The notes below the pieces were generated by a model, which saw only the letters and a program-made list of their open reading frames with translations, made no database searches and was not told the origin of the DNA. From positions 62,001 to 126,000 of the forward strand of contig NW_026869034.1 of assembly GCF_020745735.1 (NCBI RefSeq): a stretch of DNA of 64,000 nucleotides, written 5' to 3'. Below, piece after piece: positions 1 to 64,000 of this stretch (position 1 is its first letter; the number at the start of each line of letters is the position of its first letter). The DNA is from Hemiscyllium ocellatum (lineage: Eukaryota). The translations under genes were made by a program, and so were the position numbers.

Positions 1-1341
1 CAGTGGTGGGCAAAGTCTTAGAGAGAATGGTAAGGGATAAGATTTATGAACATCTGGGTAGGAATAACGTGATCAGGGATAGCTAGCATGGTTTTGTGAA
101 GGGCAGGTCGTGCCTCACAAACCTTATTGAGTTCTTTGAGAAGGTGACTAAGGAAGTGGACGAGGGTAAAGCAGTAGATGTTGTGTATATGGATTTTAGT
201 AAGGCGTTCGATAAGGTTCCCCATGGTAGGCTAATGCTAAAACTACGGAGGTATGGCATTGAGGATACATTAGAGGTTTGGATTAGGAATTGGCTGGCTG
301 GAAGGAGACAGAGGGTAGTAGTTGATGGATTATGTTCATCTTGGAGCACAGTTACTAGCGGTGTACCACAAGGATCTGTTTTGGGACCATTGCTTTTTGT
401 TATCTTTATAAATGATGTAGAGGAAGGACTTGAAAGCTGGGTAAGCAAGTTTGCGGATGACACAAAAGTCGGTGGAGTTGTGGATAGTGAGGAAGGAAGT
501 GGTAGGTTACAGCGGGATATAGATAAGTTGCAGAGCTGGGCGGAAATGTGGCAAATGGAATTCAATGTAGCTAAGTGTGAAGTCTTTCACTTTGGTAGGA
601 ATAACAAGATGATGGATTACTGGGCTAATGGTAGGCTACTTGGTAGTGTGGATGAGCAGAGGGATCTTGGTGTCCATGTACACAGATCTCTGAAAGTTGC
701 CACCCAGGTAAATAGTGCTGTGAGGAAGGCATATGGTGTACTGGGCTTTATTGGCAGAGGAATTGAGTTCCGGAGTCCTGAGGTCATGTTGCAGTTGTAT
801 AAGACTCTGGTGAGGCCTCATCTGGAGTATTCTGTGCAGTTTTCGTCGCCATACTATAGGAAGGATGTGGAAGCTTTAGAACGAGTGCAGAGGAGGTTTA
901 CCAGGATGTTGCCTGGAATGGTAGGAAAATCTTATGAGGAAAGGCTGAGGCACTTGGGGCTGTTCTCATTGGAGAAGAGAAGGTTTAGGGGAGATCTGAT
1001 AGAAGTGTATAAGATGATTAGGGGTTTAGATAGGGTAGATACTAAGAACCTTTTACCGCTAATGGAGTCAGGTGTTACTAGGGGACATAGCTTTAAATTA
1101 AGGGGTGGTAGGTATAGGACAGATGTTAGGGGTAGATTCTTCACACAGCGGGTTGTGAGTTCATGGAATGCCCTGCCCGTATCAGTGGTGAACTCTCCTT
1201 CTTTATGGTCATTTAAGCGGGCATTGGATAGGCATTTGGAAGTTATTGGGCTAGTATAGGTTAGGTAGGATTCGGTCGGCGCAACATCGAGGGCCGAAGG
1301 GCCTGTACTGCGCTGTATCCTTCTATGTTCTATGTTCTATG
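1..1341 (+). mobile_element. CR1-clade LINE, 3' part with open RT frame (ORF 96-1259) and (TTCTATG)n tail
   Basis: ORF has RT motifs YMDFSKAFDKVPH, GVPQGSVLGP, FADD and the CR1 C-terminus (RVQRRFTRM, LRGDLIE). The 3' UTR ends in ttctatgttctatgttctatg at 1321-1341. Confidence 0.95.
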
Positions 1342-3200
1342 AATCAACATGATGTGTAAGGAGTTTAGCAATTCCCAGGTTATACCCACATATCTCCCTA
1401 TGTGATTACGCTAACTATTTCAGGATATTTCGATTTTCATCTGGAAGTTAACTCAGCAATTTATTTTAGTTTTCCAGAACTTCCACATTGTTCAATTTAA
1501 TTTTACGAATGTCCAATTCTCAATCATCTGAAATTGTTTCGTCACTCTGTATTGTAACTAATAACACATTTCTTTTGTTTTCGTATCAAAATAGATTTTG
1601 AACCAAACACATCTCTTCAAGCCACAAAGTGGTCACAGATTTATGTGGATCCGTAAGCTCTTCAGACCCTTCAGCATGCTCTGCTGTTCAAAATGACCGT
1701 GGCAGATTATTCAACTCAGTGCCCTGTCCCATCATTATTTCTGCAGGCTTTGATCTCTTTAGCCGTAAAACAAAATATGTTTTGTACTCAATCAATTTCC
1801 ATGACAGTGAATTTAAAGAGTCATCACTGTCAGGGTGAAGAAAAGTTTCCTCATCTCAGTCCAAAATACCCGAGCTAGTATGCTTAGAGCACGAGCCCTG
1901 GTTCTGGACTGCCCAGCCGTGGAGAACATCCTTCCTGGTTATCTGATTCTGGATATAAGCAGTGGCTTGTGCTGCACCTTGTGATCTTAGCCTGGGTCAT
2001 GTATGGGGAGGGTTATTCTCAGTATTGCCACACTTTGACAGTGCAAGTCAACCTATTTCTGATAGCTAGCTGGAAAGAAGGTAGCTATTTGTTGATAAGG
2101 AGAGATAGGGCTGTATGCTCACTAACCGTATTCAAAACAGAAGAATGATCAATTGAGGAGAGATATTAGAGGACATTTTGTAGCTTTACTGGTGGACTCT
2201 GATAACCATTACTGGCTCCCGTAGACACACGGGGAATCAGCAAAGGTGACCCAAAGTGCTGATTCCTAATTAGAGATGTTGCACTTTCTCAATGAGAACA
2301 GCACATTGGTTGAAGAAGTTTTCTTTTTTTTAATTAAAACGTTCAGAGATGTATAACACACCTCTGAAGTAGTTGGGACAGGAATTTAAGACGACTAATT
2401 CTAATCGAGGAACTTGAGCCTATTGATCATGGGGTAGGGAGACCCTCATTCTTCCATAAGAGTCCTGTTTTGCATTTCATACAGAATCGATGCAATTGCC
2501 CTTAATTGCTTCATTAATCTTTGGAGATGTAAATTATAAGCCGCGTGTCAGAATGCTGAGTGTTGCTCAGGCGCCACTGAGTAGTATGCTGATCTTTGAG
2601 TTGGAAGTTTGAGGGTTCAAGATCTACCCTCGGGGTTAGAATAGACGAATGGATACTGCCACAGCAGTGCTGTCCTGAGATAATCCTGGACATCAGATAT
2701 CTATGAAGCATTAAACCAAAGCCAATTCTGCCCTCTAAAGGGACCATTTTATTATTCTGAATTAAAGTGAGGAGATTATACCTGGTGGCCTGGCCAATAT
2801 TTATCGCTTAGTCCTGTAAGCAGATGCTCTGGTCATTATCTCCTTCCTGGCTTTCTCATGGTACACAAATTAGATATCACGTTTTTGATATGTGACTACA
2901 TGATCAAAAATACTTTGGTTGTTGAAAGAATATATCTGATTGAAAATTGCCTTTGTCAGAATATGCATGTATTATTGATCAACTTTGTTGTTCATTCTTC
3001 ACTCTCTTCACTCTCCGCTGTAAGAAAACGCTCCTTTCCAACTTCCATCAAAAGAGAACGAGACAAAGCTCAGTACTGTAATATATCATTTGATACTAAC
3101 ATCTGGATCAAGCTAAAATACCATCCAATGCAAATATAAAACAAATTGAACCAGTTTTAAAGGATTAAAACAAATTATATTTTTCACCATTGTAGGAGAC

Positions 3201-4085
3201 AGTGAGGACTGCAGATGCTGGGGATCAGAGCTTAAAAACGTGTTGCTGGAAATGCGCAGCTGGTCAGGCAGCATCAAAGGAGAAGGAGATTCGACGTTTT
3301 GGGCAGAAACTCTTCTTCAGGAATGAGGAGGGTGTGGCAAGCAGGTTAAGATAAAAGGTAGGGAGGAGGGACTTGGGGTGGGGCGATGGTAATGCGATAG
3401 GTGGAAGGAGGTTAAGGTGAGGGTGATAGGCTGGAGAGGGGGTGGAGCGGAGAGGTCGGGAAGAACATTGCAGGTCAAGGAGGCGGTGCTGAGTCTGAGG
3501 TTTGGGACTGAGAAAAGGTGGGGAGAGGGGAACGGAGGATGCTGGAGCAATCTGCATTCTTCCCTTGTGGTTGGAGTTTTCATAGGCGAAAGATGAGTTG
3601 CTCTTCCTCCAGGAGTCGTGTTGCCATGGTCTGGCGATGGAGGAGGCCAAGGACCTGCCTGTCCATGACGGAGTGGGAGGGGGAGTGAACGTGTTCAACC
3701 ATGGGGCGGTTGTGTTGTTTGGTGTGGGTTCCCAGAGGTGTTCTCTGAAACATTTCGCAAGTAGGCGCCTGTCTCCCCAATATCTAGGAGGCCACATCGA
3801 GTGCAGAGGATGCAGTAAATGATGTGTGTGGAGGTGCAGGTGAATTTCTGATGGATATTGAATGATCCCTTGGGGCCTTGGAGGGAAGTGAGGATGGAGA
3901 TGTGGGCGCAAAGTGCCGGGAGTGGAGATTTGGTTTGTGGAGGGGTGTGGGGGTGGGGGTTGGGGTGTGTGTGGATCTGACAAGGAAGTCCCGGAGGGAG
4001 TGGTCTTTCCAGAACGCTGATAGGGGTGGGGTCCATTTGGAGGTGGCGGAAATGACGAAGGATGATCCGATGTATCTGGAGTGTC
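3201..4085 (-). mobile_element. Penelope-like element 3' fragment (GIY-YIG endonuclease remnant and terminal repeat)
   Basis: Minus-strand translation contains FTCTSTHIIYCILCTRCGLLDIGETG (GIY-YIG-like). The terminal sequence recurs at 4657 and 35708. Confidence 0.75.
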
Positions 4086-4160
4086 AAGTACGAGCAAACA
4101 GTCGTGTCTGTTCCAATCACTTTTATCTTGCCTAAAGAATAGGCAAGGGAAAAGAACAGT

Positions 4161-4445
4161 GGGCGGCACAATGGCACAGTAGCTAGCATTACTGCCTCAC
4201 CGCGCAAGAGACCCGGGTTCCCTGCCTCAGGCAACTGTCTGTGTACACACGGGGAGTTTGCACATTCTACCCCCGTGTGCGTGGGTTTCCTCCGGGTGAT
4301 TTGGTTTCATCCCACAGTCTAAAATCGTGCAAGTTAGGTGAATTGGCAATGCTAATTTGTTAGGTGAAGGAGTAAATTTAGGGAATGGCTGGGTTGCTGT
4401 TCGGTGTGGACGTGTTGGACCTGTTTCCACACTATTAGTTATCTA
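4161..4445 (+). mobile_element. tRNA-derived SINE (shark HE1-like)
   Basis: Head gggcggcacaatggcacagtagctagc...cccgggttc with A/B-box-like motifs. The same body recurs many times in the window. Confidence 0.8.
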
Positions 4446-4656
4446 AACAGTGCATTACGGACTCCTTCAATTCGAGAATGAGGAGAGGAATACAGTGTGG
4501 ACCAGTAATTAACGGCAAACATATTATTCTGCAGAATATAATAGATGTGTAGCGGAATATATTAAAATGAGAGAAGCTGAAGTGGGATATTGTCAGTCGA
4601 ATGCTTTATCAGCTTGTTAATAATCGGGTCAGCCAGAGTCTTATTGAATGGTGGAG

Positions 4657-4815
4657 AAAGTGAGGTCTGCAGATGCCGGATATCAGAGCTGAAAATGTGT
4701 TGCTGGAAAAGCGCAGCAGGTTAGGCAGCATCCAAGGAACAGGAAATTCGACATTCGGGCATAAGCACTTCACCAGGAATGAGGAATGTGGGTCCAGCAG
4801 GCTAAGATAAAAGAT
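4657..4815 (-). mobile_element. Penelope-like terminal fragment
   Basis: Close match to 3201-3350 (gtgaggtctgcagatgc...tgttgctggaaaagcgcagcagg). Confidence 0.65.
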
Positions 4816-5165
4816 AAGATCTCAATTCCTCTACATCTTTTCCTGCTAGGGTAGAGAGAGTTTTGCTCTATATCAAACCTGTGCATCATATGACTTCAAT
4901 CTGCCTTTCTTAGTTGCATAATTGCATGGAGTTTTTTTTTCTCTTATGTCAATAGCCTGGGCTTTGTCCAAAGTTTAAGATGTTTTTACTGACATTATTG
5001 ATTTTCTGTATCCCATCGGGTAGATTCATTGCAGTCAGTAATGGAAAATATAGCAGATCAAATATAATGCTGTTAATTGGTCTCACATTTTTTAAAAGGG
5101 ATAAATATATGCTGTTCTATGAACCATGGGTTTTAAAAGCCTTTTCAGTAGAGCCACTGCTGATT

Positions 5166-5753
5166 TAGCAGAGGGATTGAATTCAAGAGTTCAAGAGTCG
5201 TGAAGTGATGTTGCAGCTGTTCAGGACTTTGGTTAGGCCACATTTGTATTACTCTGTGCAGTTCTGGTCGCCTCACTTTAGGAAAGATGTGGAAGCTTTG
5301 GAGAGGGTGCAGAGAAGATTTACCAGGATGTTGCCTGGAATGGAGAATAGGTCGTACGAGGATAGGTTGAGAGTTCTCGGCCTTTTCGCGTTTGAACGGC
5401 GAAGGATGAGGGGTGACTTGATAGAGGTTGAAAAGATGATCAGAGGAATAGATAGAGTAGACAGTCAGAGACTTTTCCCCCGGGTACAACAGAGTGTTAC
5501 AAGGGGACATAAACTTAAGGTGAAGAGTGGAAGGTATAGGGGAGATGTCAGGGGTGGGTTCTTTACCCAGAGAGTGGTGGGGCCATGGAATGCGCTGCCC
5601 TTGGGATTGGTAGAGTCAGAATCATTGGCGAACTTTAAGCGGCAATTGGATAGGTACATGGATGGGTGCTTAATCTAGAATAGATGTTCAGCACAACCTC
5701 CTGGGCCGAAGGGCCTGTTCTGTGCTGTATTGTTCTATGTTCTATGTTCTATG
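5166..5753 (+). mobile_element. 5'-truncated CR1 LINE 3' end
   Basis: ORF 5205-5678 is homologous to the C-terminus of ORF 96-1259. (TTCTATG)n tail at 5731-5753. Confidence 0.93.
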
Positions 5754-6550
5754 ATTTACTCAATGTGCTGGAGAACTCACTGATACTGAAACATCTATAA
5801 TCTGCGATGAGGATAAAATACAAACTGACTGGAACTGCAAATTATCAGAAAATTTAGGGAACCGTGAGAGACTGGGGAATAAGCTCAGAATACAGAGGCA
5901 CTGCAAACCCAAATACCCATTGACAAAGCTTCTCGAGATGAACTATGATGTGGTTCTGCACTATTCGGCTCTGATCTCTGTTCAGAACCAATGCATCTCT
6001 GTCAAACCTATGTCGTTTGTAGAAAAACATAATGTCTGCGAGAAGGCAACTACAAAGCTCTCTTGCGATAATGTGACGTGGTATCAAATGAAAGTTGGAG
6101 TATCTCCTTATAAGGCTTCTTGCATCGTTTCAAGTGGCAGCTGAATTTGGGGATCCGACATCTGTTACTATCGAATTGGATGAAATCTTGATCGTAGTTC
6201 CTTTATTTACATTTCCCTATCTTTTAGGTTTGCCACATTTCTTTCTTAAAGAGGCAATGGGTTTGAGATATTTTTAGTGCTGTCCATAGGATAGCCGTGC
6301 TCCTGCCACTGTACAACTTCATATTGATATCTGCCTTTAAAAATAATCTGAATCTATGATCACATTCTGATGTAGGGACTGAGCAGGTCTCATAATAGAA
6401 TGACTAACTCTTCAACTGCTGTAAACCAATTTTCAAACTGGCATCATCAGAAAGGTGCTTTTGGTGCCACATTCACTATTCAGAATAGCAATTATTTTTT
6501 TCTTAATTTAATTAATAATGTGTTGTTTGCATGTGCATGTGGTTTGTCTC

Positions 6551-6750
6551 TGTTTTTGGTCCTCAATGGCTTTTATATTCTTGCTGTGTAGGATCAAAGG
6601 CAAAGTAATACGATTCTTCTCTCTCCACAATGTCGTTGTTGCTGATTTTCCTCTGAGACCAGTACAGAACGCTACCAGTTCATTGTAAGCCTGATATATT
6701 GCAGTTCAGTTTCACCTACGCCAGCTGGTACAACATGGAAATTTGAGTAT
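6551..6750 (-). pseudogene. Internally deleted antigen-receptor V-segment relic with 22-bp-spacer RSS
   Basis: One frame reads VKLNCNISGLQ*TGSVLYWSQRK...IVEREESYYFAFD (Cys 6701-6703, Trp at +14 residues, YYF in place of YYC). It is followed by CACAGCA (6588-6582), a 22-nt spacer and CCAAAAACA (6559-6551). Confidence 0.55.
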
Positions 6751-9700
6751 TGTTCAAAATAAAGTTTATTTTTAAATTTAAGATTTTAATATTGTACTTA
6801 ACAGGACACTCTAAAGAATACTAATGGAAAGCGAGAAAACATGAGCAATGAGTGTGGATTGGTGAAGACATGTAGAATGGACCAGGTGATGATTCGCATT
6901 TAACTGCCAATGCTTGTTGTGGCTTGTTTTGATTCGACAAAATTGTGATGACCATTCCCTGATTCATTTGGCAGAGCAACACCTTGCCCACTCAGGCAAC
7001 CTGCCAATTGAAAATTTGACAACCTGCCGAATGTCCGTCACCATCTGACCAGTCCATTTTCCATTGGTAACATCTCGAACAGTCATTGTGCACTTCCAAA
7101 ACATCAGAAATCTTTTCTTGTGCAGTGTAAAATGTTGGTTCCCTTTATGTCAAAATTCTTGCAGCTATCCTGATGAATGCGAGGCAAAACAACAAAAAAT
7201 GCTTAATTTCTGTATTTGGAAACAACCCTTTGAATATGGGAAACCTTTGCTAATAGAGTATCCAACATTCAGCTGATATGATGGAAACGGAACAAGTTTT
7301 AGAAATTGAAATGACTTAACCCTCTGACAAGCCCAATTTGTTCATGCAAATCCTCTTTGAATATTGTATCAGTGTGGCTGTTGAAAGAAAGCTTGGGAAA
7401 ATTGTTTATTTCTGTAAACTGCTATTTAATGAACTGCTGAAACTATGGAAAATATATTTTATTGCATTTACAAATCTAAGATATCTTGTGAAATCAGGAG
7501 ATGTACACAGCGCAAATAAAAATCCCATTTAATGCTGGCCTGAACAAGAATGGTAAACTTAAATTTCTGCTTATAGAGAAAGGTCTGAGATTTTAACTGG
7601 CTAACTCTCATTAAATGTATTCAATTTAAATTTAGTTCTATCTCTAAATTCTTTAAGGCTTTGATCAACACTCTCTCTTGTACCCTTTATATAACACTCT
7701 GATCTTTGCTTCTCTGATTGAATTATGTCTTATTTTTGTCCATGAGTATGGTCAAGCCTCTTTCATTCGCTGTAGTCTATGATAAACTTCCTCAGATTCC
7801 CTCTGGTACTCATTCACTCTTTGAAAGCTTGCCTAAAAACTTGTTTACTGTTTTACGGTGCATCCTCTTCCAGTTAAAGCTACTCATAAATGTGAGTATT
7901 TAATGTCTACATTGGCAAATTTAATTAATACTTATTGGAATCTATCTGCTAAACCTTTAGCAAAACTGAACCAGCAAACAGCTTCAAACTGTGCACACGC
8001 CCAACACAAAACATTGCTGCCTCTCATTGACTTTTCAAATGCACTGCTCCATTCCAAATAGCAGACCACCCTTTGTCATTCGTAGAAATTTGTTTCTGAT
8101 GGATGTAAGTGGTTTTTCTGTACCTCCGTCATTTTTGGTGGACTCATATCAAGTTACACTTTGGAATTTGATAGTAAGGCCAAGATTGTTTATATTGATC
8201 CAGTTTCCCAGCCCTTCGTGTTCTTGAGAATTGGAATGGGACTGGGTTCTATCAGCCCTCTAAGGATAGGCTGCAGGGTCAATAGGTGGATAAGAGGTTG
8301 GAAGATGCCTGGGGAAGGAAGGAGATTCAGTGCCTCCCTTATTACCACCTCTGTATCTCCATAATATTTTATTGATCCCAAATTAGGGAACGGATAGCCA
8401 CTCAGGTGGTCAATGTAGAGTCTGTTGCCGCCAATGCTGGCAGTTTACTTGCAGTAGGTGGGTCTTCCATTGTGTGGGAGTCCTCCTCCTGCATCCTAGA
8501 TGCACGCCTGCAGGATGCCCCTGCTAAAGAAGTACCTCATGACTCACAACAGGGTAGCCCATCTGCATACTTGAACAGTCTCCTGTCCATGGCAGCGATC
8601 ATTACAGGAACTGGAAATCAAAGTAATTGAGTGAAAGATGCCGTGAGGCCTCGAGTGTCCACAACATTCCCAGGACCAGGTTGGCAGGCCCTCCTGAGGC
8701 CATTAATGATTCAACAAAATCCCCCATTTGGTTCATGGGCAACGGGGTAAACTTTCTCCGAGGAAGAGTATTGTGATTACTGCTGTTTCAGTGAAGAGTG
8801 GCCACGAGATAAAATCATTTGCATTCAGTGTTGTACACTTTTGTGTCTTTTTTTTTGTGAAATTCTTTATAATTCCTCGAAATATTCTTAATGCACTGTT
8901 TGCTTCATAGCATAGTGATTTTCTACATAGGATGACAGAGGGAATACAGAACAGAAACAGAGCATTTGGCTTAATCAGTTCATGTCAGTGGTTATGCTCC
9001 ACTCAAGCTGTTTCAAATCTTTTGTCATCTTAGTCGCCCATTACAATTCTCTATTCCTATCCCTTCCAAGTGCTCACCTAGATTCTTTGAAATACATCTA
9101 AACTATTGATGTGAACTATTCTGTCTGGTCACATATTCCCCATTCTGGTCATTCTTTCAGTGAGGAGGTTTCTTCTGAGGCACTGTCTTATATTTTCAGC
9201 CTCTAATTATATTCTACCCCATAGAGAAATGTTTTCTTGGTACGTTCCCTTTTCAAAATCTTTCATATTTTTAGAACTGTCAGCCTTCTTTTCAAGAGAG
9301 AAGTGAACAGCACGACAATTATTCCCTGATATACACAGCCATAAACTTGTTTATCATTTTGTAAACCTTCTCTTCACTTCTCGTACATTCTATAATGCGT
9401 CAACTGGAACTGCAGGCAATAACCTTAATTGTAGTCAACCAATTTTTATAAGGACCCTACTTTCAAATCTATCACTTTAGAGATAAAGCTTAGAGCTTTG
9501 TTTGCATTTTTATGGTCTTTGGAACCATTGATAAAATTGTTAGTGACTGATGTAATTGTCTTAGATCCCTTTGTTTGTCTCACTCACTTAAACGTACATA
9601 TTTGAACAAGACATAACACCTTACGTTTATGAGTGTGTGGTTATTCATTTGCTAATTATTTGGCCATACTGGAAGTTAATTATTGACAGGTTGCAACTTC

Positions 9701-10184
9701 TTGTATTCCTCAGAGTTGGCTATCTTTCAACATTCCTCGTCAAATTTGGTGTCTTTGAAATGCTAAACATTTTTGTAATAATTACAGACAATATTTAATT
9801 TGCAGTTTTACTTGGCTTTGATTTTTTGGCTTAAGTACCTAGAGAGGTGCAGTAATCTGCACAGTAAAGTAACAACGAAACGGAAAATGACAGACAGATA
9901 AAAATTATTACCAACACAGGGCTAATTAATAGGCTCTGTGAACTGCAAGAACAAAATAGGGAATTATTTTTACACGAATGATATGGAGAGATTATCCGTA
10001 GTGTAATTACTTTTTGATCATTTCTTTTGGTTGCATTTTATTTCCCCAGGTCTTTCTGTGCGACTGGTATCAAATTGAAAGGGCACCCACCCTCCATTTT
10101 AAACTAACTGATGGTAAAAAGAAATGATTTACGAAGCCATCGCTCCAGGCTTATACATATCCGCAGCCACCTAGAGTAATGCAT

Positions 10185-10632
10185 GGTGTGGCTGATTAGG
10201 CTGTGGCTGATTTCCCTGCAGCGTTGGAGGCTTAGGGGTGACTTTATAAATGTTCATCAAATCATGAGCGGCATGGAGACTGTGAATATAAAATTGCTCT
10301 TCCCTGGGGTGAGCAGAGTCTCACTTTAAACCTATGCTCGTGAGTGGAGGTTTATGGTGAGAAGGGGAAACGATGAAAGTACCTTAGGAGTGACTTTTTC
10401 ATGCAGAGGAGGGGGGTATTTGGAATGAACTGCCAGAGGAAGTGATGGAGGCTGTTGCAATTTCAACATTTAGAAAGCATCTGAATGTGTATATGAACAG
10501 GAAGGGTTTAGAGGGATATGGGCCAAGTACTGGCAAATGGGAATAGATTAGTTGAAGATATCCGGTCAACATGGACGAGTGAGACCAAACGTTTGTTTCC
10601 AAATTGTACATCTCTATGATTCTATGACTCTA
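10185..10632 (+). mobile_element. Degenerate CR1 3' fragment
   Basis: Decayed RLRGD / RVV..WN-LP..VVEA region followed by a ctctatgattctatgactcta tail. Confidence 0.75.
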
Positions 10633-10649
10633 CTCCTTTGCTGTTAATG

Positions 10650-11610
10650 TACCCGGAGAATCTCTTTGGATTATCTTTAACATTATCTACCAAGTCTTGC
10701 CCATTTTTCCTTTCATCACCTCCTCACCTCCCTGTTTAGAATGCTCCTACATCTCTTGTACTCTTTGATATTCACTTGATCTCATTTATCTATGTCTATT
10801 ATAAGAATCGTTCTTCTTCTTAACCAGAGCCTCAATATCTTTATTTCTCCAGTATTCCATCCTCTTACCAGCTTTACCTTGACTCTAACAGGATCATCAA
10901 GCCTCTAAACTCTTATTATCTCACTCCTAAAAGCCTCGCTCTTGCTGGCCATCTCTTTAGCTGCAGAAAGTCTACTCCAATCAACCTTTGAAAGTTTTTG
11001 TCTCATACTATCAAAATTTGCCCTAGCCCAATCAAGAACATTAACTTATATATAATACCAATCTTTTCTATTGGTATTTTACAACTAATTAAATTAATGT
11101 CCCGGCCCCAAACTGCTCCCCTACTAACCCTTCAGTCACTTGCCCTGCCTGAAACCAGAGGTTTGCTCATTCTATGGTAGTTTCATCGGCATATTAATGA
11201 AGACAAATTCCTTCAACACTTAACGGTTTCCTCAGCATCCGAGCTCTTAAGATCATGCCTGTCCCACTTTATGTTTGGAAGGTTAAAATTTGCTGTTATT
11301 AAAATCCTAAAATTCTTACGTATACATGAGATCTGTCAACATATTTGCTACTCAATTTCATTCAGACCACCAGGGGGACTATTACAATAACATCAAATTA
11401 ATTGTGCTTTCCTTATTTCTGAGTCTCATCCACATAGGTTTACTGGACCATCCCTCACAAATACCTTCTGTTAGAAGAGCTCTAATACTTCACCACAATT
11501 AAAATTGCTTCCAATCTCCTTTTAACTCTTCCTACTTCTGCTGTACCTTTGATGGTGTGAGTTGCCCTTGAGGACTTCGAACATAAATTATTCAATTTAC
11601 TGGTGATGGT
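10650..11610 (-). mobile_element. Degenerate CR1 ORF2 endonuclease-region fragment
   Basis: Pyrimidine-rich + strand typical of an antisense CR1, with a decayed YYRPP-like motif near 11365-11390 on the minus strand. Confidence 0.5.
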
Positions 11611-14580
11611 TAGTACCTGAAAATAAAGATACTATGCGTGACTTGGTGATGGGAAGTAAATATGTTACCTTGTGTGGAAGGAAGGTTCTGGATATAAACA
11701 ACATTTTTGTAAATAAAACAAACTCCATTCTGTCTGCTCAGTTTTTTTCGTACACTGGTTTACCTTCAGCATATTTTCCTTATATTTTGATTAGTTCAAA
11801 TTCATCTCATCCGCTGTTTTATACTTGTCAGCGCTTTGTTAACGGGTGTTTGCTGTTTCACAATGTATGTCGCCTTATCGTGTACGCTCTGGGAATTCAG
11901 TATTTGTAGTGTTTGTTGTTTCAACCTGTGCCTTGGTCTATTAGGCAAAATTACAGAAAAATGTTAATAGCAATTTAAGTTAAAATGTTAGGATATCGGA
12001 AGAACAGCTAAGCGCTTCAAAATATAACAGAGGGTTTTTGAGAAAAGACATGGAAAGCAGCAGGGTTTCCAGTCCGTTTGATCGCTGCCTTCCCTTATCG
12101 AAATCAACCTGTGATTTATCATTTTTGAGGATTGTTGTCCATTAATATTGGTGCATCAGATAGATCTCAGTCTCGAGCGGGTGTGACATGCCTCTTTGTT
12201 TTATGATGAACTCAGGGGTACATATAATATTAAGGGTGTAAATCCAAAGTGGTGCAGGAGCAGAGGATCCTCCGTTATATGTGCATAAATCAGAGAATGT
12301 ACCATGACAGGTGGACGGAAGAACAATAAAACTTACTTCAAGTACGCTGTAATTATGTTAAACTGAAATAAAACAGTCGCTTGTCTCACCTGAAATAAAG
12401 CATCCAGTTTCAGAAGCCACATTTTTAAAATACGCAAATCTATGAGACAGGCTGCGTGCCGGATTCACAACACTGTTCCTGGGATGATGTACCTTACGGT
12501 TTCTGAGAAATTGGAACTGTTCCCCACTGCTGAACATGTGAATAGTTGCTATGATTGGTTCTCAATTCCATCTTGCGTCATATAGATTGCAACGGTTGAA
12601 TATTTCTAGCACTTCTTGAGCTCTGCCTTGTCTGATCGACATCGACCACTGATTTATTATTTTTGAGGGCTTCTGTTCAGTAATATCCCTGAGTTAGAGA
12701 GACCTCAGTCTCTTTTCCTGGGATTTGACAGATATGGTGTTTCAAATAGATCCCAGAAATTGTTCTCCGTGACATTTAAATGTGAGAAAAACCCCAGTTC
12801 TGAGAATTCGCTCTTGGATTGTGCACGTGTTGTTTCTGAATACCTGACTGAACGGTGACATTTTTGGCTGATGAATGTTTCGTTGGGTGTGTAAGGTGGT
12901 GATTTGTGCATAACTAATCCACGCTGTTGCAACTTTTGGAGTAAATTTAATTTAGACAATGTAGAGTAAAGTTTCAATCTCCGTTGCCTGCCTTTTATAG
13001 GCTTCTGGCGGATCAACGCTCCAAATTTGTATCATTATGTATATCAAGGCTGTGACCGTTAATGCGAAAGAGGAAAAGTTCTCTAATCATTTTGTTTCCG
13101 GTGTGTTCCACGAGGCATATCGTGATAAGTGGGCCACGTGGTGGCGCAGCATTCACCTAAATGACTGGATGAAACACAACCAAACAAAATAAGTGAAGGT
13201 ATTTCGCTGGGAAAGGAGTGTGGGGACGTGAGAAAATGTGTTATTACTGACTGACCTTGAAGCAACAATTAAGCAAACTCAAGGTTAGTGCATATTCATT
13301 CGAGATTAATTAACCATTTTAGAAGGCATTTTGTATCCAAAACGTTGATGTAAAAGATAACAGAAGCAAATACTGTGGCTGGATGCCGCATTGAGACAAG
13401 AACGCATGCGCTGTGAGCTGTGAACTTTCTGTGTATCTGTAACAGTCACCAGAAATGGAATACAATGGCTCATCACCATTTTGAATAATGAACAAATAAA
13501 AACAAAACAAATAGGCTTCAAACAAAGGGGAAGCTACAAGTTCTTTCAACCACAATCATTACAACGATATCAAAGGATATAATAGGAAAACCCATCAATA
13601 ATTGTCTCAGTTACACGCTGATAAACTGAAGTGATCTCAGCAAGTGAACAGTCAGCAACAGGGCTGATTGTCGATATGGAATTCAGCGACCTTGTTATGC
13701 AGATCAGGAAAACCTACGGGGTCGACAACTCATTCACTTTACCTGGAAAAGGGAGATAAAACAATGATGCAGATGCTTATGGTCAGGAGCATTCAGATTC
13801 AATTTTTATTCAATGGCACACTTAGAGATTTCACAAAACATATTCGGCTGCTTGGCGTGTGAAAGATGTTATTATTCTGACATTCACCAGAGTGGCAGCA
13901 GCGCTGTAAAAAGGTACTCAGGAAGAATAGGGTGATGAATGTGGAAGCAGTTGTACAGATGTTGCTGTTATCATCTTCATAATCTTCAATCCAAGTGTGA
14001 TCTATTGAACCTACGAATATAAAGACGAGAGAACACACTTAAATAGTTAATTGACCCAGTCCGATCTATCTGCATCTAAGTTATGTAATTAGAGACCATT
14101 ACATGTTCAGGAAGTAGTCAGACATTTATCAAACGTGACTCTGTTAGCTGTATCTATTAGAGCATTACTGATTCTCAGCAGGAACTTACAAATTCTAACT
14201 GCACATGTTCTTTCATCACTGACTGTCAGAACATTTCAAATTACTTTTTCTTTTAATCTATTATTGAAGAATATTATTATTTGAGGAATGGATATTAGGA
14301 ACGAGTATCGTAATTATTTCCTTATATTTTAAATATAGGATGAGCCCCTCATAATACGTGTGAAGAATTTAGATCCATACTTGCAAAGGCAAGACACACA
14401 AGGCAATGGATCAAGTGCTGGCACATGAGACTGGAATAGTTAGGTGGCTGTTATTTATAGGATGGACCAAAGAGCTTTTTCCTGTGCTGTATAAGGCGAA
14501 TCTTTTAAAAATGTTATAAATAATGCCTTACTCATGTTAATCACAGATGTTTTGTTTATCTAATTTACCACAACACTTAC

Positions 14581-14876
14581 CCTGACATGGCATTTCTTTG
14601 CTCTTGTGCGACCCGCTGTGTTAAACCAGTAGATTTTGCTGGGGTAATCTACTGTTGACCCGGGCAGGGTTAATTGGCTGCGCTGGGTGTAGGTTCCCTT
14701 GTTGTATACCACTGATGGGTAAGTCTTCAATCCAATCGTGATTAGCTCTCCACCTTTATTAAAGATTACCTTGGTTATTTCAGGGAAATAGTCCATCGCC
14801 AAACAACCAAAGATCACAGAACCGGTATCGTGGTCATGACAGGACAAGAGCAGGCCATAAAGCGTGGGGGAGACGG
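14581..14876 (-). pseudogene. IGHM: IgM Cmu1 pseudo-exon of left cluster
   Basis: Homologous to 55577-55882. A 9-nt deletion removes the acceptor AG, and there is a 1-nt deletion in the poly-C. The conserved Trp is changed to Phe (VIFNK), and a 4-nt deletion destroys the second Cys. Donor GTAAG is retained. Confidence 0.92.
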
Positions 14877-15224
14877 GATAGAATGACCAATTGAGCACAT
14901 TAGGTTCTGTTAATTTGTCCTTGTCAGTTACTCAAATGTATCCTCAGCTGTACAAGTTTGCCAGTATGCTCCTGCTGAAGTCTACAGCGTAACTGGAGTT
15001 TATTTTTGTTTCTTACCAGTTGTTGATCATGCTGTATTGATTCCCTCTTCAGAAACAAGCCCTCTAACATGACCATTACCATAAGATTTATGAAGAAGAA
15101 CATCCTGATCCCACTACCAGTAACTATTTGAAAATCTCACCAACTGACATTTTCACTGGGTTGCAAGTGAAGAACGGAGAGGTTTCACAAAATACAAACC
15201 AAGTAAATACGGATTCATCAAAAT

Positions 15225-15515
15225 TCGACAGTGTGTGCAAACAGGCCATTTGACCCAACAAGTCGACAACCACCCTTTGAAAAATAACCTATCCAGACAC
15301 ATTTCACCCTGACTAATGGACCTAACCTCCCAATCCCTAAATGCAACATGACGAAGTCACCCAGTTTGCACATGTTTGAACTTTGGGAGGAAACCCTGAC
15401 AGACATGAGGAGAAAGTACAAACTCTTCACAGACAATCAGCCGAGGCTGGAATCGAACAAGAGTCCCTACGACTGCGAGGCAGCAATGCTGACCACCGAA
15501 CCAGCACGCCACCCC
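15225..15515 (-). mobile_element. tRNA-derived SINE, orthologous to 54870-55225
   Basis: Reverse complement of the SINE head at 15470-15515. Same position relative to Cmu1 in both clusters. Confidence 0.75.
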
Positions 15516-16109
15516 ACTATGCACTGTGCAGCTGGAAATCACAAACAAAATTGCTTGGAATTGCTTGACAAACCCGAAAAGCTGGCAGTGTTTCTGGCGA
15601 TAAATCCAAGTGAATGGTTCAGGTCCAGTGATCGTTGTTCATTTATCAAAACAAGGCAGAATGTCCTCTCTGGGAAGAAGGTCACTGCAGCAGCAGCACA
15701 GGCAGGAGCTGAGCACTGAGACTGGAGGATGTCTGTCACTGCTGACCTCATGCCAATTGTCTGGAGGTTGAAACTTGTAATTTACAATTATCTGAAGTCT
15801 GGTGGCTTCTGAAAAATGGAGGACTCATAAAGGTTCAGAGACTTTGGAGCATTTCAGCTAACTGAGCCGACAATGTACGTAAATCTGATTTGAAAAAATA
15901 AAAGTACTCTTTAACTTTAATAACTGTCAAACTGACACGCAGTTCACTACCAAAACTCTCATCTGTCACAGACAAACAACTGTTCTCCCTCCCTATCCAG
16001 ACATGAATTTCCACACACATTGACAAACCTTACCCTGTTACACACAATTCGTGGCCGGAGTACAGCACCCCTTTCACAAGAAACACATCCAAGGCAATCC
16101 ATATCGGTA

Positions 16110-16500
16110 GGGTAGATGAGCAGAGATATCCTTGCGTCCATGTACATAGATCCCTAAAAGTTGCCAGGCTCGTTGATAGGAATGTTAGGAAGTCATACTT
16201 TGAGTTGGCTTGCATTGGAAGAAGGGCTGAGATTCAAAACCATGACATCGTGCTGCAGCTGTACAAAAAACTGGTGTGGCCGTACTTGGAGTATTGTGGT
16301 CACCACATTATAGGAAGAATGTGGAAGCTTTGGAAAGAGTTCAGTGGAGGTTTAACAGAATGTTGTCTGGTGTGGAGGGAGGTTTAATGAGGAAAGGATG
16401 AGGGAATTGAGGTTGTTTTTGTTTGAGAGAACAAGGTTGCGAAGTGACTTAATTTAGACATATAAGACAATCAGAGGGTTCGATAGGGTGGATAGGGAGT
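16110..16500 (+). mobile_element. CR1 RT C-terminal fragment (shared with the right cluster near 54000-54310)
   Basis: VDEQRYPCVHVHRSLKVA / VLQLYKKLVWPYLEYC matches the 96-1259 protein. Confidence 0.8.
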
Positions 16501-16624
16501 CTTTTGTGATTTACACATGAAAGAAGTTAAACTATCACTGTATTCTAACAGATGAAATGCTTAACAGTCAATCAATTTTTCAATGTATAATTTCAGTTAT
16601 GGCACACTGAAAAGTTTTGCTATA

Positions 16625-16745
16625 AGTTCTGTGTTACGATCGAGCACTCCACAATCACCTGATGAAGGAGCGTCGGTCCGAAAGCTAGTGTGCTTCCAAT
16701 TAAACCTGCTGGACAATAACATGGTGTTGAGTGATTTTTAACTTT
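16625..16745 (+). mobile_element. Penelope-like terminal repeat fragment containing a minimal hammerhead core
   Basis: cac-CTGATGA-aggagcgtcggtcc-GAAA-gcTA-gtg at 16656-16690, followed by aattaaacctgctggacaataac. Confidence 0.6.
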
Positions 16746-16749
16746 GCTT

Positions 16750-18330
16750 TCCTAGTATATGCTTATAGAGTTAAAATCGCCTATCATATCCATCCTATTA
16801 TTCTTACATATAGCTGAGGTATCCTTACACGTTTGTTTCTCAATATCCCTCCATCTATTAGGGGGTCTAGAATACAAAACCAAAGCGCATAATCATCCCT
16901 TTCTTAATTCTCAGTTCCACACAAACAACTTCCCTGGATGTATTTCCGGGAATATCCACCCTCAGCACAGCTGTAATGTTATCCCTTATCAAAAATATCA
17001 ATCACCCTCCTCCCTTGCCCCCCTTTCTATTCTTCCTGTAGCATTCGTATCCTGGAACATTAATCTTCCAGTCCTGACCATCCCTGAGCCATGTACCTGT
17101 GATTGCTATGATATCCCTGTCCCATGATCCTAACCATGCACTGATTTCACCTGCCTTCCATGTTAGGCCCCTTGCAATGAAATAAACACTGTTTAATTTA
17201 TTCGTCCTACTTTGTCCCTGCCTGCTCTGACTGTTTGACTCGCTTCTGTTTTCAATTGCACTAGTGCCAGATTGACCTCTTTCCTCACAATCTCCCTGGG
17301 TCACAACACCACCCCTCTCCCTACCTTACTAGTTTAAATCCTTCCGTTCAGCTCTAGCAAATTTCCCGGTCAGAATATTGGTCCCATCCAATTTAGGTGC
17401 AATCCGTCCTTCTTGTCCATATCACTTCTAACCCAAAATAAATTCCAATGATCCAAAATTATGAATCCTTCTCCCATACACCAGCTGCTCAGACTCGCAT
17501 TCATCTGCTCTATCCTCATATTCCTGCCGTCTGTAGCTCGTAGCATTGGGAATAATCCAGATATTACTACTTTCCAGGACCTCCTTTAATATTTTCTGCC
17601 TAACTCTCTGTAATCTCCCTTCATAATCTCAATCTTTTCCCTTCCTTTGTCCTTGGTTCCAAAGTGGACAATGTCCTCTTGCTGTCCCCTCTCCCCCATG
17701 AGAACTTTCTGCACTCTCTTTGAGACATCATTGATCCTAGCACCGGGGAAACAACACACCATTCTGCTTTTTCGCTGCTGGTCACAGAAAGGTATCTCTG
17801 CACTCGGATTGCAGAATCCCTGAACACAATTGATCTCTTTGAAGCCGATATAACCCTCATTGCATTAGACCTAGTCTCAATACCAGAAACTTGGCTGTTC
17901 GTCCTATGTTCCCCTGAGATTCCATCACCCCCTACATTTTTCAAAACAGCATACCTGATTGAATCGGTACAACCACAAAAGACTCCTGCACTAGGTGCCT
18001 ACCTATCTTACATTTCCTGGAGTTAACCCATCTATGTGACAGTATCTGAGACATCGCCCCTTCCTATAACTGCCATCCATGAGATACTGTTGCTTCTAAC
18101 TGTCTCTCCAACCGATCCATTCGATCTGGTAAGATTCGCATCAAACAGGACCTATGACAGATATAATCTGCAATAATGCTTAATCTCTCTTTAAACTCCC
18201 ACATCTGACAAGAAGCACATACCACTCTATTAAAGCCAATTTTTACTCCTTCGTAAGTTACAGAGCCAGAAATTAATACAGTCTTATTCCTCGAGAAAAC
18301 ACTGCCCCACACAAACTTTAGCAATTCAAG
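16750..18330 (-). mobile_element. CR1 LINE 5' fragment (ORF1 and start of ORF2 endonuclease); not seen at the orthologous site of the right cluster
   Basis: Minus-strand ORFs: SCQMWE...YICHRS (ORF1 zinc finger), IVFRDSAIR (GDSIVR-like esterase) and DIIAITGTWL...PGYECYRKNRKGGKGGG (endonuclease). Confidence 0.85.
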
Positions 18331-21273
18331 TCAGTTGATGATGATTTGTTTCTCAAGGAAAAGCCTGACACTTCCACGCTTGTCTAGAGATGCAGATAAT
18401 CACTGGAGGCATTGAAAAGTATTTACACGAATTGCGAATGGTTTCTTTCTGTGTAGTTTGGCTTCTTTTTCTCTGAACAAACAGTGTTACTTCTTAATCA
18501 TATTGTGGGAATGAAGATTGCCTCATTTTTTAAAGCAGAAATCACACATTATACTTCCCTGGAATAAAGAAATATAATCTAAACTTAATGGAATATGGTG
18601 ATTGGGATGTTTAAATTGTAAGTTATCAGAGATTTAAAGCTTATTTTCACGACCAATTAATTCCAGCCTCAATGGGTCACTTTAACTTCTCACAGAAATG
18701 TCTTTAAACAACGGTTTATCCCTTTGTTAAGGAAAGTAAAATCATTGAACTATGGATAGGTTTTACTTGCTAGTCAAAGATGGAAAAGAGTTTTAGCCAA
18801 AGAGAGGCCTGAGAAAATAGTGCGCGGATGCACCCTGATCTAAGTAATGGGGGAACAGCTCGAGGGGCTGAGTGCCCTCCTCCTGCACTTTCCTATAATT
18901 GTGTCCTTCATTAGGCTAGCACTGACACTGAACAATTTTTATTAAAATATTTTAACAAATTAATTGTTTCACAAATTCTTAAAACATCTTTGATTATTTG
19001 GAACGCGAGCATTGACGTTCTATGTTTGAGTGATCAAAACAACTCCCACCCAATTACAGCAGTCACTGCAATCTGGAGTGTGTTGTTACTTCACGAAACA
19101 GTTTCTTGTGAAAATACAGCTTGAAATCAGGGTTCTCACATTCAATGATTTTCTGATATTAAATATCTCTGAACATTCTCAATTTCTTCAAACGCATCTT
19201 CTCTCTGTACAGCTTGTTTAATCGAACAGAACTTCTTTTTAATGAAACAACAAACTTTGATTGCTAGCAAACCAAAATAAAGACAGAAGTTTCTGAAGAT
19301 TCTCAGTAGGTCTCGTGGCGGCTCTGGAGAGAAAGTAAGGTTGACATTGCGCGTTCCGAGATCCCCCTTCAAAAAATTGTTTTCATGTTTTTGGCACCTG
19401 TTGAATTAGACAGCGATTACGTTTGCTTGACTGCTGTTGCAAAAAGATTCTTAGCAAAGGTACTGGAATGCGTAAGATAGCAACTGATGACTAGTTGAAA
19501 GGCTATCACCATCTGCTGGAAGTGTTGGATTCAGCGGAACCCCCACTGCACTGAACAGTCAAATTCAACCACAGCACTGGTTAAATATAAAATAAAACAA
19601 CCTAGGCATGATCTCAACAAAAATGCTTCAAAGCAATTCATTCTGGAATAGTTATACATGTTATTGTTAGAATGGTAATTTAAAAGCTGGGATTTATTTG
19701 AGGGGTTATTCCATTAACCCCAGCTAGTGATGTCCAAAAGCTTGTGAACAAAAATGGACTTGGAAAGAGCTGCTAACCGCCAAAGTTGTTTAATATCTAA
19801 GAGACACAAATCAGGATTGCGATTGAATAGATTTCAACGGCCTCTGTGAATGGAATTCCAAAAAAACTCCCAAACGACTCGATCTGGTTTTTTGCCCCGA
19901 ATGAAACTGATTAGAGATGATGTTACATACGTCTCTAACAGGTTGTAAGTGAACACAGGCCACGTGGCATGGAGTCAGGGTCACTACTACAATATCACAG
20001 CAGACCTGAACACAATGAGCTCGACACTATATCGGAGAGCACAGCCCACCTGTTTTACAGTGCATAAACCATGTTAATTATTAACACATTCCAACAAATA
20101 AGGATTGTTCCAGAATGTTTATGCAATGAAATTAACATTGCAACAATTTTCCAGGAATACTTTGACTGTAAGTCTGAATTGTCCAAAGTCTGTGGGAACT
20201 ACAGAGGAATAAAACTATGAATTGCACTGCCATAAATTCACTGTCACTGGACTTCAACGTTGAACTCCCTTCCTCTTACTCATTAATGTTGATGCACCAG
20301 ATGGTCTACTTAGTTAGAAATAGATTAAAACATTTTGAACTGTATTATGACATTTTCCAGTGACATTAAAAGCTGGCAAAATGTTTTCAAATAATACAAT
20401 GCAAATTAATTTCTGATCCTACATTGTGTCACTAAACACGTCCCGGACAATCGAGGCACAACGAAAATAAGCAGCATATTTTCCTCTGCCTCGCTCAATT
20501 ATATATCCCTTGTTGCCAACAACCAATTGAAACACTCTTGCAATCTGCCTTTTGTTACTGATGTGTTCGTTCTGATACTAAAACATGACCAGGGCTCTCA
20601 ATTCAGAGGCACCTAATCAAATATTCTATTTCTGGCAGATAAGCATGGTTTTGAAATGGGATATGAAATTGAACTGTCGGAGATTCAGGTATTGGAACCG
20701 GACAACTTACAAATGGTCAGGATCAGTTGACAAGTTAGTCGGAGATAGCACCGAAACATATTGTACAACAATCTTGGTCTTTCCAATATATCTGCTCAAT
20801 TCCTCAGGTCCAATATGTTCACTGTAATTGAACATTCATCGTAGGAATGAAAAAGATAATACCCATTAATGTGAACGAGAATGGGTTCACAATGAACATA
20901 GATAATCACCGATTTAATCAACTAAATAAGTCATTGTAATTAACAACATTATTGATGTAGGACATATTGCAAATTTATGCACAGGTGCAAAGGAAATGGA
21001 TTCTTCTTTAAATTATTTTTACGTATTCTGAAAACATTTCTTGTACTCGAAGATTTTACATATTCTGGACAAAGCCAATACTCCATTCCAGTGTGGCAAT
21101 GCGTTTCTGTTGAAACAAATAGGGCAAGTATTTACTATCAGGTTTTCTTTACAATGGGTGGGTCAGTTTCTTGTTAGCTGTTTTGCAACATACGAAAATG
21201 TTTTAAAAAGGTATAAATTGAAAGCTTGCTTCTGTCTGGAGTTGCCCACTTTAAATGAGGTCTAAGTAAATAT

Positions 21274-21590
21274 GGGCGGCGTGGTGGTTTCGTGATGAGC
21301 ACTGTTGACTTTCAGATTCAGATTCCCGTGCTTGGTTCCAGCCTCAGGTGACTGTCTGTGTGGAGTTTACACATTCTCACCTGTGTCTGCATGGGCTTCC
21401 TCCCACAATCGAAAGATGTGCTGGCCAAGTGAATTGGTAATGCTGAATCATCCATAGTGTTAGGTGCATTGATCTGGGGTGTATATAGGGTAGGGTAATA
21501 TGTCTGTGTGGGTTAGTCTTCAGAGAATCGGTGTGTAATTTAAGGGACAATGACCCGTTTCCATAGTGTAGGAAATCGAATCTAAATGAT
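21274..21590 (+). mobile_element. tRNA-derived SINE, orthologous to 46385-46675
   Basis: gggcggcgtggtggtttcgtg head, with matching flanks in both arms. Confidence 0.75.
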
Positions 21591-21939
21591 CGCCACACTT
21601 AACTAATGCTAAGTACATTGCAAAAATTGGTCAAGTACATTAATTAAAAAACCCTCTATTTTCAGTCTGAATACACAACGTGCTCTGATATCCTCTCGTT
21701 CATGTCTTCTGCAAATTTATGAACTCTGCATATGTCTGAACACGTCGACGCAGACTACGTTCTCTGCATTCGCAACAAGCATTCCTACTGTTTTACAGTA
21801 GATTTCCAACAGTATGGAAAAAGGCCACTGTACTCAACAATTCCACACCGACCCTCCGAACAGTAAGTAACACATTCCACCTACGCTATATTTACTCCTG
21901 TCTAATGCACTATAACCTACACATCCCTGAATTCAATGT

Positions 21940-22170
21940 TTAATTTAGCACAGCCAATTCACCTAGCCTGAACACCTTAGTGACTTTGGGTGGCGGGGGG
22001 TGGGGGGGGGGTTTGTGGCGGGGGTCGGGGGGCGAGGTAACTGGAGCACACAGAAGAATCCCGGACATGGGGAGAATGTGCAAATTTTACACAGGTAGTC
22101 ACCCGAGAATGGAATCGAAATGCGGTCCGTGGTGCTGTGCAATGCTCACCACTGAGCCAGCATGCCGCCC
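21940..22170 (-). mobile_element. tRNA-derived SINE, orthologous to 45737-46090
   Basis: Reverse complement reads gggcggcatgctggctcagtggtgagc, with matching flanks in both arms. Confidence 0.75.
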
Positions 22171-23904
22171 TATGAGTTAATGCGTGAATTATTTTAACTA
22201 ATTAAAAATTTGGCCTTGATCACATAATTCCACATAGCAGTTGTTTCCGAAAGAATGACTTCAATTGAAATTTTGTTGTAAAATGTAACTATTCATTTAA
22301 AACGCATGGATTGGGAACACCTAAAGCACTGTGCAGATTAAATCATTCAGTCACTGTTTTATGTTTTTCCTGCAATTCCAGTTTAATCAGCGACATAAAA
22401 ATTAATTGACTCGTTTTACTTGTGCAACTGATCAAAGCAGTGAAACTGGTCTGTTCTTCATCGAATTGGGCAGAATTTCCAAATGGTCTTTGCCAATGAT
22501 CTTTTCCAACCAGAAAACTGTGTGTAGTGTACAGCGGAATTGAAAAGTGATTCTTGACTAATTACAACATAGTCATGGCATCTTTGCTCAAGAGCAAGAA
22601 CTATTAGAACAACATACTTTTGAAATTTTATTTACATTTCTCTATGACTTCCAAATGTTTGGAAGACAGAACTTGTGATTCAACTGGATAGTTGAGTTTT
22701 GACTTTGGATTGTAAATAGTGGACTAGATTAATCCTTAGTTATTACTTCTCATTACATTTAAGTCATCATTGTTCATGGAATAGTGCAGGTTAGATGGGC
22801 TTCAGATTGGTGTGATAATCCGGTGCAACATCGAGGGCCGAAGGGCCTGAACTGTGCCGTAACTTTCTATGTTCTCACTAAAACTCGCACCCTAAGGTAT
22901 CGTTTTTTCCTTCATTTCCAAAAACATTGCGATTTGCCTTTCACGTAATACTAGGCTTTATGAAGATTCAACTGGCATGCTGATTGCATCGAATGAGATA
23001 ACTGGAGCAGTTCACTGACACCAACCATGTTAACAGTGCAATAACAATGTAGAAACCAGAAACAGTTTCCCAAATGTAACAAAATTAATGTTACAGTCCC
23101 TCCTCCTCATTAGAGCAAAGATCAACAAATGACAACACTGAGGAAACCGATGGGATTGCAGCAGAACGGGCTCTGCAAACATTTCCAACCAAAAACATGA
23201 TGTTACCTCACAAAAAAAAGAAATCAAAACAAAGTTGTACAGATTCCAGGCAGAGAATGATCAAATTGAATAGAAATACCAAATAATAACAGCAGCCTTG
23301 TTTGTGAGGTGATTTACTTAATACTTTAAGCTGTAAAGCTTTCGGAAACAGTTCAATTTATTTCCAATCTGTACACCTTTTGCGGTCATGCCATTCTTGT
23401 GTTGTGCACAGTACAGCAGTTGAAGTCATATAATGATTAATCAGATTGAGATCAAAATAAAGTTAGTTCAATAGGCAAACATTATGACATTATTATTTTA
23501 AATTATAGCAAGTTCATTTCAATAACGTAACCTGATCAATTCTGCAGTTTCAGATTTTAATCCCAAATTTTACTTTGAAAGATGTAACTCGAAACAAACT
23601 TGACTTAGTTTACAATTAGAGCTGAGGTTTTTTTTTAAAAAAATAATGCACTAAAATACTTTTTTCTCATTTCTTTCACTTCCGTGTTTCTGCCTTAAAT
23701 TCGTTTTCAGACAGTTACAAACAGACGTAATGTTTTCAATCAAGCAGCAAAAAAAATGCCAGATGAATTTAATAAATGTAGCAACGGTTCAGCAAAAACA
23801 AAGAACCTCACAAAAATTCGTAATTAAAGTAATCCAGAGAGACCATCTCCTCACCAGAAAGAAAACACGAATTACTGAAAGTATGAAAACGCAGATCAAT
23901 TTCA

Positions 23905-24150
23905 CAAAATGAATAAGAATCCAATCAACTCACTGCAACTGAATCATAAAATAAACTCATAATAAAATCAACTGAAAACAACAGATTTAAATGAAAGATA
24001 ATCAGAATCCAACCAACTCAATTCAACTGAATCTTATAAAACAATTTAAAAAAGGTAATCAGTGTGATTCAACAAAACCAAGTAAAAACAAAGTCGGAAT
24101 CCAAGTCAACTCAATTCAACAGAATCAAACAAGAAAAATCAGAATCTAAT
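23905..24150. repeat. Degenerate ~45-bp tandem repeat in J-C intron (left cluster)
   Basis: Recurrent AGAATCCAAYCAACTCAATTCAACWGAATC units near 23916, 24005 and 24096. Reverse complement of the 43900-44165 array. Confidence 0.7.
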
Positions 24151-24665
24151 CCACAGAAGGAAACATAGTATCCCAAAAAAATACATTTTATAACCAGCTT
24201 GTCATCAACAAAACTTACAAAATAAAGGAGAAAATATAATCATGGTAAGAACATTATGTATACAGAAAATATATTCAAGAAATGAATAATGATATTTTCG
24301 CATATTTTAATCATGTTTGTTAATATTTCAAAAATCTTTTAATTCTGAGCATTTACTGTCGATAATAAAACTCACAATTAGAGTGTCACTGACATTAAAC
24401 ATTATTTATACCTGACCGATGAAGCCAAATTAGGTGTTTCTCACAGAATGACCACCTGATTAAAAAAAAGATACACCGAGCAACTGACTCCGTCATCATC
24501 ATTTTAACTATTTGCTGAACCTTAACTGAAGTCTATAATCAGCCTGAAAAAAATCAATCCGAACCAAATCACCTCAGCACAGAATGTGAGTTTCACTTAA
24601 TTCAGAAATTAGTCACACGAATAGAGAGTTTTAAAAAAGTCTCTAAGAAAGTTCAAAGTTCTTAC

Positions 24666-24711
24666 CTGAAGTCACTGTTACCATGATCCCTTCGCCCCAG
24701 TAATCAAGTTA
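24666..24711 (-). pseudogene. IGHJ: JH segment of left cluster
   Basis: *LDYWGEGIMVTVTS followed by donor GTAAG (24665-24661). Confidence 0.92.
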
Positions 24712-24749
24712 GCCAGTGTTACAGTCTCTGGACTGCTCACACCATAACT
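24712..24749 (-). other. Damaged JH RSS (22-bp spacer)
   Basis: AGTTATGGT-22nt-CACTGGC. The heptamer is disrupted relative to CACTGTG in the right cluster. Confidence 0.75.
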
Positions 24750-24984
24750 AGATCTGCATTAAAAAAAAAACAAAAATCAACCATTATTTTAAATTTTCGG
24801 ACCCACGGGCAAAATAAAGTCACGATATATCTTAATCACATAATTGTGCTAGTGGATTCTGATCATTTTGACAAATTTTAATGTTGTTTTATACTTCACA
24901 GTGTAACATATGAGCTGATTCTGAAAATCACCAAATGGCGTATCAATACTTAGCAGCACTTATACAAATTAAACAAAGCTAAAA

Positions 24985-25095
24985 ATCACACACCACAAGG
25001 TCATAGTCCAACAGGTTTAATTGGAAGCACACCTTTGTACCTTTTTTTTAACCTTTGTACACCCCAGTCCAACACAGGCATCTCCAACTCATGAC
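24985..25095. mobile_element. Short Penelope-like terminal fragment inserted in the D2-J interval of the left cluster only
   Basis: aaaaatcacacaccacaaggtcatagtccaacaggtttaattggaagcac is the reverse complement of the 16690-16745 sequence. No counterpart at 42964-43271. Confidence 0.6.
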
Positions 25096-25208
25096 AAATA
25101 AAACAGTGATACTTTCATAAAACCCCTCAGAACTAATACTGCACTGTAAGTTAAGACGATTTGTACAAGTAACCATTTAATAAATGCAGAAATAATGGAG
25201 GCTGAATA

Positions 25209-25236
25209 CGGTTCTGCATTGATCATAAATGCCGTG
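25209..25236 (-). other. Degenerate 12-bp-spacer RSS directly after the pre-joined V(D)
   Basis: CACGGCA-tttatgatcaat-GCAGAACCG aligns with CACTGCA-attatgatcgat-ACAAAAACC at 42936-42963. Confidence 0.8.
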
Positions 25237-25697
25237 TACCAACTGCACAGTCTTAAGGTTAATCATGTCCAACGCAAAAATGTTGTTTGAACTGCCTATG
25301 GAAGCAGTAAATCGTCCTTCAATCGTTGGTGCACAGTTATTGTTGGATGAAGTTTGGTACCAAAGCAGCCACTCCAGGCCCTGCTCGGGAACTTGTCGGA
25401 CCGAGTGCAGGTAGCAGCTGCAAAGATTGAACTTGCTGGTTTTACAGGTCAGTCTCAGGGTGCCTCTGGAAAGGCCAATCCCTGCCTCTGGATGAGTCAA
25501 AATAACCTTTTACTGGACATCTTTAAAAAAGAAAATAAATAAACCTTGAGCATGAACGCTGATGAAATGATGGCTGAGTCGTTGACATTCCTGCAGTAGA
25601 CTGATATTGAGACAGTCACAAAGAGAGACTCGAACAAAAAATACTGACATGTTAAGACAGTCAGTAACAAGCTTAGAAAAATTGTCGACCTAATCGT
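25237..25697 (-). pseudogene. IGHV: IgM-type VH pseudogene (leader exon 25697-25649, V exon from 25520), germline-joined
   Basis: Leader xIRSTIFLSLLLTVLT has start ATG>ACG. TCA>TAA at 25512-25510. LTHPEAG...LRLTCKTS...[16 protein letters not shown]...GRFTAS has Trp>Ser. A deletion removes EDTAIYYC. Confidence 0.93.
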
Positions 25698-25898
25698 TGT
25701 GATAACTTGTGGAAAACGGTTCTGTCAAGGTCTTTCTAAACAAAGCCGATCCAGGAGTGTTGAATTATGGTCCAGTGCCCAGGATTAATATGACCATCAG
25801 AAGGCTCAGGCTTACAGTTTCCACCTATTGGTTTCCTGCTGGATGCTGAGACCGGATCCTGGTATCAGCTTGCACAGCCCGAAGAGATGGACTCATGT

Positions 25899-25909
25899 AT
25901 TTACATGAG
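25899..25909 (-). promoter_or_regulatory. Octamer-like VH promoter motif CTCATGTAAAT (left cluster)
   Basis: Identical motif about 200 bp upstream of the leader start in both clusters. Confidence 0.45.
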
Positions 25910-27986
25910 GATATGCATTAACATGGAGATATACACATCTTGGGATATTTGTTTTGCTGAATAGCTTCTTTAGACGTTTTTTTTAAATGGTGGAAGTAAA
26001 TTTGAGTAGCTTCCGGTCTGCTTCAGATATAGTCGCAAGTATTTTGTTTCAAAAAAACAAAACGAATTAAATTGAAATTTAGCTCCCTTTATTTCAGCGT
26101 TCATCCACAAGCAGATAAAACTAAAACTAAAGTTCAAAGATGTTGCTAGCTAATTAAATAGTTGAGTCTTTTTTCCTCTGGACACTGAAATTCTATGTTG
26201 CACTACAAAATAGCATGTAATTCATGCGAAACATTTCGAAATTCACTTTAGGCAATTGAATACAGAGCGTGTCCAAAGTGATTATATTTACAATATTCAA
26301 TTAGAAGTTAATTCCCTTTAATTCTGCATTCAACCACAAGCAGATAAAACTAAAAAGAACTTCAATAATACTATTAGCCAACAAAGTAGTGACTTTATTT
26401 TTGCTGTCCCTCAAAGTCTCTCTGACATTACAAATTAATATTTCATTACAAATCAGCGTTTCTAAATTCAATGTAGGCAACATAATATGGAGCATGTCTG
26501 AAGTGATTATGTTGAGAATGTGAGTACATGTCACGAAACAGTTTGGACCCCGAGATTAGAAGTACCTCCTTACATTGCAGAATGTCTCTCCTTGCATCTT
26601 TTCTTTCTAATTGCTCCGACCCTAAAATGCATCGTAAAGGAAAGCTGTGTGCCTGAGAACCAAAAAATGATTTGGCAGTGATACCAAACACCCAGGTAAC
26701 CTTTTGACAGAGCATCTAATGAACTGGAACAGGCCAGTCCATGAGTTAAAAGTAAATCATCAACATGTAAACCATTGTAGGTAACTGTCTTGTACGTCAG
26801 GAGTGTTTGGTTAATTTAGATAGTATTACAATAATTATTACCATGAATGTAGGTTATAAACAGTACATTAATCTGTTCACTGGAGGCTCTGACATGGGCA
26901 GTTAACTCGTAAATATCAGCAATAACTCGCCGTTACACTACATTAGTATTAACCATGTATAACGGGTCCTTCTAGTTTTAAAGAGATGCATGAATCAGAG
27001 GATGGTGCAACGAGTGATGTGAGTTTTAACCAATTCAAGTGTGTTAATTTACTTTGAGATGATAATAAATGATACTGCAATGTGCGATATGGGATTCATT
27101 AACTTCATATTCAGGAGCTTTTAAGATACTCAATAAACAGGCTGAACTAACCAGAACGTCATTGCATTCAATTTCCTGTTTTCTGGCAGTCTTACATTGA
27201 ATGCTGTATTCAGTGACTTTCCTTTTTAAAGAAGAAATGCTACATGAAATTTGTCCATTGGGAGTAAACGGGCAAATATAATTTGTTCGGTAGAATTTTA
27301 TCTTGGTTGATTCATTTTCCCTTTAATCAGCCAGATACAACGGTTGGCAGCAATTAAGCTGACTGCAGAAAAGGTCCTAGAGTTCCCAGGTTTATTTCCA
27401 GGAAGCATCTGAGTTTTTGCAGTGGATCAAAGATATTTTTGTCTCACTATTGACCAGTTGGTGGAAAGCCAACTGCGAGCCATAACCACTGCCTTCGCAG
27501 AAACAAATCTACACAGCAACAATGCTGGAGAAAATTGTCTTTTTCAATTTTGTACCTTGGAGAACTCGTCCCACCTCTCATTGAATGAAATATTCGCAGA
27601 GTATCGGACACAATCTAAACATCATCAGGTCATTCGAGGATCACTACAGCACTATTTAATATTGAGAAAATCGTTAAATCGTCTCAGAGTCATGGAGTGA
27701 TACAGCATGGAAACAGACACTTCGGTCTAACCAGTCCATATCAGTGATAATCCCAAACTAACTGATCCCACCTGTGTGTACTTGGGACATATTCTTCCAA
27801 ACATTTGTTACAGGTTTATTTATCCAAACGTCTTCTAACAATTTTAACAATACCCATCACCAAATCATCCCACATACAAACCATTCACTGTGAAAAAAGT
27901 TGTGTCCGTTATCTTTTTAAAAGTTTTTCTCCTCTTATTGTAAAAACATGCCCCCTACTGTTGAAATCCCCCACCATACGGAAATA

Positions 27987-30132
27987 ACGCCAATGTCTCT
28001 GTCAAAAATTGAAAACAATCCCAGCTCCAAACATTTACAACATATCACTATGGGTCTTGCATGAGTCCAAAAAGGATTGCCCCCTTCGAACAATGATTTC
28101 TAAACTTTGCTTGCGTATCTGTTGTGAAGGACGTTTTCCAATAACTTCTGAAGTGCAAATTTTTCACATCAATCGGATGAAAGTAACATTTCGTGTGTTA
28201 CCCCTCACAAAAAAACAAGCACGTTTGTTGACACGAGTTGCTCTGAGGAAGTTTATGATTGATACTTTTATATAACAAAAACATTTCCAATGTTGTGAGG
28301 GCTCATCTATCATCTGTGCAATGGTCTGAATTTTAACTTTCGTCCAACTGCAGATGAAACTGACTGATCTGTGTAAAAGTACAGTCTGTGCCTTTACATT
28401 GTCAATATTTATTGCTGACTTTAGTTGAATAAATGGATGCTGTCCCTAGCATCGTCTGCCACCATGAATTACACCAGTAATTTCCACATCGCTAGCTGGA
28501 ATGACAGGTGGAGTTTATTGATATGTGATATTTTTGAAACGAAAGCTTTAAAAATTTCCGGAATGAATCATGCCAATTAGATCCATTCAACTTTCCACTC
28601 ATAGCTTTATAAACTTATATGAGGTCACCCCTCGAACTCTCACCTCCAGTGAAAAATGTTCCAGTCTATCTGGATTTCCGACGTTGACTCTGTTCCCTCA
28701 CATTCTGCTGCTAAAGATCCTCCCGCCACCCCAGGTCCATAGAGTGTATTCGTTGTTACTAGTTCAAAGAAAAGAAAGGAAGTTGTCCCAACATATTGTT
28801 CAACTTTATTTGGCTTCGAATACCATAAAAAATAAATGTTCATGTTATTGCTGCTTGATGGGAGAATGCCATGTACACTGAATCTGCTGAAATACCTCCA
28901 GCACCATCCTGAATCTGGTTCGCAGATTCACCTGTTGCTTACAAATGAAAGTACATATCAAGGAACAGTGAATATCGTCCACCAGCTACATACGCCCCCA
29001 ATCCTCCCCGACCTGTACTTTGCACTTTGGAAATCCGTATTGTAAATAATCAGTTAGAAGAAGTGTTTATTTAAATAAAACTTGCTTAATTCATGTTGCT
29101 GATCTTGGCTGAATAAACGTATGCTGCTGTCAGCATTTCTGGGGAAATTATCTGCATTTTTTTCATGTCGGTTTACATTGATGTTAAGTAACGAATCGTC
29201 AAAATGTCTTGAGAAACAACGTTTAGAAATGGGCCCATATGCTCCCCAGGCATGCACCAACTGTTTGAATGTTGATACAATTTTGCCCCGACTTTTTCCC
29301 CAAAAAACATGATTTACAGCATTTGAAATCATATCTATGTTGATATTGGATTAGACCCTAAGCAATGTTCACGAATCTTTATTTCAAGTGCTACCACCTG
29401 CAGGGTTACAGACAAAATGCTACAAAGTGAGTGTCGGCTGGAAGGGTCTGTTTTCAGGTGGCACAGGTGCGATGGGTGAAGTGATCCCTCTCTGTCATGA
29501 AAGCTTTCTACAACTCTAAATCTATCTTTCCTCCTTTGTCTAATTAAGAGGATGCAATTCACATGGTTTATACCGGAAACAATCCAAGCCTTCGTTTCAA
29601 TTATATCACAAATCAATAAACACCACCTGATACTCTGGCTTGCGATGTGGATATTAATGGTCTAATTAATACTGACAGATGATGCCTGGGACAACATTCA
29701 TTTATTCAACCAAAGGCAGCATTATAAATTAATAATGTGAAAAGCACAAACTGTAATTTTACCCAGTTTCCCCTGCAGTCAGACACACAATTCAGACCAT
29801 TGCACAAAAGGTAGATGAGCCCTCACAACATTGGAAATGATTTTGTTTGATAAAAGAATCAATCTTAGACTTCCTTAGAGCAACTTGTTTCAAGAAAGTT
29901 GCTTGATTATTTTTATGTGTGGTAACATACGAACTGTTACTTTATTCTGACTGATGTGAACCATTTGCACTTCAGGTTATTTGAATATATTCACAGCATA
30001 TACGTGAGCAAATTTTAGTAATCATTGATTCAAAGGGGACTATTTTTCTTTGGACTCAAGCAAGATCCATAGTGATATTTTGTAATGTTTTGAGCTGTGA
30101 TTGCTTTAAATGTTTGACTAAGATATTGGCGT
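27987..30132. repeat. Local inverted repeat, ~590-bp arms (27987-28580 and 29550-30132) with ~1 kb loop
   Basis: acgccaatgtctctgtcaaaa...cccagctccaaacatttacaa pairs with the reverse complement of 30030-30132. gctgactttagttgaataaa (28415) pairs with tttattcaaccaaaggcagc (29701). Confidence 0.8.
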
Positions 30133-30462
30133 AAAGTACAAAACCTCACCATTTACTCTAACATGAAACTAGCAACCACTGTGAACCAGGAAGACGATGG
30201 TTCAGAATTTAACAAGGCCCTAGCAAGGTTCGTGTAATGGACAGACAAGTGATACATGACATTTACCAAAAGCATTTATGAAATGATTAATTTAGATCGG
30301 AAGAATGCAAGAACACAAATACACGGCTCTGGCTGCATTTCAATATACTATCAATTACTTTTCGACTACAAATTAAAATAATTGTGTCTTTGTTTATACT
30401 TAATACACCCTATCTTGTTCCGGGGCTAAGATAGTTTTTTTTAAAATTTATTTCACTCAAGA

Positions 30463-30493
<31 letters not shown>

Positions 30494-30500
30494 TATATAT
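30463..30500. repeat. (AT)n(AC)n(AT)n microsatellite
   Basis: Read directly from the sequence. Confidence 0.95.
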
Positions 30501-30699
30501 GCTGCATTTTGCCTCTGTTTGGACCAAACTTGGTTTGGTGTCAGCTTGTATCACTCGAGCTGCTTTTTCAGGAAGTGAATCTCTCCATCTGTTATGTCAA
30601 AATACACTGTTCCTGCTTTTATCGAAATAAATCCTGACCATACCATTTAAATTCAGAACCAGTTATCTTGTATTTATTCAGTGGAAATGAACAGAATAT

Positions 30700-31720
30700 G
30701 AACAGCCTGTTATTGATCGGTGGGAGAGGGAGTTAAAGTGTTCAGAAAAGGGGCCGTGGGGTTGATTGGCGCAGGTGTCTCAGAGATGTTCTTTGAAATG
30801 ATCCACAAGTTGACATCCTGTCTCCCTGATGTAGATGACACCAAATCTGGTGGTACAGACTCAGACGGAGGTGAGGGGGAGGCGTAGGCGCAGGTTTTAC
30901 ACTTCCTTCGGTGGCAGGGGAAGATGACGGGGTGGGGAGTGGGCTGGTGGCGGGCGTGGACCTGACGAGGGAGTCGTGGAGGGAATGCTGTCTGCAGAAT
31001 GCAGATAGTGGTAGGGAGGGAAATATACCCCAAGTAATGGGGTCTGCTTGCAGGTGGTGGAAGTGGTGGAGGATGATATGATATATGCAAGGTCATTGCG
31101 GTGAAGGTGACGACCAAGAGGGCTCCCTGCTGCGATTGGAGGGGGTGCGGGTTTCCAGGGCATTGTCGACCAGGTGGGAGGGGAAATTGTAGTCTTTGAA
31201 AAATGAGGTTATCTAGTACGTTCTATGGTGGAATTGGTCCTCCTGGGAGCAGATGCGGTGGAGGCAAGGGAATTGAGAAGAAGGGATTTTTTTTACAGAA
31301 GGTAGGGTGGGAGGAGATGTCGTCCAAGTAGCTGTGGGAGTCAGTGGGCTTGTAGTAAATGTTTAGTCGTTAATTCGTGATGGAGATGGAGTGGTCTAGG
31401 AATGGGAGGGAGTGTCCCAGATGGTCCCTGTGAAGTTGAGGTCAGGGTGGAATGTTTTAGTGAAGTTGATGCACTGTTCAAACTCCGAGATGAAATGGCG
31501 CTGATACAGTCATCAATGTAGCGGAGGTAAAGGTGGGCAATGGTACCGGTGTAGCTGTGGAAGATTGACTGTTTCACATATCCGACGAAGAGGCAGGCAT
31601 AGCTTGGGCCCATCCGGGTGCCCATGTCTACTCCTTTAGGTTGGAGGTAATGAGAAGATTGGAAGTAAAAGTAGTTGACAGTTGAGCTGTTCAGCCAAGT
31701 GAATGAGAGTGTGAGAGGCA
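30700..31720 (-). mobile_element. Penelope-like element fragment (RT plus zinc-knuckle/GIY-YIG region)
   Basis: MGTRMGPSYACLFVGY...YLRYIDD and FPCHRRKCKTC in minus-strand ORFs. Confidence 0.85.
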
Positions 31721-32999
31721 GGGTACTGCTTGCGTTAGTGTAACAGGAAAAACTGGTGAGCTTCAAGGCCTGTGTCATGGTGTTTGCATGTGTACAAGGC
31801 CTTGTCATTCTGTTCATTCTGGGGCTTATCAATAGCTCGCACTTTTTATGGAACTGCAAGGACAATGGCTGGTAACTCAGAAAAAACAATGTTTTAGACT
31901 TCCGCTTGAAGCAAATTTTGACCAGAACGTTAAATACCACAAAGCTCACTGTGGGAAATGTCAGTGACTTCAAATTTTAAGAATATTTGAAACTCTGTTA
32001 AAACTAGGCATTTTCAATCATAGTTTCTGAAATAATCGAGAAAATACTTAGCCGTTAGAATTAGCCCTTTCAACTATGATTTGCAAAGTTTGAAGCTATA
32101 CAGTGCTGTGCTTTATTTCAATTCAATGTCGGTCAGCGTTAGACAAGACGAGGTGATCTCTCCATATATGGATTCTGTTAATCGGACACACCGACATACC
32201 TGTCTCTACGAAATTGTTTGCTTAATTGATGAAAATCTATTAATAGATCAAACAGAATGTATTCAGCTGGGGAGGTGATAGATACAGAAAACAGAATCTA
32301 AAACTGGGAACATTAAATCTGAAGTGAGAGTAACAAGAAGTTCCTCAAAGACAGGAATAGGTGCAGTCGATATGTTCCAGACGGTGGTGATTCGAATGGG
32401 TTTGTTACATAGTCGGGAGACTCGTCCAATGACGTCCTGGTATCGGACCACAAAACAGCGATTGAAAGGTCGTTTCAATGCACATTTTACACTTTGTGCC
32501 CTGATATAGGCCACATTGGCAGATGTTTCCGCCAGATTGTGTCCCCTGAGTTTATTTTCTGATGAGAAGTGAGATGTTTGCTAGCTGCTGGCACATACAA
32601 ACAGGAAGTTGTGTGTCAGCTGAGAATGATACACCAGGCGCTACATTCTGTATTATCAGCACAAACAGTCATCTTGCCTCTGTGGGTGAACACACAGACA
32701 GTATCAAGAACAAACGGCTGTTGGCCTCAAAATTACATTCAATTCGATTCCCTTTTTCCAGAATAAAAACGAAGCGTCAAAAGATTATTTAAGTCATAAT
32801 AAATTACCTATCTGAGAGATACGAAGAGTTACCATTGGGCCAAAGGAGGTAAACGACAATATGTAGTTTCGCTCATAAATCTATGTTTAAAAGTAGAAAG
32901 CATGAGGGAAGTTAATAAATAAATCTAAGAGACAGCATTCATTAACAGTTGGAATTGCAAGTTGTAAACATTAAAATTCAGCATGTCTTTGGTGGAAGT

Positions 33000-33600
33000 G
33001 ATATCATATCGGACATGGTTGATTCTGCTTTCCGAAGAGGTAATGAGATTTGTCAACGAGTGTCAAAAATGAATGAAATGCTTCTTGACTTCAATGAGGT
33101 TTTTGACAAGAGCTTGTATCTTCAGTAAAGTAAAGAGTTCATGGGATCTTTTGCAGTTTGGCAAATGCATCGAAGGTTTAGTTGGTGGCAGAAGGTCGAG
33201 GGTAATGGTCGACGGTAATCTTTATGAAGACATATCTTGTCCAGTGGCTTGTTATAAGACTTTGTGTTGGATTCTTTGCTGTTTGCAGTGTATATTAATG
33301 ATCTCGTCAAGAATGTAGCAATTTTGATGAGTAAGATCAAAGATAAGGTGAAAAACGTTTAGTTTTGCAATTGAGGAGGAGGAAATCCTTGGAATACAGT
33401 ATGACATCGATGACTTGCCTTTCCGACAGAAGAATGAATTGAAAACGAAATATTATATCCTGAGGTCTGTGAAATAAAGCATTTTCGAGACTAACAATTT
33501 AAGCAAATATACGATGCACAGTTGGAACCTACAAAACACAAAAGGTAAGCGATCTCTTGTTGTGCATAGCCACATCATGTGGTGAGTTAGGTGTGGACGA
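33000..33600 (+). mobile_element. Highly degenerate CR1 RT fragment
   Basis: ttgacttcaatgaggtttttgacaag (DF.KAFDK-like) and downstream QGSVLG-like remnants. Confidence 0.55.
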
Positions 33601-33829
33601 TAGTTTCCAGGTATTGTGGTTTGACTATTAATTCAGGAAACTCGGGTCTCAGACCGCAGTGCTGCCACATCAGGTCGTGAATTATGGTTTTTAATTAAAC
33701 AACTCATTCGAGGAATAGGTTCCACAGATATTCCCATGCTCTGTGATAGATAGCATAACATATCAGTGCAAAAAGTAAGGCTGCAGCATTCACAACAATC
33801 TTTAGCATGAAGTGCCAATTGTATTATCC

Positions 33830-35370
33830 ATCTTGGCATCTTCCAATGACCACCAATATTACAGATACCTGTCTTCAGGGAAATTGCTTCCCTCCATGTG
33901 ATTTCAAGACATTGTTGGGACTCTCGTTACTGCAAATGCTATGGAGCCTGACAAAATTATTACAATAATACTGTTGACTTCTGCTAGCCAAGCAGTCCCA
34001 GTACAGCTACTACACTGGAATCGACTCGACAACATGGAAAATAGGTCAGGCATGTCCTGTGCACTGAAAATAGGACAAACCATCCTGACGAATTACTGCC
34101 CCATCAGTCCAAGCCCAATCTTGAGTTAGGTGTAGGAAGGTGCTATCAACGATGCTATCAAGCAACAATGGCCCAGCAATAATCTGCTCGGTGATGCTCA
34201 ATGTGGATTAGAAAGGCCAACTCAGCTCTTGTCTGAATTACAGACTTGATGCAAACATGGAGAAAGAACTGAATTCCAGAAATGATGGGAGAGTGACAGC
34301 CTTTGATAATCAAGTCAAATTTGACAGAGTAAGGTATTATGGAGCCCTGGCAAAACTGGAATCAATGGATATTAAGTGACAAACTCCCCGCTGCCTGGAC
34401 AGACATTGGACGATGGTTCTGGTTGCTGAAGGTCACTCAATTCAGCCGAAGCAAATCTCTGTCAGAGTTCTTCAAGAAAGTGTCCTCGGGCCATCCATCT
34501 TCAGCTAATTCATCAATGACATTTCCTCCATCAGATGGTTAGAAATGAAAAGTGCACTTTTTTTGACTCCTCGCACACGGAATTAGTCCACAGTCAAATG
34601 CCAGAAGATCTGTACAATATCCATACTTGTGCTGACAATTGGCAAGTAGCATTCACACCACAAAACTGCCAGACAATAATCAGCGACCATCAGAGACAAT
34701 CTAACTAAAACCCCATGATATTGTTACCATTATTGAATCTCTCACCATCAACATCCTGGGTTTTTTTGTTGATTAGAAATTGAATTGGAAACTTCATATA
34801 AATACATTGGTTGTAAGAGCAGGCCAGAGGCTAGGATTACTGCAGCGAGTAACTCACCCTCCTGACTCGCATAAAGAATTGACTGTAGAAAAGACAGAAG
34901 TCAGGACTGTAATAGCACAGCTCTACCTTTTATTGGATAGGAGCATGTTTAACTGCTGTCAAGAAGCTTGGCAATGTCCAGGACAAAGCATCCCACTTGA
35001 TCAGCAGCATGTTCACAAGCGTCCATTGCCCCAGATCTGATGTTCAGTTCCTGCCATATGCATTATCTAAAAAACTACACTGCAGTCATTTGGCCACTTC
35101 CTTAGAGAGTAACTTCCTACTCCCAATTGCAACTCGAAAAACAAGAGCAGGAGATACATGGGAATAACAGAACTGTAAGCTCCTCTCTAAACCACTCTGC
35201 ATCTTGACATGGAAATATATCATCTATCCTTTACTGTAGCTGGGTCAAAATCTGGCATTCCCTTCCTCAGGGCACGTTGAACATGGTATTTCAGAAACGC
35301 AACTTAATGCTATCTTCTGAAGGATACCGACAAACGGCTAATAACAACCACCACATCCCATGAGTCAATA
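33830..35370 (+). mobile_element. Degenerate non-LTR retrotransposon RT fragment
   Basis: NYCPISPSPI (NYRPISL-like), A.DIKSNLTE, a QESVLGP-like motif and RAGQRLGLL. Confidence 0.6.
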
Positions 35371-35707
35371 AAATAACTATTCGTCGCAAACATGATAGCT
35401 CGATTAAGTGTTTGAGGGGGCATTACGAGTACTTAATAAACAATCAAAAAGCTTGGAGTAAAGTTCCAGAATCAAGATTTCAACCTCTAGCATGGCAACT
35501 TTAATTAATGAAAGGATTTGAAATGAAACTGCTGGTGTAATGAACGATAATCACAGACTTACCACAGTTTTGATGCACATTACATGTTCCAGTATTGTCC
35601 TTCAGAGGGGAACGTCTGCCCTGTCGACTTGGCCTGGCCTACCAGTCCAACAATAAGATGACGGTTCCTTTCCTGTGCCAAATCTGACTCAGAAATCCAT
35701 TAGCATA

Positions 35708-35880
35708 AAGTGAGGACTGCATATGTTGGAGCTCAAAGTCGAGAGTGCAATGCTGGAAAAGCACAGCAGATTAGGCAGCATTAGGTATCCTAATTAAGGG
35801 ATTATGCCCGAAACATCAATTCTTCTGCTCGTCGGATTGTGCCTGATCTGCTGTACTTTTCCAGCACGACACTCTCGAAT
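35708..35880. mobile_element. Hairpin built from two inverted Penelope-like termini
   Basis: tcgagagtgcaatgctggaaaagcacagcagattaggca pairs with tgcctgatctgctgtacttttccagcacgacactctcga. Confidence 0.65.
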
Positions 35881-38663
35881 AAGAAGTCAATCAGTTGTAA
35901 TAAATCTTCTTCAGAAAGATCAACCATAATTACCCAAGCAAGATGGTAGGCTTTCAAAAAAGTAGCTGATGACCACCTTCTTGAGATATGTGACTGACAT
36001 TTTCATATTTCAAACAAGAAGTCAAAAAGTGGAATTTGTGGTGGAGTATGGAAATCTGAAAGAGAAGCAGAATACAAATGTGGGAATTATGTAGCAAGGG
36101 AGTCAGGCTGCTCAGACAGTCCGATAGAGATTTTAAGATAAATGATTGGATGAATGGTCTCCTGTGACGTTGCTGTAAACAGAAATATAACTCTTGCCAG
36201 TATTCCAGTCCAATATTGGTTCATTATACAAAGTGTCCGTATTATTGCATTTCTGTTTGTGACCGCTTTCCGTGCATGCCTCCTGCATTTCCAAAATTAG
36301 GAACACAGTGGTGATATCACGAGACCAGTTTTCCCAAACTCAATTTTGATGCTGAATGGACAGGGTTTGGAATACCATCGTTTTCCCAGGGTGAAATTCG
36401 AATTCAAAGAAATCATGGAATCAGAAAAAAAGCCGAATGGTGGCAATGTTATCAAAGTCAATGGAAAAAATACAAAATCAGCTGGTTCACTAATGAATTA
36501 GGAAAGTCGTCTATCGCCTTTACCTGATCTGGCCGACATGAGATTCCGGAGCAATCGGGAAGTAATTCATTGCGTTCTGAAGTGGCCTTCACAAGCTATA
36601 CAATGGGCGTTCGGGGATAGGGACTCATTGCTGACCTTGCCAGCAATGTCAACATTTTAGGAAAGAATATAAGAAAATATATGCGTGATGAAACCTAGCA
36701 ACAACTATATCAATAATGCTTGATGATATCTCGCAACAACTACATCAATTAAATGTAGTTGTTGCGGCAGTTCCTGATGTCACTTCAAATATTTTACATG
36801 AATATTCTAAAATGCACTTTGAGCTGTGTTGCACCTTTTGATATTTTCCTGTCTAAACGGACTACAATATAAATCAATGGGACATTCAGAGTAGTTGGAC
36901 AGAGACGTTTAATTGCAGAACTTTCAGAACGGAATTCTTAATCTAAATAAAAGTGTTAAATTGTGTTTAATTTCCTGAAATAAATAGCATCTCTTACAAT
37001 TAATGTTCATTAATTTGTATTCCTTTCTGCAAACTGTCAACATTCTTAAATAAACTTGTTTCGAATTAAAACTTACCAGTAAATTATTTCGTTCATCTGG
37101 CTTTGCTGTCATCAACACTTCCATGAAACCAATTAAGCATTTCTGTAACTTAACACAGAAATAGAACTCTCAGAATAGATTACAGAACAACAAAACCCCA
37201 ATTTGTATTTCCCCACAAACACAAAGCACGATTATTGGCAAAAAATGCAAATAACTGAATGCATTCCAATAGTAATTTATGTTGGACCGTTTTGATACAT
37301 AGGATGTATGATTCTTAAATGACAGAGGTATCAATTGTCATGTTTAGTCAAAAAAAATTAAGAGATATATTGGCACAACCAATGTTTCAGTCTCTCTCTT
37401 TCTCTCTTCCCCTCCTGCCTTGCCCCCTTTTGTCTTTAAAGCTGATGTCTTGTTTTGCCTCTCCACAGTCAGTCAAGGTTTTCCTCAATAACATGAAGTC
37501 AACACCTCATCAACATATCCTCTCAGCCAAATTCATCCTTTTCTTCACAGTGATTTGAATCAGTAGGGCAAGATGTTCTCGAAAATCTGTCTGAGTATTG
37601 AGTGACCTGTAAATGGTTGAGGCTGCAAAACTTTACTGTGTTAGTGTTATCATTTTATCTCACCAGTATAATTCTTGGCTGAGGAATGTTTAATGGCTCA
37701 GCGTAATGCATATTTAGCCTATATTTAACCTTTTCTGCATATCTCATGGAATGTTTAATATTCTACAAGGCGATTTATTCTGTATCGATTCTGTGTTGTG
37801 CCTGCTCTGGGAGGATTTTTTTCAGGGAATCCTGGATGCAGTTCTACTATAAACCAAAATGTATTTGATATGATGCATTGGACAGTGCAATATGGAGGGA
37901 GATTTACCCAGCACATACATCGACTGTACAATCATGGAAATCATTTGATGTAGCAGTGTAAAGGGGCTTGAACCCCTACTCTTGTCTTTCTGATTTTGTA
38001 ATGTTGAGTAGCTTATAATGAACAGGCACACTCATGCACACACACATATGCAAAATATCTTTGAACAACCGTTTCAGTGTTGAATGGATGAGTGCTGTGA
38101 GAGCTTTAATGGTTTGAATTTTGGGTCTGACTGCAGGTGAAACTGGGTAAAAGCACAGTTTGTGCTTTTCGATTTGTTAATTAATATTGCTGACTTTAGT
38201 TGAATAAAGGAATGTTGTCTTAGGCATCATCTGGCACCATTAATTAGACCATTATTTTCCACATCGCGAGCTGGAGTGTCAGGTGGAATTTATAGACATG
38301 TGACATCATTAAAACGAAGGCTTGGAATGTTTCCGGAATGAATCATTTGAATTAGAGCCTCTGAATTAGACAAAGTAGGCAAGATGAATTTAGAGTTGTA
38401 GAAATCTTTCACGACAATGAGAGACCGCTTCGCCCATCGCACCTGTGCCACCTGAAAACAGACCTTTCCAGCTGACACCCACTTTAAAGTATGTTGTCCA
38501 CAAACCTGTTGGTGATAGCACTTCAAGTAAATATTTGGGAACATTGCGTAGGGTCTAATCCACTTTCATCATAGATATGATTTCCAATGTTGTAAATCCT
38601 GGCTTATGGGGAAAAAGAAGGGGTAGATGTTTCTCAAGACGTTTTGAGTATTCTTGACTTAAA

Positions 38664-38830
38664 GGAGAAAAATGCAGACATTTTCCCCAGAAATGGTGAT
38701 AGCAACGTACGTTTGTTTAGCCAAGATCAGCAACATGAATCAATGGAAATGACATGTGAAAAATGCAGACATGCTCTCCAGAAAAGCTGACAGAAACATA
38801 CGTTTATCTTGCCAAGATCAGCAACATGAA
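38664..38830 (+). repeat. Two-copy ~95-bp tandem duplication specific to the right arm
   Basis: gaaaaatgcagaca...gccaagatcagcaacatgaa occurs twice here and once in the left arm (29085-29165). Confidence 0.8.
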
Positions 38831-39924
38831 GTAAATAAGTTTTAAAAACCACTTCCGATTAATTGATTATTAAAAATATGCAATTCACAAAGTGCAAAGT
38901 ACAGGGGAGGTTGTGTGTGTCGGTGGGTTGTTGTGGGGATGGGCAATGTTCACTGTTCCCTGATGCCCACTTGCGTATGTGAGCAGCAGGTGAACCTGCA
39001 AATCAGGTTCAGGATGGTGCTGCATGTATTTCAGCAAATACTGGCACATTGCATTCTCCAATAAATCAGCAATAACATGAATATTTATTTTTGAAGCCAA
39101 ATAAAATTAAACAATATAGTGGGACAACTTCCTTTCACTTCTTTGAACTCGTATCAAGGGACGCTGTCTGTGGACCTAGGGCGGCAGGAGGATCTTTAAC
39201 AACGGAATGTGCGGGAACAGAATCAATGTTGGAAATCCAGATAGACTTGAACATTTTTCACTGGAGGTTGAGAGTTCGGGGTTGGGAGTGACTACATGTA
39301 AGTTTATAAAGCCATGAGTGGAATGGCGAATAGCTCTTCTTGACATGATTCATACCGGAAATTTTCAAAGCTTTCGTTTCAAAGCATCACATATCAATAA
39401 ACTGTACATGACACCAGCGATGTGGAAATTAATGGTGTATATGATGGTGCCAAACGATGCCTGGTACAACGTCCCTCCAATCAAATAAAGTCAGCAATAA
39501 ATATTAACAATGTGAAAGACTCAAACCATACTTCTACACAAATCAGTTTCATCTGCAGTCAGATCCACAACTTACAATTTAGACCATTGTACAGAAGATA
39601 GACGAGGCCTCACAATATTGGAAATGATTTAGTTTGATAAATGAATCCATCGTACACTTCCTCAGAGCAACTCGTTTTAACAAATTTGCTTGATTTTTTT
39701 TGTGTGTGGGGTAATTCACGAAATGTTACTTTAATCCGATGGATGTGAACAATTTGCACTTCAGAAGTTTAGGAAAACGTCCTTTACGACAGATACACAA
39801 GCAACTTTTAGAAACCATTGATTAAAGGTGAGATCTTTTTTGGGCACAAGGATGATCCAAATGATATTTTGTAAATGTTTGGAGCTGGGATTGTCTTCAA
39901 GTTTTGACTAAGATATTGGCATAT

Positions 39925-40215
39925 TACATTACGTACAGTGTGGAAACAGGTCCTTCGGCCCAACAAGTCCACACCGACACACACCCACCCAGACCCATTC
40001 CCGTACACCTAACACGAAGGACAAGTTAGCGTGGCCAATTCACCTAACCTGCACATTTTTGGACTGTGGGAGGAAACTGGAGCACCCAGAGGAAACCCAA
40101 GCAGACACGGGGAGAATGTGCAAACTCCACACAGTCAGTCACCTGAATCGGGAATTGAACCCGGGTCTCTGGCACTGTGAGTCAGCAGTGCTAACCACCG
40201 AGCCACCATGCCGCC
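39925..40215 (-). mobile_element. tRNA-derived SINE, right-arm-specific and well preserved
   Basis: Reverse complement head gggcggcatggtggctcggtggttagcactgctgactcacagtgccagagacccgggttc. The left arm is contiguous at the orthologous site (~27985). Confidence 0.85.
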
Positions 40216-42225
40216 CACTGTATTTTCACTCTGTTGGTGGATTTCAACAGTAGGTGACATATTTTTATTATGAGAGGAGAAACAATGTAAAATATATAAC
40301 GGAGACAGCTTTTTCACAGAGAATGGTTTGTGGCGGGCACTGTTAAAACTTTCAGACGACATTTGGATAAGTAAATGAATATCAAACATTTGGAAGGATA
40401 TGGGCCAAGTACACACAGGTGGGATCAGTTTAGTTTGGGATAATACTGGCATGGACTGGCTGGACCAAAGTTTCTGTTTCCATGCTTAATCACTCCATGA
40501 CTCTGCGACTATTTATCTTTTTTTCTCAATATTGAACAGTGTTGTCATGATCCTAGAATGAACTGTTGACGTTTATATTGTGTCTGAGACTTCGCGAATT
40601 CTTGTTTCAATGAGAGGAGGGACGAGTTCTCCAAGACACATAACTTAAAAATAAAATGTTCACCAGCTTTGTTGCTGTGCAGAATTGATTCTGTGGAGAT
40701 AGTTTGCAATTGGCTTTCCACCACCTCGGCAACAATGAGTCAAAATATCTTTGATCCACTGCAGAAACTCCAGTAAATGAAACTGGGAACTCAAGGACCT
40801 TTTCGGCAGTTAGGTTATTTGCTGCCAAGTATTGCATCAAAAGACGAAATGAAGCAACCAAAATAAGATCCTACCAAACTATATTTTCCCATTTTCTCAC
40901 AATGGACACATTCCACTTTGCATTTCTTCTTTTGAAAGGAAAGTCACTGAATACAGCATTCACCGTATGATTATGAGAAAACAGGAAATTGAATGCAATT
41001 ACGTTCTGGTTAGTTCAGCCCATTTATTCAGTATATTTAAAGCTTCTGAATATGAAATTAATTGACCAAAATCCCACGTTGCAGTAACATTTGTTATTTT
41101 TATTTCAAAATAAATTGACAAATACGAATTGGTTCAAACTCACATCACTTAATGCACGATTCTCTGATTCATGCACCTCATTAAAACGAAATGGGCCCTT
41201 TTATACTTGGTTAATACAGGTGTAATGTAACGCCGAATGTTTGCTGATTGTTACGAGTTAACTGTCCCTATCAGTGAGCAGAGAAATGTACTGTTTATGA
41301 CCAACATTCGTGGTAATTATTATTGAAATACGCACTAATATATCAAAACACTCCTGATGTACCCAGACAGTTACCTGCAATGGTTTAGATTTTGAGGATT
41401 TTGCTTTAACTAATGGACTGGCTTGTTCTAGTTCATTAGATGTTCTTTTAAAAGGTTACCTGGGTGTTGTATATCAGTGCCAACTCACTTTTTGTTTCTC
41501 AGGCAAACAGCTTTCCTTTATGATGCATCTTAGGGTCGAAGCAATTCAAAAAAGAAGATGCAAGGAGAGACATTCTGCTTCTAATCTCAGGAACCAAACT
41601 GTTTAGTGACATACAATCACATTCTGAATATAATCTCTTCAGACATGATCTATATTAGGTTGCCTAGATTGATTTCAGAAACGCAGATTGGAAATGATGT
41701 ATTATTTCGTAACATCAGAGAGACTTTGAGGGACAGTAAAAATAACGCCACTAAATTTGATGGCTAATAATATTAGTGAAGTTCTATTTAGTTTTATCTG
41801 CTTGTGGTTGAATGTAGAATTAAATTGCAATTGAATATTCTAAATATAATCACTTTGAACACGCTATATATTCAGTTGCCTAAATTGATTTTTGCAATGT
41901 CTAGTATGAATTACATGTTATTTTGAAGTGCGACAGAGAATTGCAGTGTCCAGAAAAAAAAATGCTCAATTGTTTTATTAGCTGTTAATATCTTTGAACT
42001 TTGATTTTAGTTTTATCTGATTGTGAAAGAATTTAGAAATACAGGGAGTTAAATTCCAATTTAATTCGTTTTGTATTTTTTAAAACAAAGTACTTGCAAC
42101 TAGCATTTGAAACAGACCTGAAGCTACTCAAATTTACTTCCACCATTTAAAAAAAACACTTCCAAAGAAGCTATTCAGCAAAACAAATATCCTAAGATGT
42201 GTATATCTCCAAGTTCAAGCGTAAT

Positions 42226-42236
42226 CTCATGTAAAT
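42226..42236 (+). promoter_or_regulatory. Octamer-like VH promoter motif CTCATGTAAAT; TATA-like CATAAAT at 42345
   Basis: One mismatch from ATGCAAAT and overlapping a CTCATG heptamer-like motif. Conserved in both clusters at the same spacing. Confidence 0.45.
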
Positions 42237-42437
42237 ACATGAACCCATCTTTTCGGGCTGTGCAAGCTGATACCAGGATCCGGTCTCAGACTCCAACTGG
42301 AAACCAAGAGTCGGAAGCTGTCAGCCTGCCCCTTCTGATGGCCACATAAATCCTGGGCACTGGACCGTAATTCAACACGCCTGGATCGGCTTTGTTTAGA
42401 AAGATCTTGACAGAATATTTTCTCACAATTTATCAGA

Positions 42438-42935
42438 ATGATTGTATCGACAATTTTTCTCAGTTTGTTACTGATTTTCTTATCATGTGAGTGTTTTTTG
42501 TTCAAGTCTTTCTTTGATACTGTCTCAATGTTAGTCTACCTCAGGAATGTCAAAGACTCAGCCATCATTTCATCAGCGTTAATGTTGCAATTTAATTTGT
42601 TTTCTTTTCAAAGGTGTCCAGTCAGAGGTTGTTTTGACTCAGCCAGAGGCAGAGACTGGCCCTCCTGCTGGTAGCCTGAGACTGACCTGTAAAACCAGCG
42701 GGTTCAATCTTGGCAGCAGCTACATGCACTGGGTCCGACAAGTTCCCGGCAAGGGCCTGGAATGGCTGCTGTACTACTATACTTCAGTCGACAAAAACTA
42801 TGCACCAGCGATATTGGGCCGATTTACTGCGTCCAAAGAGACTTCAGACAACATTTTTGTGTTGAACATGGGAAACCTGAAGATCTAAGACACGGCCATC
42901 TATTACTGCGCAAGAGCAGTGGGTAGGTGGATATT
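42438..42935 (+). pseudogene. IGHV: IgM-type VH, germline-joined to D sequence (leader 42438-42486, intron, V exon 42614-42916, junction 42917-42935)
   Basis: MIVSTIFLSLLLIFLS|[16 protein letters not shown]...[31 protein letters not shown]...GRFTASK...NLKI*DTAIYYCARAVGRWI. GT/AG sites are intact. The single TAA at 42886-42888 lies where the EDTA Glu is expected. Confidence 0.96.
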
Positions 42936-42963
42936 CACTGCAATTATGATCGATACAAAAACC
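42936..42963 (+). other. 12-bp-spacer RSS (D2-type 3' signal)
   Basis: CACTGCA (42936-42942), a 12-nt spacer and a perfect nonamer ACAAAAACC (42955-42963). Confidence 0.92.
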
Positions 42964-43271
42964 TTTCAGACCCTATTGTTTGCAACACGTCAGTGATTAT
43001 TTCTACAAACCGTCTTAACTTGCAGTGCAGTATTAGTTCTCTGGGCTTCTGTGCATGTTTAATTTGTAAAAGTGGTGATAATTATTGATACACCAATTGG
43101 TTATTTTGAGAATCAGCTCAAGTGTTACTCTGTGAAATATAAAACAACATAAAAATTTATTAAGAATGATCAGAATTCACTAGCGCATGTGATGTAGCTT
43201 CATTGTGACTTAATATTGCCAGTGGTTCCGAAAATGTAATGGGAGATTTTTGGATTGTTTTATGCAGAGCT

Positions 43272-43310
43272 AGTTATTATGTGGCCCAGTGCAGACAATG
43301 TAACACTGTG
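43272..43310 (+). other. JH RSS with 23-bp spacer
   Basis: AGTTATTAT (6/9 match to GGTTTTTGT), 23 nt, then a perfect CACTGTG (43304-43310). Confidence 0.85.
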
Positions 43311-43358
43311 CCTATCTTGATGACTGGGGCCAAGGGACCATGGTGACAGTGACTTCAG
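43311..43358 (+). CDS. IGHJ: JH gene segment, intact
   Basis: YLDDWGQGTMVTVTS with the WGxG motif, followed by donor GTGAG. Confidence 0.96.
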
Positions 43359-43899
43359 GTGAGAATTTTAACCTTAACTGTGATTTTTTAAAAACTTTCC
43401 ATTCATGTGATTAATTTCTGTATTAAATGAAACTCATATTCTGTCTTGAGTTTGGTTTGGTTCGGAATAATTTTTGTTCAGGCTGATTATAGACTTCAGT
43501 TAAGGCTCAGCAAGTGGTTATAATGGTTGTGACGGAGTCAGTTACTCTGAGTGTCTCTTTGTTTCGATCCGATGGGCTTTCAGTGTGGCTGGGTTACTTA
43601 ATGTCTCTTAATCAGTCAGGTATAAATAATGTTTAACGACAGTGACACTGGGACTATCGGTTTTCTTATCGACAACAAATGCTAAGAAGTTGAAGATGTT
43701 CAAAATATTACCAAACATGATTAAAAATGCTAAAATATCATTATCCATTTCTTGAATATATTTCCTGTACACATTATGTTCTTACCATGATTATATTTTC
43801 ACCTTTATTTTGCTAATTTTGTTGATGACAAGCAGGTTAGAAACTGTCATAATTTTTTGCAGGGCTATGTTTCATTCTGTTGATTGAGATTCTAAGATC

Positions 43900-44165
43900 G
43901 TTTGACTTGATTCTGTTGAATTGAGTTGTTCGGATTTTAAATTTGTTTCAGTTGATTCGGTTGAAATGAGTTGATTGGATTCTGACTGTGCTCTTACTTA
44001 GTTTTGCTGAAGTGTGTTGATTGAATTTTGAAATTGTTTTATTTGGTTCTGTTGAATTGAATTGGTGAGATTCTGATTATGTTTCATTTAAGTCTGTTGT
44101 TTTCAATTGATTGGATTCTGGTTTTATTTTCCTCGAATCTGTTGAATTGAGTTGATTGGATTCTT
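43900..44165 (+). repeat. Degenerate ~45-bp tandem repeat in J-C intron
   Basis: About five units of TTCTGTTGAATTGAGTTGATTGGATTCT near 43911, 43956, 44048, 44094 and 44137. Confidence 0.75.
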
Positions 44166-45736
44166 ATTCAGTTTGTGCAATTGATCTGTGTTTTCATGCT
44201 TTCTGTAATTGGTGTTTTCTTTCTGGCGATAAGATGGTCTCTCTGGATTACTTTTAATTGAAAATCTTTGTGAAGTTCTTTGGTTTTCCTGAATCGTTTC
44301 GGCATTTGTTAAATTTGTATGCCATTTTTAACTCAGCTTGATTGAAAAATTTGCATCTGTTTGTAACTGTCTGAAAACCAACTTAAGGCAGAAATAAAGA
44401 AGCGCGAGGAATGAAAAACTTGACTTTTTAATACAGTGGTGATTTTTTTTAAAAATCGCATTTCTAATTGTAAATTAACCGAATTTTGTTTTCAGTCGGT
44501 TCATTCAAAATAAAATTTGGGACTAAATTCTGCAACTGCAGAATTGCTCAGTTCACAAAATTGAAACTAACTTACTACAATATTATATTTTTTATATTGT
44601 CTTAATATTTTTCCATTAGAGAAATTTTGTTTTGTCCTTAAAGAGATTAATCATTATATGCCTAAAAATGCTGCACTAGATTGTCATGATCATCAAGGGT
44701 GTACAGTTGGGAAATAAATCTAACCTTTGCCGGAAAAGTTACAGCTTTAAATGTTACGTCCCCTCACAAACAAAACTGATGTTATGACTTGTTACTATTT
44801 GTTCAATTTAATCATTAATTTACTTGATTCTGAGCAGTTCTGTTAGACTTCAGTTCGGGTTTTCTTGTGAGGTTACATCATGTTCTTGGTTCTGTTGAAA
44901 CTGTTTGCAGTGCTAGCTCTGCTGCAAACACATCGTGTTGTCATTTGTTGATCTTTGCTATGTTGAGTATTCTACATTGTTATTGCACTGTTCACATGAT
45001 TTCTGTCAGTGAACCGCTCCAGTTTCCTCTTTCTCATTCAATGCAATCAGCATGCCAAATGAAACTTCACAAAGCTTGACGTTACGTGAAAGGTAAGTCG
45101 CAGGGTTTTGGAAATGAAGGGAAAACAGATACCTTCAGGCGCGATTCTTAACGAGAAGTAATAATTAAAGATTAACCTAATCCACTCTTTACAATCCACG
45201 TTCAGAACTCAACTACATAGTTAAACCACAATGTCTATCTTTAAACAGTTTAACAAGTCATAGAGAAATATAAATTGAATTTCAAAAGTATAATATTCCA
45301 GAAGTTGTTACCTTTGCAAACAAAATCCTTAACTGTGGTTATAATTGATCAAGAAATGCCTTTCCATTCTGCTGTATATTACACACAAGTTTTCTGGCTG
45401 GAAAATATGATTGGCAAAGACAATTTGGAAATTCTGCTCAATTCGATGAACAACAGATCAATTTCACTGCTTTGATCGGTTTCACAAGTAATCTGAGTCC
45501 TGAGTCAATTAATTGTTCTAGCCCTGATTAAACTGGGTTTGCTGTGAAAAATGAAACCTGAGTAATTTAATCTGCACAGTGCTTTAGGTATCCCCAATCC
45601 CTACTTTTTAAATAAATAGTTACATTTTACAGCACAATATCAACTGAAGAGTCATTCTTTTGGAAACAACTACTATAGTGAATTGGTGACCAAGGCCAAA
45701 TTTCGAATTAATTGAAATAATCCACTTATGAACTCG

Positions 45737-46090
45737 GAGGGCAGCATCATGGCTCAGTGGTTAGCATTGATGCTTCACATCGCCGGGATCCCAGGTTCGA
45801 TTTTACCCTCGGGTAACTATCTGTACGGACTTTGCACATTCGCCCCGTGTCTGCGTCGGCTTTCTCCAGGTGTTCCGGTTTCCTTCCACAGCTGAAAATG
45901 GGCAGGTTAGGTGAATTGGCGGTGAATTGGCAGTGTTGCTTTGCACATAGTGTTCAGGGATGTGCATATTTAGGGTGCATTCGGTGGGGTAAATATGGGT
46001 TGGGTAAATGGGTTTTCGTGGGCTCCATATTGCTCGGGCGATCGGTGTGGAATTGTTAGGCCAAATGGCCTGTTTCCAATATGTTGGAAA
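45737..46090 (+). mobile_element. tRNA-derived SINE (shared by both arms)
   Basis: gggcagcatcatggctcagtggttagc head. Confidence 0.8.
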
Positions 46091-46384
46091 TGTACTCTAA
46101 AACAATGGAAGTACTTGCTGCAAAAGCAGAGAATTTATTTCCCATCGATGTATTTAGACATATGCGGAGTTCATAAATTTGCAGAAGACATGAACTAGAG
46201 GATAACAGAGTACATTGTTTGAACTAGAGGATAACAGGGCACATTGTTTATTCAAACGCTGAAAATAGAGTAATTTTTTTTAATCAATATACTTGACCGA
46301 TTATTGCAATGTAGCAATCTGAAGGAGACTGCTCACGTTAGTTAAGTATGATGATTATTTAGATTTGATTTCCTATAGTATATA

Positions 46385-46675
46385 TTGGGCCATTTGACCC
46401 TACAAGGCCACACCGATCTTGAGAAGAGCAACCCACCCAGACCCATTCCCCTACCCTATATTTACCCTTGAGTAATGCACCTAACACCATGGACAATATA
46501 GCACGACCAGTTCACCTGACGGGCACATCCTTGAATTGTGGGAGGATTCCCACGCAGCCAAAGTAGAAACTGTGTAAACTCCACAGAGACAGTCACCCGA
46601 GGCTGAAACCGAACCCCGGTACCTGGATCTGTGAGGCAGCAGTGCGCAACACAAATCCACCGCTCTGCCCACATT
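46385..46675 (-). mobile_element. tRNA-derived SINE (shared by both arms)
   Basis: Reverse-complement SINE body. Orthologous to 21274-21590. Confidence 0.75.
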
Positions 46676-49600
46676 TACTTAGCCACTCAGTTAAAGCGGG
46701 CAACTCCAGAGAGAAGCATGTTTTCAATTCACACTTATTTTAAAAAAAAACATTTTCGTACATGAAAAGCTGCTAACAAGAAAATGAATTTGCCCTAATT
46801 TCTTCAACAGACATGCATTTCCACACTGTAATGCAGGACTAACGTCATGCAGTTCATGTAAAATCTCCACAGTTCAAGAAATGCTTTCAGATATGTAAAA
46901 ACTATTTGGAGTATTATCCATTTCCTCCGGAGCTTTGCATTAATTGTTGACATATCTCACCATTGCTAATTACAACGACTTATTAAGTTTATTGACTCAG
47001 TGATTATCTATGTTCATTGTGAACACGTTCTCGTTTGCATTAATCCTTTGGTTAGTTCCTCTGATGAATGTTCAATTGCAGTGAATACATTGGATGTGAG
47101 GAATTGAGCAGATATATCTGCTAACATACAGATTGTTGTACATTTCGTTTCAGTGTTATCTCCGACTAACTTGTCAACGGGTCCTGACCATTTGTAAATT
47201 GTCTGGTTTGGGTACCTGAATTTTCGATAGTTCAATTTTATCTTGCTCTTCAAATCGACTTTTATCTGCCAGAACTGCAATATTTGATTGGGTGCCTCAG
47301 AACTGAGTGCCGTGGCTAAGTTATTCCAATCAGAACGAATACCACAGTAACAAAAGGCAGGCAGATTCCAAATGTTTTGATATTGGTTCTTGGCAATAAG
47401 GGATACTTGATTGAGCGATGAAGAGGGAAACATGCTGATTATTTCCTTTTGTGCCTCAGTTGGTCATGGACATGTAGCACAATGTAGAATCAAAAATTAT
47501 TTTGCATCTTACTATTTGAAAACCTATTAGCGTTTAATATCACTGGCAACGGTCATAATGCATTTCAAAACATTTTCATCTATATCAAACTAAGTAGACC
47601 ACGTGGGGCAGCAACATTCATAGGGGTTCTAGGGAAGGGAGTTCTAGGTTAAAATCCAGTGTCAGTGAATTGATGGTAATGTAATCCCACTTTTTATTCC
47701 TCAGAGAATTTGGACAATTCGGAGCTGCTGTCAAAGTATTCTTTGATAATTGTTGCAATGTTACTTTCGTGTACAAACTTTCTGGAACAATCCCTTGTTG
47801 TTGGAAAGTATCAATACTTAACATCGTGTATGTACTGTCAAACAGGTGGGCTGTCTTCTCTGAGATAGTGTGAAGCTCATTGTGTTCAGGTCTGCTGTGA
47901 TATTATTGTAGTGTGCCTGACTCCATGGCAAGCGGCCTGTGTTCACTTACAGCCTGGTTGAGAAGTATAAAATACCAACTCTTATCCGGTTAATTCTGGG
48001 CAAAAAAGCAGATTGAGTTGTTAGTGTGTTTGTTGGAGTTCCACTCACAGAGGCAGGTGAAATCTATTTCATCTCTGTCCTGACTTGTATCTCTTAGATA
48101 TTAAACAAAACTTTGGCGTTTAGCAGCTTTTTCGAGATCAATATTTGTTCACAAGATTTTGAGCACATCTAGCTGGGGTTAATCGAGTAAGTCCTTTAAT
48201 AATTCCCAGCTTTATAACTGCTGTTCAAATAATATCACGTATAACTAATCCAGAATGTATTGTTTTGAAGCATAATTGATGAGATTATGCCTAGGTTGTT
48301 TTACTTTATATTAAACTGGTGCTGTGGCTGAATATGATTGTTCAGTACAATGGGGGTTCCGCTGATTCCAACACTTGCATCATATGGTGATAGCTTTTCA
48401 AGTGGTCTTCAATTGTTATCTCGGCTCATCCACTACCTCTGCTAAGAATGCTTTTCTCACTGCAGTCAAGCAAACGTAACCGCTGTCTAACTCAACAGGT
48501 GTGAGTTCTTGTGCCAATAGCATGAAAACAATTTCCTGAAGCGGGAGGGGATGGGGTAGGGGGGTGAGGGGTGTCTCTCGACGTGAAACGTTAACCTCGC
48601 TTTCTCTCCACAGGAGCTGCCAGACCTGCTGAGTTTCTTCAGAAATTTCTGTCTTTATTTTAGTTTTCTAGTATTCCAAGTTTTTTGATTCATTTCTAAA
48701 AATGTTCTGTTCGATTAAACAAGTTCTTCAGAGAGAAAATGCACTTAAACAAATTGAGAATGTTCAGAGATATTTATTATCAGAGAATCATGTTTTACAA
48801 GAAAGCATCATGAAGTAACAGCACACTCCAGAGTGCAGTGCCTGCTGTATTTGGGTGAGAGTTATTTTGATCAGTCAAGTAGTGAATGTCAGTGCTCCCA
48901 TTCCAAATACCTGTAATCAACAGAATTACTTTTTAAAGAATGTGTGAAACAATTAATTTGCTAAAATATTTTAATACAAATTGTTCACCGCCAGTGCTAA
49001 CCTAACGACTGACACATGATAGGGATGGGGAGGAGGACAGCACTAAGCCCTCGAGCTGATCCACCACTTACTTATATCATGGTGCATCTGCGCACTAACT
49101 GCAGACGCCTCTCTTTGGCTAAAACTCTTTACTACCGTTGTTTTGCAAGCAAAGTCTATCCCAAATTTAATGGTTCGACTGCCCATAACAAAGGAAGACA
49201 CCGTTTTTGAAAGGCATTTCTGTGAGTATTTAAAGGGACACAATGAGGCTGTAACATCCCAGTCTCGTATTCCACTAATGGTACTTCTTTATTCCAGGAA
49301 AGCATAATGTGTGATTGCCGTGCTAAAAATGAGGGAATCCTCATTTCCATTATATGATTACGAAATAGCTCTGTTAGTTGAGTGAAAACGCAGTCAAACC
49401 ACACAGAATTAAACCATTCAACATGTCATCTTGTGTGGGCACGCAAGTGCCTCAAATACTTTTCAATTCTTCCGGCGGACAGGTGTGGAAGTATCAAACT
49501 TTTATATCGCATTGAAAAACCAGTTGTCCTCAGCATACTTGAATTGCTGAAGCTCGTGTGGTATTAGCATTCACAGCACTGTTAGAAAGTGAGTCCCATG

Positions 49601-50324
49601 GCTGTGATTGAGGAAAAGTAAAACGGCAGGGAAATAGTTGCAAGTCAAGGTGGAGTCTAATTTGGAGGTAATCATTCAGATGAAGCATTTTCATGCATGC
49701 ACGCCCTTATCCTCAAAGATCACAATTTTGAAACATGTTGCCAGGGACATGTTAGAATACAAATTAGAAGCTGAATTAGGCACCTCGGTCACTTTAGAAT
49801 GCTATTGTATTCATGGGATCATCATAAATCCTGCTGCTCACCAGTCTTTCCAACACCCGATAAAATTGAGCCCGATTCTTTACTGTTCAATGAACGAATG
49901 GTGAACCATTGGAATTCTCCGCCACTAAATTGCTTGAGGTTAAAACATTAAGTGATTTCAAGAAGGAGATAGATTCCTTCAATTCTGAAGATATACTACG
50001 AGTATGTGGAAAAAAAGACAAACAGGGTACAATATCGGTTGAAAGTCATGAGAACGACGAATGGGGCATGGTTTGTAAATTTGCACATGAAACCAAAATT
50101 GGTGCTATAATTGGCAATGAACGTTATCTAAAAGAGATCGTGATCAATTGGGCAATTGGGCAAATGGGCTGAAGAGTTGCAATTGGAGTATAGATTAAAT
50201 GAAAACGACCTTTAAAGAAGATAAAGCAGGTCACAACTTGCAGAGATAATTGTAGGGCACTGGATCGTGTTGTCCAACAGAGAGACCTGGGAGTTCAGAA
50301 GCATCGATTCTTACAGCGTCATAT

Positions 50325-52215
50325 AGTCATAGAGATGTAGAGCAAGGAAATAGACTCTTTGTTCCAACTCGTCCATGCCGACCAGACATCCCACCCCAAT
50401 CTAGTCCCACCTGCCAGCACATGGCCCCATATCCCTCCAAACACTTCCTATTCATATAGCCATCCAAATGCCTCTTAAATGTTGCAATTGTACCAGTCTC
50501 CACCACTTGCTCTGGCATCTCATTCCATACACGTACTACCTTCTGTGTGAAAAAGTTGTCCCTTATGTCTTTTTGTGTCTTTCCCCCTCACCCTAAACCT
50601 ATTCCCTCTAGTTCTGGACTCCCCGAACCCAGGAGAAAATAAACTTTGCCTATTTACTCTAACCATGTCCCTCAGGATTTTCTAAACCTGTATAAGTTCA
50701 AGCACTAAGTCTCTGAAGTTCCAGGGAAAACAGCCCCAGCCTGTCCAGCTTCACCCTCTAGCTCACATCCACCAATCCTGGCAACATGCTTGTTAAATCT
50801 TTTCTGAACCCTTTCAAGTTCCACATCATCTTTTCGATAATAAGGAGACCAGAATTGCACACAATGTTCCGACAGTGGCCAAAACAATGTCCTATACAGC
50901 CACAACATGTCCTCCCAACTCCTGCATTCAATACTCTGACCAATAAAGGAAAGCATAACAAACGCCTTCTTCACGATTCAATCTACCTGCGACTAGACTT
51001 TCAAGGAGGTATTAATGTGCACTCCAAGTTCTCTATGTTCAGCTACACTCCCTCGGACCTGACCATTAAGTGTAGAATTTCTGCTAAGATTTGCTTTCAT
51101 AAATGCAGCACCTCGCATTTATCTGAATTAAACTCCATCTGCCACTTCTCAACTCATTGGCCTATCTGGTCAACGACCTGTTGTTTAATGAGATAACCCT
51201 CTCCGTTGTCCTCTACACCTCCAATTTGGTGTCATCAACAAACTTACTAACTGTACCCCTTATGCTGGCATCCAAACCAATTATGTAAATGACAAGAAGT
51301 AGAGGCCCCAGTACCGATCCTTGTGGCACTCAACTGGGAACTGGCCTCAAGTCTGAAAAACAACTCTCCACCAAGACCCTCTATCTTCTACCTTTGAGCA
51401 AGTTCTGTATCCAAATGCTGAGTTCTCCCTGTATTCCGTGAGAGCTAACCTTGTTAATCAGTATCACATGGGGAACCTTGTCAAACGCCTGCCTGAAGTC
51501 CATATAGATCACATCTACCACTCTGCCCTCATAAATCCTTTTTGGTAATTCCTCAAAAAACTCAGTCAAGTTTGTGAGGCAGGCTTTCCCATACACAACA
51601 TCATGTTGACTATCCCTAATCAGTCCTTGCTTTTCCAAATCCAGGTACAGCCTGTCCCTCAGGATTCCCTCCAGCAACTTACCCACAACCTACGTCAGAC
51701 TCACTGGTCTATAGTTCTATGGCATTTCCTCCATAAACAGTGGCAACACGATAGCCAACCTCCAGTCATCCGGCTCTTCACCTGTAACTATCGTTGATAC
51801 AAATATCTCATCAAGGGTCCCACAATCACTTCTCTAGATTCCCACAGAGTTTTAAGCTACACCTGATCAGGTCATGTGGATTTATCCATCTTTACCCGTT
51901 TCAAGATATCTAGCAATGTCTTTAATAACATGGACATTTTACAAGATGTCACTATGCATTTCCCTATGTCTTTATCTTCAATATCCTTTTTTACAGTAAA
52001 TATTGACGCAAAATACTCTCGCCATTTTCTGCGGCTCAACACAAAAGCCACCATGTTGATCATTGAGGGGCCCTATTCTCTCCCTCGTTACTTTTTTGTC
52101 CGTAATGTAATTTTAAAAACTCTTCTGATTCTCCTTAATTCTATTTGCCAAAGCTGTCTCATGTCCCCTTTTTGCACTCCTGATATCCCTCTTAAGTATA
52201 CTCCTACTTCCTTTA
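50325..52215 (-). mobile_element. CR1 LINE RT fragment, right-arm-specific
   Basis: GKLLEGILRDR...CLTNLTEFFEE...YMDFRQAFDKVPH and PEQVVETGTIATFKRHLD. The 3' tail is at about 50325. Confidence 0.9.
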
Positions 52216-52639
52216 TACTCTCACTGGGTAGTAATGTTGAATACAGGGACCAGGGGGTTCAGATACATAAATTCTTGAAAACATTGCCTCAAGTAGACAG
52301 TGTGTTGAAGGTTTGGCACATGCTCCTTCATTGGTCAGAGCATTGAGTGCAGGAGTTGAATCTTCTTTCTGTAACTGTACCAGACATTGGAATGAAATGC
52401 CGGAGGAAGTGGTAAATGCAGAGACAGGTACAACACTTACAAGACATTTGCACAGGTATAGGAATTGGATAGGTTCTGATGGATGTGTGCTAATAGCAGA
52501 CAAATGGAATTAGTTTAATTTGAAAACTCTGGTCAGCATGGACAAACTGTACTCTGACCAATAAAGGAAAGCATAACAAAGGAAATGTTCTGTGCTATGT
52601 GGCTTTATGACTCTATGGCTTCATTGTGCAGTTTGCTCA

Positions 52640-52908
52640 ACGTTGGTAAGCAAGTGAGGGGATAGATTGGGAGTATGAGATTGTTTGAGTTAGTAGGCTT
52701 TGGCTGGCCATTTACCAGTACGGAAAATTTAGCATTGCCAATTCACCTATCTGCATATTATTGGATTGGGGGAGGAAACCGGAAGAAACCCACGCAAACA
52801 CGGGCAGAATGTGCAAACACCACACAGAGTCGCCTGAGGTGGGAATTGAACCCGGGTCTCTGACGCTGCGAGGCAGCAGTGCTAACCACTATGCCACCGT
52901 GCTGCCCA
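52640..52908 (-). mobile_element. tRNA-derived SINE
   Basis: Reverse complement head gggcagcacggtggcatagtggttagcactgctgcctcgcagcgtcagagacccgggttc. Confidence 0.85.
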
Positions 52909-53334
52909 CAGTTTCGTCAAATTGTGCTTGGTAAATGAGGGACCGTTTGAGTTGAAATACAGGAGGTCTATCTTTGCCAAGCTTGTTAGCGGAGAGATCA
53001 GCAGAGTGCCACGCTGCTGATTGGAGAGATGTGCAGGATGCCAGGCTCTTTCGAGAGCAGAAGGTCACTGTAATGCAGTGGCAGGTGGACTTGATGTCAA
53101 AATGCAAAGCTCAGAGTCTGGAGAAATGGAATGAGGTAAAGGACAAATGCGAAAGGAGCTAGGATGCAGTGTGCACACGTTGACTTGGATAAGATGAGAG
53201 ATCAGTGACCAAGGGCTGAGGTCATGCCTGGGTAGTGGGGTTCTGACAGAGGTTGTAAAAATGAGGGTGCCATGTCCAGTCAGGGCCAAATTCAACATGG
53301 ACAGACGCAGGGTGGCAGCAGTGGAATTACAGGG

Positions 53335-54310
53335 TCATATAGATGTACAGCATGGAAACAGACCCTTCGCGCCACCAAACCATGCCGACCAGATATCCCA
53401 ACCCAATCTAGTCCCACCTGCCAGCACCCGACCCATATTCCTCCAAACCCTTCCTATTCATACACCCATTAAAATTTCTCTTAAATGTTGAAATTGTAAC
53501 TGCCTCCACAAATTCCTCTGGCAGCTAATTCCATTCATGGATCACTCTTTCCATGAAAAAATCCCCCCTTAGGTCTCTTTTACATCTTAGCCCTCTCACG
53601 TTAAACCTATGCACTCTTGTTCTGGATTCCCTGAAACAAAGGAAAAGACTTTGTCTATTTATCCTATCCATGCCCCTCATAATTATATAAACCTCTGGGA
53701 TTGACATTATGTATCAATCTAGAATGTAGAACATGGAACATTAGACTGCAGTACAGTCCCTTCAAGCGTCTATTTCATGCCAACCTGTGAAACCAATCTG
53801 AAACCTTTTATCCTCCACTATTTCATTTTCACCCATATGTTCATCCAATGACATTTCACATGTCCTCAAATTTCACACATATACTATTGTTGAGACAGTG
53901 CCGTCCACACCCTTACTACTCTCTGATTAAAGAAACTACTTCTGACACCTGTCCTCTACCTATCAGCCTTCAATTTAGGGCTATGTCCCCTCCTGCTAGC
54001 CATCATCATCCAAGGAAAAATACTCTCTCTGCTTACCCTATCTAACCCTCTGATTATCGTATATCTCTCAATTAAGTTACCTCTCAAACTTCTCCACTCA
54101 AACAAAAACAGCCTCAAGAACCTCATGCTTTCCTCATAAAACCTTCCCGCCACAGGAGGCAACATCATGCTTTTGAAACACAGTCCCTCTACTAATGAAA
54201 GCCAACTCAATGTATGCCTTCTTAGCAATCCTATCAACCTGACTGGCTCTATATACATGGACACCGAGGTCTCTCTGCTCATCGACATGACCGATATGGA
54301 TTGTCTTGGA
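53335..54310 (-). mobile_element. Two adjacent CR1 3' fragments
   Basis: GMDRINRQSLF...RDLRGDFFMERVIHEWN (53335-53700) and EWRSLRGNLIE...GHSPKL (53730-54310). Confidence 0.8.
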
Positions 54311-54869
54311 TGTGTTTCTTGTGATAGGGGTGGTGTATTCCGGGGATGAATGGGTGAGTAACCGGAAGGATTTGGCAATGTGAGTGGAAATTTAGGTCTA
54401 GACAGCGAGGGAGAGCAGGGCTCAGTCTGAGACATGATGGTTTTGGTGGTGAACTGCGTGTCAGTTTGAAATGTATTAAAGTTAAAGAGTACTTGTTAAT
54501 TTTTCAAATCATATTTACGTAAATAGTCAACTCAGTTAGTTGTAACCCTTCAAAGCCTTTGAACCCTAATGCTCTTCCATTTTTCAGAGTCCTCCAGAAT
54601 TCAGATAATTTTAAATTAGAAGTTTCAACTTTCAGACAATTGACATGAGTCCAGCTATGATAGACTTCCTCCAAGTCCCAGTGCTCAGCTCCTGCCCATG
54701 CTGCTGCTGCAGTGACCATCTTTCCTGAGAGAACATTCTGCCTTGATAAATGAGAAAGAGTCACTGGACCTGAACTGTTCACTCTGATTTCTTTCTAGAA
54801 ATACTGCCAGCTGTTGGGTTTTTCCAGCAATATCTGATTTCGTTTCTGATTTCATGCAGCACGGTACCT

Positions 54870-55225
54870 AGTCGAGTGGCACACTGTTTCCGTGGTTAGC
54901 ATTGCTACAACAAAGCACTTAGGACTCGGGTTCTATTCCATCCTCGGGTGACTGTCTGTGTGGAGTTTTCACATTCTCTCTGTGGCTGTGTGGGTTTGTT
55001 CGAAAGGTCTATAGATGTGCAAGCTGGGTAAATTAGCCATGCTGTGTTCAGGGAGAAAGTGAGGTCCGCAGTTTCAGCATTCTGTGTTCAGGGATTGGCA
55101 TGTTAGGTCCATTAGTCAGAGTTAAATGTAGAGTATTAGGGTAGAGCAATGAGCCTGGATGGTTACTTTTCAGAGTGTTGGTGTGGATATGTTGGGCCAA
55201 ATGGCCTGTTTGCACACACTGTAGA
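54870..55225 (+). mobile_element. Degenerate tRNA-derived SINE (shared by both arms)
   Basis: gtggttagcattgct...ctcgggtgactgtctgtgtggagtt body. Confidence 0.7.
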
Positions 55226-55576
55226 ATTTTGATGAATGCGCATTTCCTTGGTTTGTATTTTGTAAAACCTCTCTGCTCTTCACTTGCAACCCAGTGAAAG
55301 TGTCAGTTGGTAAGATTTTAAAACAGTTACTGGGGTGGGATCAGCATGTTCTTCTTCCTAAATTATATGGTAATGGTAAAGATAGAGGGCATGTTTATGA
55401 AGAGGAAACATATAGATCATGATCAACATCTGTTAAGAAGTAAAAATAAACTCCAGTTATACTGTGGACTTCAGCAGGAGGATGCTGGAAAACGTTTACA
55501 AATGAAGATGCATTTGAGTAACTGATATGGACAAATTAACAGAAACTAATGTGCTCAATTGATCTTTCTATCGTAG

Positions 55577-55882
55577 AGACACCGTCTCCCCCCACGCTTT
55601 ATGGCCTGGTCTCCTCCTGTGAGGACCACAACACCGGTTCTCCGATCTTTGGTTGTTTGGCAATGGACTATTACCCTGATGTAACCAAGGTAACCTGGAA
55701 GAAAGGTGGGGAGTTAATCACGACTGGATTGAAGACTTACCGATCAGTAAGAAACAAGAGTGGAACCTATACCCAGAGCAGCCAGTTAACCCTGCCCGGG
55801 TCAGCAGTAGATTGCCCCACCAAAATCTACTGTGAGGTTCAACACAACGGGTCACACAAGAGCAAAGAAATGCCATGTCCAG
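55577..55882 (+). CDS. IGHM: IgM Cmu1 exon, intact (306 nt, phase 1/1)
   Basis: [15 protein letters not shown]...[19 protein letters not shown]...KIYCEVQH...EMPCP, recognisable as shark Cmu1. Both domain Cys, the Trp and the splice sites are intact. Confidence 0.96.
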
Positions 55883-56169
55883 GTAAGTGTTGTGGGAACT
55901 GAGATCAACAGAACATCTGTGATTAACATGAATGAGGCATTATTGATAACCATTCTCACAGAAGCATTTTATACAGCACAGGAAAAGGCCCGTTGGTCCA
56001 TCCAATCCACACCTAAAAATAACAGCCACCTAACTGTGCCAGTTTCATGTGCCAGCACTTGATCCGTTGCCTTGTGTGACATGCCTTTGCAAGTATGGAT
56101 CTAAATATTTCATACATATTATGAGGGGCTCAATCTCTACATAACTTGTCAGCACTGAGCTCCAGACTC

Positions 56170-58870
56170 ACATCACCCTCTGTTTGAGATTGTTTTGACT
56201 TGAGATCCATCCTAAAACTCCTGGCCTTGCCTTCACCCTGTGCCCCTGAGGCATTGATCTCTCCCTCAAGGGGATTGTTTTTGTCCAGTTCAGCCTGCCT
56301 GGAATTATTTGAGGTATAGACATCGCAATCATCTTCTCCTTAATTCTCCTCTGCTGCAAGGATATCCCCCGTCTGTCTAATCTTTTCATAAATAAAATAC
56401 TTCAACCCAGGCAAAATCCTTGCAAAGCTCATTAATGCTGCTTTCAGCGTAATCAAATTCTGTCGATAGCATGCACACAGCACTTCAGTATGGCCTAATC
56501 AATGTGTTATTAAGTTCCAGCATCATCTCCCTACTCTTCATTGTCAATGTCTCGCCTAAAATGAACAAATATCCTCCCGAACTTCCTCGCCTCTTTATCC
56601 ATATGACGCATTAATATAGGGGATCAGTGGGTGCGAACACCAATGGCCCTCAGCTATTTCCAGGTTTCCACCATTCAAAACGTAATACCTCGCAGTTTCT
56701 TCTGCCGCAGTGCAATACTTTACTCTTATCTAGAATGATTTCCATTTGCAACTTCTCTTCACATATAATCAATCCTTGTATGACGTCCTGCGCTCTAAAA
56801 CTATCATGCTCATGACTTACCAACATGACAATTTTCCTTTCATCTCCGAAGTTGCTGATTAACCTTCCTACATTCCATTCTCAATCATTGGTATATAAGA
56901 GAAACAGCAAGGAAATCAGCACTGATCCCTGCAGAACATCATGAGACATAGATTTACAGTCACGCAGACACCTTATGACCATTATCCTCTGCTCCCGACC
57001 ACTCAGCCAATTCTCGATCCAATTTGGAAATTTAACTCTGATCCTATTGGCTCTGATTATTGCTGTCATTTGGTCATTGATTTATCTGTCTGAAAACTAC
57101 CACCAAATTGTTAAGATATGATTTTCTCTCAATAAAACCATGCTGGAAGTTGTTGATTGATCTTGCAAATGAAGACAAATTCTGCTCCTCAATAGTTCCA
57201 ATAGTTTCCCTACCACTGAGACTAGCTTGAAAGATCTGCATTTTCATTGTTTATCCCTTCCTTCCTCCTGCATAACAATGCAACGTTGACTGATCTGCAC
57301 TCACATGTCAGACAGTAATTCTAAACCATTGTCAGCGACACAACTATTGCATCCTTTGCATCACTCAACAGCTTGTTATATATTTCATCTGCCCTGGAAA
57401 TATAAGCACGTTTCATCCAGCAAGACAACAAAGAACATCACATCGTCTGACCGAACTTTTGAAAGTACATTACAACACTCCTCCATGATTTCTATCCCCA
57501 CATTGTTTCTCTTACTGTTGAAAACTGACACAGCACATTTGTTTCGACTGCAACGTAATCCTCTGGCTCATGCCAATAATATCATCTAATGGGTATTACT
57601 GTTCCCCAAATTATTCTTTTATGAATGAACCCATAACTTATTAAAATAGTTTTCTTTATTTTGACTGTTATTATTTTCTCATGGTCCCTTTTCCTCTCCT
57701 AATACATTTTTTTTCTTGCAAATACCCATTTGCACATTCTGTCCTTCATTCTAATTTCTATTGTTTTGAGATTTCAGTATAGAACGGAAGTCTCCCTTGT
57801 TTCTGTTCATCTCACCCGCTATGTCCTTTTACGTTCCAGGCTCGCTGCATTCTTGGTCCCACGCTGTGGATTCATGGGAAATGTTCTCCCTGCGCTTTTC
57901 CTATTTCTTTTATTTTAAATGTGCCACAATGCTCTGATTTAGATTTACCAGGAAGTTTCAGATTCCAGTCCACTCTGGTCAAACCATTACCTTATCTTAT
58001 TACCATTGTCCTTCCCCTTTCAGAACTTTGGACCCATTTCTATCCTTTTCCAGAACAATCTGGAATCCAACAGATTGAAGATCACCATCTGCAAAGAGCT
58101 CCACCATTGATTTTTACCTACTCGATCGATTTCAATCTCTAAAGTAAAGTCCAGGTTCACCCCTCTCTTGCAAATTCTGGATTAAAATGTTCTGTATTAA
58201 ACACTAACTTTGCGAAAATATTCTCCTGGGGGCATTTTCAAAATTCTGTTCCCTCTAAATTTTTGGCAAAATGAATATCCAAGCCTACGCTGAGGAAGAC
58301 AAAATCCTGTTTTCTCATTTAATTTACGTTTAAGATAATTTACGTTGCTCTGACATTTGCCCATGTATCTGCACTTCTCAGCCATTTGGACAAAACAGTA
58401 AGGTCTATCGTGCTCTGCCAGTGGTTATGTTTGCTGTATTCTGGTTTGGAAGTACTGTTTATTTGCCTTCGTTTCTCTTTCCAGTCTAAAATACTCTTGT
58501 CAGAATTACTACAGAACGGACATTTTCGACCACTCACCCACTCCCCCCATTTTTCCCATCATTCCCTGTCTCGCCTGAAGGCACTAAATTGTGGAATATT
58601 GAATAGTCACTTCTGCCCCTCTCTCAACATGTCACCATGAGAGCAATCGCATAATTTCCTCGTTTAAGCCATTAATTCATCCGCCTTGTTCATCAAACTC
58701 TTTCATTATAACGAATACCATCAAAAGTTTTTACGTCACTTCTGATTTGACCAGCCTATCATTTCTATGCCTCTTAGATTCCCTTGCAGAGTCCTCTAAT
58801 TTTAGCCCATCACATTGTCCTGCTGATCTTTCTGTGTGGATCTCAGCTTCTCTAACACTCTGCAAATTAT
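56170..58870 (-). mobile_element. Degenerate CR1-like LINE in the Cmu1-Cmu2 intron
   Basis: WIENWLSGREQRI...LQGSVLISLLFLLYTND and KRLDRRGISLQQRRIKEKM. Confidence 0.7.
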
Positions 58871-58907
58871 GATTCTGGTAATATCGAGGTTAGTATAATA
58901 TATAAGA

Positions 58908-60801
58908 TCTGTTTGCGGAGCTGGAAGTTTTTGTTGCGAACGTTTCGTCCCCTGGCTAGGAGACATCATCAGTGCTCTGGAGCCTCCTGTGAAGCGCTTC
59001 TTTGATGTTTCTTCCGGTATTTATAGTGGTCTGTCCTTGCCGCTTCCGGGTGTCAGTTTCAGCTGTCCGCTGTAGTGGTTGGTATATTGGGTCCAGGTCG
59101 ATGTGTTTGTTGATGGAGTTTATGGATGAATGCCATGCCTCTAGGAATTCCCTGGCTGTTCTCTGTCTGGCTTGCCCTATGATAGTAGTGTTTTCCCAGT
59201 AGAATTCATGTTGCTTGTTGTCTGAGTGTGTGGCTACTAGGGATAGCTGGTCGTGTCGTTTTGTGGCTAGCTGATGTTCATGGATGCGGGTTGTTAGCTG
59301 TCTTCATGTTTGTCCTATATAGTGTTTTGTGCAGTCCTTGCATGGTATTTTGTAAACTACATTAGTTTTGCTCATGTTGGGTATCGGGTCCTTTGTTCTA
59401 GTAAGTTGTTGTCTGAGCGTGGCTGTTGGTTTGTGTGCCGTTATGAGTCCTAAGGGTCGCAGTAGTCTGGCTGTCAGATATGAAACGCTTCTGATGTATG
59501 GTAGTGTGGCTAGTCCTTTTGATTGTGGCATGTCCTCGTTCCGTGGTCTATCTCTTAGGCATCTGTTGATAAAGTTGCGCCTCACTACACACTTCACAGT
59601 CAACAATCAGATATACGAACAAATCAACGGAACACCCATGGGATCACCAATCTCGGGACTCATAGCAAAGGCAGTTATTCAAAGGTTAGAACAAACAACC
59701 CTACCACAAATTCAACCCAAACTCTGGGTCAGATATGTCGATGACACTTTTGTAATCATCAAAAACACAGAAATAGAAAAAATACACCGGATCATCAACG
59801 CCACACTCACAGGAATCCGATTCACGAGAGAAGAAGAAAAGGATAGCCAACTCCCATTCGTGGACGTGTTAATACAGAGAACACTGAACGGAGAATTCAC
59901 CACAAGGGAACACAGGAAAACACCACACACAGACCAAGTCCTAAACTATGAAAGTAACCACCCCCATCACACACAAACGAAGCTGCATCAGGACACTATT
60001 CAAAAGAGCCACAACACACTGCAGTACACCAGAACTGCGAAAAGAGGAACACCTATAAAAGGTATTCGCCAAAAACGGATACCCGCGCAAATTTATCAAG
60101 ATGCCTAAGAGATAGACCACGAAACGAGGACATGTCACAACCAAAAGGACTAGCCACACGAGCATACATCAGGAGTGTTTCATATCTGACAGCCAGACTA
60201 CTGCGACCCTTAGGACTCATAACGGCACACAAATCAACAGCCATGCTCAGACAGCAACTTACTAGAACAAAGGACCCGATACCCAACATGAGCAAAACTA
60301 ATGTAGTTTACAAAATACCATGCAAGGACTGCACAAATCACTATATAGGACAAACAGGAAGATAGCTAACAATCCGCATACATGAACATCAGCTAGCCAA
60401 AAAACGACACGACCAGCAGTCCCTAGTAGCCACACACTCAGACAACACGCGACAAGAATTCGACTGGGAAAATACTACTATCATAGGGCAAGCCAGACAG
60501 AGAACAGCCAGGGAATTCCTAGAGGCATGGCATTCATCACAAACTCCATCAACAAACACATCGACCTGGATCCAATATACCAACCACTACAGCGGACAGC
60601 TGAAACTGACACCCGGAAGCGGCAAGGACAGACCACTATAAATACCGGAAGAAACATCAAAGAAGCGCTTCACAGGAGGCTCCAGAGCACTGATGATGTC
60701 TCCTAGCCAGGGGACGAAACGTTTGCAACAAAAACTTCCAGCTCCGCGAACAGAACCACAACAACGAGCACCCGAGCTACAAATCTTCGCACAAACTTTC
60801 A
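58908..60801 (+). mobile_element. Young Penelope-like element with inverted duplicated 3' end and 13-bp target-site duplication
   Basis: RT motifs GTPMGSPIS and WVRYVDDTF (59581-60080) and GIY-YIG VVYKIPCKDCTNHYIGQT. 58908-59580 is the reverse complement of 60085-60754. ATAATATATAAGA flanks both ends (58895-58907 and 60802-60814). Confidence 0.9.
60675..60745 (+). ncRNA. Minimal type I hammerhead ribozyme in the Penelope terminal repeat (inverted copy near 58935-58990)
   Basis: gca-CTGATGA-t-GTCTCC-tagcca-GGGGAC-GAAA-CG-TT-tgc: core boxes, a 6-bp stem II, palindromic stem III and a 3-bp stem I. Confidence 0.6.
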
Positions 60802-60872
60802 ATAATATATAAGAGCTGACTGCATTTGTTATTAAATTCGTCAGATAATTTATTCATATATATTTCCTTAAG

Positions 60873-61183
60873 GTCCAGATGTTTTCCCTCCAACTCTTCT
60901 CCTGACTGTGAGTCCCAATGAAGAAATCACAAGCAACAAGTATGCCACTCACGTCTGTTAATATTCGATTTCTATCCAAAGTCAACCTCAGTGATTTGGT
61001 TGAAAGATGGCCTACCTTTGGATTCTGGCTTCTTCACGTCTCCTGTGTGTGAGGCGAGCGGGAACTTTTCGGTGACGAGTCGCCTGATGATCCGTTATAG
61101 TGAATGGTTCGACAGCGCAGTCTATACCTTCCAGGTCACTCATGGAGAGAACACTCAAAGTAAAAATATCACCGCATTCCAGG
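60873..61183 (+). pseudogene. IGHM: IgM Cmu2 exon with 1-nt deletion and second Cys>Phe
   Basis: [19 protein letters not shown]...HVC then TAA at 60959-60961. The shifted frame continues [17 protein letters not shown]...[16 protein letters not shown]...AVYTFQV. Splice sites are intact. Confidence 0.93.
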
Positions 61184-61599
61184 GTAAGAGGCACATACTA
61201 AGAGGGTTACAAATCATTTTGAACTCGCCTATGAATCAAACACACAGTTTTATCAGGCTTAGTAAACAAATCTGTACAGCTTCTCATTTCCCAAAGTGTC
61301 ATGTGCCTCGTATTTCTGTTTGAGTGTCGCATTAGCATTGCTCATAATTCATTATTTTAGCTCATCAGAAAAGCATGTTTCCTCTTTGTTGAAGACGAGT
61401 AGACAGTGAACTTTGTTAAATAGTTTTTTTGGCTGACCATGCTGGGAGAGGCATTCAGAGTGCCGAGCCCTTGCCTGGTAGCGGCCAAAAGGATAATTTG
61501 TGGTCAGGGGTGTCTGAGAGGCATCTGATTGAAACCTGACAGTCCAAGTTAGAGTGAACGTGTAGTAGATGTTTTGACCAGTAGGCGATAGTAGGGTCC

Positions 61600-61860
61600 A
61601 CGGGCACAGTCTCAAAGTCGAAGGGAGCACCATTTGATACTAAGATGGGGAGGAATTTCCTCTTCCAGAGGGTGATTAATCTATGGAGCGAATTGCTGCA
61701 GAGTGCTGTGGAGCGCAGGCCATTGTCAGCCTTGAAACAGAGATGGATCAGCTCTTGCTTAGTACGGGGAGAAGGCGGGAGAATGGGGTTGAGAAACATA
61801 TCAGCCATAATTGAATGGTGGAGAAGACTTGATTGACCGAATAGTCTCATTGTGATCATC
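61600..61860 (+). mobile_element. CR1 3' fragment
   Basis: GHSLKVEG...GRNFLFQRVINLWSEL. Confidence 0.7.
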
Positions 61861-63100
61861 TATCTTATATTTTGTGGTCTCAAAGTGACATGGTAAAAAT
61901 ATGCAGTAAACCTTACTTGCAAACAAATGAAAACGTCAATACTTCATTCCATGCTCAAGAATGACGTATTGCCTTGTTCATTGTACGACACAGACTTTTA
62001 TTTTATATCTGGTACTAAGCTATTCGACTTCATTTATGGGATGTGACCACAGAACAAGTGGGTTTCACATTTGATTAACTAGGATAAACGCAATCTCACT
62101 GAACTTCTTACAGATGTTCTCTGTAATTAGCGAATGAGGCAGGAAAATAAATTCTGGTGGGAACGCTCAATAGGGATGAATGAACTAGGAATTAGAGCCA
62201 GGCTGATTCAGTCTGATTTGGCATGGAAATGTTTACATAATGAATATAAATCTGAATAAAACTAGTGCAAATTTCCATCGAGTTTGTAGATTAATTTAAG
62301 AAGTTTCTGCTTGTTTTTTTTTCAATGAATAAAGTAAAAAATGCAGCCTGGTAATTAAAGTGAATCTACAGACCTGTCATTAACTCTTTGAATGGAAGGA
62401 AAGACTTGAGGGGATGGGTGTTCTTCACGATGTCTGGTGCTGTACTCAGTGCCTTGTTTTCAGGTTAACTCCAAATTCAACCCACAAGGAATAATGACAT
62501 AAATTAGAGAATTGTCTCACACCAATATTGCCAAGTATTTTCAATCACGTTAAATATAATGATCAGAATTTCCATGGCCATTCACCGTTCCAGTAACACT
62601 TTAAAACCTCTGCAAATGCATGAAGACAAAGAGAATAATTATGTTGAAACACAATTTGTCCGAAATTCGATAACTGATTTGGCAATTAGTGTGACCAGCA
62701 GCATTTGCACGTAACGTTCATGGACATAGAAATGAACTCATTACATACAGATTACTCTTGTCCCAAGTATCAATAGATGGTGTTAAGTAAGAGACCAACT
62801 CTGAAAGAAAGATAACTCCGGGAATTACATTATGGTATCTTCGATGATTTTACTTTTTTCTCAGGTTTCACTTTTTACAAAGCCAGTGTTCTTTAGGAAT
62901 TATTACACAGATTACGTTATAGGTAATCACGAATTCTTTCACAGATCAAAATATATGAACAATAGTAAGTATCGTTTCAGCAAGAGTTAGAAGTTGCCAT
63001 TTCGAAGGTGGTTACTTCACCTTGTGACGACATAACCTGAAGAGTGGGTGTACTGAATCTGAAGAGGCATTTTACATTGACTTTGATTGCTGTTTCATAG

Positions 63101-63409
63101 GAGATACTGTGCGCCACGATTACACAGTTAAAATCCTCCCGCCACCAGTAGAACAGATCTTGCTGGAGGCGACGGTGACTTTAAGCTGCCTTGTGTCCAA
63201 TCTTCCTTCTGGAGTCAACGTCACCAGGATACAAGAAAAGAAGCCTCTGAAATTAGAAATTGCTGACCAGTCTGGACAGAATCCTGGCAGTGCGATTAGC
63301 AAATTAGAAATTTCGACTGAAGCCTGGCTGAGTGGCATTACTTTTGAATGTGTGGTGTACCATCAGAATCTACCAACTCCGTTGAGAGACTCCATCCACA
63401 AGAAGAAAG
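63101..63409 (+). CDS. IGHM: IgM Cmu3 exon, open frame (309 nt) but conserved Trp>Arg
   Basis: [42 protein letters not shown]...[25 protein letters not shown] splice sites are intact. Confidence 0.94.
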
Positions 63410-63866
63410 GTGAGCGGTGGGATTAAAGCACAAAGAATTCCGTGTGTAATTGAGATCCAGGCACATCAATGGTAAGCTTTGATTGGTAATGAGCAAACAC
63501 TGTTGGGAGCATAAATCATGCACTTGATAGCAGAAAAGCTAAGTATCTGATTAAGAAAGAGACAGACCAAAGGCTATTCTATTCCGATTAAATCAGATAA
63601 GGTGGGAAGGAACCTAGGTTGTTACGTCACCATCAGCGATGACACATGGACAGAATGTCCTTGTTGTGGGCTGGAAACATGGACACGACTTTCAAATTAA
63701 ACTTTTTACATCTTTTATTGAACATAATGTCTACCACTCTGCTCCTATTAGAAAATGAATGTGAATAAATCCCAAATTAAGAATGGCATATTTTAATATT
63801 TAGTGAAATCGTGATATTGATTTTGGTTTTTATAGTTGATTTATATTTGTCTCAAATATTTTGCAG

Positions 63867-64000
63867 TGATTAATGCACTGGAGCCATCAGTGTCTGTGCT
63901 CCTGCCACCAACAGAAGAAACCTCCGTTCAGAGGTTTCTCTCCCTCACCTGTTTAGTGAGGGGTTTCTTCCCCCGAGACATCTTCGTCAAGTGGACAAAC
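63867..64000 (+). CDS. IGHM: IgM Cmu4 exon, 5' part (runs off the window)
   Basis: Acceptor ttgcag at 63861-63866, then [44 protein letters not shown]. Confidence 0.94.

What the first reader, a model, noticed from the sequence alone, without database searches (positions are those of the whole stretch)
42901..43358. Germline-joined V-D-D fused to a 12-RSS, one recombination step from a complete VDJ
Seen in sequence: after YYCAR there is no V 23-RSS and no V-D or D-D intersegment. The sequence runs TGCGCAAGAG-CAGTGGGT-A-GGTGGATATT, then CACTGCA-12nt-ACAAAAACC. A 23-RSS-JH follows 308 bp later. The junction is in frame (CARAVGRWI). Established: shark IgM clusters are V-D1-D2-J with a 12-RSS 3' of D2, and germline-joined VD-J/VDJ clusters are known in elasmobranchs. 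Inference: this is a fossil of RAG activity in a germ cell. CAGTGGGT is a trimmed D1 end, the next few bases may be N-additions, and the remaining 12/23 pair is still compatible.
Basis: partly seen in the sequence, partly recalled or inferred. Interest (0 to 1): 0.85.

Follow-up and report, generated by a model that had tools for sequence, protein, structure and literature searches.

The report
Pre-joined shark antibody gene, now dead
This is a shark IgM antibody gene whose V, D1 and D2 pieces were already fused in the inherited DNA, a kind of gene known in sharks since the 1980s, and this copy is a broken pseudogene that was recently copied several times.

Summary
After YYCAR there is no V signal sequence and no V-D1 or D1-D2 spacer. 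A 21-base joint runs into an intact 12-spacer signal (CACTGCA-12-ACAAAAACC). A 23-spacer signal and JH follow 308 bases later, and Cmu1-3 lie downstream.

A fully split cluster of the same genome (L030) gives D1 = ATACTACAGTGGGT and D2 = ATATAGCTGGAGTGA. The joint therefore reads V GCAAGAG + D1 CAGTGGGT + D2 (T)AGCTGGATATT, with a later C>G change. No N nucleotides are needed.

The join is inherited, not somatic:
- The same joint occurs in 8 copies on 5 contigs, at 95.8-100% identity.
- One 343-350-base unitig crosses it without a difference in 4 samples of 2 studies, and a fifth sample holds the stretch.

It has an in-frame TAA in FR3 (42886-42888), a 1-base deletion in Cmu2, and has lost a canonical Cys. 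So "one step from a complete VDJ" is true of the structure only.

Partly joined VD-J clusters are an established feature of cartilaginous fish, so this is a new member of a known kind. The sampled clusters of this genome show 7 of the 8 possible joining states. The scan also noted a VD-J IgM gene elsewhere in this genome (s1-191620, not checked here).

The parts
42438..42486 (+). Leader exon (MIVSTIFLSLLLIFLS + 1 nt), GT donor at 42487
   Evidence: aligned with leaders of paralogs
42487..42613 (+). Leader intron, retained (rules out a retro-copied cDNA)
42614..42916 (+). VH exon up to the V-derived end GCAAGAG (YYCAR)
42886..42888 (+). In-frame TAA stop in FR3. It is GAA in the 96% copy on C217 and in all other paralogs looked at.
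   Evidence: No other letter was listed at this place in 4 runs.
42917..42924 (+). D1-derived CAGTGGGT: the untrimmed 3' end of D1, with 6 nt trimmed at the 5' end
   Evidence: Germline D1 is ATACTACAGTGGGT in the split clusters L030 and L047-49.
42925..42935 (+). D2-derived AGGTGGATATT. It is AGCTGGATATT in copy L008. The 5' end is trimmed by 3-4 nt; the 3' end is untouched and abuts its RSS.
   Evidence: Germline D2 is ATATAGCTGGAGTGA, ATATAACTGGGGTGA or ATATAGCTGGAATGG in split clusters.
42936..42963 (+). D2 3' 12-RSS: CACTGCA / ATTATGATCGAT / ACAAAAACC
   Evidence: The same heptamer and nonamer, and a spacer differing by 1 nt, occur in the split and VD-D-J paralogs.
42964..43271 (+). D2-J intersegment (308 nt)
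   Evidence: Homologous to the D2-J intersegments of paralogs.
43272..43310 (+). JH 23-RSS: AGTTATTAT / 23 nt / CACTGTG
   Evidence: The nonamer variant AGTTATTAT is also present in the VD-D-J clusters L043-46.
43311..43358 (+). JH segment (YLDDWGQGTMVTVTS), GT donor at 43359
55577..55882 (+). Cmu1 exon, open. The J-Cmu1 intron is 12.2 kb and holds reverse-transcriptase-like ORFs.
60873..61183 (+). Cmu2 exon, broken. One base is deleted between 60959 and 60960, right after the first canonical Cys. The second canonical Cys is changed to Phe (TTC 61129-61131).
   Evidence: Alignment with 6 paralogous Cmu2 exons.
63101..63409 (+). Cmu3 exon, open. Cmu4 and the TM exons lie beyond the window end.

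Best explanation
This is a germline-joined VD1D2-J ("VDD-J", the classical "VD-J" type) IgM heavy-chain minilocus of a cartilaginous fish.

In an ancestor's germ line, a normal V-D1-D2-J cluster underwent two RAG-type deletional joins, V to D1 and D1 to D2. These removed about 780 bp of intersegment and four signal sequences. They left a trimmed coding joint without N nucleotides. The D2 12-RSS and the J 23-RSS remained untouched.

The joined cluster was then inherited and duplicated. One branch (the copy on C217) keeps an open V and an open Cmu2. The branch that holds the window acquired a TAA in FR3 and a frameshift in Cmu2. It was then amplified as units of about 40 kb.

Shown: the anatomy, the D1/D2 assignment, the multi-copy inherited status and the inactivating lesions. 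Inferred: that RAG did the joining, that it happened in germ cells, and the order of the two joins.
For: 1. Anatomy.

2. Split reference cluster L030 in the same genome:
- V ends GCAAGAGAC, followed by CACGGCG-23-TCAAAAACA.
- D1 is CATTGTG|ATACTACAGTGGGT|CACAGTG-23-CAATAACCA.
- D2 is CACAGTG|ATATAGCTGGAGTGA|CACTGCA-12-ACAAAAACC.
- J is CACTGTG|ACTATCTTGA...
These spacers follow the 12/23 rule for V>D1, D1>D2 and D2>J. The window joint is explained base for base by trimmed V + D1 + D2.

3. The deletions end exactly at coding/RSS borders, with 0-6 nt of trimming. No intersegment remnant is left in the window.

4. The leader intron is kept, so this is not a retro-copy.

5. The identical joint is present in L001-L007 (99.5-100% identity; contigs C1648 x2, C477 x3, C402, C336) and in L008 (C217, 95.8%). 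These copies form one clade with 100/100 support in the V tree and 100/99 in the D2-J tree.

6. Unitigs spanning 42688-43030 (42681-43030 in one run) with 0 differences were found in runs of 4 samples from 2 studies, at a depth like that of their flanks. A fifth sample holds 0.92 of the sampled words.

7. Pseudogene lesions.

8. Literature:
- Partly (VD-J, VD-DJ) and fully (VDJ) joined clusters are established (PMC5192425, PMC4279169).
- They are attributed to RAG activity in germ cells (PMC2193156).
- VDD-J is a frequent natural RAG intermediate in shark lymphocytes (PMC2435157).
Against: - No unrearranged member of this particular VH subfamily was found among the 40 scored candidates. D1 and D2 are therefore assigned from paralogs only about 85% identical, and the 3' end of D2 (ATATT) differs from theirs (AGTGA, GGTGA, AATGG).
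- Sample and run identities are coded. It is not on record that the 5 samples are different individuals, or that any is germ-cell or non-lymphoid tissue.
- The near-identical copies on small contigs could in part be haplotigs or assembly redundancy rather than true paralogs.
- RAG involvement is inferred from the geometry of the joints, not observed.
Confidence: 0.9

Rival explanations
1. A somatic lymphocyte rearrangement (a 2R VDD-J intermediate) was captured by the assembly and is not inherited.
For: VDD-J is a frequent somatic intermediate in shark thymocytes and B cells (PMC2435157). The source tissue of the assembly is unknown.
Against: - The same joint is present in 8 copies, including a copy on another contig that is 95.8% identical and carries its own substitutions in and around the joint.
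- There is a tandem neighbour 39.75 kb away at 99.3-99.6% identity.
- Identical unitigs occur in 4 samples of 2 studies, at flank-like depth.
- A single somatic clone could not reach assembly consensus, nor diverge by 4%.
Confidence: 0.02
2. The two intersegments were lost by RAG-independent deletions, for example replication slippage or end joining at microhomology, in a decaying pseudogene.
For: The cluster is a pseudogene. The neighbouring minus-strand cluster does carry ordinary deletions in FR3 and the joint. A single T could be shared between the D1 end and D2 (1-nt microhomology).
Against: - Two separate deletions each start and end within 0-6 nt of a coding/heptamer border and remove exactly the four RSSs that pair by the 12/23 rule. 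The two RSSs not involved are left perfect.
- The 96% copy has the same joint with an open V reading frame, so the joining preceded the decay.
- Many other clusters of this genome show equally precise joins at other borders.
Confidence: 0.04
3. A primordial gene that was never split: the joined state is ancestral and the split clusters are derived.
For: This was historically proposed for joined elasmobranch genes.
Against: - The joint contains recognisable trimmed D1 and D2 cores identical to those of split clusters, and it still carries a D2 RSS.
- In the V tree the joined clusters are scattered among split ones. The VDD-J label needs 6 changes, at least 3 of them forced by well-supported branches.
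- Lee et al. 2000 (PMC2193156) reached the same conclusion for light chains.
Confidence: 0.01

Closest known systems
Germline-joined "VD-J" IgM heavy-chain clusters of elasmobranchs, as summarised in PMC5192425 and PMC4279169. From my own memory, not checked here: first described in the horned shark by Kokubu et al. 1988.
   Same: - Cluster layout V(D)-J-Cmu.
- V, D1 and D2 are fused in inherited DNA.
- The leader intron is kept.
- J is still separate, with its RSS.
- The locus is one of many in a multi-cluster family.
   Different: This copy is a pseudogene (TAA in FR3, Cmu2 frameshift). It belongs to a recently amplified array of units of about 40 kb. The species is not identified here.
Germline-rearranged NS4 (kappa) light-chain genes of the nurse shark (Lee et al. 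2000, PMC2193156)
   Same: - The joints look like RAG coding joints, trimmed at the flanks.
- Joined genes are nested among split paralogs.
- Some are pseudogenes.
- Joined genes duplicated after the joining.
   Different: Those are light-chain VJ joins from a single event. Here there are two successive joins in a heavy-chain cluster, and one RSS pair is left.
Somatic 2R VDD-J intermediates in nurse shark lymphocytes (Malecek et al. 2008, PMC2435157)
   Same: The configuration is identical: V-D1-D2 joined, with the D2-J intersegment and both RSSs retained.
   Different: Those are somatic, clonal and carry N regions. This one is inherited, multi-copy and needs no N nucleotides.
Nurse shark IgM1gj (fully germline-joined VDJ, expressed in neonates; PMC4279169)
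   Same: A germline RAG-type joining of an IgM cluster.
   Different: IgM1gj is completely joined, functional and lacks Cmu2. The window gene is only partly joined and is non-functional.

Membership tests
Germline-joined VD-J (VD1D2-J) IgM cluster of cartilaginous fish | Minilocus layout: leader, VH, J and Cmu exons on one strand within about 20 kb | tested here: met
   Leader 42438, V 42614, J 43311, Cmu1 55577, Cmu2 60873, Cmu3 63101.
Germline-joined VD-J (VD1D2-J) IgM cluster of cartilaginous fish | The V 23-RSS, both D1 RSSs, the D2 5' RSS and both intersegments are absent, relative to split paralogs of the same genome | tested here: met
   Split cluster L030 has 414 nt between V and D1 and 369 nt between D1 and D2. 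The window has a 21-nt joint and no remnant of either intersegment.
Germline-joined VD-J (VD1D2-J) IgM cluster of cartilaginous fish | The joint is made of recognisable, trimmed V, D1 and D2 coding ends | tested here: met
   GCAAGAG | CAGTGGGT | AG(C>G)TGGATATT, compared with germline V GCAAGAGAC, D1 ATACTACAGTGGGT and D2 ATATAGCTGG....
Germline-joined VD-J (VD1D2-J) IgM cluster of cartilaginous fish | The remaining D2 12-RSS and J 23-RSS are intact and 12/23-compatible | tested here: met
   CACTGCA-12-ACAAAAACC and AGTTATTAT-23-CACTGTG. Both forms also occur in paralogs that still have open genes. Actual recombination competence was not tested.
Germline-joined VD-J (VD1D2-J) IgM cluster of cartilaginous fish | Present in inherited (non-lymphoid or germ-cell) DNA, not in a somatic clone | tested here: met
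   The same joint is in 8 copies at 95.8-100% identity on 5 contigs. It is in unitigs of 4 samples of 2 studies, and a fifth sample holds the stretch. Tissue and individual identities are not on record, so germ-cell DNA itself was not tested.
Germline-joined VD-J (VD1D2-J) IgM cluster of cartilaginous fish | Not a processed (retro-copied) gene | tested here: met
   The leader intron 42487-42613 and the J-C intron are retained.
Functional (expressible) IgM heavy-chain gene | Open reading frames in V and C exons, with canonical cysteines | tested here: not met
   TAA at 42886-42888; Cmu2 1-bp deletion at 60959/60960; Cys>Phe at 61129-61131. RNA-like runs of one sample hold next to none of its words (weak evidence).
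Product of RAG activity in germ cells | RAG1/2-dependent cleavage at the RSSs in a germ-line cell | not testable with these tools
   Inferred from the precision of the joints at heptamer borders and from their 12/23 logic. The mechanism was proposed in PMC2193156.

The most novel reading that the evidence does not exclude
The sampled IgM clusters of this one genome hold 7 of the 8 possible joining states:
- V-D-D-J: L030, L047-50
- VD-D-J: L027, L029, L043-46
- V-D-DJ: L018
- VD-DJ: L020-26, L051
- V-DDJ: L052
- VDD-J: the window family, L009-16
- VDDJ: L017, L019, L028

Joints differ between the clades I compared, and the states are scattered over the V tree. That would mean germ-line RAG joining has happened many times independently, and stepwise, in this lineage. 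It would give a natural series from which the rate, order and junction chemistry of germ-cell V(D)J recombination (for example, no N additions) could be measured genome-wide. Within it, the window family would be a dated example, in this order: join, then duplication, then pseudogenisation, then amplification.
Probability: 0.5. Interest if true: 0.5.

Novelty: new member of a known kind. Interest (0 to 1): 0.3.

Why it matters
Germline-joined Ig genes are the classical evidence that the V(D)J recombinase can act on the germ line and reshape antigen-receptor loci in evolution. This locus adds a clean, fully explained example. Both joins can be assigned to D1 and D2 without N nucleotides, and the order of events can be read off: joining, then duplication, then inactivation, then amplification.

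As a pseudogene it has no bearing on the animal's antibody repertoire. The wider value lies in the genome-wide set of joining states seen in passing. With a full census, that set could measure how often and in what order germ-line joining happens.

Tried and rejected
1. Shared origin with the minus-strand cluster. I first thought that the cluster in the window (V 25500-25177, J about 24715-24670) shares the same V-D1 joint, because GTGCAGTTGGTA resembles GAGCAGTGGGTA. That would have dated the join before a head-to-head duplication. The V and D2-J trees do not pair the two clusters. The shared bases are simply the invariant 3' end of D1. The claim is dropped: the minus cluster is also pre-joined, but a common event is not shown.

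2. Inverted D2 in L011. I considered that the D2 part of L011 (ACACTCCAGCTT) is an inverted D2. The RSS that follows it is the ordinary D2 3' RSS, which does not fit an inversional join. Left open.

3. Transcription. No run on record as RNA holds the stretch, and two RNA-like runs of one sample hold next to none of its words. This is weak evidence and does not show that the locus is silent.

4. Species. It was not identified, because run and organism names are coded. I ran no further search on it, since the answer would not change the classification.

5. Copy number from depth. Unitig depth cannot be calibrated here.

6. The first two genome-search runs failed because the machine was busy. The same request succeeded.

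Full report
**What is in the sequence**

The plus strand of the window carries a complete IgM heavy-chain minilocus:
- leader exon 42438-42486 and leader intron 42487-42613
- VH exon from 42614
- a JH segment at 43311-43358 (YLDDWGQGTMVTVTS, GT donor at 43359)
- Cmu1 at 55577-55882, Cmu2 at 60873-61183 and Cmu3 at 63101-63409

The V exon ends ...TAT TAC TGC GCA AGA G at 42916. The sequence then runs:
- CAGTGGGT (42917-42924)
- AGGTGGATATT (42925-42935)
- heptamer CACTGCA (42936-42942), 12-nt spacer ATTATGATCGAT, and the consensus nonamer ACAAAAACC (42955-42963)

After 308 nt comes the J signal: AGTTATTAT (43272-43280), a 23-nt spacer and CACTGTG (43304-43310).

**Assigning the joint**

A search of the window's own genome with 42438-43360 found dozens of paralogous clusters. 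I read the V-to-J stretch of 40 of them. L030 (C5) is a fully split cluster:
- V: GCAAGAGAC | CACGGCG-23-TCAAAAACA, then 414 nt to D1
- D1: CATTGTG | ATACTACAGTGGGT | CACAGTG-23-CAATAACCA, then 369 nt to D2
- D2: CACAGTG | ATATAGCTGGAGTGA | CACTGCA-12-ACAAAAACC
- then the D2-J intersegment
- J: CACTGTG | ACTATCTTGA...

The 3' end of D1 (CAGTGGGT) is the same in every split cluster that still has an unjoined D1 3' end, and in the VD-joined clusters that keep it untrimmed. The AGCTGG core of D2 is common, and the last 4-5 nt of D2 vary between subfamilies.

The window joint is therefore:
- V trimmed by 2 nt
- D1 trimmed by 6 nt at its 5' end and untrimmed at its 3' end
- D2 trimmed by 3-4 nt at its 5' end, with its 3' end still abutting its own RSS

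The 96% copy L008 reads AGCTGGATATT where the window reads AGGTGGATATT, so the G is a later substitution. The odd-looking heptamer CACTGCA is the normal D2 3' heptamer of this genome. Its position is confirmed by germline D2J joins in paralogs such as L020 and L051. Neither intersegment of L030 has any remnant in the 64-kb window.

**Germline or somatic**

VDD-J is a common somatic intermediate in shark lymphocytes (PMC2435157), so this rival had to be tested. It fails on four counts.
- The identical joint is present in seven copies at 99.5-100% identity (C1648 twice, C477 three times, C402, C336). They differ from each other by 3-18 substitutions per 3.9 kb. It is also present in a 95.8% copy on C217 that carries its own substitutions.
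- On the window's contig the whole cluster is repeated 39.75 kb downstream at 99.3-99.6% identity.
- The eight copies form one clade, with 100/100 support in the V tree and 100/99 in the D2-J tree.
- In public runs of the same organism, one unitig of 343-350 nt spans 42688-43030 (42681-43030 in one run), covering the stop codon, the joint and the RSS. It shows no difference in four samples from two studies, at a depth like that of the flanking unitigs. A fifth sample holds 0.92 of the sampled words.

The retained leader intron excludes a retro-copy. The precision of both deletions at coding/heptamer borders, and the fact that exactly the RSSs that pair under the 12/23 rule are gone, argue for RAG rather than random deletion. 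This last step is inference.

**The gene is dead**

Ten codons upstream, FR3 reads LKI*DTAIYYCAR, with TAA at 42886-42888. All other paralogs read, including the C217 copy, have GAA there.

Cmu2 has lost one base between 60959 and 60960, directly after the first canonical Cys. The second canonical Cys is now Phe (61129-61131). The C217 copy and five other paralogs are intact at both places. The tandem neighbour L007 has a further frameshift in V.

The order of events is therefore: join, then duplication, then stop codon and frameshift in one branch, then amplification of that branch. The C217 copy keeps an open V and an open Cmu2, but its J heptamer is CAATGTG, which should cripple cleavage. 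So even the best member of the family is doubtful.

No run on record as RNA holds the stretch, and two RNA-like runs of one sample hold next to none of its words. This is weak evidence.

**Comparison with what is known**

Reviews state that elasmobranch IgM clusters may be partly (VD-J, VD-DJ) or fully (VDJ) joined in the germline, and derive these from split genes on which RAG acted in germ cells (PMC5192425, PMC4279169). Lee et al. 2000 (PMC2193156) showed this for nurse shark light chains, including joined pseudogenes and duplication after joining. The window locus meets every structural criterion of the VD-J class that could be tested (see Membership tests). It fails only as a functional gene. 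It is a new member of a known kind.

**Wider picture, seen in passing**

Among the 40 clusters read, this genome shows seven of the eight possible joining states:
- V-D-D-J: L030, L047-50
- VD-D-J: L027, L029, L043-46
- V-D-DJ: L018
- V-DDJ: L052
- VD-DJ: L020-26, L051
- VDD-J: window family, L009, L010/12, L011, L013, L014, L015/16, and the window's own minus-strand cluster
- VDDJ: L017, L019, L028

Only V-DD-J was not seen. Joints differ between the clades I compared. On the V tree the VDD-J label needs 6 changes, at least 3 of them forced by well-supported branches. This points to repeated independent germ-line joining, although gene conversion between clusters could blur it. The census is incomplete, since only 40 of 111 candidates were scored.

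**Verdict**

It needs correcting on the N nucleotides and on function. The locus is a pseudogene of a well-known class, so interest is modest.

Noticed in passing
window 14560-25760, minus strand (V 25500-25177, J about 24715-24670, Cmu1 14898-14560): A second IgM cluster lies head-to-head with the first and is heavily decayed. It has no ATG, stops in V, deletions in FR3 and the joint, and a frameshifted Cmu1. It also lacks the V-D and D-D intersegments, so it is pre-joined too. The trees do not pair it with the plus-strand family, so a common joining event is not shown.
   Followed up: partly
G000:C1648:132891-156000 against window 31131-54266; also C477:838321, C477:888313, C477:1126989, C402:418497, C336:121484: The whole pseudogene cluster is repeated in tandem with a period of about 39.75 kb at 99.3-99.6% identity. 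It recurs at 99.85-99.92% identity on three other contigs. This is either a recently amplified array of dead IgM clusters or, in part, haplotigs.
   Followed up: partly
L008 = G000:C217:2041016-2044937 (minus) and L036 = G000:C217:2027589-2030920: This 96% copy has the same VDD joint, an open V frame (CARAVGSWI) and an intact Cmu2, but its J-RSS heptamer is CAATGTG. It is the least decayed member of the family.
   Followed up: partly
Loci L009-L030 and L043-L052 (own genome): Seven of the eight possible germline joining states of V, D1, D2 and J are present among the 40 clusters read. They include V-DDJ (L052), V-D-DJ (L018) and three fully joined VDDJ clusters (L017, L019, L028). There were at least 84 Cmu2 and 111 V candidates in the genome.
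   Followed up: partly
L011 = G000:C133:437984-441935, joint GTAAGACACTACCAGAGTGGGTACACTCCAGCTT: The D2 part of this VDD-J joint reads like the reverse complement of the D2 core (AAGCTGGAGTGT), yet the ordinary D2 3' RSS follows it. This is unexplained.
   Followed up: no
window 50700-51700 and 59300-60300; also 96-1259 and 5205-5678: Reverse-transcriptase-like ORF fragments (retroelement debris) lie inside the 12.2-kb J-Cmu1 intron and the Cmu1-Cmu2 intron, and also at the left end of the window.
   Followed up: no
L014 = G000:C181:8691837-8695502: This VDD-J cluster has an insertion of roughly 170 bp inside its D2-J intersegment. The sequence around it (...gataattattgata...) appears on both sides of the insert, which looks like a target-site duplication of a small mobile element.
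   Followed up: no
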